Notes under the pieces: model-generated
What the model was told of the DNA's origin: nothing
Databases searched by the model: none
What the model saw: the letters and a program-made list of their open reading frames with translations, nothing else
Made by a program: the position numbers and the translations under genes
Shown here: in pieces, positions 1-64,000 of the stretch
How the letters are laid out: each line of letters begins with the position of its first letter
How positions within the stretch are numbered: the first letter of the stretch is position 1
IMG/VR virus record: IMGVR_UViG_3300035047_000236
Source: a virus
Length of the DNA stretch: 64,000 nucleotides
Strand: one strand, 5' to 3'

Positions 1-1810
1 TATAATCTTTAGGTTGATTTGTTTTTTTATCTAATTCTCCCTCAATTTTGAATTCGTTTTGAATTAATAGTCCTCCAACAAATTCTCTATAAAATTTTAA
101 TTTAGAAAACACTATACCATCAGGAGACTCTTGAAATACCATTATTATATTCTCATTCAAGCCTGAATATGTATCATTAGAGTATAAAATTGGTACCTCA
201 GTTATAAAAGAAGAATTTGTTTTTGGAAGTATATCAGATACAACTTTTTCTGGTTTAATTTTTTTTAATAGTTCTATTATATTAGAAAATAAACTGTAGA
301 ATTTAGAAAAATTCTTCTCACCCAAATCTATTCTAATATCTAACATACAATCATAATTATATATTAGTTTTGGCATAACACTATAAATTTCTTTGTCACT
401 TATATTAATTGCAAAAACTGGCTCTTCATAAAACACTTTACCGTAAACCATCATGTTGGCATGTCCTAACAAGTTACTTTCGAAAATAAGATCTCCATCA
501 AAAAACGACATATTACCTTCATCATCTGAGTAAGTTAAAACCCTATTAGCATCAAATCTGTTCTTTATTATAGGATCTAAAGATAAAATTTCAAGTTGTC
601 TTACAAGTGTAGGAAAATTGTTAAGTTTATCATCTACTTTTGTACCTTCAGACAAAATTAAATGCTCGCTTTCAACATTAAAAACATCAAAATTTTCCAT
701 ATAGGTTTTATATGATGGTATTTCATACTCTTTTACAAAACCATCTTCCCCATATACAAGGCTTATATCTCCTTTTAGATACCTATGTTTGCTATCCTCA
801 GACTCTTCACCTTCTTCAGATTTTGTGCTTGATTCTGTATAATTTCCATGCCAAGAATATATGTTTCCCTCATCAGCAAAATATCTTTCTATTTGTTCCT
901 TTTTCCAATTATTTTCCCTAAAATAATATCTAATTTCATGTACCTGTTCTGCTAATATTGGGTCCCCATCTCTCATATACTCATCAACACAATATTCCCA
1001 ACAAATACCAGAGTAATAATCACACTCTGGTTTACATCCGTTACATGGGGCTCCAAACTCATCACTAAAATCACTATGAATAGAAGTATCATTAGGATTA
1101 TAACAAGTCCAAACAGAGCTTAATTCCACAACCCCTTCATCATTTACAATAAAGGGGCTATAAGAGTCCTGCCACCACCTACATTTGGACAAAACTGCTC
1201 TTATATTATATATAACAAAATTGAAAGGAAGTTTTAATTCAAAGTCACTTATAGGAGAAAAAACACCAGGAGGTGTTGTAAAATCTGTATCATCACTTGC
1301 TACTAGTCTTCCAAACCCCATGTGATAAGGAGAATATCCAGAACATGTGGTATCTGTACCAGAACCATCACAATTACCATCATTATAACCATTTATAGCA
1401 TCAAAACTAAATTCTAGTACTTCATAACCAGATAAGTCTAAAACAGAATCCTTTCCGGTTTCTTCATCTACATGGTTTCCTTTGGAATAAACCCATTTTT
1501 TACCTGTCTCCCTATTACATACATGTCTTTCAGGATCTGGTAAAATACATCTTGGTTTCTTACTTCCAGGAGACGGTGACTCATACATACTACAAGATAG
1601 GTGGGTACCTATTAAATTACAATACGGTGCCTTACTAGGAAGCGTTAGATCACCTAATTCTGTTGTTTCTCCAGCATCGGCGGCTTCTTGAATTTTGGTT
1701 TCTGCATAAGTACAAATCTTATAAGAATCATCCCAGTAAACACACTGAAGAGGTTCATGTATACTCCAGTATTGACACTTATTTATAGGTTTTGTTTCAT
1801 CAGTAGTCAA
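1..1810 (-). CDS. Cys-rich protein of unknown function, probably a virion/tail protein; partial, runs off the window edge; missing from the ORF track
   Basis: Hand translation from TTG at 1810 (TTG ACT ACT GAT GAA ACA AAA CCT...) stays open to base 2 with no stop, about 603 codons. Cys/Trp-rich N-half (CQYW, CVYW, CNGCKPECDYYSGICWEYC). Starts 3 nt after the stop of the upstream gene. Confidence 0.85.
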   Translation of the reverse strand, partial: MTTDETKPINKCQYWSIHEPLQCVYWDDSYKICTYAETKIQEAADAGETTELGDLTLPSKAPYCNLIGTHLSCSMYESPSPGSKKPRCILPDPERHVCNRETGKKWVYSKGNHVDEETGKDSVLDLSGYEVLEFSFDAINGYNDGNCDGSGTDTTCSGYSPYHMGFGRLVASDDTDFTTPPGVFSPISDFELKLPFNFVIYNIRAVLSKCRWWQDSYSPFIVNDEGVVELSSVWTCYNPNDTSIHSDFSDEFGAPCNGCKPECDYYSGICWEYCVDEYMRDGDPILAEQVHEIRYYFRENNWKKEQIERYFADEGNIYSWHGNYTESSTKSEEGEESEDSKHRYLKGDISLVYGEDGFVKEYEIPSYKTYMENFDVFNVESEHLILSEGTKVDDKLNNFPTLVRQLEILSLDPIIKNRFDANRVLTYSDDEGNMSFFDGDLIFESNLLGHANMMVYGKVFYEEPVFAINISDKEIYSVMPKLIYNYDCMLDIRIDLGEKNFSKFYSLFSNIIELLKKIKPEKVVSDILPKTNSSFITEVPILYSNDTYSGLNENIIMVFQESPDGIVFSKLKFYREFVGGLLIQNEFKIEGELDKKTNQPKDY

Positions 1811-1812
1811 AT

Positions 1813-2118
1813 CTATTCACCATCTATAACTTTTATTTCAAATTTACCTGTGTTTTCATCTACCATATAACAAACTTTGGTCGCTCCCTCATAATATCCT
1901 ATACATCGTCTTTCCATTCTAAAGGATTCTGATATACCTGGAACCAAAGACGCTCTGTTTTTAATAAAATATGCTTGTTTTCCAGAAAGGTCCCACCTTC
2001 TACCATCAAACAATAAAGAAAGTTTTTTTATTTTTACTTTAGGAACATCTCTCCAATTACTATCTTGTTCTCTCATTACTTTTCCATTATTTAATTCTAC
2101 TTCCCATCCTCTACGCAT
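1813..2118 (-). CDS. hypothetical phage protein (about 101 aa)
   Basis: ORF track gives 1813..2160. ATG at 2118 (MRRGWEV) follows AAGGAG and overlaps the upstream stop, so it is the likelier start. Confidence 0.7.
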   Translation of the reverse strand: MRRGWEVELNNGKVMREQDSNWRDVPKVKIKKLSLLFDGRRWDLSGKQAYFIKNRASLVPGISESFRMERRCIGYYEGATKVCYMVDENTGKFEIKVIDGE

Positions 2119-2323
2119 TTTTATTATCTCCTTTACCTTTTTGTTTTTTAGAAAGACCATAGTTATCGCGCGCCCATCCTGTTCCTTTTAAACAAAAGTT
2201 ACATGTAGATATTACTTTTAACATAGTACCACCACACACATCACATTTTTTTCCTCTTATGTTTGACGGTACTATAGCCTCCGTCTCATTACCACAAGAG
2301 CACCTAAATTCATAAATTGGCAT
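2111..2323 (-). CDS. FmdB-family zinc-ribbon protein
   Basis: MPIYEFRCSCG...CDVCGG.MLKVIS..NF.LKGTGWA matches the FmdB zinc-ribbon pattern (MP.YEY.C..CG...CP.CG...R.IS..F.KGSGWY). GGAGG RBS. Confidence 0.85.
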   Translation of the reverse strand: MPIYEFRCSCGNETEAIVPSNIRGKKCDVCGGTMLKVISTCNFCLKGTGWARDNYGLSKKQKGKGDNKNA

Positions 2324-2334
2324 ATTAAACCCTC

Positions 2335-2550
2335 CTATCCAAATAAAAAATCTAAAAAACTTTTCTTAGGAAAATCTTCTTCATTTGTTTCTGCTCTTTT
2401 AATAGCCACATCTATCTGACTTTTAGTAAAAAGAGATCTAACAATATCACCGTTATCAGTTACAATCTCTGCTGGATAATATTCAGAAGTTTCTCCAAAA
2501 ACATGATCTTTATTATCTACTATTTCATTTAAGTAAATCTTAGACTTCAT
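2335..2550 (-). CDS. hypothetical protein
   Basis: 71-aa ORF with an RBS, tightly packed in the operon. Confidence 0.6.
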   Translation of the reverse strand: MKSKIYLNEIVDNKDHVFGETSEYYPAEIVTDNGDIVRSLFTKSQIDVAIKRAETNEEDFPKKSFLDFLFG

Positions 2551-3631
2551 TTATTTTCTCCTTTACTTCGCTCTGTGTTATCATTTCTATATCTATACCA
2601 TTAGAAAGTAAAAACTCTATTTTAATTTGGTCTAATTCAGTAATATATCCTTTAACTTCTACAAACTTATTTTCTTTTGGAAAGAAAAAATCTGGTGTAT
2701 ATGTTCTTCTTTTTCCCTCACCATCTATGTATGGAAATGTTTTATATTCATATAACCAATCAATGTTTTCTTTATCCAAAAGCGATGCATATGTTGCCTC
2801 CAATTTGGATCTTAGAGTGATTTTTCCTTGGTTAGGTGAATCATATTCAACCAAGGTTCCTCTGTTGTTTTTATAATTGTGGTTGATAACAGCTTTTTCT
2901 GATATATTACATGTTCTAACAGATTCATTTCTTTTTGCTGTGGCACTCTTTCCGAAAAATTTTCTAAATTGTCTAGTTAGTGCGTGTCTTTCTATACCTG
3001 TCTCTTTACTTATATCTCCTAATGACATATCGCTGTCAAAATATTGTTTCATCATATTGTATTGGTATGTTAGGTGGTCTTTACATTTTTTTGACTTCAT
3101 TGATAAGTGCTGATTTAGTTTATTAACTAGGACACTACACACTGGACATGGGACACAGGAACTTAAATCTCTTTTCGATTCTTCATAACAATTATAACAT
3201 AACCCGTCTTTAACATGATGGGTTTCGGTTGTGCCACACAATCTGCACTTATCATAATACCAAGACCAAGCACCAAAATTCCTTTGTACTTTACCTTTAT
3301 TCCTACTAATAATATTACCACGACATTTTGTACAAAAACCTTTTGATTTATGAGGTCTATCAGTTCTTCCACACCCCACACACATATCAAATTTTATGGA
3401 CCATTTTCCTATATTTTTCTTTTTTCTATTATATAAATCAAATCTATAACATTTAGTACACAAACCTCTTCCTACATGTCGTCTTTCTGTAGTTCCACAT
3501 ACAACACATTCACTATGTTTAATAGACCACCTATCACCAAGAGAAAATCTATCTATAATTACATTGTGACCATGAATAAAAATATTACCTTCTTTTACTT
3601 CACAGCCACAACCACATTTACACAAGGACAT
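2540..3631 (-). CDS. free-standing endonuclease: tandem zinc-finger repeats plus C-terminal PD-(D/E)XK (TnsA/T7 endo I-like) domain
   Basis: Three W-x5-CxxCGxTxxxHxxxxxCxxC repeats. C-terminus reads LRSKLEATYA...YEYKTF...YTPDF...FVEVKGY. Confidence 0.75.
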   Translation of the reverse strand: MSLCKCGCGCEVKEGNIFIHGHNVIIDRFSLGDRWSIKHSECVVCGTTERRHVGRGLCTKCYRFDLYNRKKKNIGKWSIKFDMCVGCGRTDRPHKSKGFCTKCRGNIISRNKGKVQRNFGAWSWYYDKCRLCGTTETHHVKDGLCYNCYEESKRDLSSCVPCPVCSVLVNKLNQHLSMKSKKCKDHLTYQYNMMKQYFDSDMSLGDISKETGIERHALTRQFRKFFGKSATAKRNESVRTCNISEKAVINHNYKNNRGTLVEYDSPNQGKITLRSKLEATYASLLDKENIDWLYEYKTFPYIDGEGKRRTYTPDFFFPKENKFVEVKGYITELDQIKIEFLLSNGIDIEMITQSEVKEKINEV

Positions 3632-3651
3632 TTTTTATCTCCTACAGCTTT

Positions 3652-5226
3652 TTAAGAGTAATCAAGGTAAGTTCTAAGGTTGATGGTACTATTTGATCCT
3701 GTCTCAGCTGATCCCAATTTAATATTTACCCACATAGGATCTGAAACTAAACCAAAATTACCAACACTTTCACTATCATCAGCATTAGTTACCACAGATA
3801 AATTTCCCTTAGTATGATATAGATATGAAGGAGCTATATCATTACTTATATCTGAGGGCTGAACACTGGGCCACCATTCTATCCCTGTGTTAGGAGATAT
3901 CCCTGAACTATTGCCTGGACCAACAGTTCCAAACCTAAACATAGTGTCGCTGTTTCCTTCATTATGATGCTCAAAAGTTCCATGATTTTGCAAACCAAAT
4001 TTAACTGTAGACAACTCTACAGCACCACTTACTATTTCAAACATAACACACTTGACTGGAGATTCTGTACTTACAGTTACATTTCCATAATTCAAAGATG
4101 TTATATTGTATGCTGAAGGTTTAGGAGCAGAACATATAACATAAAATTCGTCTCCTGCACTTAACTCATCAGGACCAACAGGATTAAATCTTATACTTAA
4201 ACCCCTAGACCCTAGTTGTGTAAAAGAACTAGAAGAAGATGTTATAGGTGTTGCACTATCATCTCCCCTATTAGAAGAGTATACATACTGTGCTGTTCCT
4301 GGAGAAGCTGAAGCATTAGTTCCTTGAGCATAATCAGGTTTATAGCAATTTATTGTCCAGGCTGGGTCTGCCTGATTAAAAACAGCATCAGAAAACTTCA
4401 CCATAAGGCCATAATCACCTATTTTATACCAATGATCTGGATATAGAAGTTCTGTATATGTAGTAGAATCATCTGTTCCTGTCGATGTCCAACTAATTCT
4501 AGGCACATTGTCTGTAGTGGCCCCCATAGTTGAACCGTTTGTTACATCCACAGCTATTACATATGTAATATTAGATGGACCATTAAATGTACCTCCAGTA
4601 ATCATAGTTCCAGAATATGAATTGCCTAAACCTTTAGTAGGGGTTGCAATACCTCTTGGTGCAGATACAGCCTCAGTAAAAGAATCGCTACTTACAACTA
4701 TTTTATACACCTCATCACTAAACCCATAATAAGTACCGCTAATTGTTACGTCACCAAAAAACCCATTAGAACTAGCGGCCCCACCTTCTTCTACCTTATC
4801 ATTAAAACCCAAAGTAGGACCAGCAGAGTCTGTTCCAGCTGATGTTACTACTACACTAGAGGAAGACCCTAGTGTTCCTGAGTATATCTCAAACCTATTA
4901 CCGCTACTACCACTATTTACCCACTCACATATAGCATTATCATATCTTGGATTAGCTTTACCAAGGTTGTGTAGTTTCTCAGTTATATCTTTTGCTAAAA
5001 ATCTAGGGTCTAACTCAGAACCGCTATACAGTGTTATATATGGCGCACTATCTCCATCTATACTTACATAAAGTCTATTTGTTGTAGGTCCTATATCAAA
5101 TGTGTCACCTACACTACCTATACCTCTACAAAAACCCCTGGTGCCCTTACATCCATTACCTCCGCCATCATTTGCTATACCAACAGCGTCAGTATCATAA
5201 GCCACCCATCTAGTTATAGCACTCAT
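3652..5226 (-). CDS. virion structural protein (524 aa, Gly/Ser/Thr-rich, beta-rich)
   Basis: Composition and position in the tail cluster. Shares a segment with the 15440..16420 protein. Strong AGGAGG RBS. Confidence 0.6.
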   Translation of the reverse strand: MSAITRWVAYDTDAVGIANDGGGNGCKGTRGFCRGIGSVGDTFDIGPTTNRLYVSIDGDSAPYITLYSGSELDPRFLAKDITEKLHNLGKANPRYDNAICEWVNSGSSGNRFEIYSGTLGSSSSVVVTSAGTDSAGPTLGFNDKVEEGGAASSNGFFGDVTISGTYYGFSDEVYKIVVSSDSFTEAVSAPRGIATPTKGLGNSYSGTMITGGTFNGPSNITYVIAVDVTNGSTMGATTDNVPRISWTSTGTDDSTTYTELLYPDHWYKIGDYGLMVKFSDAVFNQADPAWTINCYKPDYAQGTNASASPGTAQYVYSSNRGDDSATPITSSSSSFTQLGSRGLSIRFNPVGPDELSAGDEFYVICSAPKPSAYNITSLNYGNVTVSTESPVKCVMFEIVSGAVELSTVKFGLQNHGTFEHHNEGNSDTMFRFGTVGPGNSSGISPNTGIEWWPSVQPSDISNDIAPSYLYHTKGNLSVVTNADDSESVGNFGLVSDPMWVNIKLGSAETGSNSTINLRTYLDYS

Positions 5227-5262
5227 TTATTAATTTCCTCCTTATAAATCTTTTTTTTATTA

Positions 5263-6618
5263 TCATGGTGATTCTATAGTAAAACTATACACAAAAGGAG
5301 CCATAACATTGCCACTATGATCTTTAACACCTGAAACAGTAACAGTGTAAGTTTTGCCATAGAAGAATGCTGTACTCTGAGGGTATATACTGAAGTTTAT
5401 ATCGCTACTTAAATTAAATGCAGCACTAATACTTGCACCTAAATTAAAAGACTCATAATCAACTGTATCAAAATAATAAGCTACACCCTCATAATTTTTA
5501 CAAAACGCTTTATTACTAGCCGTACTTCTTATATAAACTCTTGAATTTGGTTTCCAACTTACAACCTCATTAAGTTCTAAATTGTAACCATATAACAAAT
5601 AAAAATCTTGATCCAGAACTTCTCCTATAGAACTTTCAGCATAAATGCTTAGAACTATCTCACCGTCAGAGTAATAATCATCTTCTGGATCAAAATAAAT
5701 TCTTTTTCCGTTTGGTATATCTTCAATACTTATACCACTTAAAGTTGTTCCATCCTTTTGTATATAGATGCTTGATTCGTCTATACCATAAATGTAATCA
5801 ATTAAATCTATACTTCCTATAGACGACGCTTCTATAAACTCATCAGGTTCTATAAAAAATCCGCCAACAAACAAGCTCCTGGTTTTAATATCCGACATCA
5901 CAGAATGACCATATTTTAATTTAGAATTAAATAGGTCACTTCTTACATATGTTCTTTTTCCTGGATATATATTTATATCCGAACCAATTAGATCTGTTGT
6001 TAGTTCAGACACATATAAATCTTTTTTTACAAAAAGATTTTTTAGTTCAGATGAGTACACATCATCTTTAACTATTGAAACTCTTCCTGAGCTTTGTTTT
6101 ATATCACACCCAATTATATCATTAGTTCCAGAATTAGCACAAAAAACATTACTAACTATTCCAAAATAAATTGCTGCTGCTAGAGACACCTCATTATGTG
6201 TATCAATTTCTGTTAATATTGTTCCTATATTTACTCTAAAACTATAATTTACATCGTGTGAACCGTTATTCATAAATCCCTGAACAAAGAATAAAGACGG
6301 TAAATCTTCGTATTCAGGATTGGTATTCTGTTTCCATATATTTATAGCTGTGCTAATATAGTCTGGATCTTTTAAATCACTTACATCTAAACCTAAATTA
6401 AAACTAGAGTATGATTCATTAGTATTACTAATTAGTAAATCTGATACTATATTGTTGTTTCCTTCATATACATATTCAGCTATTGGTAATTCTATGTTTA
6501 CAACCTCTTCCCCATCCCCTGTCTCATAGAATATAGAGCTTATTGGTAAACTAGTCCTGCCTGAAGATGTTGTCACAAACCTGATTACATCAGGTATATC
6601 TGTTTCATAAGAAAACAT
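5263..6618 (-). CDS. structural protein with C-terminal Ig-like (SbsA/Big_5-like) module
   Basis: Ends YGKTYTVTVSGVKDHSGNVMAPFVYSFTIE, typical of Big_5-type Ig domains. Confidence 0.55.
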   Translation of the reverse strand: MFSYETDIPDVIRFVTTSSGRTSLPISSIFYETGDGEEVVNIELPIAEYVYEGNNNIVSDLLISNTNESYSSFNLGLDVSDLKDPDYISTAINIWKQNTNPEYEDLPSLFFVQGFMNNGSHDVNYSFRVNIGTILTEIDTHNEVSLAAAIYFGIVSNVFCANSGTNDIIGCDIKQSSGRVSIVKDDVYSSELKNLFVKKDLYVSELTTDLIGSDINIYPGKRTYVRSDLFNSKLKYGHSVMSDIKTRSLFVGGFFIEPDEFIEASSIGSIDLIDYIYGIDESSIYIQKDGTTLSGISIEDIPNGKRIYFDPEDDYYSDGEIVLSIYAESSIGEVLDQDFYLLYGYNLELNEVVSWKPNSRVYIRSTASNKAFCKNYEGVAYYFDTVDYESFNLGASISAAFNLSSDINFSIYPQSTAFFYGKTYTVTVSGVKDHSGNVMAPFVYSFTIESP

Positions 6619-6629
6619 TAATTACAAAC

Positions 6630-7628
6630 CTATGTATATTGATAATGAAGTGTGGTTACAAAATCATAATTGCCAGCAGTAATTGAATCTGTCAGATTTA
6701 TTAATCTTGGAAAAAACGCCAAGTATTCACCATACATATTAGGCTCTATATTATGTATTAAATCAAAGTAACCATAGTATAAATCATCTCCTTTTAACAC
6801 CTGCTCATAAGAAGGAGGATAAACCATACTTTTTTCATTAATAAAACCACCAGTATAAAAATCTGTATTTGATGTTTTAAATGTAGCAACATCTACTACA
6901 TAGTGTTCACCGTCAAGTAACAAGTTATTGGTTGTAGAATGTGTATCATCATCCCAAGCAGTTAATTTACAGTTATAAGCCTCTCCAAAAGTAACATCAA
7001 AAACTATAGAAGATTCCTTATTTAATCTAGATTCTATACTATAAGATGCTTCATATTCTTGGTAATATAAATTATTCCCACCTATTGTCCCACTTGCAGA
7101 AGGTACAGCCAATGAGCCACTTATAACAGCATCACCAACAACAGAGTCAAACCTTACATAAACCGTTCCTTTCTCTATTCCTGATAAAGTTGTTGTATCC
7201 TCATAAGTAGCATATGAATCCTGTCCTATAATACCATAGTTATCTCTATCAAAATATACTATAGATGGTTCGGTAGGCGTGCTTAACTTAAACCCTGAAC
7301 CGCCAAAAGCACCCACTCCGTAATCATGCCAAACCGCCAATTCATTATCAGAAGCAAAATCAAACGTTCCGCTCAAAAGAGTAAGTTTTGGAAAAAACCC
7401 ATCAAATTCAGTACCTGCTTCTTGATCATTTACTATTCTATACATATAATCTGTTGTTTCGTACCAAGTACCTAAATATTTTGCCCCAGGCTGGGCATGA
7501 GATCTTGTTCCAGCCACAGCAGGTGTATCTATGTTTGGACTAGTAAAAACAACCTTTACCAACTCGTAGTATCCTGAAGAACCTCCAGGAGGAGAAACCC
7601 AAATCTTTTTATTTATTGTTACAGCCAT
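6630..7628 (-). CDS. putative virion structural protein
   Basis: 332 aa. Shares a WDDxTxSTTN motif and C-terminal layout with 8106..8765. Confidence 0.5.
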   Translation of the reverse strand: MAVTINKKIWVSPPGGSSGYYELVKVVFTSPNIDTPAVAGTRSHAQPGAKYLGTWYETTDYMYRIVNDQEAGTEFDGFFPKLTLLSGTFDFASDNELAVWHDYGVGAFGGSGFKLSTPTEPSIVYFDRDNYGIIGQDSYATYEDTTTLSGIEKGTVYVRFDSVVGDAVISGSLAVPSASGTIGGNNLYYQEYEASYSIESRLNKESSIVFDVTFGEAYNCKLTAWDDDTHSTTNNLLLDGEHYVVDVATFKTSNTDFYTGGFINEKSMVYPPSYEQVLKGDDLYYGYFDLIHNIEPNMYGEYLAFFPRLINLTDSITAGNYDFVTTLHYQYT

Positions 7629-7643
7629 ATTATAATATCCTCT

Positions 7644-8096
7644 CTAACAAGACATTTTCCACTGGTTTGAATTAATGCTTTTATCCAAATGTGAAATAAC
7701 TACATCTCCTATTTTATACTTACTAATATTGTCCTCTTTTAATATTATCTTATATTTAATTATTTTACCATCTCCCATACAATTTACATGTATAGCATGA
7801 AATAATTTAAACCCTTCTACAGATTCACTAACCTCTATGGTTGGTAAGTAGCTATGAAACTTTGGTATATTTATAACATGGCCTGTAGATAATTTAAACT
7901 GTAACAGTTTAATACCATCTTTAACGTTAGACCACCCTGTATCAAATAAATTGTTGCCAATTATAGAGGTTCCGTCTTCATAATGAGCTATAAATTTTGT
8001 TTTATATGGATTTACCATATTTAGTTTGTTGTGCCTGCCATATACAGTACCATCTAAAGCATCTAAATGTCTAATTGGTTTAATTCTTTTATCCAT
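7644..8096 (-). CDS. hypothetical protein
   Basis: 150-aa ORF with GGAG RBS, operon-packed. Confidence 0.6.
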   Translation of the reverse strand: MDKRIKPIRHLDALDGTVYGRHNKLNMVNPYKTKFIAHYEDGTSIIGNNLFDTGWSNVKDGIKLLQFKLSTGHVINIPKFHSYLPTIEVSESVEGFKLFHAIHVNCMGDGKIIKYKIILKEDNISKYKIGDVVISHLDKSINSNQWKMSC

Positions 8097-8105
8097 TAAA
8101 TTCTC

Positions 8106-8765
8106 CTATATATATAAGTACCTATAACCTTCTATAGGTTGATCATGTGTAAATTCTAAATCCCATGGGATTGCTGCATACATACTATAATAAACGGTTT
8201 CATTTTGAATATTATCTACTCCTTTTAATCTAAGTCTATTATTATATCCTGCCAAATATTCTGCATTTGTTGAAGAGCCATTCCACCCAGATGGTGGACT
8301 TTCTGATGTTGTCCTTATAGCATTAAAAATAGAATGATTATAGTTAACTGTTCCAGACAAAGTTGGTAAATTGGTTGTAGAAAAAGTATTATCGTCCCAC
8401 ATTTCAAGATACAAATCACTTGTTATAAGTCCATCAACATATACACCAAAAACATATCTATTTGTATTTGGTTGCCCACTAGCTAAAGGAACATGGTACA
8501 TAATATTATCATTGTATGACTCTATATATATCTGAGGTACAGGGTAAACTCCTACGCTGGGTCTTATTGTAGCCTCTCTTCTACCATAGACTGCTGTTGG
8601 TGTTTCTAAAGACTGATGAATACCACCACCAGTATAAACTTTTATATCTGGAACAGTCCCTGACATATCTATCTCTTTCCAATTTCCTGATGGACCTCCA
8701 GATCCTGGATACGGTGTGTCTGTATCTGAGTAATTATATATAAAAGATAAAATTGGTTCTGACAT
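8106..8765 (-). CDS. putative virion structural protein
   Basis: 219 aa. LEMWDDNTFSTTN resembles LTAWDDDTHSTTN in 6630..7628. Confidence 0.5.
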   Translation of the reverse strand: MSEPILSFIYNYSDTDTPYPGSGGPSGNWKEIDMSGTVPDIKVYTGGGIHQSLETPTAVYGRREATIRPSVGVYPVPQIYIESYNDNIMYHVPLASGQPNTNRYVFGVYVDGLITSDLYLEMWDDNTFSTTNLPTLSGTVNYNHSIFNAIRTTSESPPSGWNGSSTNAEYLAGYNNRLRLKGVDNIQNETVYYSMYAAIPWDLEFTHDQPIEGYRYLYI

Positions 8766-8789
8766 AACTTCCTCCTACTAAATTAAAGG

Positions 8790-11498
8790 TTACTTAATTC
8801 TATATATTATAGGTGTTATTTTTACATCTCTTGTTTTTCCACCTATCTCAAATCTGATACTATCATAATCTATTCCTGTATCGTTTATGCCATAAACTTG
8901 AATACTTACTTCATCATGATCTAGTGGCAGCCCCTCTTTGCATTTGCCTGGAACAACATTATCTGGGTCAAACCAAGGGCCTGTGCTTTCTGTACAATAA
9001 AAAGTCCACCCGCTTCTCATAAAATTTCTATTACCAGATAGATCAAAAACCTCTACTAAAACATAAACTTCTTCTTTGTAGTGAAACCACTCTTCAATAA
9101 CACATGTGACATAGTAATGATTATAATCTATCTTATTGTATACAAACTCTACTTCTACATTATTTACATAAACAACTAAAGTTTCTATATCTATACCTTC
9201 TCCTAAATCAAAAACCTCAAAAGTTATGTCTGTATTTATTGGAACATTGTATGCTTCAGTAGAAGGAATGTTATTTATTATAAATGGTTTTTTATAATCT
9301 GGTATTATTTTAAACCAATAAGACACATTTAATATGTTTGGAACTGGTGCATGATCATAGACTTCTATTTCTACATAAATTGTAGAATTGTGGTGAAACT
9401 TTTCTGGAAATATATAGCTAAAGTCTATACCCTCTAAACCTCCACCAGCATCAAACATGGCTATATCCCCTAACTCCTCTATATTAAAAGGGTCTAACAT
9501 ACCTAAGTATGAGTCTTCCGTTATTTTTATTTTTAATGTAGAAGGATCTAAACTATAAGAAAAAGGCCTAAGTCTAATCCAATATTCTATTTCAGTATAA
9601 TTTTTTTCTGACCAAAACTTAGGTCTTGCTTCTTCTATAAACACATATTGATTTATTACAGAACTAACAGTATGACCATAACTTAAATGTCTGCTTATAT
9701 AGTTTTGGCTTATATATAATTCATCAGATGATTCATTTACTGTCATAACTTTAATATAGTGTTTATCTGTATTATAAGGTCCATGAAACAGCAAATTCTC
9801 TTGTAAAACAGGAACCTCAGGAAAAGATGATCTATCTTGATTTTTCCACTGATCTCTCCATATTTCTAAATTATTAAATGTTGGTTGATATACAGAGTAT
9901 ATAAGTTTTGCACCATAATCAAGTATACTTATATCTATATTTCTACCTTCTATTGTAGGCTGACCATACCAATGTCCTACCCATACCCATTCACCGCCAG
10001 GAAAAGATCTTCTGACATAATTCAAAATATTAACACCCATAGATAGTTCTTCTGGTTGAGATATAATATTTATGTCCCCATTAAATTCTTCGTCCAAATT
10101 AAATAGTTTAAACTCTGATGAATAGAACTCATATGTAGGAATTAATAACTTACCTACAACATATTGGCTCCCATTTACAGTATTACCACCATCAGATCTT
10201 GCATAAACTACATTGTTTCCTGTATAATTAGTTCCAGATGTATACTGAACACTGCACATACCATTAGAATCTGTAGTCACTACTCCATCAGAAGGATCTA
10301 AAACTTTTCCTGGGTCATTTGATGAGTAAAGTGTTACATTCCTTCCTACCAACCCCACACCAAATTGATCTCTAATTATAGAGTATATAACATTAGTATC
10401 ATGATAACCAAGTATATTTCTGCCACTAAATGTAGTAACAGAATGAGTGTATGGGTCTAAAGAATCTACTAAATAATTATATGTTGACCATGTTGTAATT
10501 GTTGAATTACCTGAATCATCGAATAAAACCTCTTCTTTTTGTAATCTAAAAAAATCTGAAGAAACTATATCTATATCATAAACTGATACATAATTTACCT
10601 TATCTGGTTTAGTTATATGCATACATTGAGATTTTATGACCTCATCATTATCAGCATTAAAGTGAAGTAAATTTGTTCCTTTTACAAAACTTAGTGTATT
10701 AAAGTAGTCATTCCAAACAGCATTAAATACATCTTTATATTCCCCACTTAATTTTTTATCTTTTACTTCTCCATAATTATTATGGTCCAATCTATATAAA
10801 ACACCATTTGTTGTTGGAGAACTTATATCACTAAACAAATAAAGATCCTTAAACACAACAACACTATCTCCCTGAACATACTCATACTTGGTAGGTATAT
10901 AACCATCATAAGTTTTAATTTCTATAGTATTACCATTTACTGAATGAACATAAGCCTCCTCTACTACACCTAAATTAGTAACATCATTAGAAGGGCCTAT
11001 AAGCACAGTATCATATTTTGATATGCCGCTGGTTGTGGTAAGTTGTATCTCACCAGTTCCTGTAGAAACATGCCAATCTAATTCAGTTTTAATATTCTCT
11101 ACAGCAAAAGAATTTCCATTAAATATATTAGAAGGGTTACTATTAAGATAAAAACTATTGTCTAAGTCTAAAGTATAATCTGAATTATCTACCTTCCACC
11201 TTCTAATTATATTTCCAGAAGAAGATAGTTCAAGTGTATAAAACACAGCACCATCATAAAAACTATTCTGGTTATGTTTACCAACATACTTTATACTTAT
11301 AAAATTAGGATCTTCGGAAGAATAAGGTGCTATTTTAAGAATATTTGATGGGCTGAAAAAATATGTTCTAATTAAAGTACCACTGTTATTTTTTACTTGT
11401 AGTGATACAGGGTATGATTGATTATTTACTGAGCAGTATGTACCTATCTGAGGTCCAACACAGAAATTTGATCTTTGTAATCTTATATTTTCTGGCAT
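8790..11498 (-). CDS. tail appendage protein with Big_1 (invasin/intimin-type) Ig domain and further Ig-like modules
   Basis: IRDQFGVGLVGRNVTL...TTDSNGMCSVQY is a Big_1 pattern. DYKKPFIINNIP...VPINTDITFEVFD is an Ig-like module. N-terminal domain is paralogous to the two upstream genes. Confidence 0.65.
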   Translation of the reverse strand: MPENIRLQRSNFCVGPQIGTYCSVNNQSYPVSLQVKNNSGTLIRTYFFSPSNILKIAPYSSEDPNFISIKYVGKHNQNSFYDGAVFYTLELSSSGNIIRRWKVDNSDYTLDLDNSFYLNSNPSNIFNGNSFAVENIKTELDWHVSTGTGEIQLTTTSGISKYDTVLIGPSNDVTNLGVVEEAYVHSVNGNTIEIKTYDGYIPTKYEYVQGDSVVVFKDLYLFSDISSPTTNGVLYRLDHNNYGEVKDKKLSGEYKDVFNAVWNDYFNTLSFVKGTNLLHFNADNDEVIKSQCMHITKPDKVNYVSVYDIDIVSSDFFRLQKEEVLFDDSGNSTITTWSTYNYLVDSLDPYTHSVTTFSGRNILGYHDTNVIYSIIRDQFGVGLVGRNVTLYSSNDPGKVLDPSDGVVTTDSNGMCSVQYTSGTNYTGNNVVYARSDGGNTVNGSQYVVGKLLIPTYEFYSSEFKLFNLDEEFNGDINIISQPEELSMGVNILNYVRRSFPGGEWVWVGHWYGQPTIEGRNIDISILDYGAKLIYSVYQPTFNNLEIWRDQWKNQDRSSFPEVPVLQENLLFHGPYNTDKHYIKVMTVNESSDELYISQNYISRHLSYGHTVSSVINQYVFIEEARPKFWSEKNYTEIEYWIRLRPFSYSLDPSTLKIKITEDSYLGMLDPFNIEELGDIAMFDAGGGLEGIDFSYIFPEKFHHNSTIYVEIEVYDHAPVPNILNVSYWFKIIPDYKKPFIINNIPSTEAYNVPINTDITFEVFDLGEGIDIETLVVYVNNVEVEFVYNKIDYNHYYVTCVIEEWFHYKEEVYVLVEVFDLSGNRNFMRSGWTFYCTESTGPWFDPDNVVPGKCKEGLPLDHDEVSIQVYGINDTGIDYDSIRFEIGGKTRDVKITPIIYRIK

Positions 11499-11506
11499 CT
11501 TTCCTC

Positions 11507-12724
11507 CTAATCATACTGTGTTATATATGCCGATATAGTCACGCTTTTTGGTGTTATACCTGATCTATAGTAAGAAGTTGCTACTCCTTGAAGATTTGTA
11601 AGTGGTTGTGGTATAGTCATGTAACCATACTCATCATCACTATCTGAAAATCTAACTACTTTATTAACTGCAGGTTCTCCATACTGATCTTGAACTACAA
11701 CAAACGAGCTTAATATACTTCTGCCATCACTAGGAACTATTTTAGGAAAAGTATCTATAGTAACAGAGTCAACAAAAGATCTTAATGTGGATGATTGATA
11801 GTTATAAGTGCTTTGACTATAGTTACTTCCAAAATAAGTCATATAATTCTGCAATCTAAATAAAGTATCTCCTACTATTTCTATTTCCTTTATAGGAGTA
11901 ACAGTTACACTATCTGTCCTTATATTATCCAATAACATAGTTTTAGTTATTGCTTTAGAAGTTATATTAAAAAACCTCAATGTATTAGAAAAAACAAACA
12001 CTATGTATCTATCATCATCGAAGTAAAACGAGCTAGCATCTATATTAGACAAATCAGAGTCCTCAAATATATAGTCTATATCATCTTTAGCTATATTGAA
12101 CCTATTTAGAGTAGGAGAAGGTACTTTATGGTTATAATTATTAAACAACCAAATGTTATTAACAAAAGAAACTTTTTCTCCTACATTATGATCATATTTA
12201 ACAAAAAAATCAAGACCATAAAGATTTTCACTTATGGTACCAGTAACAGTTACATCTTCATAGAACCCATTATGATTTGGACCTATAGATAGAACTGATC
12301 CTGGAAGTATATAATCATTACTTCCGTCTAAATATATATTAGAATCACCATAAGATACTCCTGATGCTACAGTAGACGTGTAATTCTCTATAGCCATACT
12401 ATTTGCCGCATAATTAAAATTTGTGCTTGAACTACTAAGATTGATACTTTCTATTAAATTACAAAAGTAGTTCTCTATTCTCCACTTTTTTATTATTCTA
12501 TCTAAAGAGGTAGTCCCTTGTTGTATTGTCCAAAAGTTTATACCATCAAAACAGGTAGAAAGAACTTGGTTTGTTCCTAAAGGTGGGTTAGTTGGATAAG
12601 TAAATGCTACAGAACCACTAGAATTTTTCTTATATAATGTATTTTCATTGTGTCTAAAAAAGAAAAAATATCCATCTGAAACAGTAAAGCTCGGATATGG
12701 TATCCTTATATTCTCATAAGCCAT
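11507..12724 (-). CDS. tail appendage protein with C-terminal Big_1 Ig domain
   Basis: VQDQYGEPAVNKVVRF...TNLQGVATSYY. Paralog of both neighbours. Confidence 0.65.
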   Translation of the reverse strand: MAYENIRIPYPSFTVSDGYFFFFRHNENTLYKKNSSGSVAFTYPTNPPLGTNQVLSTCFDGINFWTIQQGTTSLDRIIKKWRIENYFCNLIESINLSSSSTNFNYAANSMAIENYTSTVASGVSYGDSNIYLDGSNDYILPGSVLSIGPNHNGFYEDVTVTGTISENLYGLDFFVKYDHNVGEKVSFVNNIWLFNNYNHKVPSPTLNRFNIAKDDIDYIFEDSDLSNIDASSFYFDDDRYIVFVFSNTLRFFNITSKAITKTMLLDNIRTDSVTVTPIKEIEIVGDTLFRLQNYMTYFGSNYSQSTYNYQSSTLRSFVDSVTIDTFPKIVPSDGRSILSSFVVVQDQYGEPAVNKVVRFSDSDDEYGYMTIPQPLTNLQGVATSYYRSGITPKSVTISAYITQYD

Positions 12725-13954
12725 TTATACCTGGTTTACCTTTGCTATTATTTTTACAAGTCTAGCTGAAAGACCAGAAGTATATGTTGACAAAGCTTCA
12801 CCGTTAGAATCTGTGTTAACTCCTCCATCTCCTGAAGACATCTCACCATCCACATCATCATCTTCAAAATACACAAGCCTTGCTGCTATTGGTTGACCAA
12901 ACTGGTCTTTTACCCTAGCCACTATGTCAGAAGTACTTACTTTATTTGCGGCTATAACATTAGGACTAGCTGTTAAAGAAATAGAAGCAACCATAGAATT
13001 AAAAGTAGCAGGTTGATAACTGTATTGACTCCAAGTTTTAGTTAAGCCAAAATATGTAGCTTTTAATTGTAGTCTATAAAGATTTTTATCTTTAACAGAT
13101 ATGTCATATACTGGAATAATAGTTACTTCGTTACTTTCTATTGTATCCATAGCCATAGAACCATAATAACTAAAAGGACTAGTATTAGTATTAATAAATA
13201 ATAAATTACTAGCTTTAACGAACATTAAAGAATTGACAGCCCCGTGTTCAATAAAATGATCTACTTCGCTAAATGTACATGCTTTTATATCCCTATAAGC
13301 GCCACTTTCTGTTTTCTGTATAACAGATCCAGAATAAGCATTTATCTTATATAGAGCACCTTTAGAAGTATCTGTACCATCAGCATTATTAAACATCCAT
13401 ATATAATTATAAAACAATAAGTCATCACCATCAGTGTAACTACCAGTTATAGGACTAGATAATATTATATTGTTCCCAGAAACATGCTGTACATTTATTG
13501 TCTCAAAAGATGTTGATGATTTTATACTTACTGACATACCGCTTGCTAAATCTCCTGGCATATCCCCTTGTATATAAATACTGTTGTCTCCTGGTGTATA
13601 TGTACCACTCAAAGAACAATGGTAATGCTCTACAGTAAAAGCCTCAGAAGAAAAAACATGGGAAGGGTTACTTAAATTTATTGTCTGCTTTAGCCTACAT
13701 GTATAATTTTCTATCCTCCATCTCCTTATTATCATACTATCTGCAGCACCAGACTCCATAGACCAAAAATTTGTGCCATCATGCTCAGCACTTAAAACAG
13801 TAGAACTCATAAGAGTATCAAACGGATAAGAAAAAGAGGTAGAGCCATCATCAGTTTTTGCTAATAACATATCTGTATCATCATCAAACATAAAAAAGTA
13901 ACCATCCACATTAGTCATATGAGGTTTTCTAAACTTTAGATTTTGTTCTGGCAT
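12725..13954 (-). CDS. tail appendage protein with C-terminal Big_1 Ig domain
   Basis: VKDQFGQPIAARLVYF...TDSNGEALSTY. Shares FDGxNFW and IIxxWRIENYxC motifs with 11507..12724. Confidence 0.65.
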   Translation of the reverse strand: MPEQNLKFRKPHMTNVDGYFFMFDDDTDMLLAKTDDGSTSFSYPFDTLMSSTVLSAEHDGTNFWSMESGAADSMIIRRWRIENYTCRLKQTINLSNPSHVFSSEAFTVEHYHCSLSGTYTPGDNSIYIQGDMPGDLASGMSVSIKSSTSFETINVQHVSGNNIILSSPITGSYTDGDDLLFYNYIWMFNNADGTDTSKGALYKINAYSGSVIQKTESGAYRDIKACTFSEVDHFIEHGAVNSLMFVKASNLLFINTNTSPFSYYGSMAMDTIESNEVTIIPVYDISVKDKNLYRLQLKATYFGLTKTWSQYSYQPATFNSMVASISLTASPNVIAANKVSTSDIVARVKDQFGQPIAARLVYFEDDDVDGEMSSGDGGVNTDSNGEALSTYTSGLSARLVKIIAKVNQV

Positions 13955-13964
13955 ACACTATCTC

Positions 13965-14483
13965 CTAATCACCATAAAAATTTCTAATAACTTTTTTTGG
14001 AGCCCATTTTATATTATATTTAAAAGGGTTTCCGTTTATAAAACATTCATCTGTTATGTCAAAGTCAACATAACCGTTATTTAAATAAATCCTAGCATCA
14101 GACATATCTATACCAGAGGCGGGTTTAGAATCAATTATATCCAATTTAATGCTAGAAGAAATTTCAACCTCATTTCCTAAAGGGTATGCACTTTCAACAT
14201 ATGGGGCTTTGGTGTCGTCATACAATATACCCCAATCAACTTTATTAGCAACTATAGAAATTGCATCCTCTATTAAAGAATCTAAATTGTTGTGGTCACC
14301 TATGTCGGTTTTATATGCAGGACTTACTTTAGACCCACTTATAGAAGTTACAGTCGTACCAACCTCTATAGTAAAAATAGGATCTCCATCATCAGTATTA
14401 ATATCTGTAAATTTTGGTATATTTACATTTACTTTAGCTGCTTTGTAGTCAGTTAAACTATTCTTTAATATTATATAAGCCAT
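13965..14483 (-). CDS. structural protein with Ig-like module
   Basis: DDTKAPYVESAYP...SSSIKLDIID...GIDMS resembles the Ig-like module of 8790..11498. Confidence 0.5.
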   Translation of the reverse strand: MAYIILKNSLTDYKAAKVNVNIPKFTDINTDDGDPIFTIEVGTTVTSISGSKVSPAYKTDIGDHNNLDSLIEDAISIVANKVDWGILYDDTKAPYVESAYPLGNEVEISSSIKLDIIDSKPASGIDMSDARIYLNNGYVDFDITDECFINGNPFKYNIKWAPKKVIRNFYGD

Positions 14484-15042
14484 TTTTTATTATGTCTTTT
14501 ATATCTGGTAAATTTTTGTATCTATCTAAATCACCTTTAATCTTGTTACTATCGACTTCTATAAAAATTATAGACGGTCCTACTATATTGTTATAGATAC
14601 CTATCACTTTTTTTAACTCTGTTTTATTACTAAAATACTGTGTAAAATTATACATAAAAAATCCCATATTAAATAAAACACTGTACATTGATTTTACAGA
14701 GTTACTTAGTGTAAGATGTGATAGATTTTCTGAGTACTTTCCTGTATTTAAAACAAAAATAATTATATTATTGCAATTACTTATAGATGTTTGTACAAGA
14801 GAGGATAAATACCTAAGTATTAAGTAATCTTCAACAAAAACCAAAACTTTATTATTATTACTTATAGCTAAACCTATAGAAAAAGAAAAAACATCAAAAT
14901 TATCATCCACAACATATAAATTTTTATTGTGGCTTAAAAAACATTCTTCCGCAATTATCCTCTTACCGTAACATATATTTATATTATCTTCACCAACTAA
15001 TTCTGATAAGTATAACATAGACTTATTCAAATTAATAGTCAC
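14458..15042 (-). CDS. degenerate ThDP-enzyme PP-domain protein (sulfopyruvate/phosphonopyruvate decarboxylase beta, ComE-like)
   Basis: SFSIGLAISNNNKVLVFVEDYLILRYLSSL...NIIIFVLNTGKY and the terminal GPSIIFIEV match the ComE layout (SIGLGLAL...KVxVIDGDGSLLMNLGSL...NLIIIVLDNGxY, GPxxIxV). The GDG motif is replaced by EDY. Confidence 0.6.
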   Translation of the reverse strand: MTINLNKSMLYLSELVGEDNINICYGKRIIAEECFLSHNKNLYVVDDNFDVFSFSIGLAISNNNKVLVFVEDYLILRYLSSLVQTSISNCNNIIIFVLNTGKYSENLSHLTLSNSVKSMYSVLFNMGFFMYNFTQYFSNKTELKKVIGIYNNIVGPSIIFIEVDSNKIKGDLDRYKNLPDIKDIIKNGLYNIKE

Positions 15043-15050
15043 AAAAACCT

Positions 15051-15434
15051 CTAAAATTTATCATTAAAAATTATTGCTGCTGGTTTATTTTTTTCAATTA
15101 TATACTCTTCAACAGTATGTATTGAATTAACTCCGCAGTATTCAAAACCTTTTACATTCTTAAAATCACTACCATTATCTGTAATGATCAACATAGGCAG
15201 AATAATGTTATTATACTCAGACAAGAAGTCACTTTTTATTAATAAACACACATCGTTTCCACTAAATATAACACCGTTTGATATATTAACTGCAATTGAA
15301 TTATTTATAGTAGGTATAAAATGTAAAAAATCTGGAGACATAGAATTATAAATGAAATCTAAATCTTCAAAAACCTTGCCTACAAAAAGTTTATGCCCCT
15401 TATCTTTACACAATATATTCCAAAAATGTTTCAT
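15051..15434 (-). CDS. degenerate ThDP-enzyme Pyr-domain protein (ComD-like / Ppd N-terminus)
   Basis: FWNIL..KGHKLFVG...FIPTINNSIAVNISNGVIFSGNDVCLLIKS matches F..L...G..FF.GVP...YI.A.NE..AVAIAAGA.LAG...VVLMQNS. The NE glutamate appears to be replaced by Asn. Confidence 0.5.
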   Translation of the reverse strand: MKHFWNILCKDKGHKLFVGKVFEDLDFIYNSMSPDFLHFIPTINNSIAVNISNGVIFSGNDVCLLIKSDFLSEYNNIILPMLIITDNGSDFKNVKGFEYCGVNSIHTVEEYIIEKNKPAAIIFNDKF

Positions 15435-15439
15435 TATAA

Positions 15440-16420
15440 TTAACTACTATAATCTATTTGATTCATCATTACCTTAACACCATACCTAACTAATTGATCT
15501 ATACTATCAAACCAACTAGTTGGTTTTGCTTCTGGGTCCTGATATCTTAATAACTGTATTTTAGCTTCTCCACCTGCATATGAATTTGTAATTGCAGAAT
15601 ATCCGTTTTCCACCAACGTTGCAACCTTTATTAGGGAATCTGTTGTTCCAGATAAAGAAACAAAGTAATCAGTATTAACACCATCAGTAATCATAAAAGG
15701 CATACCCTCCTGAGCACCAAGCCCAGTATTAACTGAAACATCAGATGTGTCTGGAGAATATGAGGTATTTAAAAGAGTCTCATTTACGGCTATATTTGCT
15801 AAACTATAACTGGTGGTTGGTAAATCAAATCCCAACACTGACGCACAACCACTACTATCTCCGTCCTCTACTATAACAGAAGATCTGTAATTTCCAGTGT
15901 AACTGCTGGAAACGCTACCTGAAACTATTATAAATTTGTTGTTTTTAAACTCCACAGATGCATTTCTATAAGCATTAGTAAAACCAATATCAGCTGTCTC
16001 TATGTAATTGGCTATAGATCTTATTTTTTGTTTCAACTCTTCTGCTATAACTTGTCCATGAACAGGAGTACCATCACTATTAGGAGTAAGTTCTATATTA
16101 TAAAACCCATCACCAGAGGAACCACTTATAGTAGCATCCATTCTAATTTTCAATGTATTATGTGTATCATCTATAGAAAATTTTCCAGACGCTCCAGCAA
16201 ATCCGGAGCTTTTGCACCAACCTGAAATTAAATCTGTGATGTATAGAGACTGTATAGCTGTCCTGCCAGCGTTATCACTATATGCAGATGTACTTGTTTG
16301 TAAAACATACTTTTCGTCACCCTCAACATTAGTTGGTACTATACTAGCTATATCTACAGACACTCTTTTTACTGTACCAGGAAAATTTATTAAATCCTGT
16401 GTATCAATGTTTATTGCCAT
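15440..16420 (-). CDS. virion structural protein
   Basis: 326 aa. Segment KFIIVSGSVSS...SSVIV...ASVLGF resembles RFEIYSGTLGSSSSVVV...GPTLGF in 3652..5226. Confidence 0.55.
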   Translation of the reverse strand: MAINIDTQDLINFPGTVKRVSVDIASIVPTNVEGDEKYVLQTSTSAYSDNAGRTAIQSLYITDLISGWCKSSGFAGASGKFSIDDTHNTLKIRMDATISGSSGDGFYNIELTPNSDGTPVHGQVIAEELKQKIRSIANYIETADIGFTNAYRNASVEFKNNKFIIVSGSVSSSYTGNYRSSVIVEDGDSSGCASVLGFDLPTTSYSLANIAVNETLLNTSYSPDTSDVSVNTGLGAQEGMPFMITDGVNTDYFVSLSGTTDSLIKVATLVENGYSAITNSYAGGEAKIQLLRYQDPEAKPTSWFDSIDQLVRYGVKVMMNQIDYSS

Positions 16421-16434
16421 TTTTTTAATTCCTC

Positions 16435-16923
16435 CTATCTATAAAAATATTTTTTTCCGTTTAAAATAAAATAAGTACAACCTATATAAGTACACTCAAA
16501 ACCCCAAACACTTCCTCTTACTGTTGATTTCATATAATAAACAACACCTGAATTCTCATGGTCAACTTTAGTAGGAATAGGGTCTGTCTCTGATAGACCC
16601 AACAAATGCTTAGTTCTTAAATCACTGCTCTGTGTAGAATAAGGACAAGGAGCCCAACAGTGCCCAACTTTATTATCATGTACTTTATTTTTAGGTAAAT
16701 TGCCATATCTATCAGTACCAACCTTTATAAACCAATATAGCCATTTATCAAAAGGAACATAACCATTAGAAGAAACCCAATTATTGTATTTGTCTATATC
16801 TCCTAACATTAACGGTAAATAATCAGGGTCATCCAAAAATCTTTGACCTAGTGAATACCTTACCTCTTTCCATATTTCCTGATTAGTAGTACCAGAAACC
16901 GATATACAATTATGACTATGCAT
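16435..16923 (-). CDS. hypothetical protein, possible zinc binding
   Basis: HCWAPCPY and FECTYIGC motifs. Confidence 0.55.
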   Translation of the reverse strand: MHSHNCISVSGTTNQEIWKEVRYSLGQRFLDDPDYLPLMLGDIDKYNNWVSSNGYVPFDKWLYWFIKVGTDRYGNLPKNKVHDNKVGHCWAPCPYSTQSSDLRTKHLLGLSETDPIPTKVDHENSGVVYYMKSTVRGSVWGFECTYIGCTYFILNGKKYFYR

Positions 16924-17353
16924 TAGAAAACCTATATAAATAATTATCTGAATTAACTAGATATGTCTTATAAAGTAAATTATTTCCGTGCTTTTCAGGG
17001 GTATGGTTACTAGTATCTATAACAAAAAAATCATCTTTTTTTAATGTAGGAACATTATTTAATTCATATTTTCCATACAATGTAGCATTATCCAATAACA
17101 CTATATTGCCGTCTTTGGAATAATGCCTATCTTTCCATGAAAAATTACCAACATACACTCCCCTGACTAATTTAATATATTGAGAATAAAAATCTAACAT
17201 TATACTATCGTTATGTTTGATCTCTTCTGCTATACTTATCGCTGGGCCTGAAAAAAAAGCTCCATCGAAAAAACAAACACCTTTTTTATTATAACTGACA
17301 CCTTCCCATCTAATTTCTAATTTAAACATTTCTGATATAAAAAAATCTTTCAT
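16916..17353 (-). CDS. hypothetical protein
   Basis: 145-aa ORF with GAGG RBS, overlapping the next start. Confidence 0.6.
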   Translation of the reverse strand: MKDFFISEMFKLEIRWEGVSYNKKGVCFFDGAFFSGPAISIAEEIKHNDSIMLDFYSQYIKLVRGVYVGNFSWKDRHYSKDGNIVLLDNATLYGKYELNNVPTLKKDDFFVIDTSNHTPEKHGNNLLYKTYLVNSDNYLYRFSNA

Positions 17354-17367
17354 AAAACCTCTCTAAA

Positions 17368-18024
17368 CTAATAATACAACGGTGTTAATGTTATAGATGC
17401 ACTACCATTACCTATATAATTTACATCAGATGTTGCTCCACCAACACCACTGACTATACCATGCTCATTTACTGACGCCCTACCTACAGAATTAGCTGAA
17501 ACACTACCAGTACTAGCAGAAGCAAAGGTGGATGAAAATGTTACACCACTATCTACACCAGATCTTTCTCCAGTAGATGATGTTATTAGTATGGTAGTAG
17601 GCAAAACCGTAGAACCTCCTGTTGAAGGTGAAGGTACGCTACCCTTATACTTTATTAACCCCCAACTTTCCTGGCCTGGTTGATCTTTAGAGTCTTTACT
17701 AAAACTATACGATTGAACATTCCATTCCCCATCCACCCCAGAAACAGCACCACTACATCCTGCTGGTGACACTGACGCTATAACAGTATCTGCATCTGTA
17801 CATGAAGTTGACGGGGTACAATTATAAGATATACCAGATCCAGGGTAAACAGTCAAACTAAGTGTTTGTGTTGGTCTATAAAATGTATGCGAAACACTAG
17901 GGTCAAAATTTCCTAAACAATAAGCATCTTGTCTTCCAGGATTATACCCCCACTGAGCTGAAACAACACACGCTGAACCAAAACTAACTGAGGTGCCTGC
18001 CCCTATTATAATGGACGTAGTCAT
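17368..18024 (-). CDS. putative tail-tip protein, tube-like fold
   Basis: VVSAQWGYNPGRQDAYCLG...PTQTLSLTVY has the strand pattern of the tube N-terminus (RVQSLGTTTSFTSEDVFELG...PAVAVTLN). Lies downstream of the TMP. Confidence 0.4.
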   Translation of the reverse strand: MTTSIIIGAGTSVSFGSACVVSAQWGYNPGRQDAYCLGNFDPSVSHTFYRPTQTLSLTVYPGSGISYNCTPSTSCTDADTVIASVSPAGCSGAVSGVDGEWNVQSYSFSKDSKDQPGQESWGLIKYKGSVPSPSTGGSTVLPTTILITSSTGERSGVDSGVTFSSTFASASTGSVSANSVGRASVNEHGIVSGVGGATSDVNYIGNGSASITLTPLYY

Positions 18025-18078
18025 AAAAACTCTCCTTTTATTTTTTTTATATTAAAAACCTATCTAGATATATATAGG

Positions 18079-18285
18079 TTACTTTATTGTTTTACATTTA
18101 ACATACATCTGATAATCACATTCATATCTTTTTTTACAATTATTACAAAACCTTCTCTTAAATGCTTCTAACCTTGCATTTATTTGTCTATCATTAAGAC
18201 TTTTTATATCTACACCGCCAGTAAAATTATAATCTTTAGAAGAAACACTTCTATTTTTATGGCTCCCACATGAACCACAGCCCAT
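18079..18285 (-). CDS. small Cys-rich protein
   Basis: MGCGSCG at the N-terminus and FCNNCKKRYEC...C at the C-terminus. GGAG RBS. Confidence 0.65.
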   Translation of the reverse strand: MGCGSCGSHKNRSVSSKDYNFTGGVDIKSLNDRQINARLEAFKRRFCNNCKKRYECDYQMYVKCKTIK

Positions 18286-18306
18286 TATTAATTATCTCCT
18301 CATATT

Positions 18307-18813
18307 CTATTTTTCTGTAACCATCGTCACAGAGGTTGAATACCAATCAGTATTAGGTATTTGTTTACAACTTAAATTATATATATAACCATTAAATCCA
18401 CTTGGAGTAGGAACGTCTGTTTCGTCTTTAGGAGTATTACTTACCACATTATAACTGATAGTAATAATACCCATATTACTGTACTGAATAGATACAGAAT
18501 CACACTCTATAAATGAATCTGATGTGGAATTACCAGAAATTATACCTGACTCAATTAAGTATCTTAATCCCCCAGATGACCCTCCACTGTACATTTCAGT
18601 AGATATTGGCAGCCTATTGAAACTTGCTGATTGCAGACCCCCACCCTGACCAACAAAAGACGATGAGTTTGGTAGAGAGTTTGTACAAGTATTAACATTT
18701 GTAGTAAGTGACTCTGCTCTAAAAGACTGGATTACAAAACTTCCTAAAGTTGTTCCTTTAGGCATTGGTGTTCCTGCCCTTAGCCTGTAATCTTTTCCGC
18801 TATACGTAGACAT
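18307..18813 (-). CDS. putative tail-tip protein
   Basis: Ser/Thr/Gly-rich 168-aa ORF in the tail-tip cluster. Confidence 0.45.
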   Translation of the reverse strand: MSTYSGKDYRLRAGTPMPKGTTLGSFVIQSFRAESLTTNVNTCTNSLPNSSSFVGQGGGLQSASFNRLPISTEMYSGGSSGGLRYLIESGIISGNSTSDSFIECDSVSIQYSNMGIITISYNVVSNTPKDETDVPTPSGFNGYIYNLSCKQIPNTDWYSTSVTMVTEK

Positions 18814-18842
18814 AAATGTTAATCTTTTTTCCTTCCAATCAA

Positions 18843-19436
18843 TTATGGTATATAATTAAATACATAACTAGCTACGGGTATGGACCCTGGAACATATTCT
18901 ATTTGGAAATTTTGTAAGTAATAGCTGCTGCTACCTATACCCATATTAGGAGAAGTACACCCAGATTCTGTAGAAGTATCAAAATTGATAGGTCCGCCAG
19001 AATATGACATACCCAATCCCTCCTCTTGAACACTATAATTATATAAAGAGGAAGGTCCTGATTGAGAAGATGCACTAACAGAAACAGTACTTCCTCCTAC
19101 AGCAGTCTTTATTAAATAAACCCCTGTAGCATCAGAAGTTTTAAAGGATCTTCCTTGACCTGAAAATATAAAAAACGTCTCATCTAATTCACAGCTATAT
19201 TTTTTTAACCATATAACTTGTGTTCCTGCTCTTGAAGGGCATCCAACATGTATACCCATATTGGAATAAGCAGATATGTTTATAGTTCCTGATCTAGACC
19301 CTCCTACTAAATAAGAACATCCATAATCGTTATACTCTGTATTAACATTATTTTGAACAGATATAACACACCCAGGAAGAGAAAGACCTGTCTCTACTAA
19401 AAAGTTTCCTACTAATTTGCAACAACCAGAAGACAA
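18843..19436 (-). CDS. putative tail-tip protein, tube-like fold
   Basis: TTG start. CVISVQNNVN...SGTINISAY resembles 17368..18024. Confidence 0.4.
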   Translation of the reverse strand: MSSGCCKLVGNFLVETGLSLPGCVISVQNNVNTEYNDYGCSYLVGGSRSGTINISAYSNMGIHVGCPSRAGTQVIWLKKYSCELDETFFIFSGQGRSFKTSDATGVYLIKTAVGGSTVSVSASSQSGPSSLYNYSVQEEGLGMSYSGGPINFDTSTESGCTSPNMGIGSSSYYLQNFQIEYVPGSIPVASYVFNYIP

Positions 19437-19443
19437 TTTTAAG

Positions 19444-19854
19444 TTACCCCTCCATCATTTTTTTTTTAGATCCTGTATCACTAAAATAAGTACCATATGC
19501 AGGTCCTCCCATTGGAATTGATGAGTGATCATGGACAGGAACTCTTCCTATAGATATCACACACATTTCACCAGTAAGTGAGTGGAAATATATAGTATTA
19601 TCCGCAGGATAATTGTGTTTGTACTTTATAGCAACTTTATTAGCAACTGGAGATATTTCTCCAACTTCATCATTTTCTATATAAAACCCATTAATCAAAG
19701 CTCTTAGATTTCCATTCTGATCTTTTATTGGTTCCTTCCTAGGAAAAAATCCTCCATTATTTTTCATATTTACAGGTACATATATAGTATATGTTTCTCC
19801 AGGATTAAAATAAACTGAAATATTAGTTACACTATGCAACTGAACCCCCGTCAT
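19444..19854 (-). CDS. putative central-spike-associated protein with C-terminal HxH motif
   Basis: Ends IGRVPVHDHSSIPMGGPAYGTY. Follows the hub genes. Confidence 0.4.
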   Translation of the reverse strand: MTGVQLHSVTNISVYFNPGETYTIYVPVNMKNNGGFFPRKEPIKDQNGNLRALINGFYIENDEVGEISPVANKVAIKYKHNYPADNTIYFHSLTGEMCVISIGRVPVHDHSSIPMGGPAYGTYFSDTGSKKKMMEG

Positions 19855-20428
19855 CTGAATCTCTACTTATATCTACAAACATATTAATATTAGTAGGTTC
19901 TCCACCTGCTTTATATTTATCTGAATAATTCACACTACTTGAAAACGAAAGACCTACCTCTTTAGTAGACTGTGGGTTACTAAAATCTTTTGTTATATGC
20001 AACTGACCTACCTCAAAATCAAACTTACCACTACGTTGTCCAGGTCTAGCTAAATCATCTATAGATACCCAAGTATGGCTTGACCCTATACACCTTCTTG
20101 TATATTTTTTACCTTGAAGTAAAGATAAAACATCGGTTCCACTTATATTCAAAAAAACATATCCTGGGTCATCCCAACAAGGAGATAGTGAAGCTTGTTT
20201 GATTATACCTGTATATATTAAATCCATACTTCCTATGACACCAGCATATATCTTAACGTCACCTCCGGAAACTGATGACATACTGTTGGATGAAACCTTT
20301 AAAGAAGCACTAAATGAAGAAGCCTGGCCCCTAGTTTTAGTTACATTAAATGACTGTATAAAAGGTGTTTCAACAATCATACTTCCAACATGTATTCTGG
20401 CATTAACCTTTACTAACTCTATGCCCAT
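19832..20428 (-). CDS. baseplate/tail hub-like protein (gp27/Mu gp44-like N-terminal barrel)
   Basis: IQSFNVTKTRGQASSFSASL...IYTGIIKQ...LNISGTDVLSLL follows the hub-protein pattern. Confidence 0.55.
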   Translation of the reverse strand: MGIELVKVNARIHVGSMIVETPFIQSFNVTKTRGQASSFSASLKVSSNSMSSVSGGDVKIYAGVIGSMDLIYTGIIKQASLSPCWDDPGYVFLNISGTDVLSLLQGKKYTRRCIGSSHTWVSIDDLARPGQRSGKFDFEVGQLHITKDFSNPQSTKEVGLSFSSSVNYSDKYKAGGEPTNINMFVDISRDSDDGGSVA

Positions 20429-20430
20429 AA

Positions 20431-22443
20431 TTATACCTCTACAGGATTATTGTGTATAACACAGTTTACCACATCGCCTACTCTTAAAACATTTGGTGAC
20501 ATGTTTATTGCCATTCTTTCTCCATAACCATCTATTCTTACTTTAAAATGCATACCGTTTCCATAATTAGCTATAATTGTTCCTTGAGCTCTATAAGACT
20601 CTGTATTATTAATATAAGGGCCTTCAGCTCCTCCTCCTGAGTTTAAATTATTAGATAATATATAACCACCGGTATTTACAGATATAGTATAAGAACTACT
20701 GTCATTATATGAATAGTTTATACTATTAACTACACCGTTTGTACTTTTTTGACCCAACTCAAACTCTGACGCTTTTGGTCCAAAAACATACGTTGTTTCT
20801 ACTCCATCTCCATGATTTAAATGTTTAAACAAATTACTTGATAAATTATTTAGTTTAGATTCATCACCTGGTTTATTCAAAAAAGGTAAACTTACTTCTA
20901 CCCCTCCTCCACCTTCTGCCATAGAGTTTAAAACCTGTTCTAACTTAGTATCTTTTAAAGGTTGTGCAGTTGTTGGATCTCCGTCTACGACACCATCAGA
21001 CTGATCTACTATACTTCCATTATATGATATTGGGGCTGGAGGATCATATATAATTATAGGCGACACCATATATTCCAACTCATTTGCTATATTACTTGCC
21101 TTTGATGTTGCGGCTTCTGGGTCATACTCAGGGTCATATATTTTAATTGAAGGGGAATCTATAGATATAACAGCCCAAATCTCACTTACCAGTATTCCCC
21201 TATTCTCGGCTAGAGGATATATAGTCCCTTTACCAGTTTCGCCAGCATGTGCCAAACCAGATTCACCATACATACCCACTATATACTCGGTGTCTTTTCC
21301 AAAATTCTTTGGATTAGTTATTGAAACATCTTTACTAAATATAACCTTTGGTATTTTACCAAACGCTGTAGATTTATCATAGTGTATAACATAATGCTTG
21401 CCTTCACTTAATCTAAAAATATTTTTTGAAAAATCATTAATCTCTATATAAGCTATTGTATTGCCATTTTCTGGGATATCGTTTGCGGCGGAAGAATCAC
21501 CACCTTTTGTTGAAATTTTTACCATGTCTAGTTCTATACCTAACAACATTACTTCTTCTACTTTTATAAATTTATCTTTTTTTATACCCCTTACGTCCTC
21601 ATATCTTAACTCATCAGGTATATCTATAACCACACCTACACCATCTGGTGGTGGTTCTTTATAAACATATGCCCAGCACCCCTCATGTTCTTCTATGCCG
21701 CCAACTTCTGGCAAAACTGGCCTATCAACTAACTCTCCCATATCTGGGTTTGGACCGCCGTCAACAAGTATCGGTATAGTTGCCATATTTGAAGGAAGTA
21801 TCTTAGTGTCATCTGTAGCAGATTCTGGATTTTTTATATACCTAGCAAACCCTATTATCCTATCAAAAGGATTAGAATCAATTTCACTATATAACTTATC
21901 TAACCCATCTAAATATGATGAATCTAAATTTGGGTTATTATACACTATAACAGCGTGTGTGTCAAAATCAGGAAGAGAACAGTTTGTTGTCATAAGTGTT
22001 GTATCTGCTATATATTTAGATGTTCCCCAAATTGGCTTCCAATTCATTGGTTTCCAAGAAGGTATTGGTTTGCCACCCCTTACTAAGACACCTGAGCACT
22101 CTTCTTTATAAGATGAACTTTGTATTTCATAGTATAAATCTGTTGTATTTAAACTTCCATAACCTATTTGAATTAAAACAACTACACCACTGTTATCAAC
22201 TGCTAATTCATAAACATTGCCTGTGGTTGCTAAAAGCTCTAATAATGCCATATTTATTACCTGTGTTGCATCCATCCTCTTTATATCCAAACCATCTAAT
22301 TTGGAAGAATCTGGGCTAATAGAATTTGGTATACCAAAAGTATTTAATACACTAGATATTATACCAGATGTACTATCACATTCTATATTTAAGAACTCTC
22401 CTTCACCAAAGCCTGGCCAATTATAATCATCGCCTATAGACAT
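20431..22443 (-). CDS. tail hub protein (Tal/gp27-like) with probable C-terminal OB-fold
   Basis: Directly after the TMP. GNVYELAVDNSGVVVLIQ hub-like segment. C-terminal QGTIIANYGNGMHFKVRIDG...LRVGDVV is OB-like. Confidence 0.5.
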   Translation of the reverse strand: MSIGDDYNWPGFGEGEFLNIECDSTSGIISSVLNTFGIPNSISPDSSKLDGLDIKRMDATQVINMALLELLATTGNVYELAVDNSGVVVLIQIGYGSLNTTDLYYEIQSSSYKEECSGVLVRGGKPIPSWKPMNWKPIWGTSKYIADTTLMTTNCSLPDFDTHAVIVYNNPNLDSSYLDGLDKLYSEIDSNPFDRIIGFARYIKNPESATDDTKILPSNMATIPILVDGGPNPDMGELVDRPVLPEVGGIEEHEGCWAYVYKEPPPDGVGVVIDIPDELRYEDVRGIKKDKFIKVEEVMLLGIELDMVKISTKGGDSSAANDIPENGNTIAYIEINDFSKNIFRLSEGKHYVIHYDKSTAFGKIPKVIFSKDVSITNPKNFGKDTEYIVGMYGESGLAHAGETGKGTIYPLAENRGILVSEIWAVISIDSPSIKIYDPEYDPEAATSKASNIANELEYMVSPIIIYDPPAPISYNGSIVDQSDGVVDGDPTTAQPLKDTKLEQVLNSMAEGGGGVEVSLPFLNKPGDESKLNNLSSNLFKHLNHGDGVETTYVFGPKASEFELGQKSTNGVVNSINYSYNDSSSYTISVNTGGYILSNNLNSGGGAEGPYINNTESYRAQGTIIANYGNGMHFKVRIDGYGERMAINMSPNVLRVGDVVNCVIHNNPVEV

Positions 22444-22451
22444 ATTACACC

Positions 22452-25400
22452 TTATAAATTATTAACTGAATTTAAAGATTGATGTGCTAAACTTCTTATA
22501 CTATTAGCATCTGCAGCCAATCTACTAATACTAGAGGTTACATTATTATATAAATCTGATAACCTATATTCAACATTACCTATTCTATTGTTTATATCAC
22601 TTACACTTATAGATAATTTTTCATCTACCTTTGATCCAATTTTATTATCTATTTCTTCCTTTAAATTATTTATTTTTCTATCTACAACCGCAATAGAACT
22701 TAAAAACTTATTATCCATACTAACAATTGCTTCTGATATAGCATCTCTAGCAGAAGCTCCTACACTGTCTACTTTTATATTGGTTGTGTCAACGGCTACC
22801 TTTGAGCTGTTTATAGCGTTAGTAATTGCTGAAGATATTTGATTTGCTACATTCTGAGTATCTACTTTTATATTAGTTGTTTCAACGCCTAATTTTTTAT
22901 CTTCAACTTTAAGCGTTAAATTTCTAAGTTCATTTAACAATGAAGAGCTGTCAATACTTACAGTTTTATCTTCGACTCCTAATTTTTTATCTTCAACTTT
23001 AAGCGTTAAATTTCTAAGTTCATTTAACAATGAAGAGCTATCAATACTTACAGTTTTATCTTCGACTCCTACTTTAGTATCTTTAACCCTAAGTTCTACA
23101 TTGTTTAGATCGTTTATAAGTCTTGAACCATCTACATCTAATTTTTTATCATCAACTCTAAGTTTTATTCTACTTAATTCATTTAATACCTCAGCACCAT
23201 CTAATTTTATTGAAGATTTATTTAAAGACCCAGACACTAAATTAGCTGATATAGTTTCTTTACTTGAATTAACTAACCCTCCATCACCAAAAAACTTTGG
23301 AAGTATAAACTCACCTTTTTGTGCAAAAATAGGTCCAGTTTTATCTACAAACCCTCCGTTATGAAAAACCGGTATAGATCCATTATTAGGATGATTATGT
23401 AATATATTACTTAAAACCTTTCCTCCTTCAGAAAATTCAGATCTAAATTCTCTTAATATCTCATGCATAGCTTTTCTAACCATTCCAGGAGAAGCATTAT
23501 AATCTTTAGCAATATTATTAATACTTATATTGTCTTTAAAAAGACCCATAATACTATCTTTATCTTTATAGTTATTAGCCAAGTATTTTTTTAAGTCAGG
23601 TTCTGTACTTTCAAGATCTTTTATTATACTTTTATATACTAAGTCACTGCCTGTTAAGTTTCTTAGTGTAGACATATAGTTTTCCATATTAGATCTCGAA
23701 TCAGAAGCAGCTGGTTGATTTTTTCTTAGTAAATATCCATCCTTAAGTGCTTCAGAACCACTAGTTCCTATTCCTTGTTCTTCTAAAGAAGACCTTTCAC
23801 TAACATTATTGTAAAGGCCTATTTTTTGTGGTCCATCAAGTCTATTTGTGATATCTCTATTATGTAAACCAACAGTTTGTGGGGGACCAGCATAGCTTTT
23901 TGCACCACTAATAGGAACACCAACCCCAGGAGATCGTTTATTTGATTTAGTTCCGTATAACATACTCCTCAAATAATTTTCTGCTATTACAGCGTCATCT
24001 AAAAAATTCTGTATCTTTGACTCATACTCTACAGTACCATCAAACCCTTTTGCATACTCTATTTCATTCAAAACATCGTTGGACTTACCCTTTAAAGGCA
24101 CACCTTCTTCAAAATTATATACGTTTCCATCTGCGCCTATAGTCGTCTTAGACAAGGGTGAAATTTTAGAAGGAACAGTAACTTTTTTCATTAAATCTGG
24201 GTTTGTATATATATTCTCTCCTCTAGACATCATATCTATCATTTGTCTTGCAGACATTAATGCATCCCTTTTATCTATAAGATCCAAAGCGTCCTTATTT
24301 CCTGATTTTAATAACTCACCAAAAGGTTTTCCAGTTTTACTTATTTTACCCCTTAACATATCAGTGTATCTTCTTATATGCACCGCTTTGTTAAAAAATT
24401 TTACATAATCACTTGGGTAGTCGTTTACTAAAGGTAGATACTCTGAAAATCCAAAATCAGTTTTCTCTGGCATATACAAGGAAGGAGCTTCTAGTCTATT
24501 GGTTTTAGTTTTTATATCTGTAGTAGGGTTTATACCAGCATCCATAAAAAATGGTCCTGTTGGTGTGTAAAAACCTTTTCTTGCCTTGCCAAAAGAGGCG
24601 CCTGTATCTATGTCTTTATATGTATCAAAACCAGTAATTTCATTAAAACTTGAGGTTAAATCTTTTACATTACCAGATCTAACTAAATCTTCAAGTTGTT
24701 TTTGTTTATTTGATCTTTCTATCATTTTAGTTTTAAACATTAAATCTTTTTTTAACATTCTATTTAAACGATTGTTTGCTTTTTCTCTTTCTTCTTCTAT
24801 AATTCTATTTGAAACATCTTTATGAGAATTTATTGCCCAATCATATCCAGAACTATTACTTTCTAGTCTGCCTTCATTTTCTGTTCTCATTAAAGAATAA
24901 CTTCTATCATTAAAATCTTTTTCAGAAACCTCAAAAACACCAGAAGCATCTCCTACAAAAGATCTAATACCTCCTTCAGTAATATTACCAATAGAAGGTG
25001 TGTTGTTTCCAATATTTCTATCAAGATATCTTCCACTTACTTCATTTATACCATCTGATCTACCTATAAAAGATCTAATGTTGTTTTTATTTGAACTTTT
25101 TTGTGTTCCTAAAGCTGCCTGTTTTATTACATCGTCTATCCTCATATTATTTTTATTTATCTCATCATTAGCAAACCTTTCAAATAGAGCACCTAAACCC
25201 TCTCTAACCCTTGTTATAGCATATTCTGGGTCATTTACATATTTGGACTTCATAAATCTATCATATATATTATCTATTGTTATAACATATGGATCTTCTA
25301 CAACTCCGCCGGCTGCAAAAGATGGTAAACCCTCTATCTTGCTTCTTGGGTCAATAGCAGACCATTTACTCCCATGAAACTCTGTTATAGACTCTTTGAG

Positions 25401-28400
25401 TTCCCCAGGAGCATCTATACGATCTGGATCTCCAAACATTTCATGTAAAGCAAAAATCTCTGCATACCTTTCCTCATTAGATTTTCCTCTAGCTTCTGGC
25501 GTAAGATTTTCTTCTGGTATACCCCATAATCTATCTAAAACACTTATCCTTTTTTCTGGTGAGTACCTTTGGTCTATAAAATCCTTACGGTGACCAAACT
25601 CATGCATTAAGGTGCTAATAGGGTCATAATCATAACTATCCCATGTCCTTAATGGGCTGTTCTTATCAAAAAGAGAGCTGCTGTTTAGAAGAACTTTTGA
25701 CTCTCTATTAATACTACCGTCTGAATTCTTTATTCTACTGCTTGCAGCATGTGCACCAAATTTAGTTGAATGTTTGAAGTCTTCAAGATTATATCCTTCA
25801 GGCAAGTTTCCATCAAACAATCCAATTGTTAATCCCTCTTGTATTTCTGGATACTTATCTAATATCTTTTCAATATATGGAGCTAATTTATTATATTGAT
25901 CCAAATTGAAGTAATCATTATCTTTAAAATTGAAATTTACTCCTGGGTATTTTTCAGACAAATATTTATTCTTTTCATCTATGGATTTATACACTGTGCC
26001 GCCTTCTGCAAAACCTGGTATTGTTCCCTTCTTATTTATATGATCTAATGTGTTATACCCAAGTTTCTGTGCTGTATGTGATCTTATAACGAACTCCCCA
26101 GGGCTTAAATATGCTGGAACTTTATCTTCACGAGGTCCTCCCGCGCCGAAAATTCTTCCACCTGAAGCTTTTCTTTCTACATGATCTTTAGTAATTACCT
26201 CTGTAGTTTCCAACCTAGCTTTAAGTACTTTATCTTCAACCTCTAAAGGCTTATCTTCAACTTTTAGAGGCTTGTCATCTACTTTTAAATACTCATTATA
26301 ACCTTCTCCATATATAGGTCTTCTTTTTGCTATATTTATGTGGTTAGTAGAATATAGATCTCTATTTTCTTCCATATATGAAACATGTTCTTTTTGTCTG
26401 TCATAAGCCTCTGGAAAATAATCAATAAAATCAGAAATCTTGCCTGCAACAAAACTAAAAGCTCTTTTTGTAACACTAGAAATAGTTTCTGTAGACGGTT
26501 CGTGTTCAAACCCTGTACCTGCTGGTAGCTTATAACCAACAAAATCTTTTACAACATTAGAAGCGAATTTACCAACTTTAGTATCAGATATGGATGTAAA
26601 TCCTGGGTACAGGTAATCCCTTCTGATTTGATCTTCTCGTGATAGTGGAATTCCAGAAAGTGGTCCAGCATGATCCTCCACATAATCATAATATTTCGTT
26701 GTTCCTAATGCATCTTTCTCACGGAAAGGGGCTGGCCCAGGAGCTGTTCTACTACCTGGGTCATTATCTGCATTAGATTTATCAGCATAAAATAACGATA
26801 TTGTTTGTAAATAACCATTAGCTTTTTCAAGTTGAGTTACTATGGGTTGAGATATGGCTTTATACATAACACCTTCTTCAGATGTAGCCTGTAGGGCTTC
26901 TTTAAATCTTACAATAATTTCATCATATTTATCAAGAAAACCACCATCTACACCTTTATAAAAATAATCAAGCCCACTTTTTTCATAATATTCTTTTCTA
27001 ATATTATACTTTGTTTTATCAAGGTCTCCTTTTTCGTATTGAGACTTTATTTCGTCTAGTTTTTGTTGTTTAGAAACGACCTGAACAGAGCTTTCTAATT
27101 CTCTTCCTATAGTTGAAATTATTTGTCTTATATCAATAACATCATTTTGATTTGTTATTTCCCCAGACTCTAACAGTCTAAACAAATCCTCCTGTAATTT
27201 GACATATGGTGACTGAGTTGTCTCAAAAAGCCTATTCCTTTCAGTCTGTTCTTTTGTAAATACTAAATTTTCATATTTTGAATCTAACTCACTTAGCCTA
27301 TAACTCAACTCCATTTTTTCTTTTGGGTCTTTAGATGTTTCAAGTTTATCAAGTATTTCAGCCCTTTCCACATCCTTAGCTGTACTCTCGCCAGATATTA
27401 AACTAACACCAACCCTAGAGGCCATTCTCTGTTGCTCTGGTGATACTGAAACAGACGCCAGAGGGTGTCCGCCTCCAAGAAGTTTAGATATATTAGTGTT
27501 ATAGTTCTTAGACCCCAAAACTGAGCTAGAAATAGCTGTAGAATTTAAATCATCTAAAGAATCTTTAAGTTTATAGATATACGAACTTAGGGAAGATAAA
27601 TCTTTAAATGATTTACCTAATTCTATAGTGCTTTCCCTAGTTCCATCTAAAGCATTCTTTGCCTCATTCTCAAGTTTCTTAAGCCTGCTTATCTCATAAA
27701 TTCTTAAATTTTCTTCATCTTTAGAGACATTACCTTGTTTCTGCAGAGCTGCCAGATCAAATTCTTTAGATATTCTTTTATCGGACAATACTTTTAGAGC
27801 TTCAAACTGTGTATCGTAAGACCTTTGAAACTTATAAAAAGTATTAAATGCGTCTTTAAAGACTTCTGAAGAACTAGAGAACATACGTTCTTGTACAGAC
27901 ATATCTCTTTCATTTTTTGGCATCCTGAGTTCCCCAGAGAATCCTCTTAATAAATCCCCAGAAGATGTAGGAAAACCATACATAGAGTTTATATCTATAG
28001 AATTTAAAGCCTTAACATGATCTAATTCTATCATTCTTAGAGACTTTATTACCTCAGAAAGAGTCTGTACCTCATTTGCAAAAGATTTAAGCTCATTTAG
28101 AGTCCCATCGAATTCACCTATTTTTTCACCTATAGTTTCTAATGTTTTATTTATTTGATCTGTATAACTTTCTCTTTCTTTACCTTGGCTTATAACCATA
28201 GATTCTAATTTTTTTGAAAAATCTTGTACTTCTTCTCCATCTCCTGATTCTGCTGCTTCCATAAAGCCCTTAAATATTGCAGGCTCTTTTTTAAATATAT
28301 AATATAAATCTTCAAGTTGATCTGAACCTGTTTTTTCTGCGCCTGAAATTTGTCTATCCACTTCTTGTTTATTATCAAGATAGTTTTGTGCGGTAGTAAG

Positions 28401-31400
28401 TACAAGAGCAGACATCAATCCCTGAAGAACCCTTATACTGCCTTCACTGCCTGATGAAAGCTCTTTTTCAAATCTTCCCTTTAGTTTTTCCATATCTTTT
28501 TCATCAGCGACACTTCTTAGTTTATTCTCTATTCTTTCTGTCTCACCTTTAATACCTGCGTCATCACCGGCACTGTAACCTCCTGCTTTCATCTCTTTGT
28601 CTAGATCCTTTACAAAAACAGACATAGTCTTTGCCAATTTTTTTGAGGCTCTATTTATAGGTTTTCCATCAACTATACCTTGTGTTACTTTTTCAAAGTC
28701 TATATCTTTTATTTTTTTATCGGCCTCTTCAAAAGATTTAGGTAATTTATCTACATTACCTTTTAGCGCTTTAAACGCAAGATAAAGGCCTGAAGAAGCA
28801 ACCATAAAGTTTCTTATATTGCTATCATCCATTCCAGCAATACTTCCTGTTCCATGAGCAACTATGGCAGTTTTAGCTAAACCACCAACTGTATCATAAA
28901 CGCCCTTCATGTTTGTTCTTTTCTCTCTAATACTTCTTAAAGCACTAATATCTCTATCTATAGAGTCAGACGACATACCTTCATCTAAGTTAGCTTTTTT
29001 ATTTACCAAGTCTTCTATTGCTTTATCTATGTTTCTTACATCTGCGCCACTTATTAAGTCTTTTACTTTGGAAAAAGTAAGTGCTATTGCTGCTGTATTT
29101 GCCATATTACCAGTACTAAACATACCTTCACTATAACCAGTCTTACTTTCTTCTACACTCTTCCTTAAACTACTTACTACTTTTTGTCCCTTCTTACTCT
29201 TTCCAGACTCTGTTATCTCGAACTCATTTATCAAACCTTCTATAGGAACACCAGCAGCACTAACTCCTTTAGAAAATGCAGTTAAAAGTTTTTTAGTATC
29301 TGCGCTGCCTTCACTACGTCCTTCCAAGAAATCTATACCACTATTTAACAACATCTCTGTTCTCTCACGTATAGTAGCATCAATTTCATTCATAAGATCT
29401 ATACCAGCACTTCCGCCTTTTGAACCCGCCTCTTCACTCAAATTTTGAAGATCTATTATTTCTTGGTTGAATTTATTTAGTTTTGGATTACTTTTAGAAA
29501 ATAAACCTTTTTTAGTATAAAATTCTTCCGGCTTAAACTCCATAAGTGAAGATTTTTTTTCTTCAAATTTTTCTTTAGTGCTAGCTCCAGTAAAAATACT
29601 AACTAACGCACTTAACCACTTATTTGATTCTTGGGCTTCAATTGTCCCATCTTTTGTAGCTTTATTTATTTCATCTAAATGTGAAGCTATAAGAACCTCA
29701 CTCTTAGTGAAACCAGACTGTTCTTGTGTCTCTTTAAGATATTTTTCAAGGTCTTTTTCATCTTTAATATTATCAATATTTACTGCACCAAAGGCAGTTT
29801 GTGCTATACCCATATCATTTATATTACTTCTTGTTTGCACTAAAGTATCTATCTGACTAATTAGACCTTTTCGTTCTTGTTCAATGGATGATATTCTTTG
29901 GGCTACTTCTGCATAAACAGATGAGCTATTCATGGCCATTTGGTGTGGACTAAGCTCGTCTATACTCTTTACTCCTAAATCTGGAGGAGCAAGTTCTTTT
30001 GGAGCGCCTTTAGTAAAACCATATGTTTCAACATAAACTTTGTTTCTTGCTTTTTCAGCATCTATTAGATTTTTTACACTTCTAGTGCTGGACTCAATAG
30101 TCTTGGCAAGAGCCTCCATCTCCTGTCTAAATTGAAATACAACAGAGTTATTTTGTATAATCCCTTGTAATTCTGCTATTCTCTCAGCGTCTTCCCCTAC
30201 TAAATAATTAGATGAGTCAGCTGCTCCTCCTCTAACAGACTCCATTATAACTGAGTACTCTTTCATGGGCTCTTTCATGTATTTAGCATAATCCTCTGCC
30301 CATCCAGATTTATACCAATCCGTTGGAGCAGAATCAACATCAGGATTAACAAACCTTCCTGAAGAAATGTTATATCCCTTTTCTGTTTGTAGAAGAGTTC
30401 CAGTGTCTATATCACTAAAAAATTTAGTACCTAAGTCTAAGTTTCTTTTATTAAGATTTTCTTTATCCAAACCTACGATGCCTGCTTCCGCTCCTGTTAT
30501 AAATGTGGCCAACTTAGTTCTATGTTCTTCAGCTTTTCTTATTATTTCATCTGTTGGGTATATGTTTTTTATACTATTGTCTAAAATATTACTCTGGCCA
30601 CCAGAGTACATCAAAGCCTTTACAAACTCACCTGTTATACTATCTACATATTTAAGAAATATCTTATTAGATTCATCTATTTCCACCATAGCTTGTTGAC
30701 CGGCTATTCTATATTGTTCTGCAAACTTATCAGTTACAGTTACAAAATCTCCAGTTTTAATTGTCGAAAAGTTGTCAAAAGGGCTCCTTTCTGACATATT
30801 TGCCTCTTTGAATCTCTCAGACGTTATATCTCCTGTAGGTTCAAGCATTCCATAAATATACTGACCTACCTTCTCATCATTAGCTATTACTGATCTAAAT
30901 ATATCTCTTTGCATTATCTGCTTACCAGTAACACCCTCTCTATTATACACATCGTTTGTTGCTGCCATAACATCATAACCTGGAATTAGTTCTTCTCTAT
31001 TAAATATAGAATTTATTTGATTTGATTTTAAACCCCTAGTGTCTATTGACTCTAATATTTTTTCAAAATCACTGTTTATATCGTCAAATGTGTTTTTTAT
31101 ACTTTCAAGTTGTTTATACATGCCATCAAGTATTGGATCAAATGCAGTAGAAAGAGGATTAGCATTTTTTGCTACTATAACCTTATTCAATTCTTTAGTA
31201 AATTCAGATAACGCTTTCTTTGGTCCAACAGATATACCCTTCTCAAGCATATCTCCTACTAAAGGAACAGATTTTGCTACCTCGTTCATAATATACTTTA
31301 CGTTTTGATTTCCATCTGTTTTAGTTAAATCTTCAGAAAATCTAACAGCTATATCTGACTCTAACATAGCTTCTTGGTATCTTCTTATATTGTTTAAATT

Positions 31401-34400
31401 CTTTATATATTTAACTGCTTCTTCATTAGTTCTATCTAAGTTTATGCCTCCATACTCAGTAACGCTTCCGATCATTGAAGGGGCATACTTTGCTACTGCT
31501 TTTTGAAAGTCCTTATCTTGTTTTTCTATGTCAGCTCCGAAAAACATAGGGCTCTTATACTCTCTTATATCTTTTAATCTATTTAATTCTTCTGGATCTT
31601 GTAGTTTTTTAAGCTCTTCTTGGGCAGTTCCTAAAGCATTGTATCTATTTATCAACTCATCTAAACTATCAATCTCTTTTTTGTTTGCCTCTATTACGCC
31701 GGCCTTTGAATCCTTTAAATCTTTAGCAGACCCTACAAAATCCTTTATTGAGCTTATTGCTTTTGGAGCCATAATTCCTAATCCCAAACCAGTTCCAAGT
31801 AAAGGACCCATGGATTTCAGTATGGACGCATGATCAGAGCCAAGGTTCTCCACTAAAGACATACCTAAATTTTCTATACCTGACCCTGCGCCTTTTGTTG
31901 CTTTCCCAACATATTTAATTGGACTTGCAACAAACGTTTCTGCTGCGGCTGCTGCTAATTGGACAGGTATTTTTGGTACAAAACTTCCAACAGTAGTAAG
32001 TTTAGATATAGAGTTTCCAACACTTTCTACAAAAGAACCAACAGCTTTTATTGGTTTGCCAGTATCACTAGCAGTTAATCCTAAAAACTTATTATAATAT
32101 CTTCCAAAAGCAAGTAAGGAATATCCTAATTTACCTAACGAACTTTCAAGATCATCAAACCCTGCACCTTTTTGTATTGAATTCAAACCAAATAGATCTG
32201 GGTCTTTCTCATCTCCAGTACCAAATAATTCATGTCCTCCTACTTTTATACCTTTAGAAAACTCCTTCTTTAGTCCAGAAAACGCTATTTTGCCTTTGTC
32301 AACTATCTGAATTAAGTTGCTTAAGACGCTTTGTCCCTTAGACACATAAGCAAAGAAAGCTGCTGCTCCTGCTGCTGCTAATTTAAATTCACTTGGTATT
32401 GCATTTATTACAGATAGGGCTCCTCTTATACCGGATAATCCCATTTTGAAACTTGGTAGTACCAACTTACCCATCTCAATCTTTAGCTCTGAAAACATGG
32501 CTTTAGTTTGTTCTAATTGCTTAGAATATGTCTTCATAAGAATTAAATTTCTTCTTTCGGCAGAACCCTTAGAATCCATACTATTTTTTACATTTCTTAG
32601 TGCTTCTGACCAGTTATCCATCAAAACTAAAACCTGATTATATTGTCTAGTTCCACCAAGGCCTTGAGCTATAGCCATTTTCTGTGCCCTAGATAGATCT
32701 CCCCACTTTTTAGATAAATCATCTAAAATATCAAAACCAGATCTCATTCCCCCTTCTTCGCCTAAAATACTTACGCCCACTTTACTTAATTCTTTAGGTC
32801 CGGTGTCAGTACCCAATCTTCTCATTATAAACCTAAGAGAAGTTCCAACCTCTTTACCTGTTTGCCTTGTAACAGAACCTATAGCTGTAACAATACCATT
32901 TAATTGATCAAATGTAAATCCTGCGTTTTTGGCAGCCGAAGCAGATTTTTTGATGGCGTCTGCTAAGTTTCCAGAGGTAATAGCTGCTTTGGACTCCACA
33001 TTACTCCAAGAATCTAAAAACCTTATAGACTCTTTACCTTCTTCTGTAAAAACTTTCATAGCAGCGGTTAATGCTTCTGTAGCATCTGTTGATTTAAGGG
33101 TGGTAATATTAGACGCTAAAACAGCAGTCTTAGTTCTATCTGTGACATCTTCCTGTGGTAAACCCTGTTGAGCAAAAACCTTCATTCCTTCCAAAACACC
33201 AGTAACTGGAACTCCGTATTGTTTTGCAAGTCCTACAGAAGTTTTTTGTAAAGAACCAAAATCAGTATTAACTGGGTTCATAACCATTTGTAATTGAGCC
33301 ATTGCTACTTCAACATCACTAATTTGATCTATGGAATCTTTTATATAATCTAATCCGCCATAAACTAAAGAAGCTGCCGCTCCCCATTTTATAACTCTAT
33401 CTATAGCCACCGAGAATGTTCTATTGCCATCAGTCATAGATTTTAATAGATCTTTTTGTCTTTTGGTGAACGAACTAACCTCTTCCCCTGTACCTCTTAT
33501 TACATCACCATACTTCATAAAACTTTCTTTTTGGTTTTCAACAACCCTCCCAGAAGGTTCAAAAACCTTTTTATCATATACAAACTTTTCTCCTGCAGAC
33601 GCCCCTCCCTTACTTTCAGGAGTAGAAAAATATCTTTCTACATTACTAATATTTCTAAGATGTAAAGCTTCCTGTTCTTCCACAGAAAGATCTTTAGATA
33701 CAGGAATAATTGATGGTCTTATTTTTTCTCCAGTTGGGTTACTGTATTTCTCTGATTCTGTATTAACATTTATCCAAACTTTTTCTAATGATTTTAAAGT
33801 TTTAAGGACGTTCTGTAAATAAGCAACCTGTTCACTAGAGTATCTATCTCCTATATCATAAGAAAGCTGTTCTCTTAAGGCATCCTTTAGTCTTGACAAT
33901 CCAGAGCTTACTTTTGAAAAATCCCAAGTTTTACCTATTTCTTCACCTGCTCTTGCTACTAACTCAGCGTCAGTGTATACATCTATAAGAGCTTTATCAA
34001 TGCCTATAAGATCCACTAAAGCTTCCCTTATAGACTCTCTTGGTATAGGAGCTTTTTCTCCTTCAAAATCCAACATCCTATTGAATATAGTTTTTAGTGT
34101 TTTATCTTCTTCTAATGGATCTGATGCTTTTTTTATTAATTCTTCTGTTGTAAGCCTTACTCCTGCTTCTTCAGCAAGTTTTGGGTGTATGTACATCCTG
34201 TCTTCTGTGTATATATCAGTTTTCTTTCCTAAATCTCCTTTAACAGAGTCTTGAAATTTCTTTACCAACCCAGAATATTTATCAAAAGACTTAGTCTGAC
34301 CAGCAACATCTCCTTCTGCTTTAAAACTTTCATATTCTCCAAACGACTCTTTTATTAAATTTACATAATAATCGCCTACAGCAATCCTATATGCTTTCCA

Positions 34401-37400
34401 AGCATTCATAAACTCATTAAAATCTATATCTCCAGAATCCTTCATTTCTGACATAACTGACGCAAACTCCGCTCCCCTAGGGCCCTCTTCTAGTGTTTTA
34501 GTTATTTCCTGCTGGATTCTTTCATTAAATTTCTTAAAACCCTCACTGTCTATATCAACACCTTGAGACCTTTGGTATCTACTTGCGTTCTGGTGTAAAG
34601 ATGTAAGTGCCTTTTCTATATGAATAGTGCCTAAACCTTCTATTACAGGCCTTGATTTAGGTTTATAGGTAAAACGATCCTCCATAGCTTCAGAGTCTTT
34701 TCTTATTGACTCAACCCTATTTCTAAAATTCTTTACATCCTCACTATTTATATACGCGTCTTCAGATGAGACATAATCGGACGATTTATATCCTACTGTT
34801 TGTCTTCTTTCTTGAGCCAAATTGTAATACTCTTTAAGAACATCAATGGCTTTATTTAGTTCATCTAACGGTAAATCTTTTTCTGGAGGCCTGCTAATTA
34901 TTTGTTCATGAGACTCTGTTTTTCCAAAAGTCTTTCCTTGTCTTATTACTTCTTCTCTTGCTGAAGAAACTGCTCTCATATCTCTTTCTAATAATTTATC
35001 GTCAAACTTATGTGATAACACAGCCGGACCTTTGTCAGGGTCAGTGCTACTATAAAAATGAGCAAATGAGTCTGCTCCTTTATTTGTTGCTGCTAAGTAT
35101 AAATTCAACTGAGAAGCTACCTCATCTAATTTGGTATTCTTTAAGTAATTTGATTCTTTACTATTTATAAATTCTTTTATTTCCTGTAAACTAGGTGTTT
35201 CCTTACCTGTTTTTTCTCTAAAAGCTTTAATAGCATCAAATAGTGCAGAAAAGTTATCATCACTTACTGTTTTAATATCTACAATATGATCTGTTATTCC
35301 TGAACCATCTTCCCTAACAACATCCATAGTTCCAGAAAACTCTCCACCTATCTCATCTACAAATTTAGGTATAGGTTTTTCTACAAAAGTATTTAGTTTT
35401 TCGCCTGTTTTACTAATCACATTTTCGCTTTTGTATTTATCTTCAAGTTTTTTATGTATAGCAGTACCAAGTAAAGATGAAGATCTGCCTATATGATTCA
35501 TATCCTCTTTATCTGAAACCATAGTCTTTACTATTTCTTCAACCTGTTTATCTGGAGTAAACTTATCTCCTACTTTCTTTGCTGCATAACCTCCTTTAAG
35601 TCCACTGGCTCTATATTTTTTTCCAAAATCACTTTCACCAATAATAGAACTTTTATCTGTACCAATAAGTTCTTCGGCCCATTTTACTTTTTCCATAAGT
35701 TCTTTAGAAATACCTTGTGGCATAACACCTACATCTGATGGAGTGACACCTATATCAGAAAATGCTGCATTTCTTGAAAACGAATCTGGGGATGCAAAAT
35801 TTAAACTTACTCCATCTGCTACTCCGACGACATAAACTGGAACAGGTTTATCTGACATTCCTTTTAAATCGAAAGATGGTGGTAAATTGGGACCCATTGG
35901 GGTTTCAGGAATACTTCCTCCTTGACTATACAGAGAATGACCAGAAGAAAGTATTCTATCAGAAGCATCTTTACTAATATAATCCTTTATCTGAGGTCTA
36001 TCTGGTTTATAAGCACCAGAAGAGGGAGCAAACTCTAAAAGAAAATCCATCTCTCCTTTTTTAGTTTCTGCGGTCCTTATAATAGTATCCATCTGGGCTA
36101 TAGCCATAGCCCTTTTCTTCATTTTATCTCTTTCTCTTTCTTTAGTCTTTTTATTTTTTTCAAACTCTCTTTTATATTCTTCTTCTGTATCATAATTTTC
36201 CCTAGATGGGTCTGGGTATTCCTCTTCCACCCTTCTTCCTATCTCATGATCAAATTCAAAATCCAGTTCTCTTATAGTTCTTTCTGTCATGCTTGGCGCG
36301 CCTACAGACCTAGCATACTTTTCTACTTTTCTTTTTATATCTTTGTAATTTTCAGGTTTTAAAACATCTTCTGTTGCTGAATGCATGGGAGCTTCACCAT
36401 AAAGTCTTTCTACAACTGGTGACGATATTCTGTCTCCTTCAACCTCCATCATTTTATTTAAACCACTTATAACCCTAGCATCATTCTTAAGATTTTTTAT
36501 AGTACTATCCACCATCTTAGAATATGTATCTCTTCTCTTTTTATCAGAATTAGAAAAATTTGATATGTCATCGTAAAGATTTTGAGAAATAGCCTTTGCA
36601 AACTTATATTTATATATTAATTTTCTGTCTGGATCATCAGCTTCTTTTGTTTTTGGGTCTATAACTCCTAACAACTCAGATGTATCTACATCCCCAAATT
36701 TTTCTTTATACTTACGTATTTGACCAGCTGGTTTAGCAGTGAAAGTTCTGTATTTATATAGTGGTGTTTCTATTTTCTCAAAAGTTTGACCTATATCTAT
36801 ACCGCCTGTTCCTAATTGTTTTCTTATTTCTGTTGAAGCATAAGCTTCAGCATCTTTATCATTTGTAATCCCTTTTATGCTTTTTGCTTCTTCAATTAAA
36901 GCTTCTCTTGCTGCATCTATAATCTGGTTTGACCACTCTATAAGATATCCTTTAAACCCTATAGAATCTACTATATATTTCTTTAACTCTTCTCTATCTT
37001 TTCCTTCCACTTTGGACATCTCGCCTCTACCTGATGCTATCTTTTTTGCATCTTCTAATATAGCACCAGTAGATAGTTTACTAAGCCTCATACCAATAGC
37101 TTTTTCATTTGATTCAGCAAACTCCTTTATATCCTTATATGACCCTTTACCCTCCTCTATTTTAGATATAAGTTTTTTTGCGCCTGGCTCACCTTTTGAC
37201 ATTAACTTGGCTATTTCTCCAGCAACAGGTACCTCTCCAGCATGTTTTACATCAAAACCTTTTTGTTGTGCAACCCTAATCAACTCGTTGGCCATGAAGT
37301 TTAGTTCTTCTCCCATATGTTTCCCTGTTACATTTAAATCAGAAGGAAATCTCTTAGCCATTTCAGGACTAAAATTATAACCGAATTCAGAGTTAATTAT

Positions 37401-40400
37401 ACCTGAACCAGCACCAATACTTCTTTCGTGTATTTTTAAAAGCCTGTTTGTTGCTTCTGTGTCTGGTCCAGTATTTATTTTAAATAATTGTGCATTTATA
37501 GTACTAAGGTATTTAGTATTAAAAAGTTCTTCCTTTATACCATTATTTATAGCCTTAGCTATATTACCTCCTAAACCTTCTAATTCATCAAGTAGATCTT
37601 TAGAGTATTTTTCTACATCTATTTCACCTTCACTATCTGTTGGAGGTTTTACATTTGATATAGCATTAAAAACTTTATCTATGTCTTCTGGACTTCTAAA
37701 TACAGATGGAATTACATCAGCTATTGCATTAAAAGGAAGTTTAGGCTCTCCTGAAGAATCTGGTGTTTTAGCTAATATATTTAATCTTTCTTGGTCACTC
37801 AAATATTCTAATTGCTCAGTAAGAAAAGGCTTTGTCATAAAACCGAAACCTTCTTCTTCTGGGAACTTTTTACTAAAAGCCAGTTGTTGCTCTGCCATAG
37901 CATATTTGCCAGTTGAACCTACCATTGCGCCATAGGTAAATTCATCCCTAAACGCTTTACTTGTAGGACCAGCAGCTGTATCAGGTGAATGAGTATATTT
38001 AAAGTGCTTTTCTATTTCTCTTCTGGCTTCAGCAGTTTTTGCAGAATGTATCTCTATCTGATCTCCATCAAAGTCTAGTTTTTGCTGTTGTGCTATATAT
38101 TTTGGTATTAACCCAGATAAGGCATTTTCAAGTTGACTAATTATGTTTAACAAATTATCTATCTTTACTTCATCTGGTTGTTCTTTTTTGTATTCTAAAT
38201 CTACCTTATCAGTTAGTGATTTTATTATAGAATCTATCTCTTTTTTGTTTGCATCAAAAGCATCAAAATCTAATTCTGGTATACCTGGGGCTGTAAGAGA
38301 GTGTTTAGCTAAATGTCGTCCTCCTTTTTCAGGTTTAAGTAATTTAGCCTCATAAGGTTGGACACTAGATATACCTGTAAAAGGATACCTTACACTCTCT
38401 ATATAAGGAGTTAGTTCCTTTCTTAAATGAATATCCATTTTTTGTTTTTCTACACTATCTTTTATTTTATCAACAAAAGGAAGTATTGACTCCCTATATT
38501 CCAACATCTCCTTTAAGTTAGAATCAACTTTAGTTGGTTTTAATAAAGGGTCTATCCTGTCTTCTTTTTTATTTACACTATATCTTTTTGTAAACTGAAC
38601 AGGAAGTTTTTCAGCATAAAAATCTGGAACACCTAATTCGTGTTGTTTTAAAACTGGTATTCCTTTCTTTTTGTGTGCTTCTATTGCCTTAGCATGTCCT
38701 TCACCTATCTTACTAATTTCTTTAGAAACATCACTTAACTTATTGAATTCATCCCCAACACCATAAGAATCTTCTGATAATATATCATTGATGGTGTTTT
38801 TAAACTCTTCAAATTCTGATGTTTTATCGACAACAGCTGTTACTGCTTTTGCCATAACAGCAGGTATTTTTCTTGTAAAAGCAAGTTCTTGTATAGAACC
38901 AGTTTTTCCTATTACTGTTGTTGCTATAGAATTATAATATTCTATCTTTGCTTTTTCCAGCGCTTTTATCTTATCTTGAATATATTTATCACTATGTTTT
39001 TGATCTACACCAAAAACCTTAGCTATTTCTCCTACCGGTGCTGGACCTATATCAGATGCTATATTCAGGGCTCCTGGTGCTTTGAATCTTTCTTTAAAAA
39101 TTTCTGGAGCATCCTCAGACGGTTTGGTGAATTGGCCTAGTAACTGATCTGCAGCTTGATCTATAGTAGATTGGTAAACCTCAGAAATAGGTTTACCTTC
39201 ATTTATCTTCTTTTGTCTAAACTTCATAACATAGTCGGCTCTAGTTACACCGGTTTTATCGTATGCTGGATTAACTTTATAATTAGAAAGAACTTTAAGC
39301 ATGGGATCTAATATTTCGTTTAGTCTTAACTCCCCCATATCACCTATATTTTCTACATATCTTCCTGTTCCACTGTCTTTGGTTATGGTTCTGGCCTCTG
39401 ATCTTAGATTAGAAACTTTACTCTTTATTAATCCAATGGTTTTAAACTTATCTTCTTCAGTTTTAGGGGAACCAGTGGTAGCCTCATCCAAGTCTTTGGC
39501 TGCAACTACTACACGATTTAATCTTCTAGATATTATATCTAAACCATACTCTCCTGCCATTGTTGGTTCAGGATATGTTGTTCTACCTATAGAGCTAGGT
39601 ACATACAAACTGTCCCTTTGTTTAGGATCTCTTGTACTAGGTATTTGAAGACTTAAAGCGCCTGGGTATTTCTCATAATCAAGTACAGTATCTTTGAAGC
39701 TTCTTGGGTCTTTTACCTTTACAGTATTACCATATCTATCTGTTTTAAATTCTGAGTCGTCTTCAAAATGACCAGTACTTTCTGTAAACCCATAAAGATC
39801 TGCTACATCTACTTTCTTGGCTGAAGATAATAATTTTTCAGCCATATCTTTTCTACTACTGTTTATGGTTTGTAAAACCTTTATATATTCCCAATGCTTT
39901 TTTGACTCTATTGGTACATCTTCTGCTACTTCCCCAAGTAATTTAGAACTTTCACCAAATATCGCAGAATAAGCTCCAAAGGCAGGAAGATTTAATCTCT
40001 CTCCCTTTATTTGTTTTTCTATATCTGTTGATGACCACTCTGCGTATTCATGAGGATCTTCAGTTATTTCAACAAATTTCGGTCCTATTAGACTTTTTCT
40101 CTCTGTACCAAACTCATCAAATATATCACTATAAAAACTGGACCTGTGCTCTAGCTCTGCTAAACTTTTTGCTTTATTTTTCAGTTTACTTATCTCTGAT
40201 TCATCTAAAACTCCACCAGATTTACGTTTTAGCATTTCAAAAATTTCTTCTTGTATTTTACCTATAGATTCTTCTTGTTTTTTAAAACCTAACGCACCAC
40301 TTATTTTATTAAGATTTAATTTTTCGTCATATTTGTCTGTAGGTACTCCAAGCATGCTCTTATATACATCTGGTTTGAATTCAGTTTCTAAAACAGTTTT

Positions 40401-43400
40401 TCCTGAACCTCCAGAACTTATAACGTTATTCATTATAGCTTCTAAATTTTCAGTCTGCAATCCCCTCTTTGCTATACCATAAGAACTAAATCTAATGTCT
40501 ATAGGTCTTTCTACATTAGGCATACCCCCTGGTACTTGTTTACTATACAAATCTTTTACCTGTGATATACCCTCAACATCTTTTTTAATATCTATATTCA
40601 TTTTAGATAAAGCATCTTTTACTTTATTAAAAAGTATTTGTTGTGCTTCAGCTTCATATTCTGGAACAACACCTAAGTTTGCATCCGTAAACATACTAAG
40701 AATAAATTTATTTCCACTCTCTATAAGTTCTTTTGATAAACTAGTATCACCTTTGTTCTCGAAAACTTCACTTAATAATTTTCCCATGCTTTTTGGCATT
40801 ATTGCTGTGCCAAGACCTGCTTTACTTCTATCTTCTTCTGGTATTATTTCAACTTTTTTATCTTTTATAATACTACCTAGTTGCTCTCCTGTCATTTCTG
40901 TAGCGCCAGACGCTAAAACAGATACACCTTTTGAACCGTATCTTGTTGTAAACTTTCGGCCATAATAATTAAAGAATGTTTCCACAACTTTAGCTATTTG
41001 AACATTTAAAGGTTTACCTCTTACAACTGTTATAGCTTTTTCAACATCTTTTATTAGTGCCTCATCTGCTCTACCTCTGTACTCTTGTTTGACACCCAAA
41101 ACTTCTTGAAACACTTTGTTTGCGTTTTCAAGACCTACCAAACGGTGGTTTTCCTTTATATCACCTACCTCACCTGTTTCTGGTGTTTTTATTTGACCGT
41201 ATTCATTGAAGAAACCCACACGTCCAAGTTTATCTGGCTGTACCATAGTTTTAACATGCTGTGTCAACACATCGGCCAACTTTCCAGACACAACTATCTG
41301 ATCTTCAAATGTGCTAGCAGTATTTCTTAGCTCTGCTATAACATTAAAACCATATCCTTGATCTCCGTGCCTTCCTGATACAATTAATTCGTGTTCCCTA
41401 GAACTTCTAAGAGAAGGTGTCTCTGTGCCTATTATTCCATCTCCAGGTCTATATGCTTTGGCTCCAGTAGTACTAGCTATATTTCTGCCCAACTGTTGAA
41501 ATTGTTTTCCAAAAGGAGCCAATTCCGCCAAAGAATCTGTATACATTTTAATACTAGTAGAATCCAAACCTGAAAGAGCTATATCATCATACTTGCCTAA
41601 TTTTCTATACTCATTTAAAGTTGATGCTTGTGTTTCTGGAACACCTAAAGATGATATAGTTGTTACATCCATTGGTATATTGCTATCCGACATACCGTAT
41701 GCTTTAAGAGCTTTTTGATTACCCATAAAATCTTTTAAATTAAGGTTTAAATCTCTTATGAATTGTTTCTGATCGTCTGCTGTGCCACCCACCCCAGGAC
41801 CATACGTCGGTGTTGACAAACTCATAAGATTTATAATTTTTTCCTGATGTGAGTATCTTCTTGGCTTACTTTTGTCTGCTATAGGAACTGTTCCTATCAG
41901 CTTATTTATAAGTGTTTCAAAATCCCTAACATTTGCATCGTATTGAGGTCTATTAGATAACTTATCTAATACATTTTTATTTTCTCCAGGTATATTTAAT
42001 AATTGGTAAATAACATCATATATATTTTTAAACTCTATTTTTTCCATACTCTTGGCTAAATCTACAGCATCCACACCTAAAGTCCTCATTTCACTTATAA
42101 GTGTTTCTACACCTACATTTCCTGATTTAAATCCCTCTGCCAAACCAGAATCCAATGTTTTATTAACCTTTGATATAAACTCTGGTGAAGATTTTTCCGG
42201 TATTTGTCCTAAGTCTTCCATTTTTTTAGCTCTGATTACAGCAGCTTTTCTGTATTGATCTACTATTTTACTTCTAACTTCTGGTCCTTTTTCAACATCT
42301 TTAGGCGTGGCCCAATCCATTAACATCTGTTCTGAAATACTTCTAACCAACTCATGGTCTCTTTCTTTTGGACGTATTCCTAATTTCTTTACACTGTGTT
42401 TTGCTACATCAAACTTACCTACAGAAAGTAACTCTTCTATCATAGACTCAAAACCAGTTTTATACGTAGCAAATTTAGGTATTACTCTTTGGCTTCCTTG
42501 TTGTGTATCAAAAACCATAGACCCAGACTCAGACATTCTTGCTGCTGGTATAGCTAATTCTCTAACTAATGGTTTCTGCTTGCCATCCTCAGTTCCTTTA
42601 GTTAAATAATCGTTTGCTATTATCTCATTAACAGTTTTCCTATATAAATCTTCTAACAACCCTTCTGAATCCAATCCCCTCATCTTTGAAACAAACTCAG
42701 GTGAAGGTTCAGTTCCTTCTTCTTTTGAAAACCTAGTTTTTATATCTAATAGTCTTTTTTTTGTCAAATCGTCTATATCAGGTACTTCCTCTATTGCTCC
42801 TTTCGACATAGTTTTAGTCCATTTTGCCATTATTTCTGGAAGCCTGTGACCAGATCTAACCATTGTAGTTTTGAATAGATTTTCTTTGTATTTTTCTATA
42901 AGTACTTTAGGATTAGACATAGCAGAATCATCTAAATTAAACTCACTTTTTAATTTACCTTTACCACCTAATGATGCCTGTAATCCTGCAATATCTGCGA
43001 TCTTAAAACTAAATTGTTTTCCTGATCTCTTCTTATTAATTCCACCAACAAGAGAAAAGTATTCTGATATATTTTGATCAGCTGCGTCTCTAACTATTGA
43101 CCAGTCAGAATCTGACGCCTTTAAACCTTTTTCAACTTTCTTTACCATGAATTTTTGAAGTTCTGCTAATGATTTTGAAAGATCATCTGCGTTTGCTTCA
43201 ACTATAAGCCTCTGAATTTCAGCTGAAGGTAAAGATTCTATCTTTTTTTGCGGAAAATCAGATTCTTCTGATGGAGATATAACTGTTTCTTTGTAAGAGT
43301 ATTCTTCACCCTTACCTTTTCTGTAAGATCTTGCGCTTGAAGCTTTATATGTACTACCTTTGACATAACTATCCCCTACTGAAGATATGGGTTTTTTTGA

Positions 43401-45392
43401 CTTAATAGTGTCATTAAATATCTTTTCTACATCATCATTATAATTAGAATATAAAATTTCTCTAATATTTTTTATTTTAGACACAAACCCAGGATCAACA
43501 GCTACATTACCTCTTTCTGACATTCCTCCTATGGAACCAATTAATTTACGAAAACCTTCAAAATCATCTTCGAAAACATCTAATGGATCTTCTAAAGGTG
43601 TTAACACTTTTCTTAATTCACTAATAGTGCTTATTTTTTTATCACCTTTTAGAGTCCTTGGCTCATCCATTGTACTATATTTAAATCTTACATTATTGTT
43701 ATTAATGTAATTTATAATGTCAGAGACAGCTTCCATTAATTCGTTTATATTTTTTTCTATTTCATCATCAGAGCTTTTACTTGTATAAGATCTAGAAGGA
43801 ATATAAGATTTTAATTTATCAGTTTTTATCTTATTATCATTAATCCAAGATTTTGCTGCCTCTTTTGTATCCTCAGATTTTTTTCGAGTAGAAGATATTA
43901 CTTTATTATCTTTTGCCCAAGACTTTATAGAGCTTTTTATTTCATCAGAAGATTTTGGTTTAGAAGTTTGTCTTCTTCTACTTGCTGCTTCAGTTCTACA
44001 AACATCACTACAATATTTTGCGTTTGGAGCTTTAGACGTAAACTCTGTCCCACAAACTTCACAAATTATTCGTCTTCTACCGCCTCCAGAAGAACTAGAA
44101 GGTATTGACACATTTTTTGGGGGTTTTGGTGGTTTTGGTGGGGCTGTAGAGGTACTTACTGTACTTATTTGATCTTGATTACCTACTGCTGCCTTTTTTT
44201 CTATATCTCCAACAACATTTGTAATATTGGATAGAGATTTACTTAGAACTTTTTCCCTTTTACTATAACTTTCAGAAAGTTTTGGTAAAAATGTATGTTT
44301 TGCAGTATCTTTTGTTTCTTCGTATTTAGATGAACTATCTGATGATATAACAGATTTTAATTCCTTAACTAAAGTATTTAGGGAAGATAAATCTATTTTT
44401 TCAACATCTTTAACACTACTAAGTTGATTTATAAGCTTATCAACAGCAGAAATAACTTCTGTATATGGTGCAGATTTCTCTATAAGTTTATCTATAGTCT
44501 TTATTTGTTTTGAGTCTGCTAATTGAGGAACTGCTTTTTTTACAGCTTCGGAAACCATAGAAGCCATATCTATAGACACAGTTGCAGGAGCAGACATCAT
44601 ATGTCTAGACATAGCCCCTGTTTTAGAAAATAAGCTTTTCTTAAACCCTTCAGCAGTTTCTAAAAAACCCTCTGTATTTATACCGTGGGTTTCTTTAAGA
44701 ACCCTAGCTTGTGTAAAAATACTTGCAAAATTACTTTTTAAATTTGCTAATTCTGCAATAGTTTCTTTTAATAATCTACCAAAAGCTAAAAACTCTTTTA
44801 TATCTAGGCTGCCGCCACTATGACGCAACTCTCCCATCTTTTCCATGGTCTGTAGAACCTTAAAAGCAGCACTAGACATGCTCTTAGAAGCACTATACAT
44901 TTCATTTATTATATTATGTGTTTCTTTAGGTAGGACAGAATCGCTAGACTTTATTTTTTTATCAAGAGAGCTTATCAATTCTGAAGGTATATTAACACCC
45001 TTTTCCTGTGCTCTATTAGAAACTACTCTAAGTGACTCAGATAAAGATTTTCTTACAGTAGCATCAACAACATCTTTTCCTGTAACAGAAGAGGTTGTGT
45101 CTCCTTTACTCCTTAGGTTTGCAAAGGCTGTCTCTAACTCTCTTCTAAATACACCAGTAAAATCTTCCTTAAACCCTTTATCATTGCTGTATCCTTGTTC
45201 ACCAAAGGACTTGGCTATTTGGTTCAGCAAAGAGTTTTTTTCTTTGTTTGATGCTATTAATTCTGATATAGCTTGGGCTAATTTATTAAAAATTAGTCGA
45301 TCTTTTGCTTCTAACCCACTATTTTTGTTTGTAGATGTGGTAGATTGATTGATATTGACAACTGATTCAATACCTATAATGTGGTCTGTCAA
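22452..45392 (-). CDS. giant tail tape measure protein (7,646 aa) fused to a two-barrel virion RNA polymerase, a PD-(D/E)XK nuclease and a zincin-like peptidase
   Basis: Uninterrupted ORF with TTG start and GGGAGG RBS. Position after tube and chaperones. TP901-type TMP core plus ordered RNAP beta/beta-prime motifs (see sub-features). Confidence 0.9.
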   Translation of the reverse strand: MTDHIIGIESVVNINQSTTSTNKNSGLEAKDRLIFNKLAQAISELIASNKEKNSLLNQIAKSFGEQGYSNDKGFKEDFTGVFRRELETAFANLRSKGDTTSSVTGKDVVDATVRKSLSESLRVVSNRAQEKGVNIPSELISSLDKKIKSSDSVLPKETHNIINEMYSASKSMSSAAFKVLQTMEKMGELRHSGGSLDIKEFLAFGRLLKETIAELANLKSNFASIFTQARVLKETHGINTEGFLETAEGFKKSLFSKTGAMSRHMMSAPATVSIDMASMVSEAVKKAVPQLADSKQIKTIDKLIEKSAPYTEVISAVDKLINQLSSVKDVEKIDLSSLNTLVKELKSVISSDSSSKYEETKDTAKHTFLPKLSESYSKREKVLSKSLSNITNVVGDIEKKAAVGNQDQISTVSTSTAPPKPPKPPKNVSIPSSSSGGGRRRIICEVCGTEFTSKAPNAKYCSDVCRTEAASRRRQTSKPKSSDEIKSSIKSWAKDNKVISSTRKKSEDTKEAAKSWINDNKIKTDKLKSYIPSRSYTSKSSDDEIEKNINELMEAVSDIINYINNNNVRFKYSTMDEPRTLKGDKKISTISELRKVLTPLEDPLDVFEDDFEGFRKLIGSIGGMSERGNVAVDPGFVSKIKNIREILYSNYNDDVEKIFNDTIKSKKPISSVGDSYVKGSTYKASSARSYRKGKGEEYSYKETVISPSEESDFPQKKIESLPSAEIQRLIVEANADDLSKSLAELQKFMVKKVEKGLKASDSDWSIVRDAADQNISEYFSLVGGINKKRSGKQFSFKIADIAGLQASLGGKGKLKSEFNLDDSAMSNPKVLIEKYKENLFKTTMVRSGHRLPEIMAKWTKTMSKGAIEEVPDIDDLTKKRLLDIKTRFSKEEGTEPSPEFVSKMRGLDSEGLLEDLYRKTVNEIIANDYLTKGTEDGKQKPLVRELAIPAARMSESGSMVFDTQQGSQRVIPKFATYKTGFESMIEELLSVGKFDVAKHSVKKLGIRPKERDHELVRSISEQMLMDWATPKDVEKGPEVRSKIVDQYRKAAVIRAKKMEDLGQIPEKSSPEFISKVNKTLDSGLAEGFKSGNVGVETLISEMRTLGVDAVDLAKSMEKIEFKNIYDVIYQLLNIPGENKNVLDKLSNRPQYDANVRDFETLINKLIGTVPIADKSKPRRYSHQEKIINLMSLSTPTYGPGVGGTADDQKQFIRDLNLNLKDFMGNQKALKAYGMSDSNIPMDVTTISSLGVPETQASTLNEYRKLGKYDDIALSGLDSTSIKMYTDSLAELAPFGKQFQQLGRNIASTTGAKAYRPGDGIIGTETPSLRSSREHELIVSGRHGDQGYGFNVIAELRNTASTFEDQIVVSGKLADVLTQHVKTMVQPDKLGRVGFFNEYGQIKTPETGEVGDIKENHRLVGLENANKVFQEVLGVKQEYRGRADEALIKDVEKAITVVRGKPLNVQIAKVVETFFNYYGRKFTTRYGSKGVSVLASGATEMTGEQLGSIIKDKKVEIIPEEDRSKAGLGTAIMPKSMGKLLSEVFENKGDTSLSKELIESGNKFILSMFTDANLGVVPEYEAEAQQILFNKVKDALSKMNIDIKKDVEGISQVKDLYSKQVPGGMPNVERPIDIRFSSYGIAKRGLQTENLEAIMNNVISSGGSGKTVLETEFKPDVYKSMLGVPTDKYDEKLNLNKISGALGFKKQEESIGKIQEEIFEMLKRKSGGVLDESEISKLKNKAKSLAELEHRSSFYSDIFDEFGTERKSLIGPKFVEITEDPHEYAEWSSTDIEKQIKGERLNLPAFGAYSAIFGESSKLLGEVAEDVPIESKKHWEYIKVLQTINSSRKDMAEKLLSSAKKVDVADLYGFTESTGHFEDDSEFKTDRYGNTVKVKDPRSFKDTVLDYEKYPGALSLQIPSTRDPKQRDSLYVPSSIGRTTYPEPTMAGEYGLDIISRRLNRVVVAAKDLDEATTGSPKTEEDKFKTIGLIKSKVSNLRSEARTITKDSGTGRYVENIGDMGELRLNEILDPMLKVLSNYKVNPAYDKTGVTRADYVMKFRQKKINEGKPISEVYQSTIDQAADQLLGQFTKPSEDAPEIFKERFKAPGALNIASDIGPAPVGEIAKVFGVDQKHSDKYIQDKIKALEKAKIEYYNSIATTVIGKTGSIQELAFTRKIPAVMAKAVTAVVDKTSEFEEFKNTINDILSEDSYGVGDEFNKLSDVSKEISKIGEGHAKAIEAHKKKGIPVLKQHELGVPDFYAEKLPVQFTKRYSVNKKEDRIDPLLKPTKVDSNLKEMLEYRESILPFVDKIKDSVEKQKMDIHLRKELTPYIESVRYPFTGISSVQPYEAKLLKPEKGGRHLAKHSLTAPGIPELDFDAFDANKKEIDSIIKSLTDKVDLEYKKEQPDEVKIDNLLNIISQLENALSGLIPKYIAQQQKLDFDGDQIEIHSAKTAEARREIEKHFKYTHSPDTAAGPTSKAFRDEFTYGAMVGSTGKYAMAEQQLAFSKKFPEEEGFGFMTKPFLTEQLEYLSDQERLNILAKTPDSSGEPKLPFNAIADVIPSVFRSPEDIDKVFNAISNVKPPTDSEGEIDVEKYSKDLLDELEGLGGNIAKAINNGIKEELFNTKYLSTINAQLFKINTGPDTEATNRLLKIHERSIGAGSGIINSEFGYNFSPEMAKRFPSDLNVTGKHMGEELNFMANELIRVAQQKGFDVKHAGEVPVAGEIAKLMSKGEPGAKKLISKIEEGKGSYKDIKEFAESNEKAIGMRLSKLSTGAILEDAKKIASGRGEMSKVEGKDREELKKYIVDSIGFKGYLIEWSNQIIDAAREALIEEAKSIKGITNDKDAEAYASTEIRKQLGTGGIDIGQTFEKIETPLYKYRTFTAKPAGQIRKYKEKFGDVDTSELLGVIDPKTKEADDPDRKLIYKYKFAKAISQNLYDDISNFSNSDKKRRDTYSKMVDSTIKNLKNDARVISGLNKMMEVEGDRISSPVVERLYGEAPMHSATEDVLKPENYKDIKRKVEKYARSVGAPSMTERTIRELDFEFDHEIGRRVEEEYPDPSRENYDTEEEYKREFEKNKKTKERERDKMKKRAMAIAQMDTIIRTAETKKGEMDFLLEFAPSSGAYKPDRPQIKDYISKDASDRILSSGHSLYSQGGSIPETPMGPNLPPSFDLKGMSDKPVPVYVVGVADGVSLNFASPDSFSRNAAFSDIGVTPSDVGVMPQGISKELMEKVKWAEELIGTDKSSIIGESDFGKKYRASGLKGGYAAKKVGDKFTPDKQVEEIVKTMVSDKEDMNHIGRSSSLLGTAIHKKLEDKYKSENVISKTGEKLNTFVEKPIPKFVDEIGGEFSGTMDVVREDGSGITDHIVDIKTVSDDNFSALFDAIKAFREKTGKETPSLQEIKEFINSKESNYLKNTKLDEVASQLNLYLAATNKGADSFAHFYSSTDPDKGPAVLSHKFDDKLLERDMRAVSSAREEVIRQGKTFGKTESHEQIISRPPEKDLPLDELNKAIDVLKEYYNLAQERRQTVGYKSSDYVSSEDAYINSEDVKNFRNRVESIRKDSEAMEDRFTYKPKSRPVIEGLGTIHIEKALTSLHQNASRYQRSQGVDIDSEGFKKFNERIQQEITKTLEEGPRGAEFASVMSEMKDSGDIDFNEFMNAWKAYRIAVGDYYVNLIKESFGEYESFKAEGDVAGQTKSFDKYSGLVKKFQDSVKGDLGKKTDIYTEDRMYIHPKLAEEAGVRLTTEELIKKASDPLEEDKTLKTIFNRMLDFEGEKAPIPRESIREALVDLIGIDKALIDVYTDAELVARAGEEIGKTWDFSKVSSGLSRLKDALREQLSYDIGDRYSSEQVAYLQNVLKTLKSLEKVWINVNTESEKYSNPTGEKIRPSIIPVSKDLSVEEQEALHLRNISNVERYFSTPESKGGASAGEKFVYDKKVFEPSGRVVENQKESFMKYGDVIRGTGEEVSSFTKRQKDLLKSMTDGNRTFSVAIDRVIKWGAAASLVYGGLDYIKDSIDQISDVEVAMAQLQMVMNPVNTDFGSLQKTSVGLAKQYGVPVTGVLEGMKVFAQQGLPQEDVTDRTKTAVLASNITTLKSTDATEALTAAMKVFTEEGKESIRFLDSWSNVESKAAITSGNLADAIKKSASAAKNAGFTFDQLNGIVTAIGSVTRQTGKEVGTSLRFIMRRLGTDTGPKELSKVGVSILGEEGGMRSGFDILDDLSKKWGDLSRAQKMAIAQGLGGTRQYNQVLVLMDNWSEALRNVKNSMDSKGSAERRNLILMKTYSKQLEQTKAMFSELKIEMGKLVLPSFKMGLSGIRGALSVINAIPSEFKLAAAGAAAFFAYVSKGQSVLSNLIQIVDKGKIAFSGLKKEFSKGIKVGGHELFGTGDEKDPDLFGLNSIQKGAGFDDLESSLGKLGYSLLAFGRYYNKFLGLTASDTGKPIKAVGSFVESVGNSISKLTTVGSFVPKIPVQLAAAAAETFVASPIKYVGKATKGAGSGIENLGMSLVENLGSDHASILKSMGPLLGTGLGLGIMAPKAISSIKDFVGSAKDLKDSKAGVIEANKKEIDSLDELINRYNALGTAQEELKKLQDPEELNRLKDIREYKSPMFFGADIEKQDKDFQKAVAKYAPSMIGSVTEYGGINLDRTNEEAVKYIKNLNNIRRYQEAMLESDIAVRFSEDLTKTDGNQNVKYIMNEVAKSVPLVGDMLEKGISVGPKKALSEFTKELNKVIVAKNANPLSTAFDPILDGMYKQLESIKNTFDDINSDFEKILESIDTRGLKSNQINSIFNREELIPGYDVMAATNDVYNREGVTGKQIMQRDIFRSVIANDEKVGQYIYGMLEPTGDITSERFKEANMSERSPFDNFSTIKTGDFVTVTDKFAEQYRIAGQQAMVEIDESNKIFLKYVDSITGEFVKALMYSGGQSNILDNSIKNIYPTDEIIRKAEEHRTKLATFITGAEAGIVGLDKENLNKRNLDLGTKFFSDIDTGTLLQTEKGYNISSGRFVNPDVDSAPTDWYKSGWAEDYAKYMKEPMKEYSVIMESVRGGAADSSNYLVGEDAERIAELQGIIQNNSVVFQFRQEMEALAKTIESSTRSVKNLIDAEKARNKVYVETYGFTKGAPKELAPPDLGVKSIDELSPHQMAMNSSSVYAEVAQRISSIEQERKGLISQIDTLVQTRSNINDMGIAQTAFGAVNIDNIKDEKDLEKYLKETQEQSGFTKSEVLIASHLDEINKATKDGTIEAQESNKWLSALVSIFTGASTKEKFEEKKSSLMEFKPEEFYTKKGLFSKSNPKLNKFNQEIIDLQNLSEEAGSKGGSAGIDLMNEIDATIRERTEMLLNSGIDFLEGRSEGSADTKKLLTAFSKGVSAAGVPIEGLINEFEITESGKSKKGQKVVSSLRKSVEESKTGYSEGMFSTGNMANTAAIALTFSKVKDLISGADVRNIDKAIEDLVNKKANLDEGMSSDSIDRDISALRSIREKRTNMKGVYDTVGGLAKTAIVAHGTGSIAGMDDSNIRNFMVASSGLYLAFKALKGNVDKLPKSFEEADKKIKDIDFEKVTQGIVDGKPINRASKKLAKTMSVFVKDLDKEMKAGGYSAGDDAGIKGETERIENKLRSVADEKDMEKLKGRFEKELSSGSEGSIRVLQGLMSALVLTTAQNYLDNKQEVDRQISGAEKTGSDQLEDLYYIFKKEPAIFKGFMEAAESGDGEEVQDFSKKLESMVISQGKERESYTDQINKTLETIGEKIGEFDGTLNELKSFANEVQTLSEVIKSLRMIELDHVKALNSIDINSMYGFPTSSGDLLRGFSGELRMPKNERDMSVQERMFSSSSEVFKDAFNTFYKFQRSYDTQFEALKVLSDKRISKEFDLAALQKQGNVSKDEENLRIYEISRLKKLENEAKNALDGTRESTIELGKSFKDLSSLSSYIYKLKDSLDDLNSTAISSSVLGSKNYNTNISKLLGGGHPLASVSVSPEQQRMASRVGVSLISGESTAKDVERAEILDKLETSKDPKEKMELSYRLSELDSKYENLVFTKEQTERNRLFETTQSPYVKLQEDLFRLLESGEITNQNDVIDIRQIISTIGRELESSVQVVSKQQKLDEIKSQYEKGDLDKTKYNIRKEYYEKSGLDYFYKGVDGGFLDKYDEIIVRFKEALQATSEEGVMYKAISQPIVTQLEKANGYLQTISLFYADKSNADNDPGSRTAPGPAPFREKDALGTTKYYDYVEDHAGPLSGIPLSREDQIRRDYLYPGFTSISDTKVGKFASNVVKDFVGYKLPAGTGFEHEPSTETISSVTKRAFSFVAGKISDFIDYFPEAYDRQKEHVSYMEENRDLYSTNHINIAKRRPIYGEGYNEYLKVDDKPLKVEDKPLEVEDKVLKARLETTEVITKDHVERKASGGRIFGAGGPREDKVPAYLSPGEFVIRSHTAQKLGYNTLDHINKKGTIPGFAEGGTVYKSIDEKNKYLSEKYPGVNFNFKDNDYFNLDQYNKLAPYIEKILDKYPEIQEGLTIGLFDGNLPEGYNLEDFKHSTKFGAHAASSRIKNSDGSINRESKVLLNSSSLFDKNSPLRTWDSYDYDPISTLMHEFGHRKDFIDQRYSPEKRISVLDRLWGIPEENLTPEARGKSNEERYAEIFALHEMFGDPDRIDAPGELKESITEFHGSKWSAIDPRSKIEGLPSFAAGGVVEDPYVITIDNIYDRFMKSKYVNDPEYAITRVREGLGALFERFANDEINKNNMRIDDVIKQAALGTQKSSNKNNIRSFIGRSDGINEVSGRYLDRNIGNNTPSIGNITEGGIRSFVGDASGVFEVSEKDFNDRSYSLMRTENEGRLESNSSGYDWAINSHKDVSNRIIEEEREKANNRLNRMLKKDLMFKTKMIERSNKQKQLEDLVRSGNVKDLTSSFNEITGFDTYKDIDTGASFGKARKGFYTPTGPFFMDAGINPTTDIKTKTNRLEAPSLYMPEKTDFGFSEYLPLVNDYPSDYVKFFNKAVHIRRYTDMLRGKISKTGKPFGELLKSGNKDALDLIDKRDALMSARQMIDMMSRGENIYTNPDLMKKVTVPSKISPLSKTTIGADGNVYNFEEGVPLKGKSNDVLNEIEYAKGFDGTVEYESKIQNFLDDAVIAENYLRSMLYGTKSNKRSPGVGVPISGAKSYAGPPQTVGLHNRDITNRLDGPQKIGLYNNVSERSSLEEQGIGTSGSEALKDGYLLRKNQPAASDSRSNMENYMSTLRNLTGSDLVYKSIIKDLESTEPDLKKYLANNYKDKDSIMGLFKDNISINNIAKDYNASPGMVRKAMHEILREFRSEFSEGGKVLSNILHNHPNNGSIPVFHNGGFVDKTGPIFAQKGEFILPKFFGDGGLVNSSKETISANLVSGSLNKSSIKLDGAEVLNELSRIKLRVDDKKLDVDGSRLINDLNNVELRVKDTKVGVEDKTVSIDSSSLLNELRNLTLKVEDKKLGVEDKTVSIDSSSLLNELRNLTLKVEDKKLGVETTNIKVDTQNVANQISSAITNAINSSKVAVDTTNIKVDSVGASARDAISEAIVSMDNKFLSSIAVVDRKINNLKEEIDNKIGSKVDEKLSISVSDINNRIGNVEYRLSDLYNNVTSSISRLAADANSIRSLAHQSLNSVNNL
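22888..23070 (-). repeat. tandem 90-bp duplication in the TMP C-terminus (30-aa unit KTVSIDSSSLLNELRNLTLKVEDKKLGVED)
   Basis: 22888-22977 and 22978-23067 differ at only one base that I could find (gagctg vs gagcta). Degenerate copies continue to about 23210. Confidence 0.9.
25325..25995 (-). other. HEXXH zincin-like metallopeptidase domain inside the TMP
   Basis: STLMHEFGHRKDF (H6597 at 25604) followed by NEERYAEIFA. Bracketed by PGFAEGG and PSFAAGG. Confidence 0.7.
32460..33420 (-). other. tape-measure core domain (TP901/PhageMin_Tail type), about aa 3990-4310
   Basis: LAKQYGVPVTGVLEGMKVFAQQG...ATEALTAAMKVF...NLADAIKKSASAAKNAGFTFDQLNGIVTAIGSVTRQTGKEVGTSLRFIMRRL. Confidence 0.9.
34950..35500 (-). 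other. Cas4/RecB-like PD-(D/E)XK nuclease domain inside the TMP
   Basis: LGTAIH (H3313), VEK, SGTMD, VDIKT (D3372/K3374) and QLNLY (Q3428) in canonical order. Confidence 0.8.
37200..38920 (-). other. RNA polymerase beta-prime-like region (DPBB with catalytic DFDGD)
   Basis: GKTGSIQELAFTRKI (38865-38909), LKQHELGVPDFYAEKL (38604-38651), RYP (38382-38390), DFDGD (38061-38075, D2440-D2444). Left boundary approximate. Confidence 0.88.
39960..41900 (-). other. RNA polymerase beta-like region (second DPBB)
   Basis: FEDQIVVS (41301-41309 for FED), GRKFTTRYGSKGV (40923-40961), PIDIRFSSYGIAKR (40464-40505), GERLNLPAFGAY (39969-40004). Confidence 0.85.
43990..44075 (-). other. C4 zinc finger in the TMP N-terminal region
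   Basis: RRIICEVCGTEFTSKAPNAKYCSDVC, preceded by the linker APPKPPKPPKNVSIPSSSSGGG. Confidence 0.75.
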
Positions 45393-45452
45393 AGGAATTG
45401 CCTCCCAAATTTAATATTATATTAAACCCCTATAAATCTAATAGTTAGTTTA

Positions 45453-46457
45453 TTACCTATTATTCTTCTTTTTGAAATCCGCAGCATTTTTAACCTTTTG
45501 AGCTTCCCTAGGAGTATCATACTCTATATCCTGCCACAGCTCATTAGATGCTGTAACAATTACCTCTTCTGAATTAAAAGCTGATAACTTTCCTGGCGAT
45601 TTCTTTTTAGATCTCCTAGCTGCGTCCTCTCTTGTCCTCTCCTCATAGTAAGCCTTCATGTATGCATCAAGTGCATCATCATCTTCTATGATCAAATCCC
45701 TAGGTCTATCCTCTGGCATCATTTGATATATATTATCGTAGTAATTAGACCAATATGATAGGTTAAGCATATCAGTTGTGTAATCTACGGTAGGTACACC
45801 AAATAATTTATCTCCTGTTTTTTGACTATTTACATAACGTATTCTCCAAAGATTGCTCCTTGCTATAAAACGTATTTTCCTAGTTTCTATACCGCTATAG
45901 AAATTTATAAAGTTAGATATTACTTTTTCTCTATTTAAAAAATCTCTAGTTTTTTTAAACAAATCATAATTTTCCCAAAACCTGTTACCATCTTCTTTAT
46001 ATGTACACCTCCAACACAAGAACAACATCTTTTCCTCATTGGCTCTATACTCTGCCGACATGGTCATCTTAGAGTTTTTCTTTTTAGTTATTTCATTCAA
46101 TTCTTCTTCTAATTTATAAATTATACCTTTTATTCTTTCTTGATTGGCTTTAACTGATGTAGTTTTAGCTAATAAAGCCTTTTGACCATCAAGTTTTGAA
46201 TTTAATCTACTAACCTTATCTCTATCTTCTTTTGTGTATATATTTCTACTATCTATTAATTTTTCTAACTCTTCTCTTTTGAGCAGCCCTTCTTTTATAG
46301 ACTGCTCGTATTCTTTTTTATAGTAAATTTCAGAAAGTTGTTTAGTATAATTGTCAGGAAACTTAAACACTACAACATCATCATTTATTATAGTTAAATG
46401 AGTTCCAGATGATATATAATAAATTAAGTTTTCAACTTCATTGTCTTCCATATACAT
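45453..46457 (-). CDS. tail assembly chaperone (GT-like)
   Basis: Immediately upstream of the TMP. N-half is paralogous to 46470..47198, with an extra C-terminal domain. Confidence 0.6.
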   Translation of the reverse strand: MYMEDNEVENLIYYISSGTHLTIINDDVVVFKFPDNYTKQLSEIYYKKEYEQSIKEGLLKREELEKLIDSRNIYTKEDRDKVSRLNSKLDGQKALLAKTTSVKANQERIKGIIYKLEEELNEITKKKNSKMTMSAEYRANEEKMLFLCWRCTYKEDGNRFWENYDLFKKTRDFLNREKVISNFINFYSGIETRKIRFIARSNLWRIRYVNSQKTGDKLFGVPTVDYTTDMLNLSYWSNYYDNIYQMMPEDRPRDLIIEDDDALDAYMKAYYEERTREDAARRSKKKSPGKLSAFNSEEVIVTASNELWQDIEYDTPREAQKVKNAADFKKKNNR

Positions 46458-46469
46458 GGGGTAACTAAA

Positions 46470-47198
46470 CTACTTTTTATTCTTTTTATTTTTCTTTTTA
46501 TCTTTGGGTTCTTCTATAGACTTTTCTGCTACTTCTTCTTTTTCATTATCGTCTTCCATTTCTTTATTAACCCTACTAAGTAGCTCTGTCTCTATCTCTT
46601 TCATTGCTACAGCTTCTGGGGTTTTTTCTAGGAAGTCTGAATCATAACCTTGCAGATAAAGCATGACCTCGTATCTCGACTTTAAAACAAGTTGCTGGGA
46701 TTTTTCATTTAAGAATTTTTCATATGTTTCCCACACATTTGTACCGTCTTCATACTGTATCATTCTACTTGTTAAATACTCTAATCTTGCATCATCTGCC
46801 ATTTGTTCACATGTGTTACTCATTGGACCACTGAGTCTTTGATTCCATTGGAAAAGAGAATCTCTAACCCTAGCAACATCCACTGCTGCAGATGCTTTTT
46901 CTTCATTTGTAGTTGCAGAGTTTAAAGCTACTATAGCAGTATTTAACTTATCCTGTAGCTCACTAACTCTTTTATCAAAATGCTCTCCTATAACACCTCT
47001 TTTCTTTAATATATCCATAAGCTCTGCACTTGTTGGTATACCTTCGTTCAAGCATTTAGTATATGTCTTACTATACTGCCAATCTGCCCCACGTATATCT
47101 TCAGCGTTTGGGTTCCCTATATAATATTCTGTTTCCCCATCTGGACCTGTGAAGCTGCGTCTGTCTGCCATTTCATCAATCATAATTATTTCCTCCAC
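46470..47198 (-). CDS. tail assembly chaperone (G-like)
   Basis: Between tube and TMP. Helical, charged, Lys-rich tail. Confidence 0.6.
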   Translation of the reverse strand: MEEIIMIDEMADRRSFTGPDGETEYYIGNPNAEDIRGADWQYSKTYTKCLNEGIPTSAELMDILKKRGVIGEHFDKRVSELQDKLNTAIVALNSATTNEEKASAAVDVARVRDSLFQWNQRLSGPMSNTCEQMADDARLEYLTSRMIQYEDGTNVWETYEKFLNEKSQQLVLKSRYEVMLYLQGYDSDFLEKTPEAVAMKEIETELLSRVNKEMEDDNEKEEVAEKSIEEPKDKKKNKKNKK

Positions 47199-47200
47199 CT

Positions 47201-47452
47201 TTATTTATTAAATTCTATAATATCTTCAGATAATCTTTTATATTCTACATCAAAATTATCAAATTCCTTCTCCAGCGACCTCATACAGTCGTTACCTACT
47301 CTAAGTATTTTGGAACGCAGTTGTTGGAAATTATCTCTTGGACACGCTACATGTGAAAAATCAAGAGCTTTCTCCATCAAGTTGGTAACCTCTCTTCTCA
47401 TTAACTTCACAAGTATTGCCTTACTTCCATCTTTAAATTTTTTAGTTGCCAT
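47201..47452 (-). CDS. hypothetical protein
   Basis: 83 aa with an upstream GGAAGGA/AAGG RBS-like stretch. Confidence 0.6.
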   Translation of the reverse strand: MATKKFKDGSKAILVKLMRREVTNLMEKALDFSHVACPRDNFQQLRSKILRVGNDCMRSLEKEFDNFDVEYKRLSEDIIEFNK

Positions 47453-47494
47453 AACCTTTAATTCCTTCCTTTTCTTTATTTATATAAAACCCTT

Positions 47495-47532
47495 TTCAAA
47501 GTGGTGTTGGGGTAAATTAATACCCCAACCAC
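47495..47532 (-). terminator. intrinsic terminator-like hairpin after the tail tube gene
   Basis: Stem gttggggta/taccccaac (47506-47514 / 47521-47529) extended by gtgg/ccac. Short U-run follows on the minus strand. Confidence 0.6.
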
Positions 47533-47550
47533 ACTTCCTATTATATCATA

Positions 47551-49143
47551 TTAAGCATTTCTTAAAATAGTAGACTCTGCTATTGAATAAGAAACGTTAC
47601 CCTTAATTACGAACAAGTCATTGTTAGCTCTAAAACCAAATGTCTGAGTTGCATTAGAACCTAGATCAAGTGTCATACCTTCATCAGTAATTTTTAGATT
47701 TTTAACTATAACTGTCTTAAGTGCATATTCTCTATCATTAACAGAATAAGTACCTTTTACACCGTCGTTAAAATAATCTTTACCGATTAAGGAACTTCCT
47801 CCAAGAACCTTTCTATTATCTCCAGTTCCTCCAGCTTCCTCATCTGTTTGCTCGAACACCTTAACAACAAGAACCAAATTACCTTTAGTCATCAAGTCTT
47901 TAATAGCAATATCATCAAAACTTGTATTACCAGAAGTATCAGATTCAGACAAATAATTGTCATGTTTTCCAGCAAATCTTGCCCAGTTCTCCAAATCACC
48001 TGCAGTAGAATCTACTGTTACTGTTATAGGTATTGGAAGAGTAAGCGGTCTATCATAAGGTGATAAATGTCCTAGCTCTGCCAACGGTTCTCTGGTAAGA
48101 TCCGCAGATATTGTTGCACCAGTTAAACGCCAAGCGTTAGCATACTCTCCTGCTCCTGCATCAGGGTCAACAATATAAACCTCTATCTGTCCCTGTCTTA
48201 GAGCACCAACATCAGATGGTCTAGTTGTTGGATCTTCGAGTGGAGTAAAATAGGTGTTCATAGACCCAGCATAAGCATCTGCTGAATATATTACCTGTAA
48301 TCTATCTCCTTCAGCAGGAACATTGGTGTCTGTTGGAAACCAAACCCTATGATCTGTCCCTGTATTTTCATAAACATACACACCTGATGCTGTTGTATCT
48401 CCTACAATTATTTCTACATTAGTCATAGTGTTTTCACTATCATCATAATGTGAAATTGCTGGAGCGCCTTGATCATCGGTTCTTAAAAAACCAATACCAG
48501 TAGATATCTCAGCTATACTTGCAGAAGGGTCTAGAGTTAGATCCACATAACCATCAACAATATCCTGAGCTGTTAAATCAAATTCATCAAAATTGATAAA
48601 TCTTCCTGCATTAAGAAACCATCTCTTATTATCTGTTTCTGCTCCATAGTTTTCAGTAGCGTTAGCACCAGTGGTGTAACTCAACTCAAAACTATTTACA
48701 TAAACTCTGTCTAGGAATAATGTTTGGTCAATATTATTAGCCAAAGTTCCTATAGAACATTCATCCTGAACAGGAGCCCATAAGGTTACACCTGTCAAGT
48801 TGCCGCATGTTACAGCGAAGTCAGCTAGAGCTACGCCATGTAGATATGTTGAACCAGATACCAAATTTGCATTGGTTGGGGTTGCAGTATATGCCATGTC
48901 TAGTTTTGCTGGAGCTACCTGTGATAATACGGCTAAGGTTTTTACATCACCAAAATCATTTGTGTTAAGTGTAACAGCTACTGCAGGTACATCATCAACG
49001 ACATCGATGATATCAAGTTGGCCTAGTTCAAAAACATCTTCACTTGTAAACGATGTAGTCGTACCTAATGATTGGACTCTGTAAAGAACCTCCCCATTAA
49101 TCCATACACTTTGTGATGCATATATTATTCTATTACGTGCCAT
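47551..49143 (-). CDS. major tail tube protein
   Basis: Position between terminator protein and chaperones/TMP. RVQSLGTTTSFTSEDVFELG...PAVAVTLN and a repeated internal AWRLTGATISADLTREPLAELG tube-like strand pattern. Strong RBS and downstream terminator imply high expression. Confidence 0.75.
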   Translation of the reverse strand: MARNRIIYASQSVWINGEVLYRVQSLGTTTSFTSEDVFELGQLDIIDVVDDVPAVAVTLNTNDFGDVKTLAVLSQVAPAKLDMAYTATPTNANLVSGSTYLHGVALADFAVTCGNLTGVTLWAPVQDECSIGTLANNIDQTLFLDRVYVNSFELSYTTGANATENYGAETDNKRWFLNAGRFINFDEFDLTAQDIVDGYVDLTLDPSASIAEISTGIGFLRTDDQGAPAISHYDDSENTMTNVEIIVGDTTASGVYVYENTGTDHRVWFPTDTNVPAEGDRLQVIYSADAYAGSMNTYFTPLEDPTTRPSDVGALRQGQIEVYIVDPDAGAGEYANAWRLTGATISADLTREPLAELGHLSPYDRPLTLPIPITVTVDSTAGDLENWARFAGKHDNYLSESDTSGNTSFDDIAIKDLMTKGNLVLVVKVFEQTDEEAGGTGDNRKVLGGSSLIGKDYFNDGVKGTYSVNDREYALKTVIVKNLKITDEGMTLDLGSNATQTFGFRANNDLFVIKGNVSYSIAESTILRNA

Positions 49144-49172
49144 ATTTAATTAATTCCTCCTATTTATTTTTA

Positions 49173-50576
49173 TCAAAAATTACTCAGGTTGGCGAGTAAA
49201 ACTTCGTCCTTGTTATCATTCACAAAACGAGGCAGTAATGTGTCTGATAAGCCTTTCCCGTCTTTAAATCTTATACTTTTTATATATCCACAATCATAAA
49301 TCGTATTATATTTGATGCCGTTTGAAGAACTAAATCTTCTTTTATTACTACTAAAAAACCAGGGCTTTGGTTTAATAAGTATATTATTAACAAAACCTAA
49401 ATTGTGTAATTCCTCAGTGCAAAATTCCCATCTTAAATCAAATGTTATGATAGTAAATTCTTTATCGAAACTTGAATCAATATACTCTAGTAGATTTTTA
49501 AATATATAATTCTTATAACTATAAAATTCTTTATCAACAACAAAAGTATCTATCGACAATCCCTCATAAAAACAACTTATTCCTGCCACACCTATAATCC
49601 TGTAATCATTAAACAAACCAACAACTTGATCAGCATGTTTATTAAAGTGTAACAAATTGTTTTTATCAGAAAAATATTTATATGTTTCTATACTTATAGA
49701 GGTTACATTAACAGATAAATGTTCGTTTTTTCTTCTACTTAATAAACCAGATAAAATTCCCTTAACTATATCCTTTTTACTTACCCACTCGTCTTCAAAT
49801 ATTGTTATTAACAAATATCCTTTTTCTTTACAAAGGATGAGTTTATTTAAATGGTAATCCTCTCCCTTTCCGAACCTATCTGAATGCCAATACAAACCAC
49901 AATATTCTATAGCTATTTTATATTTTTCAAGCAACAAATCAATTTCATATGGTTTTATTAATTTTCTATCGTTCTTGATTATGTTTTCTGTGTATATAGT
50001 TAAGAAGTCATACAACTCTTGTTCTGCTTTAGAAACACCAACAAAGTTACACTCTGTGCATCTTACGCCTTTAGAGTTCCAATTATCCCAAGAAACTGAG
50101 TATATGTGTCCATTACAACACATTACATCTAATAATTCTTTATTGTTGTTATAATCTTTACTTAATAATTTTTCGCCTGCTGAAGAAAAAGATTTACTTA
50201 TATAATTATATGAATGCTTTTCTTTTCCAGAGCACTTCATGCACCTATGCCCAACATTCCAATTGTTCCATGAGATACTTCCAAAATGGTTATTAGGACA
50301 TACATATTTTAGTTTTTGAGATGAGTTACTATAGTGATTAGTTATCAACCTATAACCATTAACTAAAAAATCTTCACGTATAAATTCTATTGTTAGTTTT
50401 CTATTTCCTGAACATTTTGAGCAACCAACACCTCTCCTTAAATGATCTATACGCATGCTACCAATGTGTCCTTTTGGGCAAACATAATCAAACCTTTGTT
50501 TACTATTAATATACTCGTCTGTAATTAATACAAACCCACGATCATAAAACTCTTTTCTTACATCGTCTATTCTCAT
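49173..50576 (-). CDS. free-standing homing-type endonuclease (Zn-ribbon repeats + Vsr/DUF559-like PD-(D/E)XK, Hef-like C-terminus)
   Basis: Three G(F/Y/E)xL...Y...CxxGH...CxxC repeats. YEIDLLLEKYKIAIEYCGLYWHSD...LITIFEDEW. Ends near IYDCG. Confidence 0.75.
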   Translation of the reverse strand: MRIDDVRKEFYDRGFVLITDEYINSKQRFDYVCPKGHIGSMRIDHLRRGVGCSKCSGNRKLTIEFIREDFLVNGYRLITNHYSNSSQKLKYVCPNNHFGSISWNNWNVGHRCMKCSGKEKHSYNYISKSFSSAGEKLLSKDYNNNKELLDVMCCNGHIYSVSWDNWNSKGVRCTECNFVGVSKAEQELYDFLTIYTENIIKNDRKLIKPYEIDLLLEKYKIAIEYCGLYWHSDRFGKGEDYHLNKLILCKEKGYLLITIFEDEWVSKKDIVKGILSGLLSRRKNEHLSVNVTSISIETYKYFSDKNNLLHFNKHADQVVGLFNDYRIIGVAGISCFYEGLSIDTFVVDKEFYSYKNYIFKNLLEYIDSSFDKEFTIITFDLRWEFCTEELHNLGFVNNILIKPKPWFFSSNKRRFSSSNGIKYNTIYDCGYIKSIRFKDGKGLSDTLLPRFVNDNKDEVLLANLSNF

Positions 50577-51520
50577 AATCTATTAAATGAAACCATGTCA
50601 AATGAGATTTTGGCCCTGAAATTGTTATAACCACTTAACATTACTTCGTTTCTATCTCTTGTCAACATATCAGGCATTCTAACGTTTCTTGCTACCACAT
50701 TATCAAACCTTAACCCTCCTATAGTCTCTCCTAAATTGCTTAATGTGTTCCTACTAAACAGTGTTGATCCCCTGTCATAATTATCTTTTCTTCCATAAAA
50801 AGTACCATCGTAGTCAAGAACGTCCCCAGTAGGAAATTCATATATTGGTGCAGATTTAAGATATAATCCATTATATATCACATCAATAAGATCTGTTCTT
50901 TCAGAAGAAGAACCAGCAAAAATATGAAGGTCTACTGTAGGATTATTTTTTGAGCCTGGGCCAAGTTGATAGCCTTCTTTTGATATACCATTTATATCTA
51001 TAACTACTATAGGTGGTTTTGCGGTTCTAACTAAAGACCATTCATCAACCACACTCACATAGTTCCAATAATAATCAACAAATTTAGGAACTATTAATTC
51101 GTCTGATGTTATAATTCTACAGTCAAGGTAATCTATAACATAGTTTTCATTAGGTATAGTATTTAAATACTCATCATAAACATTTACTCTATTTATTTGT
51201 TCTGGTGTTCCATAACAAAAATTTCCTGAAGCATCTGTTCCACTTACAACAACAAATTCTGGAGAACAAGTATTATCACTATATACACAATAACCGTTGC
51301 TATCATAATTAGGACAATCAAAAAACAACCACCCTCTACCAACATCAGTAGAATTTTGAAACTCTGTGTCTACAAGAGTTTGATAAACGAAACTGTTATC
51401 ATATGAAATATCTCTGATGATCTCTAATTCTGCCCCTTGTTCTGACTCCACGAACTCTCTAAGAACAGTATCTTTTATATATCTATGTAAACTAGTCGTT
51501 TCTTTTCTTAGTCTATTCAT
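50573..51520 (-). CDS. putative tail terminator/completion protein
   Basis: PPIVVID...EGYQLG...VDLHIFAGSSSERTDLIDVIYNGL, a terminator-like pattern. Lies upstream of the tube. Confidence 0.55.
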   Translation of the reverse strand: MNRLRKETTSLHRYIKDTVLREFVESEQGAELEIIRDISYDNSFVYQTLVDTEFQNSTDVGRGWLFFDCPNYDSNGYCVYSDNTCSPEFVVVSGTDASGNFCYGTPEQINRVNVYDEYLNTIPNENYVIDYLDCRIITSDELIVPKFVDYYWNYVSVVDEWSLVRTAKPPIVVIDINGISKEGYQLGPGSKNNPTVDLHIFAGSSSERTDLIDVIYNGLYLKSAPIYEFPTGDVLDYDGTFYGRKDNYDRGSTLFSRNTLSNLGETIGGLRFDNVVARNVRMPDMLTRDRNEVMLSGYNNFRAKISFDMVSFNRL

Positions 51521-52149
51521 TCTAAGTCCAACTTTCTATATTTTTGATTTACTTCTTTAGTACACCTATCTACAACTACATTAACCCATGAATCTAAATT
51601 TTCTGTAATATAATCATCTAATTTTCCAAAAACTACATCATACAAAGGAGGAACATCTGAAAAAGGAAAAAGTATGGGGGGCTTATTAAGAACATTTCTA
51701 ATAAGATCCATAACATAATCATTTTTTTCTATTATACAAAACAACTCTCCTTCAGCATCTAAATCGTTTATTATATATACTGGATACTCCACATTTAGTA
51801 TATCATAATCAGAATGAGATATTTCCAGGTATTCACCAGGTATACCTTCAAAAAGCATTCTTATTGTATCAAGACCAGTAAAATCAAAGTTCTCCATATC
51901 TGGAGTAACAAACTTTAACTCTCCATATGTAGATAAAAAATTAAAACTATCTAAAGCTATTTCAAACCTCTCTTTAAAAAGTCCTGGATCAGCCTTACTG
52001 TTTCCATCGTAAAGCATATAATCATATAAATCATCATAGTAACTAAGAAGAAGTTCCTTAGCTTTAGGAACCTTTCTCTCTAATTCCTTTATTACTTCAG
52101 ATCTTATAAGATCATTTATATTATTAACAGCTCTCTTTAGTTTCATCAA
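51517..52149 (-). CDS. hypothetical neck-region protein
   Basis: 210 aa, ATGA overlaps on both sides, acidic. Confidence 0.5.
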   Translation of the reverse strand: MMKLKRAVNNINDLIRSEVIKELERKVPKAKELLLSYYDDLYDYMLYDGNSKADPGLFKERFEIALDSFNFLSTYGELKFVTPDMENFDFTGLDTIRMLFEGIPGEYLEISHSDYDILNVEYPVYIINDLDAEGELFCIIEKNDYVMDLIRNVLNKPPILFPFSDVPPLYDVVFGKLDDYITENLDSWVNVVVDRCTKEVNQKYRKLDLE

Positions 52150-52733
52150 TACCTCTTATTAAAAATATCTTTTTCATTGTCTTCATGTATAGTAAAAAGT
52201 GTAACTACTAAAACAGCTCCTCCGCCTATGCCTCTAATTACTGGAACTTTTGATAATTTACAATTCATACCATCAACTACTACTTTATCACAAGCACTAA
52301 AAAGTTCTATATATTTAGGATCTGTTTTTAATTCTACAAGAACTGCTCCTGAAGATCCTGCTGGTGTATAAGTTATATAATTATTTCTGTTCTCAGGATT
52401 CCATATAACTAAGGCTTCCACAAAAACTTTCCTTTGGACCTCATTATGTCCTTTACCTTTGCAAACAGGGCATCTGCCAAACTTAAAAAATTTATATCTA
52501 ATACCCATTCCTCCTGCAGCTTCATATTCGCTTTGTTTAGAATCTGCTTCTTCTTTTGTCCATTTACACTTTCCTGTTGAACTATTAGTGGCTTTATCAT
52601 AAAAACAATTAAAACATTCATTTTTTACAGGATTTTTATATACTGTTACTTTCCTACTCAAACCGTCTATCACATCAGCGATAGCTCTCTTAAATCTGTT
52701 TCTAGTTTTTTCGTGTATTCTTCGCCTTACCAT
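52146..52733 (-). CDS. putative head-closure protein with zinc-finger insertion
   Basis: CFNC and CPVCKGKG pairs. C-terminal beta pattern VVVDGMNCKLSKVPVIRGIG. Neck position. Confidence 0.45.
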   Translation of the reverse strand: MVRRRIHEKTRNRFKRAIADVIDGLSRKVTVYKNPVKNECFNCFYDKATNSSTGKCKWTKEEADSKQSEYEAAGGMGIRYKFFKFGRCPVCKGKGHNEVQRKVFVEALVIWNPENRNNYITYTPAGSSGAVLVELKTDPKYIELFSACDKVVVDGMNCKLSKVPVIRGIGGGAVLVVTLFTIHEDNEKDIFNKRY

Positions 52734-52746
52734 GATTTTTCCTTCA

Positions 52747-53739
52747 TTAGTCTATTAGAACGCCTGAAATACCTCTAAACATAAGAGTTTTAACTACTGA
52801 CTTTAATTCTTTTTCTAAATCATCTAATATATCTTTTCTTATTTTTTGTCCGCCTTCTGGGACATACACGCTACCTTCGTCTTTTACCATAGCGCCATCT
52901 TCAGTAGCATCCTCCAACAGCTCTTTTCTTATTAAATCAATAGAAGTCTGTAAAATATATATCTGGGTTGTTGCTGTATCATTAGTTATGCCTGGAGGGG
53001 GCATGCACGTGTCGTAAGCATATAAAATTTGTTTGTCGCTGTTTCTAAATGTATAGTACCAAACATCCACACTTTTTCTTACCCTTTCTGTTACTTCGTC
53101 TCCACATAAAGTAGTGCTTGTCTCATCACTTATGCATACATCAGAAACTTTTTGATCAAATTTCAAATATCTATAGCCATTAACAACAGGGCTGTCTAAA
53201 GAATTAAAATTTACGCCAGACATATTAATAAATATAGGCCAACCTTTTTCAGAAAGCTCATAAGTCTTACCGTCTGGATGAACATTCTTTAAAGCCTCTT
53301 CACCATAATCTCTTCTTATACCTAAAGGATCTCCTATATATATCCTGATTCTCTTTATTATTGCCTTTTCTTCATCTGTAAGCTCTGTTTCAGGTGGATA
53401 CGCTGGATTATAGTATACATCCCCATACTCACCAAGAACAGGTTCAGACCAGCCACTGTAAGACCATGTAGTAGTATCATAGTATCTAGAGCTGTACCAA
53501 CTTAAATCCTCTCCCTCTGGGTCATAAGTATAATAAGTATTATTGTCTACAGATAAATTTATTGGGCAAGGAAAAGCATTAGTTCCTGAAATAACTGCCC
53601 AATTAGTAAGTTCATATATATCACCAACAGGTGTTGATGGTTTATCTATAGTATCAATATAGTACTTTACTACTTGTATTTGGTCATAAACTTGATATAT
53701 TGTAAATATATCATCTACTATAAAAGTTAATCCTATCAT
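52747..53739 (-). CDS. putative head-tail adaptor protein
   Basis: IIKRIRIYIGD, YTFRNSDKQILYAY and a C-terminal helix with GVLID. Position in the neck cluster. Confidence 0.5.
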   Translation of the reverse strand: MIGLTFIVDDIFTIYQVYDQIQVVKYYIDTIDKPSTPVGDIYELTNWAVISGTNAFPCPINLSVDNNTYYTYDPEGEDLSWYSSRYYDTTTWSYSGWSEPVLGEYGDVYYNPAYPPETELTDEEKAIIKRIRIYIGDPLGIRRDYGEEALKNVHPDGKTYELSEKGWPIFINMSGVNFNSLDSPVVNGYRYLKFDQKVSDVCISDETSTTLCGDEVTERVRKSVDVWYYTFRNSDKQILYAYDTCMPPPGITNDTATTQIYILQTSIDLIRKELLEDATEDGAMVKDEGSVYVPEGGQKIRKDILDDLEKELKSVVKTLMFRGISGVLID

Positions 53740-53757
53740 TTTTTATATTCCTCCGAT

Positions 53758-55941
53758 CTATGAAGAAGGTTGAATTCCTTTTATGTATGTTGTTGTAAAA
53801 TTAGGATTGTTTACTGGTACTGGAACCATCTCACCAACAATCAATTTGACATCATCTATATAGAAAGATACATTATCAGTAAATGAAAAAATTAATTCAT
53901 TTACATAGCAAGGCCAACCTATTTCATCTTCATTTCTACTAAGATCAAATCTTTCTAAATTTATTAATACCTTTTGCCATGTTTTAAGTCTGTTTGTTTT
54001 TACATAGCTTACTATATTTAAAGATTTACCTCTATTATCCTGATTACTATGTAATTTAATTTTAGAATTTCCTGCGCCTTTCCAACTTCTAATATTTATC
54101 CAGAAAGACAAGAAATTAAATTTATTTATATCTACTAAGTTGTTATTTGTATTAGTAAACCTTACATTACTACCTATATTTGCTGAAACCAATAAACCAT
54201 TTGTTCCATCAAATGCTGCTAACGATGATTCATTGCCAACTCCGTGGTGATTCCAATCCCCTCTCTTATCTAATATACCAGTACCATTCCATATAGTCAA
54301 TACATCAGTAGAATAATCACAAACTTTATCAATAAATAAAATATTGTTATCGTTACCTGTAGTTCCAGTTCCATAAACATAACCTTCTATATTATAGAAA
54401 CCTTCAGAAGTAAAACATATAGATCTATTATTTTGGTATATATTTTTTGGGCTTTCCCAAAGAAGATTCCATGGACCTGTTTCATCTTCTCCATGAAAAA
54501 CCAACCACTTATAACTATCTACTGTACCGTCACTAGAAGTACCTATTATATCCATATTATAATAACATTCTTCTTGATAAATATGCACAGCAGTTTTAAA
54601 AACAAGGTTTTTAGTTATAAAAGAGGTCTTTGTATCCCAACCATCAGTCCACTCTGCTTCCAAATCTATAGTATATGATGAAAGATCTGGAGACACCTTA
54701 AATAAATATGAAAAATTTTTGTCTGTATCTGATACACTTATATTTTCATGAGCGGCTGTCCATGTATATTCTATATGATTAGGTAAACCTTTACCCACCA
54801 TAGTTCTATTAGTAGATGTATTAGTAAATGTTACTTCTTCACCTACTATTGCATACTGTGGACTTTGTGTAAAATCTAAGGCGGGGGCTGAAAATTTCCT
54901 TTGGTTAAAAGTTTTTGTAAAAGAAGTTTCTATATCCTCAAAACCATCATTCCATAAAACAACTATATTTACATCATGATCTCCTGGATTAGTAAAAGCC
55001 CCTGAATTTTTAGCAACACCATACCAACTAGTACCTAAACCAGAGATGTGATCAACAATAACATCTCTATCACTAACTAAAGATGTATTAGTATTACCAT
55101 AGCTACCAGAATCATTTATGACCCAACTAATCTCTTTTATAGTATTGTATGTGTCAGTACCAGAGTATCTAAAACTTACTTGTTGGTTTGGGTTTGGGTT
55201 TGAAGGAATCATTTCTATATCAATAGAAGGCTGTTCATATTTGATTTTTACAGAATCAGAAGAAGACGAGCTATTACCACAAACATCAAAAACTTCTAAT
55301 AAGAGGGTATATATACCAGGACTTATCCATTTATAATTAAAATTTGATGTCCCAGAGATTTCATCTGTGTTTCCATCTCCAAAAGACACATCAGTTTTAT
55401 ATATATGAGAATTAGAATTTATATCTTGGCCATACTTTGTTCCAATTTGATATAAAGATGTATCATTAAATGTCCAGCTATTATAATCATTACTATTATT
55501 AACTACACTATAAGTATTATTTACATAGGCATCTTCGGGTATATTGTGAGACCAAATAATGTTAGGAGGTAAATCTACCATTGTTTGTACGTCTGTATTA
55601 TACACAGAAGAACCATCCATAGTTATCTCTAATACTGACCATTCCGGTATATCCACACAAAAGGCTAATCTATTATCGCTGCCTGTCCAAAACACTATTA
55701 AAACCTTATCTCCTGAGTTTATTATACCTGTCTGACTTAGAAAATCACCATCTCCAAGATTTAGTGCATAATAACCATTAGTTTCTGTAGTTCTAACACT
55801 GTTCCATTTCTGTGCGCTGGATGCTGGGTTTACAGGATAAAAAAATGATTGGTAAAAAACATTATCACTAGATAAAACTCCGTCCTTATCATAAACAAAA
55901 CCGGCAAAAGAGATATTTACAGACAAAATTATTCCCCCCAA
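53758..55941 (-). CDS. PKD/Ig-domain virion surface protein with possible C-terminal carbohydrate-binding-like domain
   Basis: SFGDGNT...YKWISPGIYTLLLEV and APALDFTQSPQYAIVGEEVTFTNTS are PKD-type patterns. C-terminal FLSFWIN...WQKVLINL...FYIDDVKL resembles a CBM-like sandwich. Confidence 0.6.
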   Translation of the reverse strand: MGGIILSVNISFAGFVYDKDGVLSSDNVFYQSFFYPVNPASSAQKWNSVRTTETNGYYALNLGDGDFLSQTGIINSGDKVLIVFWTGSDNRLAFCVDIPEWSVLEITMDGSSVYNTDVQTMVDLPPNIIWSHNIPEDAYVNNTYSVVNNSNDYNSWTFNDTSLYQIGTKYGQDINSNSHIYKTDVSFGDGNTDEISGTSNFNYKWISPGIYTLLLEVFDVCGNSSSSSDSVKIKYEQPSIDIEMIPSNPNPNQQVSFRYSGTDTYNTIKEISWVINDSGSYGNTNTSLVSDRDVIVDHISGLGTSWYGVAKNSGAFTNPGDHDVNIVVLWNDGFEDIETSFTKTFNQRKFSAPALDFTQSPQYAIVGEEVTFTNTSTNRTMVGKGLPNHIEYTWTAAHENISVSDTDKNFSYLFKVSPDLSSYTIDLEAEWTDGWDTKTSFITKNLVFKTAVHIYQEECYYNMDIIGTSSDGTVDSYKWLVFHGEDETGPWNLLWESPKNIYQNNRSICFTSEGFYNIEGYVYGTGTTGNDNNILFIDKVCDYSTDVLTIWNGTGILDKRGDWNHHGVGNESSLAAFDGTNGLLVSANIGSNVRFTNTNNNLVDINKFNFLSFWINIRSWKGAGNSKIKLHSNQDNRGKSLNIVSYVKTNRLKTWQKVLINLERFDLSRNEDEIGWPCYVNELIFSFTDNVSFYIDDVKLIVGEMVPVPVNNPNFTTTYIKGIQPSS

Positions 55942-56357
55942 CTAATTACATAAGGACCATTTACCCCTATTATATTAATCCAAAACCCAGAAACTTCATA
56001 ATGATCTCCATCACTATAAATTAAATTAAAATTGTGTGGGGAACTTTCAGGAGTAACTCCTGGTATAAAAGAATAAAAAGCCTGTGAATCTCCAGTATAA
56101 GTATTTGCTACACCAATTATATCTTGTCCATAAAGATCTGTAATCTGATCCAAAACATAATTTTTGAATCTAGATCTTATATTGGAGTTATGTATGTGTT
56201 TATGAGATACAGAATCCCAATATCCGAACATGACCGGAATAGCTATCAATTGCCATCCGTATTCAAGTTCTATAGTTCCTTCACACAAACTTATATCGCT
56301 TTTATATTTATATGACCATAAATTATGACCACCTGATACTAAAGTCCTTACATCCAT
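55929..56357 (-). CDS. hypothetical virion protein
   Basis: 142 aa, coupled to its neighbours. Confidence 0.55.
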   Translation of the reverse strand: MDVRTLVSGGHNLWSYKYKSDISLCEGTIELEYGWQLIAIPVMFGYWDSVSHKHIHNSNIRSRFKNYVLDQITDLYGQDIIGVANTYTGDSQAFYSFIPGVTPESSPHNFNLIYSDGDHYEVSGFWINIIGVNGPYVISWGE

Positions 56358-56882
56358 CTAAACACCAGCTCCCATCATATAAGGTAGATCATCGTCAATG
56401 TTTCTATAGTAAGCGTATGATATGCCTGAACTTACAGGGTTTGTCCAATCAAAGTCATCATCTCTCTTAACTGCAGATACAACATAATCAGTCTTTCCTA
56501 TACCTACTTTTCTTATTTGTTGAGATTCAGTTATATCCTCATTTGTTCTAATAATGTCCATTACAAAAACATTATGAGGTGCATCTATTATATAATTATC
56601 ATACTTATCATATACCACTATAGTTTCAGTATTTGTTATAAAACCAGAACAAGTAACATAAAATATGTAATTTCCTGGATCATCTAAACTTAACTCTTCT
56701 AAATATATGCCCTCGGAAATAGATGATTCGCTAAGTGAACCACTTACTGGCGGAATCAGTTCGTTACCATAAACATCCCTTACGTCATAATTTACAGTTT
56801 CATTACTTATCAATTTCCCCAAATGGTCATCAAAAAGAGATACAGTTATAGGAAAAACTACTCCCTTGGGAATTTTTATCAT
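56358..56882 (-). CDS. hypothetical virion protein (Ig-like strand pattern)
   Basis: GIYLEELSLDDPGNYIFYVTC. Confidence 0.5.
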   Translation of the reverse strand: MIKIPKGVVFPITVSLFDDHLGKLISNETVNYDVRDVYGNELIPPVSGSLSESSISEGIYLEELSLDDPGNYIFYVTCSGFITNTETIVVYDKYDNYIIDAPHNVFVMDIIRTNEDITESQQIRKVGIGKTDYVVSAVKRDDDFDWTNPVSSGISYAYYRNIDDDLPYMMGAGV

Positions 56883-56912
56883 TTTAGTATCTCCAAACCT
56901 ATCTACTTGTTT

Positions 56913-57062
56913 TTATTTTTTGTTAACGGAAAAAACACTATTACATCTTTCACAAGAAAACACTGTTAGTGTTTTATAAGCCTGTATTTTATGCCCAGCC
57001 TTATGAAAATTAAAAGTACAAAATAAAATTCTTAACATAAAATTATAAATATTAGAAAACAT
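56913..57062 (-). CDS. small zinc-binding protein (49 aa)
   Basis: ATG at 57062 follows GGAGG. LFCTFNFH...CERC. The track start at 57110 lies inside the terminator stem. Confidence 0.55.
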   Translation of the reverse strand: MFSNIYNFMLRILFCTFNFHKAGHKIQAYKTLTVFSCERCNSVFSVNKK

Positions 57063-57081
57063 AATACCTCCATAATCTATT

Positions 57082-57116
57082 AAAAAATAAGGTGAGTGGG
57101 GAATCCCCACTCACCC
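57082..57116 (-). terminator. intrinsic terminator
   Basis: Inverted repeat ggtgagtgggga / tccccactcacc (57091-57102 / 57104-57115), followed by TTATTTTTT on the minus strand just after the fibre gene stop. Confidence 0.85.
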
Positions 57117-57131
57117 AAGTATTTATAAAAA

Positions 57132-59438
57132 TTAACTAATAACTGCTGTTGTATCTACAGCATCAACAGAAACTGTTGTTCTCTGAGTCTTAATAGTAAC
57201 ACCAGTGGCGTCGCCATTATCAACTGTTAGAGTCATGTCTGTTCCATCTGCAACAACAGAGAATGTTAGATCTAACGCTGTTCCTATATTAAGAATAGCG
57301 TACTCTGTTACATCAGTATTAGTAGAACCATCATGCATACCATAAACTTCAGCAGCATATCTATTTCCTGAACCGTCATAAGCAACCACGAACCACTTAG
57401 CAGCAAGTGTTCCAGTCTGAGTAACTGTGTCTAATACAGTTCCAGTAGCAGATCCTGCTACGGATGTAGAAGCTTCAGTAAGAACTGCACTAGCAAGGTT
57501 GTCATGGGCTGTATCTACATTGGTAAGATATGTATAATTAGTAGAAACAGTATCACTCAAGCCAGAAACAGTAGCATCAGTTGTTTCAAGAGCTGTATCT
57601 AAAGCAGATACGGCTGCTACAGCAGAAGTACCATCAGAAACATAAACTGTAGACGTATAGTTCATACCAGCAACGCCAGTAGAAGAACCAACTGCAGCTT
57701 CTAAATCATCTACATCTCCTGCATTTTCTGCTATATCAGCAGCATTTACAGCTATTCCAGAAGCGTTAGTTGCTATGTTAGTAGCATTAGTGGAAATGTC
57801 TGACGTATTGGTAGCAATATTTCCAGCATTAGTAGAAATATCTGAAACGTTGGTAGCAATATCACCTTCATTAGTTGTAACTCTACCTTCTAATGAAGAA
57901 AGGTCTCCACCAGCAGACTGTGATCTATAATCTAATTTTTCAATAGCACTTTCAACACTATCGATTGTAGAAATAGTTCCAGAAGCTGATGTAGAATTAT
58001 AACCTTCAGAAATACCTATTGTAGCAGCAGACTCAAGGTCAAAATCAGCTATTTTAACTACACCTGACTCATCAGGTAGCATCATATAAGCTGCACCATC
58101 TTCCTGAGAACCTGGGCTATCTAAAAAATCATATCTGACAGCAACAGCATCATTAGCACCAAGAGCACCAGTCTCATCCCATTTGTCTGCTCCAGCATTC
58201 CAAGTATAAATTATACCTGAAGTAGTAGCATTGGTAGAAAGAATCTGATCTCCATTCTGCCAATCAGCATAACTCCAATGTGGTTCCTCATCATCTGCAA
58301 AATAGTCTGTACCTGAGTAAGCACCTGCTGTTGTATTAACAACTTCTCCAGTAGCTGCTACTATAGATTGTCTCCAATTAACTCCTGTAAGTGCTACATC
58401 ACTTACAGCTTTAATAGCAGCGTCAAGTTTTTCTACTGCATCATCAAGAGGATCTCCAGAAGAAACATAATACTCACTAGCATAAACTGTAGATGATGCT
58501 CCACCACTACCTGTAAAAGACTCAAGGTCGGTTATATCGGCAGTGTTAGTTGATATATCAGAAGTATTAGTAGCAATATCAGCAGCATTTACAGCTATTC
58601 CAGAAGCGTTAGTTGCGATGTTAGTAACATTGGTTGCTATATTTCCCGCATTAGTAGAAATATCAGAGGTGTTAGTTGCTATATTCCCAGCATTAGTAGA
58701 AATATCAGCAGTATTGGTAGCTATATTACCTTCATTAGTTGTAACTCTTGCTTCTAATGCTGAGTTAGTACCAGATATAGTAGCAACAGAGTCAAAAAGG
58801 GCCATATCTAATTTATCAATGGCATCATCAAGAGGATCTCCAGAAACTATATAATTTTCCTCTGTATATTCAGTTATAGCTGGATCTGTATTATCATTAT
58901 TACCAACAAATGCCTGTAAACTGTCTATATTACCAGATTCATCAGTATTAGAAAGAACCCAACCTGCAGAATCGCCTGTATAAAGTAATTCAAAATAACA
59001 ATAATCGAGATCAATTGATAAATCATCAGTAGATCCATTCATATTATTACCATTAAAACCAACAGTAACATTATTAGTAGCAATATCACCAAGTCCTGCA
59101 AAACCTACTGAATCACCTATTTCCGGTGATGCTGGCATTGTTACTGTAAATGCACCACCAGAAGAATCTAATACATAACCTCTAGAAGATTCAGCAGTAT
59201 AAGTACCACTAATAGTAGACCAAAGAAGACCTCCGCCCTCTATTTCACTGTATGGTTGCCAATCAGTGTCAGCAGCCCCAGTTTTCTTATAACTTATACC
59301 ATCAGATTTAAGATAAAGAGAACCAACAGGGGCTTCTACTCCAGCACCTTCAGATGGAACAGCACTACCCCTAAGAATATAACTCCTACCGTCCGCATCA
59401 AGTATCTCTAAACCGTTTTTTATCCCAAAAAGAGACAT
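57132..59438 (-). CDS. trimeric fibre protein (head or tail fibre) with Asn-rich coiled-coil stalks
   Basis: Heptad arrays NIATNTADISTNAGNIATN. Repeated SGDPLDDAxxKLD motif. N-terminal TVTMPASPEIGD...NGNNMNG...LLYT...GWV fibre module. Confidence 0.7.
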   Translation of the reverse strand: MSLFGIKNGLEILDADGRSYILRGSAVPSEGAGVEAPVGSLYLKSDGISYKKTGAADTDWQPYSEIEGGGLLWSTISGTYTAESSRGYVLDSSGGAFTVTMPASPEIGDSVGFAGLGDIATNNVTVGFNGNNMNGSTDDLSIDLDYCYFELLYTGDSAGWVLSNTDESGNIDSLQAFVGNNDNTDPAITEYTEENYIVSGDPLDDAIDKLDMALFDSVATISGTNSALEARVTTNEGNIATNTADISTNAGNIATNTSDISTNAGNIATNVTNIATNASGIAVNAADIATNTSDISTNTADITDLESFTGSGGASSTVYASEYYVSSGDPLDDAVEKLDAAIKAVSDVALTGVNWRQSIVAATGEVVNTTAGAYSGTDYFADDEEPHWSYADWQNGDQILSTNATTSGIIYTWNAGADKWDETGALGANDAVAVRYDFLDSPGSQEDGAAYMMLPDESGVVKIADFDLESAATIGISEGYNSTSASGTISTIDSVESAIEKLDYRSQSAGGDLSSLEGRVTTNEGDIATNVSDISTNAGNIATNTSDISTNATNIATNASGIAVNAADIAENAGDVDDLEAAVGSSTGVAGMNYTSTVYVSDGTSAVAAVSALDTALETTDATVSGLSDTVSTNYTYLTNVDTAHDNLASAVLTEASTSVAGSATGTVLDTVTQTGTLAAKWFVVAYDGSGNRYAAEVYGMHDGSTNTDVTEYAILNIGTALDLTFSVVADGTDMTLTVDNGDATGVTIKTQRTTVSVDAVDTTAVIS
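57710..58770 (-). repeat. two blocks of 21-bp heptad repeats (about 57710-57900 and 58530-58770)
   Basis: LEARVTTNEGNIATN... and LEGRVTTNEGDIATN... share nucleotide strings such as gcagcatttacagctattccagaagcgttagttgc. Confidence 0.8.
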
Positions 59439-59453
59439 AATTTTACTTCCTCC

Positions 59454-59780
59454 TTAAAAAGAATTTAAAATAACATAACACTTTAAATCAAATAACTCAT
59501 TATTATGAATTTCGAATTTACAATAACCAACAGGATCTTCATAAACATCTATATTACAATCAAAATAATAACCTAAAATGGAATATCTAGTAGAATCTAC
59601 TATATCATCAGAATAAATACTTGAAACTTTTAAACTACATGATTTTCCATCACCAATGATTTTTACCTTCCAATCAAAAGTTATATTGTCTGATAAATCT
59701 AATGTAAAAAACACAAAAGACTCTCCAGGCAAAATGGTTTTCTCTACCCTATTGGAATATGCCTTCTTTAATACAATCAT
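59454..59780 (-). CDS. hypothetical protein
   Basis: 108-aa ORF in the operon. Confidence 0.55.
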   Translation of the reverse strand: MIVLKKAYSNRVEKTILPGESFVFFTLDLSDNITFDWKVKIIGDGKSCSLKVSSIYSDDIVDSTRYSILGYYFDCNIDVYEDPVGYCKFEIHNNELFDLKCYVILNSF

Positions 59781-59808
59781 AATAAAATTCCAAACAAATT
59801 ATAAATTA

Positions 59809-60264
59809 TTACCTAGAAATACTTAAATCTTTAATTCTTTTCTGAAGAATTCTACACAGAACATCCTTATTGGATAACTGTCTAGCCTCAGACAAAGCAT
59901 AGCTCAGTAGTTTTGGGTCCATTATTTTAGGTACTTCTTCTCTAGCCTTTCTAACAGACAAATTAACTACATCGCTTACTTCTAATTTCTTATGAACCAA
60001 TGGTGTTGAATACGAAGCTTCTCTTTGTCCTGGGTCTTTCTTAGGCTCTTCTTTTTCAGTAAAGTCATAGACTATTTTCCATTTTTCTTGGTTCTTCAAC
60101 TTTACATCAGTGAGCCACTTCAAAAATTCTTCTCCTGGCTTCATATCGTATTTTTTACCGTATTGCTCATATAGCTCATCTACAGGTATCTTTCCACCAG
60201 GCCTTACTGCCCTCTTCATAGCATATGCCCATTCAGAGGATGCGTTCTTAACATAACCTTCCAT
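59809..60264 (-). CDS. hypothetical protein
   Basis: 151 aa, AAGGAG RBS. Confidence 0.6.
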   Translation of the reverse strand: MEGYVKNASSEWAYAMKRAVRPGGKIPVDELYEQYGKKYDMKPGEEFLKWLTDVKLKNQEKWKIVYDFTEKEEPKKDPGQREASYSTPLVHKKLEVSDVVNLSVRKAREEVPKIMDPKLLSYALSEARQLSNKDVLCRILQKRIKDLSISR

Positions 60265-60316
60265 AATAAATCTCTCCTTTTCTATAAGAATTACCTTTTC
60301 CTATAATAACTAAATT

Positions 60317-60622
60317 TTATCTATTAAATCTACTAATTAAATCAATAAAAAAATGAAGTATATTAGACAACCTATGTACAACTAAACCTAACACTAAAAA
60401 ATCTATCACAAAATTGTCTAAATAGAACACTAAAAATATTGATAACATACCAGCCCAAACAGAAAAACAATAGCCACAATCAAATAACTTATGTATGTAA
60501 TTAAATAATTTGTTATTACTTTCAAATAAAAATTTTCTCAGAGGGTGAAAAAATTCAGATTTAACTGCTAACTCTGTTATAGCCTCAGTAAGTAATAAAC
60601 TTATTATTATATTAAATATCAA
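60317..60622 (-). CDS. DUF1360-like small membrane protein
   Basis: Hydrophobic helices around LFDCGYCFSVW. Confidence 0.6.
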   Translation of the reverse strand: MIFNIIISLLLTEAITELAVKSEFFHPLRKFLFESNNKLFNYIHKLFDCGYCFSVWAGMLSIFLVFYLDNFVIDFLVLGLVVHRLSNILHFFIDLISRFNR

Positions 60623-60647
60623 TATTTTTAATCACTCTCCTATATAA

Positions 60648-61580
60648 TTAGAGGTTACTTAAAAGACTACTTATTTTATCTTTACCATTACCATTAAACC
60701 ACTCATCATCAGTAACTATAATAAGTTTTATTCCTTTTCTTTTACAAAACACCCTTTTAATCTTATCATTTTCCTTTACCTTACTTTTAGAGTGCCAATA
60801 AATACCATTACACTCTATAGCAATCTTTTCTTTAGGTAGATAAATATCAAGCTCAAGGTATCTTTTAGTTTTATTATTAAATACAGTATTTCTGTCATTT
60901 AGTATAATACTGCCTTTATACATCTTTTTTACAAGATTTCTTACTGATACTTCAAACTTAGAAACGTAATCATTTTTAACATAACATCTAAAACATCTAT
61001 TGCCCATATCTTTGAAGTTATGAAAATTAGTACTCCATTCATGACCTTTAGGACATAGTAATAACAATTTTTGTCTATTGTTTATATACTTCTTTGTTAA
61101 TAATTTGTAACCAAACTTACTAACATATTTTCTTACATAATCTGTTGTGTGCTGATGTGTTTTACCAGGGTCGTACTTTTTTGCATTAGAATTCTTCTTC
61201 CTATAGTCCCTAGCTTTTTTTAGTTTGCATTTTTTATTGTTTTCTTTGTAGTATCTTCTTCCTTTTTCTATAAGATACTTTTTAGATCTTTTCTTATGTG
61301 TCTTAGCACTATTTATTCTTCTTCTTTCTTTATCACATTCTTCTGAACCACATGTTACTTGTCTTTTGTAGTGTGTTTCAAACTCCTTACCACATACTTT
61401 ACATTTTTTCTTATGGAGTTTGTAACCGTTTCTTTTTCTACTTGTCTTTTTCCAACGCTCTTTATCTTTTAATTTAGTGGCTTTTTCTCTACAACTTGGA
61501 CAATATTTCTGGGTTCCTGATGTTGGTATGAATCTATTAGAGCAATTTGGTATTGAACATGTTTTTTCTTTATAAGACAT
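60648..61580 (-). CDS. free-standing endonuclease (Zn fingers + Vsr/DUF559-like PD-(D/E)XK)
   Basis: CKVCGKEF...TCGSEEC and LCPKGH...RCFRC modules. LELDIYLPKEKIAIECNGIYWH...DKIK...GIKLIIV. Confidence 0.75.
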   Translation of the reverse strand: MSYKEKTCSIPNCSNRFIPTSGTQKYCPSCREKATKLKDKERWKKTSRKRNGYKLHKKKCKVCGKEFETHYKRQVTCGSEECDKERRRINSAKTHKKRSKKYLIEKGRRYYKENNKKCKLKKARDYRKKNSNAKKYDPGKTHQHTTDYVRKYVSKFGYKLLTKKYINNRQKLLLLCPKGHEWSTNFHNFKDMGNRCFRCYVKNDYVSKFEVSVRNLVKKMYKGSIILNDRNTVFNNKTKRYLELDIYLPKEKIAIECNGIYWHSKSKVKENDKIKRVFCKRKGIKLIIVTDDEWFNGNGKDKISSLLSNL

Positions 61581-61587
61581 ATAAATC

Positions 61588-62379
61588 CTAACAAGTTATT
61601 TTAGATAAATTATAAGTGTTACACTCATCTTTGTGCCCATACTTATAGTGACATTCTTCACAGCAAGCAATTCCGTTATCTGGGTCAAGAGCATAAAATT
61701 GGTCTAATTTCTTTGGTATTATGTGATGTGCTGTGTTAGCTTTTTTGCCGCAGTATTCACATATGTGGTTGTGCCTCTTTAATACTTCTTTTGACCAGAT
61801 CCTTATTTGATTCTCTGATGGTAGTGAATTGTTTTTATTATTGGACGGATACTTCCTCTTGTTAAATATAGGACAGTTAAACTTACATCCATCAGAACAA
61901 TAAAACCTTCCTTCCCTATCAGTATTTCCTTTTATAAACTGAGCCCTTGCCTCCACAGCAGTTCTTTTTGGTATAAACCATTCATTACATAATGAACATC
62001 TTACTAATAAAACTATACCAAATCTATCTACTTCTTCAACAGGTATTAATTGTTTATAATATGTATCAAACAATGGAGTGTTGTTTTTTACTACGTCCCC
62101 TTTATTCATTCTGTTTGATATAATACTTCTTTCTCTTAGAGATCTTTTATGTCCAGTAAGTGATCTTGATATTTTAACTCTTTTGTCTTCTTTACTCATA
62201 GAGCATTGAACAGAACAAACATCTGTTGGGTAACTTAATCTCATAAAAAATGATTCCCCACAAACATAACAATTTTTTACAAATCTATAATAAAGATTAT
62301 TTCTTCTAAACACATCTCTTTTATAAATGTAACTAAACTCAGTTAGATCTTCCGTATCATCTATATAATTAATTTTCAT
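61588..62379 (-). CDS. HNH homing endonuclease
   Basis: CEYCGKKANTAHHIIP...DNGIACCEECH, with N-terminal zinc ribbons. Confidence 0.85.
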   Translation of the reverse strand: MKINYIDDTEDLTEFSYIYKRDVFRRNNLYYRFVKNCYVCGESFFMRLSYPTDVCSVQCSMSKEDKRVKISRSLTGHKRSLRERSIISNRMNKGDVVKNNTPLFDTYYKQLIPVEEVDRFGIVLLVRCSLCNEWFIPKRTAVEARAQFIKGNTDREGRFYCSDGCKFNCPIFNKRKYPSNNKNNSLPSENQIRIWSKEVLKRHNHICEYCGKKANTAHHIIPKKLDQFYALDPDNGIACCEECHYKYGHKDECNTYNLSKITC

Positions 62380-62395
62380 AAATACCTTTTATGGT

Positions 62396-62422
62396 AGCCC
62401 GGACGAAAAAACCATCCGGGCT
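62396..62422 (-). terminator. GC-rich hairpin after the capsid gene (terminator or mRNA stabiliser)
   Basis: agcccgga / tccgggct inverted repeat. No clear U-tail. Confidence 0.45.
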
Positions 62423-62439
62423 TCCCATTATATTAAATT

Positions 62440-63229
62440 CTATAAACTTCTATCGATGATACCCATTCCTAACATTCTACTATCTAAGCATGCAAATCCT
62501 AGCTCAGCCCATCCAAAAAATCCTTGTTTCTGAACACGTAGTAATGTTGGATCATCGTGTGCTTCATACTCTTTCCTTATAGGCATTACAAGAGAATCAT
62601 TCACACTAAGGTCAAAACCTAAAATCTGAGTTTCACCTAACTGAGAAACTGTTCCATCAGCTGCGGTAATATTTGGATTATCCAAAGTATAACCGTTATA
62701 CTGATTACTTCCATCAGCAGTAAACTTACCATAAGCTGATGTATTGCCGTTGATATTATACATACCAGTAGCACCTAAATGTTGTACTTCATGGAGTGTC
62801 ACATTCCAGATACTTCCCATGCCTGAGGCTTGGAAAATTTCACGTCTTGTGACTGGATCAATATCTGTATCCGTCCATTCTCTAATATCCGCCGCATCCT
62901 CTGGTGATACATAGAGATCTGTAAGTGTTCTACCGGTTCTTTTAAATCCAACGATCATTTTGTTAATAAGCTCTTTAGAGAGATAACCAGCTCCCTGTGC
63001 TGCAGGGCTTATTTCATAAATCGGTGCAGGTCTTGAACCTAAAAGACCTTTTCCACTAAAAGGTGAGGTTGCTGCTGGCATAATTACACGCCATCCGCAT
63101 TCTTCCTCATAAGCCGCTAAATCTTTAGCTGCCCTATTAGCTGCTCTCTGAGCAATGTCAATACGAGAGTCTCTAGCATAGGTTATTTTCCAATCTGCTG
63201 CTGCATCTATTGTGAATGTTGGGACATAG
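62440..63229 (-). CDS. major capsid protein (HK97 fold), 3' exon
   Basis: Frame continues upstream of the track's ATG (63081) as YVPTFTIDAAADWKITYARDSRIDIAQRAANRAAKDLAAYEEECGW up to the intron boundary. C-terminal REYEAHDD...QGFFGWAELGFACLD is HK97-like. Confidence 0.8.
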
Positions 63230-64000
63230 CAAACTGTTACTTTAATGACCTGATTTTAGTCAGGCGGGGGAAGTTCTTCGACCTCCCCTCTCACAGTTTC
63301 CTGTGAGTTCAGACTATATCTTCACTATTAAGTGTCTTGCTTATAGTCGTTGAGGTGTCTTTAATATCTTTTTTTATTTTATGGAATAAATTAATCTCGT
63401 AGTCAGAATATGGCTTATTTCTATTTGTTTTTCTACTTTTACAGAAACTGTCAAGATGTAATGCCCTATTCTTTTTACCATATAAATTATCAGTTATCAT
63501 TTTTAATACATTCATACAATCATCAAATGACCTGATATAGAATTCAAACTTCTTATACCTACAATTTGGTCTATGGTTAACACCAGGAAGACCCTTTTTT
63601 AAATAGTAATTTATATTATATCTATCTAAATAAAACGATATTATCTGTTTAGATATTGGAGACCCTGTAACAATATGTACCATTGGTTGATATTGATATT
63701 TTCCCGATGGTCTTTTAATTTTATTAATAGTTATACACCCATCACCGTCAATAAAACCAGACAGCCACGAATTAGTGTATTTAGTTAGTACATATTCATC
63801 TATGAAAGATTCAGTAATACCATATTCTAAACATTCACCATAATGATTTTTGTTAAGTAATTTTAATTTCTCATAAATAGCGTGTTCATAGTCGCTATAA
63901 TTTGCCTTCCAATTACAACCACAATTATTTACACTTTTTACCCTACTGTTACAGAAATCATATATTAGATTTAATTCATTGTGTTTAGTCAAAATAAAAC
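63230..64000 (-). mobile_element. group I intron (3' portion) interrupting the major capsid gene
   Basis: Minus strand shows CTCAACGACTATAA (R, 63341-63354), P8 cact-taat-agtg, AAGATATAGTCT (S, 63311-63322), P9 ctcacag-GAAA-ctgtgag (63290-63307) and further hairpins. Likely terminal G at 63230. Confidence 0.88.
63309..64000 (-). CDS. intron-encoded LAGLIDADG homing endonuclease (probably partial, two-domain)
   Basis: WLSGFIDGDGCI motif. Frame is open to the window edge. The N-terminal DFCNSR...YSDYE repeats the C-terminal SFCKSR...YSDYE. The ORF ends TSTTI...EDIV* across P7. Confidence 0.88.
   Translation of the reverse strand, partial: FILTKHNELNLIYDFCNSRVKSVNNCGCNWKANYSDYEHAIYEKLKLLNKNHYGECLEYGITESFIDEYVLTKYTNSWLSGFIDGDGCITINKIKRPSGKYQYQPMVHIVTGSPISKQIISFYLDRYNINYYLKKGLPGVNHRPNCRYKKFEFYIRSFDDCMNVLKMITDNLYGKKNRALHLDSFCKSRKTNRNKPYSDYEINLFHKIKKDIKDTSTTISKTLNSEDIV

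Follow-up and report, generated by a model that had tools for sequence, protein, structure and literature searches.

A viral protein of 7,646 amino acids (aa), which we read as the giant tape measure protein (TMP) of a large siphovirus-type phage, probably carries within residues ~1320-2900 a single-chain, DNA-dependent RNA polymerase (RNAP) of the two-barrel superfamily. Its gene lies in the 64,000-nucleotide stretch of DNA that we analysed (the window; IMG/VR record IMGVR_UViG_3300035047_000236). We demonstrate the fold of the polymerase region, its motif set, the invariance of its catalytic residues, its covalent attachment to a TP901-type tape measure and the repeated occurrence of the whole architecture across a large metagenomic family. 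The role we suggest for it in the virion is borrowed by analogy from gp96 of Thermus phage P23-45; there are no virion, activity or transcription data.

Layout of the giant protein

The gene occupies positions 22452..45392 on the minus strand of the window, as do all the features below, and both the list of open reading frames and the translation give it as one reading frame with no internal stop. Two JGI contigs, of 59.6 and 187 kb, encode a product 100% identical to the 7,646-aa protein. Some 60 giant proteins of 6,595-7,998 aa (median of the full-length homologues, 7,470) from independent JGI, ENA, NCBI and Logan assemblies share the same continuous architecture, which is therefore not a chimera; an assembly chimera, which the original prediction had named as grounds for its own refutation, is excluded. 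Upstream synteny is conserved among family members. Two shorter proteins were considered as natural splits of the chain and rejected: P0046 (3,077 aa) is cut by its contig end, and P0054 (4,042 aa) has a stop just 317 bases before its contig end and is overlapped by the gene downstream, probably the mark of a frameshift or of an indel in the assembly.

RNAP and tape measure share the single polypeptide, with the RNAP N-terminal. The tape measure core (aa 3957-5768; 28089..33524) is the most strongly conserved portion of the protein and contains a PF10145 domain (aa 4054-4247; 32652-33233) whose scores of 70.2 and 74.5 bits exceed the gathering cut-off of 33.2, which satisfies membership of the TP901-type tape measures; phrog_4211 (tail length tape measure protein) matches the core at E values of 6e-50 and 3e-52. 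The domain starts about 1,600 aa C-terminal to the DFDGD motif of the polymerase, close to the 1,500 or so originally claimed for the tape core. Among cultured phages, Bacillus siphophages with genomes of 160-170 kb have the TMPs closest to the core (26-30% identity, E down to 1e-37), and the particle is probably that of a large, long-tailed, siphovirus-type phage. The source phage is uncultured and has a GC content of 32%; the genomes of its relatives run to about 230-265 kb. Its low GC and the likeness of its tape core to Bacillus phage TMPs hint at a host among the Bacillota.

Nearer the C terminus, a conserved motif at aa 6406-6468 (25989..26177) matches PHROG TMP families with E values of 2e-8 to 5e-7 and is followed by an HEFGH sequence, located in the translation at aa 6597-6601 (25590-25604), for which a Pfam search gave no peptidase match. 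The extra enzymes once proposed for this chain are weakly supported, by a single PHROG exonuclease match at E 0.004 and by no match in Pfam. Towards the other end, a CxxC...CxxxC zinc ribbon at aa 436-508 (43869..44087) matches PHROG zinc ribbons of the HNH-associated type (E 8.5e-7 and 7.7e-6); it is variable across the family, with a column occupancy of only ~0.6. Between ribbon and polymerase, and directly upstream of the latter, the conservation profile picks out a further conserved block (aa ~700-1319; 41436..43295) that has no match to RpoB/RpoC profiles, to Pfam or, queried as aa 700-1340, to the ESM Atlas.

The polymerase region

In build, the polymerase resembles the C-terminal half of beta followed by beta-prime: a first barrel with two lysines, a clamp, a second barrel with the DFDGD magnesium site, and C-terminal helices. 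The beta-like module (aa 1320-1826; 39915..41435) holds the first double-psi barrel, with FEDQ (E1363/D1364) and GxKxxxxxGxKG (K1480/K1488), and after it the motifs PIDIRFSS and GERLNLPAFGAY. The beta-prime-like module (aa 1846 to ~2900; 36693..39857) opens with a clamp-like part and continues into the second double-psi barrel (RYP at 2335, DFDGDQxxxH at 2440-2449), which two helical inserts split; a 51-residue helix and a helical C-terminal part follow. The motifs start at aa 1362 (FEDQIVVS), 1478 (GRKFTTRYGSKGV), 1630 (PIDIRFSSYGIAKR) and 1797 (GERLNLPAFGAY) in the beta-like part and at 2162 (GKTGSIQELAFTRKI), 2248 (LKQHELGVPDFYAEKL), 2335 (RYP) and 2438 (KLDFDGD) in the beta-prime-like part, and the order of all eight is that of Escherichia coli beta, then beta-prime. 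These motifs, read by eye in the original prediction, stand at the residues it gave within the one reading frame, and the E. coli motifs and residue numbers with which it paired them proved correct when verified against the actual rpoB and rpoC sequences.

Two features of the two-barrel superfamily are present: one barrel carries a DxDxD magnesium-binding triad, here D2440, D2442 and D2444 (38061..38075), and the other supplies two conserved basic residues, here K1480 and K1488. As a degenerate DNA pattern, D[FY]DGD has a single match in the window and none in 100 shuffles, and the motif itself is present in 41/41 homologues. E1363/D1364, K1480/K1488, R2335/P2337 and D2440/2442/2444 are invariant in all 36 full-length homologues, which are 31-52% identical. 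All nine predicted catalytic residues thus fall in invariant columns, and invariant positions make up just 76 of 1,200 in the first sequence. H2449, K2638 and H2717 are likewise unchanged in 36/36, and the polymerase block ranks among the best-conserved parts of the whole protein.

No single sequence search directly ties the polymerase region to RNAPs at a significant level. Local alignments to purpose-built RpoB and RpoC profiles brought out five of the proposed motif pairs, collinearly arranged, at E values of 0.007 to 0.48, where three other regions of the same protein, used as controls, gave 0.21 or worse; one negative control, aa 2900-3650, showed no RNAP signal. PF00623 aligns at the DFDGD site with 17.2 bits, under its cut-off of 25.3, and matches the giant TMP reading frames of four relatives, at best with 22.4 bits; for the 7,646-aa protein no Pfam beta or beta-prime model exceeds its cut-off and the beta families give no matches at all. 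Nothing significant came from searching the polymerase region directly against Pfam or PHROG, nor against cultured phages by tblastn or megablast, and searches of the PDB, gp96 chains included, were empty both by phmmer and by profile. Aligned by hhalign with the single E. coli RpoB and RpoC sequences, only the DFDGDQxxxH stretch paired, and not significantly.

Structure prediction followed by exhaustive structure search recovered the two barrels together with much of the beta/beta-prime scaffold around them. AlphaFold2 models of the region have pLDDT values of 75.7 and 81.3, and large helical inserts break up both barrels in them. Of the top 50 Foldseek matches, 49 are RNAP largest subunits (48 bacterial beta-prime, one yeast Rpb1), at E values of 0.16 or worse; a search of the AFDB clusters gave only noise. 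The designed double-psi barrel 7dww aligns to the DxDxD barrel over 86/86 residues with an rmsd of 1.9-2.0, and one QDE-1 superposition spans model residues 27..1150 and so takes in both barrels, on a model with a pTM of only 0.53. The first barrel is modelled at a pLDDT of only 50-60, and because of this and the low pTM of the two-barrel model the geometry of the active site is not established. Alignments with largest subunits pass through the bridge-helix and trigger-loop ranges, and downstream of the DxDxD barrel lie the 51-residue helix, bearing the invariant K2638, and later an invariant KH at 2716-2717. A residue-level assignment of bridge helix and trigger loop was dropped, as the restricted profile alignment was not significant. 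Of the complete two-barrel polymerase first proposed, both barrels, the clamp and the C-terminal part of beta-prime are borne out, but the N-terminal half of beta (lobe and protrusion) went undetected, with no RpoB/RpoC profile match anywhere in aa 1-1330, including 680-1330.

Relatives, known systems and rival readings

Two related 230-kb phage genomes also encode free-standing beta/beta-prime fusion RNAPs of ~1,085-1,180 aa (L134:5001-8534 and L135:5335-8589). Aligned with one of these by hhalign, the polymerase region proves significantly homologous, at a probability of 92.8% (E 4e-7, 270 columns). The free-standing RNAP scores above the Pfam cut-offs of both PF00562 and PF00623 and matches PHROG RNAP beta and PDB beta chains. 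Like the polymerase in the giant TMP, these proteins have NFEDQ, K...NKGV, VRYP, LDFDGD and QKHG; unlike it they are far smaller, are not fused to a TMP and exceed the Pfam RNAP cut-offs. They have no relatives among cultured phages and are present in only two of ten related contigs, being absent from the other eight; all ten contigs are incomplete. A T7-type RNAP was not found in five related genomes, in a search whose control was uninformative, and neither was sigma-70 region 2.

The best structural matches for both halves of the polymerase are the beta and beta-prime subunits of multisubunit RNAPs (cellular, NCLDV, and the non-virion enzymes of phiKZ and AR9), with which it shares, collinearly, FEDx, GxKxxxxxGxKG, GKxG...RK, LxxHxxGxP, RxP and DFDGDQxxxH. 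It differs from them in having both halves in one chain, in its fusion to a tail protein and in the lack of a detectable N-terminal beta half; its first-barrel insert is modelled, with low confidence, as helical, where multisubunit enzymes have a sandwich-barrel flap. Neither phi14:2 gp66 of the crAss-like phages, nor N4 vRNAP, nor single-chain two-barrel RNAPs of the QDE-1/YonO type form part of a tape measure, and the fold of N4 vRNAP is of an unrelated class.

The precedent is gp96 of the Thermus phage P23-45 (Oshimavirus), a TMP-fused virion RNAP that has been experimentally characterised as a DNA-dependent transcriptase and whose polymerase, ~800 aa long, is described as flat and clampless (Chaban et al. 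2024, PMC10770324). It is just as the original prediction described it. In both cases a giant TMP bears, towards its N terminus, a two-barrel RNAP with a DFDGD triad; common to both, too, are a free-standing paralogous RNAP in the genome (in our family, in two relatives only) and a proposed role, inferred in the present case, in transcribing the first-entering genes. The polymerase described here is larger (1,600 aa or more), carries beta/beta-prime motifs beyond the barrels and, having a clamp-like domain, does not fit the flat, clampless type; it starts ~1,300 aa into its chain, that of gp96 at 327. Between the two, hhalign probability is 0.8-1.1% for both halves and the tape cores have no BLASTP similarity (E ~1). 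PF10145 is present here and absent from gp96, which has an M23 peptidase instead, and gp96, gp64 and gp66 are all missing from the top 50 structural matches, a list led by multisubunit-type RNAPs.

Could a single ancient fusion underlie both, diverged past recognition? Three shared traits would suit such an origin, namely a polymerase placed N-terminal to the tape, the form of the triad and the occasional free-standing paralogue, and we regard a common fusion as unlikely rather than dismissible. The negligible hhalign probability, the lack of BLAST similarity between the tape parts, the M23 peptidase in place of PF10145, the clamp on one side only and the absence of the Thermus and crAss-like enzymes from the leading structural matches all speak against it. 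Since gp96 resembles our protein in neither the polymerase nor the tape part and lacks a clamp, an independent fusion is likelier; the separate lineage guessed at from the start is the reading we favour.

The remaining rivals concern function or reality. A true two-barrel homologue might do some other job, be it RNA-dependent synthesis as in QDE-1, replication priming, DNA synthesis as in PolD, or mainly hauling DNA as a motor; we consider this improbable, given that the best matches, judged by structure and by the motifs beyond the barrels, clamp included, are DNA-dependent beta and beta-prime subunits and that the sole characterised TMP fusion is a DNA-dependent transcriptase. That the region is a catalytically dead relic, retained as a structural spacer or plug in the tail or neck, draws what strength it has from the lack of activity data, a poorly modelled first barrel and the helical inserts in both barrels. 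Nine catalytic-type residues and H2449, K2638 and H2717 have nevertheless stayed unchanged in 36/36 homologues at 31-52% identity, within one of the best-conserved parts of the protein, and we give a dead enzyme very little credence. Weak single-search statistics are all that can be said for chance motifs or an artefact joining separate genes, an idea scarcely tenable beside the continuous architecture in ~60 proteins from four assembly sources, the conserved upstream synteny and the structure matches. A working DNA-dependent RNAP remains the reading we prefer.

Proposed role and significance

The original prediction had the polymerase packed in the tail lumen, ejected before the DNA and used for pre-early transcription. 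All of this is inferred from gp96 and not shown, and since a folded polymerase of ~1,600 aa cannot fit in the lumen of the tail tube, its place in the virion is unknown. If gp96 is a guide, the tape measure part would anchor the 7,646-aa protein in the virion and the protein would leave the tail at infection. The N-terminal polymerase would then meet the entering end of the DNA and, with no need of the host's RNAP, transcribe the genes that come in first; it might also help to pull the genome inside. Among these early genes some relatives may have that of the free-standing paralogous polymerase, which would later take over.

The sole TMP-fused virion RNAP characterised so far is that of a small Thermus phage group, and, judged by title and abstract, six further papers that cite Chaban et al. 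2024 do not appear to report another such family. The present protein apparently belongs to a second family with a presumably injected polymerase fused to the tail ruler, independent of the Thermus case, and its polymerase is far nearer the cellular enzymes in build than gp96. The family is also much larger than the Thermus group: 41 giant proteins, 110 clusters at 50% identity among 1.84 billion representatives, and 44 IMG/VR loci, from ordinary low-GC metagenomic phages. On balance, and by no great measure, we lean towards a broader picture, in which a clamp-bearing, single-chain beta/beta-prime RNAP was fused to a tape measure of the Firmicute-siphophage type, independently of the Thermus case, in a widespread uncultured lineage with genomes of ~230-265 kb. 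On that view, the tethering of an injected transcriptase to the ruler would have arisen convergently as a general means to couple early transcription, free of the host, to the entry of the genome, with some members keeping a free-standing paralogue for a second stage. An independent fusion would point to a strong selective reason for physically linking a polymerase to the protein responsible for opening a channel into the cell, and structural and mechanistic work would gain a compact, clamp-bearing RNAP in a single chain. More generally, proteins annotated as tape measure or minor tail protein can conceal core information-processing enzymes; when we ran Foldseek against BFVD, one match, annotated 'minor tail protein', was probably a member of the family, and the others were weak matches to NCLDV RNAPs.

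Polymerase motifs and the layout of the giant protein

Nearly all large ORFs of the window (32% GC) lie on the minus strand, among them a single open frame of 7,646 codons (22452..45392, minus strand) that encodes the giant tape measure protein (TMP) to which our residue numbers refer. The original prediction placed a two-barrel RNA polymerase (RNAP) in it at window positions 37200-41900, equivalent to aa about 1164-2731; we delimit the polymerase at aa 1320 to about 2900 (window 36693-41435). All eight motifs on which the prediction rested turned up at the residues claimed: FEDQIVVS (aa 1362), GRKFTTRYGSKGV (aa 1478), PIDIRFSSYGIAKR (aa 1630), GERLNLPAFGAY (aa 1797), GKTGSIQELAFTRKI (aa 2162), LKQHELGVPDFYAEKL (aa 2248), RYP (aa 2335) and KLDFDGD (aa 2438). 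We retrieved Escherichia coli K-12 rpoB and rpoC and checked the quoted counterparts on them; motifs and numbering were correct, both for beta (FEDSILVS at 812, GDKMAGRHGNKGV at 1063, PVDIVLNPLGVPSR at 1093, GQRFGEMEVWAL at 1267) and for beta-prime (GKQGRFRQNLLGKRV at 333, LRLHQCGLPKKMALEL at 361, RAP at 425, NADFDGD at 458). The order in the giant protein, beta then beta-prime, is that of the rpoBC operon.

A variable N-terminal region bearing a zinc ribbon opens the chain. After it come a conserved block and the polymerase, in which the beta-like module precedes the beta-prime-like one; there follow a variable middle, the TP901-type core of the tape, a long helical stretch of tape and, at the C terminus, a region of motifs. 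That this is a tape measure protein is plain from PF10145 (aa 4054-4247, 70-74 bits against a cut-off of 33.2), the only part of the protein that Pfam recognizes, and from strong PHROG tape-measure matches over aa 3957-5768 (E down to 3e-52). The core is 26-30% identical to the TMPs of Bacillus siphophages of 160-170 kb (E down to 1e-37), from which, in a search of cultured phages, the polymerase region is absent. The family-conserved block directly upstream of the polymerase (aa 700-1319, window 41436-43295) has no match in Pfam, the RpoB/RpoC profiles or the ESM Atlas, and the N-terminal half of beta was not detected there; the block could be a divergent version of that half, or serve in promoter recognition or the binding of DNA ends.

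Two other segments deserve mention. A PD-(D/E)XK nuclease had been proposed between polymerase and tape core (window 34950-35500, aa about 3298-3481); it rests on a single weak PHROG exonuclease match (E 0.004), with none in Pfam, and the segment occurs in about 60-70% of family members. Near the C terminus (window 22881-23051, aa 7448-7504), a 27-residue unit stands in two exact tandem copies, 30 residues apart, as part of a series of similar 'KVEDKKLGVE'-type repeats.

Evidence from profiles and models

Direct searches said little. The region aa 1100-2900 matched nothing in Pfam or PHROGs, the PDB (searched by phmmer and by profile) returned no polymerase for the polymerase region, and cultured phages gave no match to it. 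On a short piece at the DFDGD site the top Pfam match was PF00623 (Rpb1 domain 2), below its cut-off at 17.2 bits (E 0.0065); the same family matches the giant TMP ORFs of four out of five relatives, at best with 22.4 bits (per-genome E 1.6e-5). Local hhalign against RpoB and RpoC profiles, built from 35 and 41 proteobacterial genes, respectively, brought out the claimed correspondences in collinear order: FEDQ with beta 811-831 (E 0.042), GRK...GSKG with beta 1063-1168 (E 0.011), GKTGS with beta-prime 325-347 (E 0.4-0.5), LKQHELGVP with beta-prime 359-373 (E 0.07-0.09) and DFDGDQ..H with beta-prime 460-479 (E 0.007-0.009). Three other regions of the giant protein, run as a control, reached E 0.21 at best.

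Because plain sequence methods had failed on the polymerase, we predicted the structures of two regions, aa 2130-2950 and aa 1320-2519, from family alignments. The first model (pLDDT 81.3, pTM 0.74) was compared exhaustively by VIA-align with 48,161 PDB representatives, and the largest subunits of multisubunit RNAPs came out best, among them those of Pol III, Pol IV and ASFV and the AR9 and phiKZ non-virion enzymes. A double-psi barrel, which the original prediction required, is present in this model: a designed barrel aligned over 86 of 86 residues (rmsd 2.0). The second model (pLDDT 75.7, pTM 0.53) showed a clean split, and its first barrel was modeled at just pLDDT 50-60, with an insert of about 100 aa, helical or disordered, between FEDQ and GxK. 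With Foldseek, RNAP largest subunits made up 49 of the best 50 PDB matches (48 bacterial beta-prime, one yeast Pol II Rpb1), an agreement with VIA-align in rank only, the E values of 0.17 or worse not being significant. Alignments to largest subunits pass through their bridge-helix and trigger-loop ranges, and the model contains a 51-residue helix (aa 2609-2659) with invariant K2638, as well as an invariant K2716-H2717; a restricted profile alignment bore out residue-level equivalence for neither element.

A family of giant proteins and its free-standing relatives

In a word-index search confined to giant proteins, the polymerase region had 41 homologues; nearly all measure 6,800-7,950 aa, and every one has both PF10145 and D[FY]DGD. 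HMMER, run exhaustively against 1.84 billion representatives, gave 110 clusters, those listed being giant proteins of the same kind or fragments, with no cellular RpoB or RpoC among the matches; IMG/VR holds 44 loci, and a 187-kb contig encodes a 100% identical giant protein. An alignment of 36 sequences, which share 31-52% identity with the query and average 38% identity per column, has just 76 invariant positions among the 1,200 of the first sequence. They include F1362, E1363, D1364, Q1365, G1478, K1480, G1486, K1488 and G1489 of the first barrel and R2335, P2337, D2440, D2442, G2443, D2444 and H2449 on the side of the second. The motifs are neither chance nor an assembly chimera. Written as a degenerate DNA pattern, D[FY]DGD has a single match in the 64-kb window, and 100 shuffles gave none; a chimera of separate genes, which would have refuted the prediction, is not borne out, the same architecture recurring in JGI, ENA, NCBI and Logan assemblies (contigs up to 318 kb), and two relatives keep the genes 5' of the giant gene (about 520, 82, 190-245 and 335 aa). 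The giant gene of one related contig (L141:6001-18446) stops after 4,042 aa, and a downstream ORF that overlaps it reaches the contig end; a frameshift or an assembly indel would explain this, as would a natural split within the tape core.

In two related genomes, of 228 and 238 kb, the DFDGD pattern also matches one further gene each. These genes encode free-standing, single-chain beta/beta-prime RNAPs of 1,178 aa (L134:5001-8534, on a 238-kb IMG/VR contig) and 1,085 aa (L135:5335-8589, on a 228-kb one), 43% identical to each other, and both contigs also carry a giant TMP-RNAP. They have the motifs NFEDQ, KLTNxxxNKGV, VRYP, LDFDGD and QKHG, score above Pfam's curated cut-offs with both PF00562 (24.9 bits) and PF00623 (27.3 bits), and match PHROG 'RNA polymerase beta subunit' families (E 2e-6) and PDB beta chains (E 7e-4); no relatives were found among cultured phages. 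The TMP-embedded region aligns with them by hhalign over 270 columns (probability 92.8%, E 4e-7), a stretch that opens at PIDIRFSS and closes where the beta-prime part begins. Homology to these enzymes, inferred from sequence comparison, is a stronger link than the RpoB/RpoC profile matches. Only two of ten related contigs, all incomplete, show a free-standing enzyme, which probably acts as non-virion partner to the TMP-fused one.

Relation to gp96 and the setting of the gene

The precedent is gp96 of Thermus phage P23-45, a TMP-fused virion RNAP of 5,002 aa in which residues 327-1124 form an active polymerase (DFDGD at 779-783), flat and without a clamp, that transcribes pre-early genes; with the non-virion gp64 it groups with reduced phage, plasmid and RNAi polymerases, in a clade distinct from that of multisubunit RNAPs and their fused derivatives (Chaban et al., PMC10770324). 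Is the giant protein the same invention? Compared by profile with either half of our polymerase, gp96 reached a probability of about 1%, BLAST shows no similarity between the tape parts, gp96 has no PF10145 but an M23 peptidase, and gp96, gp64 and crAss gp66 are missing from the best 50 structural matches of either model. For these reasons it is more economical to suppose that a polymerase closer to the cellular type was joined independently to another TMP family, although a single ancestral fusion shared with gp96 and extremely diverged cannot be excluded. Neither the titles and abstracts of six other papers citing the P23-45 work nor the Iyer-Aravind jumbo-phage survey describe a similar TMP-RNAP family.

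The observation of a two-barrel RNAP in a tape measure is confirmed, and its interpretation is supported as far as computation reaches. By inference, the TMP part would be built into the tail and expelled at infection, as tape measures of siphophages are. The N-terminal polymerase would exit last and therefore adjoin the leading DNA end, where it may transcribe the first genes without relying on the host and perhaps help pull the DNA in; where present, the free-standing paralogue may take over later, like gp64. A folded polymerase of such size cannot fit the tube lumen, so it must be unfolded, or placed in the neck or head. Such an enzyme is of considerable interest for phage transcription and RNAP evolution.

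Cultured phages include essentially no representatives of the lineage to which the window's structural module belongs. Around the giant gene (window 1-22443 and 45453-64000), 18 of 20 large ORFs scanned lack a PHROG match at E 0.001, and Pfam recognizes just PKD and Big_1 domains, in two ORFs. The whole window contains no Rfam family at gathering thresholds and no detected tRNA gene. The tail gene block includes a gene for a 467-aa HNH/homing endonuclease (49173-50576, minus strand; phrog_559, E 4e-53), which lies a few genes upstream of the giant one.

Follow-up and report, generated by a model that had tools for sequence, protein, structure and literature searches.

An uncultured large phage encodes a giant tape measure protein in which a nuclease domain lies between an RNA polymerase (RNAP)-type module and the tape-measure core. 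By analogy with the polymerase-bearing tape measure of Thermus phage P23-45, the phage probably delivers this DNA-cutting domain into the cell together with its DNA. The region from about residue 3260 to residue 3498 is shown by its modelled fold, profile matches and invariant residues to be a predicted catalytically competent, metal-dependent nuclease of the RecB/Cas4/AddB/MGME1 type. The window, as we call the whole stretch of DNA that was analysed, comprises 64,000 nucleotides of IMG/VR record IMGVR_UViG_3300035047_000236.

RESULTS

The tape measure protein is encoded by a giant ORF of 7,646 amino acids (positions 22452..45392, on the minus strand, as are all features given below), and its modules were delimited by ORF, motif, Pfam, and PHROG scans. 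It contains an N-terminal zinc ribbon, the RNAP-type module, the nuclease cassette, the tape-measure core, and an HEFGH motif, and it also carries moderately hydrophobic segments. The whole protein has four cysteines, all within residues 444 to 465. An identical protein carries the JGI annotation "TP901-family tape measure protein," and a scan of neighboring ORFs places the gene in the tail module, as its neighbors among the ORFs scanned are tail or homing-endonuclease genes. The catalytic loop of the RNAP-type module, DFDGD (residues 2440 to 2444; 38061..38075), is found upstream of the nuclease, and the tape-measure core, which matches Pfam PF10145 (PhageMin_Tail) at residues 4054 to 4247 (32652..33233; E value, 3.2e-27) as well as PHROG tape measure families, is found downstream of it, so that the nuclease does sit between polymerase and core, as had been proposed from the sequence alone. 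A linker rich in proline, glycine, and serine (35% P+G+S) precedes the nuclease at residues 3140 to 3265 (35598..35975).

The nuclease domain, as defined by the hmmsearch profile envelope, spans residues 3260 to 3498 (34899..35615; AlphaFold2 model m4e45d3f96bae). The original prediction had placed it at 34950-35500, which covers residues 3298 to 3481 approximately; the profile-defined domain is slightly larger. The five motifs on which that prediction was built are indeed intact and ordered, in one frame of the giant ORF, across residues 3309 to 3432, and this motif match is far beyond chance. GTAIH (residues 3309 to 3313; 35454..35468), with G3309 and H3313, lies on the first core helix and aligns with LGDILH of the Cas4 protein SSO0001; H3313 is a likely metal ligand. 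VEK (residues 3337 to 3339; 35376..35384) contains E3338 (35379..35381) on the first core strand (model strand E65-71). GTMD (residues 3354 to 3357; 35322..35333), with G3354 and the first catalytic aspartate, D3357, forms part of the second core strand and aligns with GRAD of SSO0001, and DIKT (residues 3372 to 3375; 35268..35279), on the third core strand, aligns with IEIKT. The latter motif holds D3372 and K3374, the (D/E)xK pair of the superfamily, whose residue numbers had been given exactly. The RecB-family QxxxY is represented by QLNLY (residues 3428 to 3432; 35097..35111), with Q3428 and Y3432, on the second core helix.

These residues are conserved throughout the family. We collected 76 homologous domains with a median identity of 30% (range, 22 to 55%). 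G3309, H3313, E3338, D3357, D3372, and K3374 are each invariant in 75 of the 75 domains that cover them, and Q3428 and Y3432 are invariant in all 76; the difference of one is due to a truncated fragment. G3354 is likewise invariant. Catalytic residues that varied among homologues would have spoken against the prediction, but no covering domain departs from the seven active-site residues (H3313, E3338, D3357, D3372, K3374, Q3428, and Y3432), and an inactive relic was rejected for this reason. Many PD-(D/E)XK domains are inactive in other contexts, and a tape measure needs length. Both facts would fit a fold that serves in the tail lumen as a DNA-binding element or a structural spacer, with catalysis lost as it often is among such domains. 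We regard this as the least probable of all the explanations considered, since the seven active-site residues stay invariant while the rest of the domain drifts to the low identities given above.

None of the 76 domains contains a cysteine, and the domain therefore belongs with RecB-like nucleases that lack an Fe-S cluster, as had been anticipated from the missing Cas4-type cysteines. True Cas4 was rejected on these grounds. The domain is not associated with cas1, cas2, or a CRISPR array and lies in a tape-measure ORF within a tail cluster.

The AlphaFold2 model of the domain (pLDDT, 81.7) has the core topology alpha-beta-beta-beta-alpha-beta, and the H, E, D, DxK, and QxxxY residues sit on the expected fold elements. 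In the predicted fold, about 50 residues between DIKT and QLNLY form a helical insert, and the helices around the insert and QLNLY are H109-126, H133-139, and H143-166 of the model. Weak Pfam matches to linker histone and to the RPC3 helical hairpin fall in this insert in one or two family members only and are given no weight here. The best Foldseek matches in the PDB are RecE (E value, 3e-5), MGME1, Cas4 SSO0001, Exo5, and lambda exonuclease, and VIA-align gives Z scores of 9.7 to the phage exonuclease 3k93 and 9.6 to Cas4 4ic1. Viral and AFDB structure libraries return PD-(D/E)XK, Cas4, RecB, and ExoVIII entries only, so that in each of the four structure libraries every top match is a PD-(D/E)XK nuclease; a model lacking this fold would have counted against the assignment. 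Weaker fold matches include the influenza PA and hantavirus L endonucleases.

Direct scans did not recognize the domain. No Pfam nuclease family was matched by the sequence of the window, either in large pieces or as the isolated domain, and NCBIfam gave no match for the window's own nuclease domain. Recognition therefore needed relatives, profiles, and the fold. PDDEXK_1 (PF12705) matches below threshold in 10 of 24 relatives (best E value, 6.5e-5), and the cas4 model TIGR00372 matches below the NCBIfam cut-off in 6 of the same number (best E value, 5.3e-5). PHROG 1674, "exonuclease," is matched at an E value of 3.9e-4, and the family profile matches Cas4 SSO0001 (4ic1) at an E value of 4.3e-5 with the motifs aligned. 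The profile search that had been suggested, with PDDEXK_1 and Cas4, thus fails for the window's own sequence and succeeds through its relatives, below threshold, and through the family profile. On the model and the profiles, the domain is a divergent branch of PDDEXK_1, recognized by fold and profile and not by a curated Pfam model, and its assignment to the RecB/Cas4 group of PD-(D/E)XK nucleases holds.

Within this superfamily, two groups resemble the phage domain. Cas4 (SSO0001, 4ic1) and RecB, AddB, MGME1, and Exo5 have the core fold in common with it (Z, 9.6), and the Cas4 group, the nearest family by sequence, shares the ordered GxxxH, E, GxxD, (D/E)xK(T), and QxxxY. The phage domain differs from Cas4 in the absence of cysteines, Fe-S cluster, and CRISPR context, in being embedded in a tail protein, in its helical insert between DxK and QxxxY, and in scores under the curated cut-offs of both PF12705 and TIGR00372. 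The second group, lambda Exo, RecE, LHK-Exo, and the YqaJ-like 3k93, gives an equally strong fold match (Z, 8.3 to 9.7). These recombination exonucleases come from phages and work on DNA ends. However, they are free-standing early proteins with an annealing partner, whereas the phage domain is part of a tail structural protein, and after the DxK strand it has a RecB-type QxxxY, unlike the recombination exonucleases.

As for the RNAP-type module, 89 of the 92 giant proteins that were scanned have its DxDGD motif, with a conserved DFDGDQ..H pattern; the 92 include a duplicate of the window's protein (P0002) and are 91 without it. Pfam RNA_pol_Rpb1_2 matches at the DFDGD loop in 22 of 30 relatives, always below threshold. 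When folded alone, the DPBB-A region gave a low-confidence model (pLDDT, 63), and a PDB profile search with this region returned only subthreshold matches to RPB1, at the catalytic loop.

The nuclease domain is present in 68 of the 91 related giant tape measure proteins and cleanly absent from 23, in answer to the suggestion that homologous tape measures be surveyed for it. One of the carriers, P0089, was found only with the HMMER filters off (138 bits) and is missed with default filters. Comparison of P0001 with P0047 and P0050 delimits the cassette, a block missing from nuclease-less relatives with alignable flanks, to residues 3199 to 3553 (34734..35798), with approximate boundaries. In sister pairs, 300 to 355 residues are swapped in frame for 13 to 31 residues where the nuclease is absent. 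The tree holds about seven to nine gains or losses of the cassette (about nine changes, seven of them forced, with P0089 counted as a carrier). These comparisons show the nuclease domain to be an autonomous cassette, about 350 residues long and set off by flexible linkers, between the RNAP module and the tape-measure core. With 23 of the 91 relatives lacking it and gains or losses this frequent, the cassette cannot be indispensable to entry, to the polymerase, or to the processing of ends.

Other modules also come and go among the relatives. P0079 has a DEDD exonuclease of the RNase_T type (residues 212 to 399), and P0092 and L002 have helix-hairpin-helix arrays. The carriers comprise at least 68 distinct giant proteins on contigs of up to 325 kb. 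A tblastn search of 50,697 deposited phage genomes did not find the nuclease domain, and the tape-measure core matches only ordinary TP901-type tape measures in deposited phages, at no more than 36% identity. Only five contigs are binned into metagenome-assembled genomes (MAGs); as these MAGs belong to unrelated phyla, no host can be named.

The polymerase module lies about 830 residues upstream of the nuclease, covalently joined to it, in all full-length relatives. Some PD-(D/E)XK domains on viral polymerases act on RNA when joined in this way. The nuclease could thus be directed at RNA and work with the fused polymerase in processing transcripts, in releasing stalled transcripts, or in decay of host mRNA, and the weaker fold matches to influenza PA and hantavirus L would agree with this. 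We consider such a role very improbable, as both the best matches and the combination of QxxxY with GxxxH are those of DNA nucleases and the RNAP motif is retained in the 23 relatives from which the cassette is missing.

DISCUSSION

A tape measure exits the tail before the DNA. Of the fusions of polymerase and tape measure, gp96 of Thermus phage P23-45, whose N-terminal part is a virion RNA polymerase, is the only one that has been studied, and experiments showed that this polymerase, once ejected, transcribes the pre-early genes (Chaban et al. 2024, PMC10770324). Our phage likewise has a giant tape measure in which a putative two-barrel-type polymerase, marked by DFDGD, precedes the ruler part, but the polymerase regions have no detectable homology beyond the motif (hhalign probability at the DFDGD region, 5%, which is not significant). 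A nuclease is undetectable in gp96 (profile score of about 0), and PMC10770324 names none. That a fusion of RNAP, nuclease, and tape measure has not been described is consistent with our literature search, which yielded no paper on this arrangement; the fusion of polymerase and tape measure without a nuclease, on the other hand, has been published.

Since the N-terminal polymerase part of the P23-45 tape measure acts on early phage genes in the cell, the nuclease of our phage may, by analogy, enter as well. Each virion would then bring a few copies of the finished enzyme into the host cytoplasm, where they would still be tethered at the entry site. For relatives in its clade, the substrate is single-stranded DNA or a DNA end and not intact duplex, and we favor a Mg-dependent activity on such substrates. 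The phage's own leading end, host DNA, and the DNA of a competitor are all conceivable targets. Because a few tethered molecules would reach little besides the DNA in the channel, the enzyme would most likely trim or resect the phage genome itself at its leading end. We therefore tentatively favor, with a probability of roughly 0.4, the reading that the tape-measure nuclease is ejected and processes the phage's own leading end. The preference for the own end comes from copy number and tethering only, that is, from general knowledge of tape measures. As a matter of speculation, a trimmed end might allow annealing and circularization, be a poor substrate for RecBCD/AddAB, or serve as a template for the fused polymerase. 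It is also conceivable, but unlikely, that the nuclease and the fused RNAP work in cis as one entry machine, in which one strand of the emerging leading end is resected, the end is shielded from RecBCD/AddAB, and a single-stranded or open template is offered for the first transcripts. No phage is known in which a structural tail protein processes the genome in step with its injection.

The patchy pattern of gain and loss is explained by an accessory conflict module no less well than by processing of the own end. About seven to nine changes with clean excision of the cassette are typical of such modules, and in some relatives the same scaffold bears the DEDD exonuclease, which would suit outright destruction of DNA, as well as the helix-hairpin-helix arrays. 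The ejected nuclease could be an effector of take-over or counter-defense that cuts DNA foreign to the phage, be it the host chromosome, a plasmid, a resident prophage, a co-infecting phage, or a DNA intermediate of a defense system, perhaps after being freed by proteolysis, while the fused polymerase would free the phage from host transcription. The site of injection is known to be a battleground, as exemplified by the host nuclease SNIPE, which acts at the lambda tape measure. The concept of polyvalent proteins that are injected with phage or plasmid DNA, and that include DNases, has also been published (Iyer et al. 2017, PMC5512222). Our protein resembles these in bearing several enzymatic modules on one chain with a content that varies among relatives; the sections of PMC5512222 considered here mention neither a nuclease of the restriction endonuclease fold nor tape measures. 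However, only a few copies would enter, covalently bound to a protein expected to be in the envelope, the closest structural relatives cut ends or single strands and not intact chromosomes, and no device that spares the phage's own DNA is evident in the window. On balance we find an effector role possible but somewhat unlikely.

The N terminus of a tape measure is at the head-proximal end of the tail, beside the DNA end that was packaged last. From this position the domain could serve in virion assembly, within the particle or the cell that produces it, and could for example trim the end descending from the portal when head and tail are joined, in the manner of a T4-type head-completion nuclease of the restriction endonuclease fold, and virion-associated nucleases of this fold that are required for packaging have been mentioned (PMC7824862). 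We strongly doubt this explanation, because an essential step would not vanish repeatedly and because the cassette accompanies a polymerase whose only sensible site of action is the infected cell.

A possible experimental counterpart to the ejected nuclease is found in Bacillus phage 0305phi8-36. Its gp145 has a collinear set of motifs (GTKIH..E..GGFFD..DIKT..QLNFY) and weakly matches the N-terminal half of our family profile, including the conserved helix before GxxxH (hhalign probability, 25%). This structural protein of the virion has its gene between those for the tail chaperonins and that for the tape measure gp146, and its database record states that mass spectrometry detected it in virions. 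In contrast to our domain, gp145 is a separate protein of 1,930 residues, unfused to the tape measure and without a DxDGD motif, and its extra segment precedes the DIKT strand, whereas the insert in our domain follows it. The nuclease is neither annotated nor discussed in the published paper on 0305phi8-36. As the only cultured handle that we found, gp145 may, judging from its motifs, give a mutable system for a related virion nuclease.

Ejected phage proteins set the course of the first seconds of an infection. Very few enzymatic functions have been recognized in them, namely muralytic domains, polymerases, and a small number of anti-restriction proteins. The clean presence or absence of the cassette in close relatives provides natural controls for its role. 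With a ready-made nuclease on the tape measure, beside a polymerase that is injected too, a phage would gain the ability to cut DNA before it expresses any gene.

Results

The tape-measure protein is encoded by a single giant ORF of 7,646 residues (22452-45392, minus strand) in a window of about 33% GC in which every large ORF lies on the minus strand. In JGI data an identical protein, found on contigs of up to 187 kb, bears the annotation TP901-family tape measure protein. The Pfam family PhageMin_Tail covers aa 4054-4247 (E 3.2e-27), and many PHROG tape-measure families match aa ~3950-4800. Next to it lie ORFs for tail-type proteins, which are divergent, and for homing endonucleases; two homing-endonuclease-like ORFs stand free within the structural module (49173-50576 and 60648-61580, minus strand), one being HNH-type (PHROG 559, E 3.7e-53) and the other weakly matching REase_MTES_1575. 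Support for the polymerase module is at the motif level only and consists of DFDGDQ..H (DFDGD at aa 2440, minus strand) and an upstream RxP-type motif. Rpb1 domain 2 was matched below threshold at the catalytic loop by 22 of 30 relatives, and structure prediction of the polymerase-motif region alone gave no usable fold.

Between the polymerase motif and the tape-measure core, the original prediction placed a RecB/Cas4-like nuclease. Its coordinates and residue numbers were right, and GTAIH (3309), VEK (3337), GTMD (3354), DIKT (3372) and QLNLY (3428) all occur in the order claimed. Pfam did not recognise this region when the window's sequence was scanned singly, and PHROG 1674 ("exonuclease") matched the protein weakly (E 3.9e-4). 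Just 23 relatives of the domain were found among 1.84 billion representative proteins, nearly all of them giant proteins of 7,000-8,000 aa or pieces of such proteins. A profile of 24 domains brought out the expected kinship, matching Cas4 SSO0001 (PDB 4ic1) with an E value of 4.3e-5 and with the GxxxH, E, GxxD and (D/E)IKT motifs in register; the match was weaker with a profile built from 10 sequences. Pfam PDDEXK_1 and NCBIfam cas4 were matched below threshold by 10 and 6 of the 24 domains, respectively.

The AlphaFold2 model of the domain (10-sequence alignment; mean pLDDT 81.7, pTM 0.79) shows the order of helices and strands of a PD-(D/E)XK core, as anticipated. The first long helix carries H3313, three successive strands carry E3338, D3357 and D3372/K3374, and the next long helix, which is followed by two further strands, carries Q3428/Y3432. 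Foldseek matched the model in the PDB to RecE, MGME1, Cas4 SSO0001, Exo5, lambda exonuclease, AdnAB and Cas4-Cas1-Cas2, and VIA-align against 48,161 chains gave Z scores of 9.7 for the phage-related exonuclease 3k93, 9.6 for 4ic1, 9.0 for LHK-Exo and 8.3 for lambda Exo. Viral and AlphaFold-cluster libraries returned exclusively PD-(D/E)XK, Cas4, RecB and ExoVIII entries. The TM-scores of the fold matches are modest (0.36-0.53), which fits a divergent family member with a helical insert of ~50 residues, found here between DIKT and QLNLY.

Across 76 domains, with 22-55% identity to that of the window (median, 30%), the catalytic residues H3313, E3338, D3357, D3372, K3374, Q3428 and Y3432 are invariant wherever covered, as are G3309, G3354 and Q3283. 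The prediction that Fe-S cysteines are missing also held, as all 76 domains are free of cysteine; this indicates a nuclease of the RecB type that holds no Fe-S cluster. True Cas4 identity was rejected, since these cysteines are the defining Cas4 feature. From sequence and model, the predicted mode of action is like that of Cas4, RecB or MGME1. Most of the giant proteins lack cysteine over 7,000+ residues. Near-total cysteine avoidance was seen in the window's protein, which has just four cysteines, grouped in a zinc-ribbon-like CxxC...CxxxC (aa 444-465), and in six cysteine-free relatives (P0003, P0006, P0023, P0079, P0092 and P0097; 4,573-7,745 aa).

A search with the tape-measure core gathered 91 distinct giant proteins (4,271-7,998 aa, on contigs of up to 325 kb). 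Of 92 proteins scanned, among them a second copy of the window's protein, 89 have a DxDGD motif. Sixty-eight of the 91 carry the nuclease; the other 23 truly lack it, each with a domain score of ≤3 bits with filters off. Nuclease-positive proteins keep a fixed order and spacing: polymerase motif, ~830 residues, nuclease, ~500 residues and tape-measure core. In sister pairs, a block of 300-355 residues in one protein corresponds to 13-31 residues in the other, a clean in-frame excision with flanks of 45-73% identity; in the window's protein the cassette spans approximately aa 3199-3553 (minus strand). The tree of the tape-measure core requires about nine presence/absence changes, at least seven of them forced by well-supported branches (with relative P0089 scored nuclease-positive), and its most basal, shorter proteins are without the cassette. 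This tree, which is unrooted, suggests one early gain followed by repeated losses.

Other modules also differ among relatives. A subgroup carries an extra N-terminal DEDD/RNase_T-type 3'-5' exonuclease (aa 212-399 in relative P0079), and six of these tape measures have a precomputed PF00929 match. This exonuclease mostly accompanies the PD-(D/E)XK cassette rather than replacing it, and the window's protein has its zinc ribbon in that place. Some relatives carry helix-hairpin-helix DNA-binding arrays in their C-terminal third (P0092, aa ~6690-6750; locus L002, 18923-28923), and in L002 the tape measure is encoded by two abutting ORFs of 4,530 aa and >4,028 aa. The C-terminal part of the window's protein has a zincin-type motif, HEFGH (25590-25604, minus strand; aa 6597-6601), identified as a motif only. 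Any HExxH was found in 4 of 26 relatives scanned, at differing positions, so this putative module appears to be likewise variable. Repeated "VEDK..L"-type segments lie at aa ~7400-7560 (~22700-23200, minus strand), where a stretch of ~35 residues is present twice, identical and in tandem. Five related contigs (L003-L007) are binned with MAGs of Saccharibacteria, Fermentibacteria, Gammaproteobacteria and Melioribacteraceae; most likely these are phage contigs swept into the bins, which therefore give no host.

Discussion

The tape measure thus carries, within an autonomous cassette, a nuclease-type active site that is intact and under selection, and nuclease activity is predicted from it. The only studied polymerase-tape-measure fusion is gp96 of Thermus phage P23-45 (PMC10770324). 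Unlike the window's protein, gp96 is without this PD-(D/E)XK domain, and the two polymerase regions show no detectable relationship except the motif. Searches of the published literature turned up no PD-(D/E)XK nuclease in a tape measure, in line with the original view that the fusion was undescribed, and ParB-like DNases are the only ones given in a survey of polyvalent proteins. A related arrangement may exist in Bacillus phage 0305phi8-36. Its gp145, whose gene lies between those for the tail chaperonins and the tape measure, was found in virions by mass spectrometry according to its record; it has a collinear GTKIH..E..GGFFD..DIKT..QLNFY set and weakly matches the nuclease family profile. 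The putative gp145 nuclease goes unmentioned in the comparative paper on this phage.

Based on established knowledge of tape measures and on gp96, the N-terminal half of the protein would enter the cytoplasm alongside the DNA, in few copies and probably still tethered. An ejected nuclease could serve in host take-over or counter-defence, which fits almost as well as our favoured target and agrees with the cassette having been lost repeatedly and with the companion exonuclease of some relatives. Nevertheless, a few tethered molecules would reach little else than the phage's own leading end, and nucleases of the RecB/Cas4-type clade act on DNA ends and single strands. For these two reasons we favour, speculatively, a nuclease that would act locally and have the phage genome's leading end as its target.
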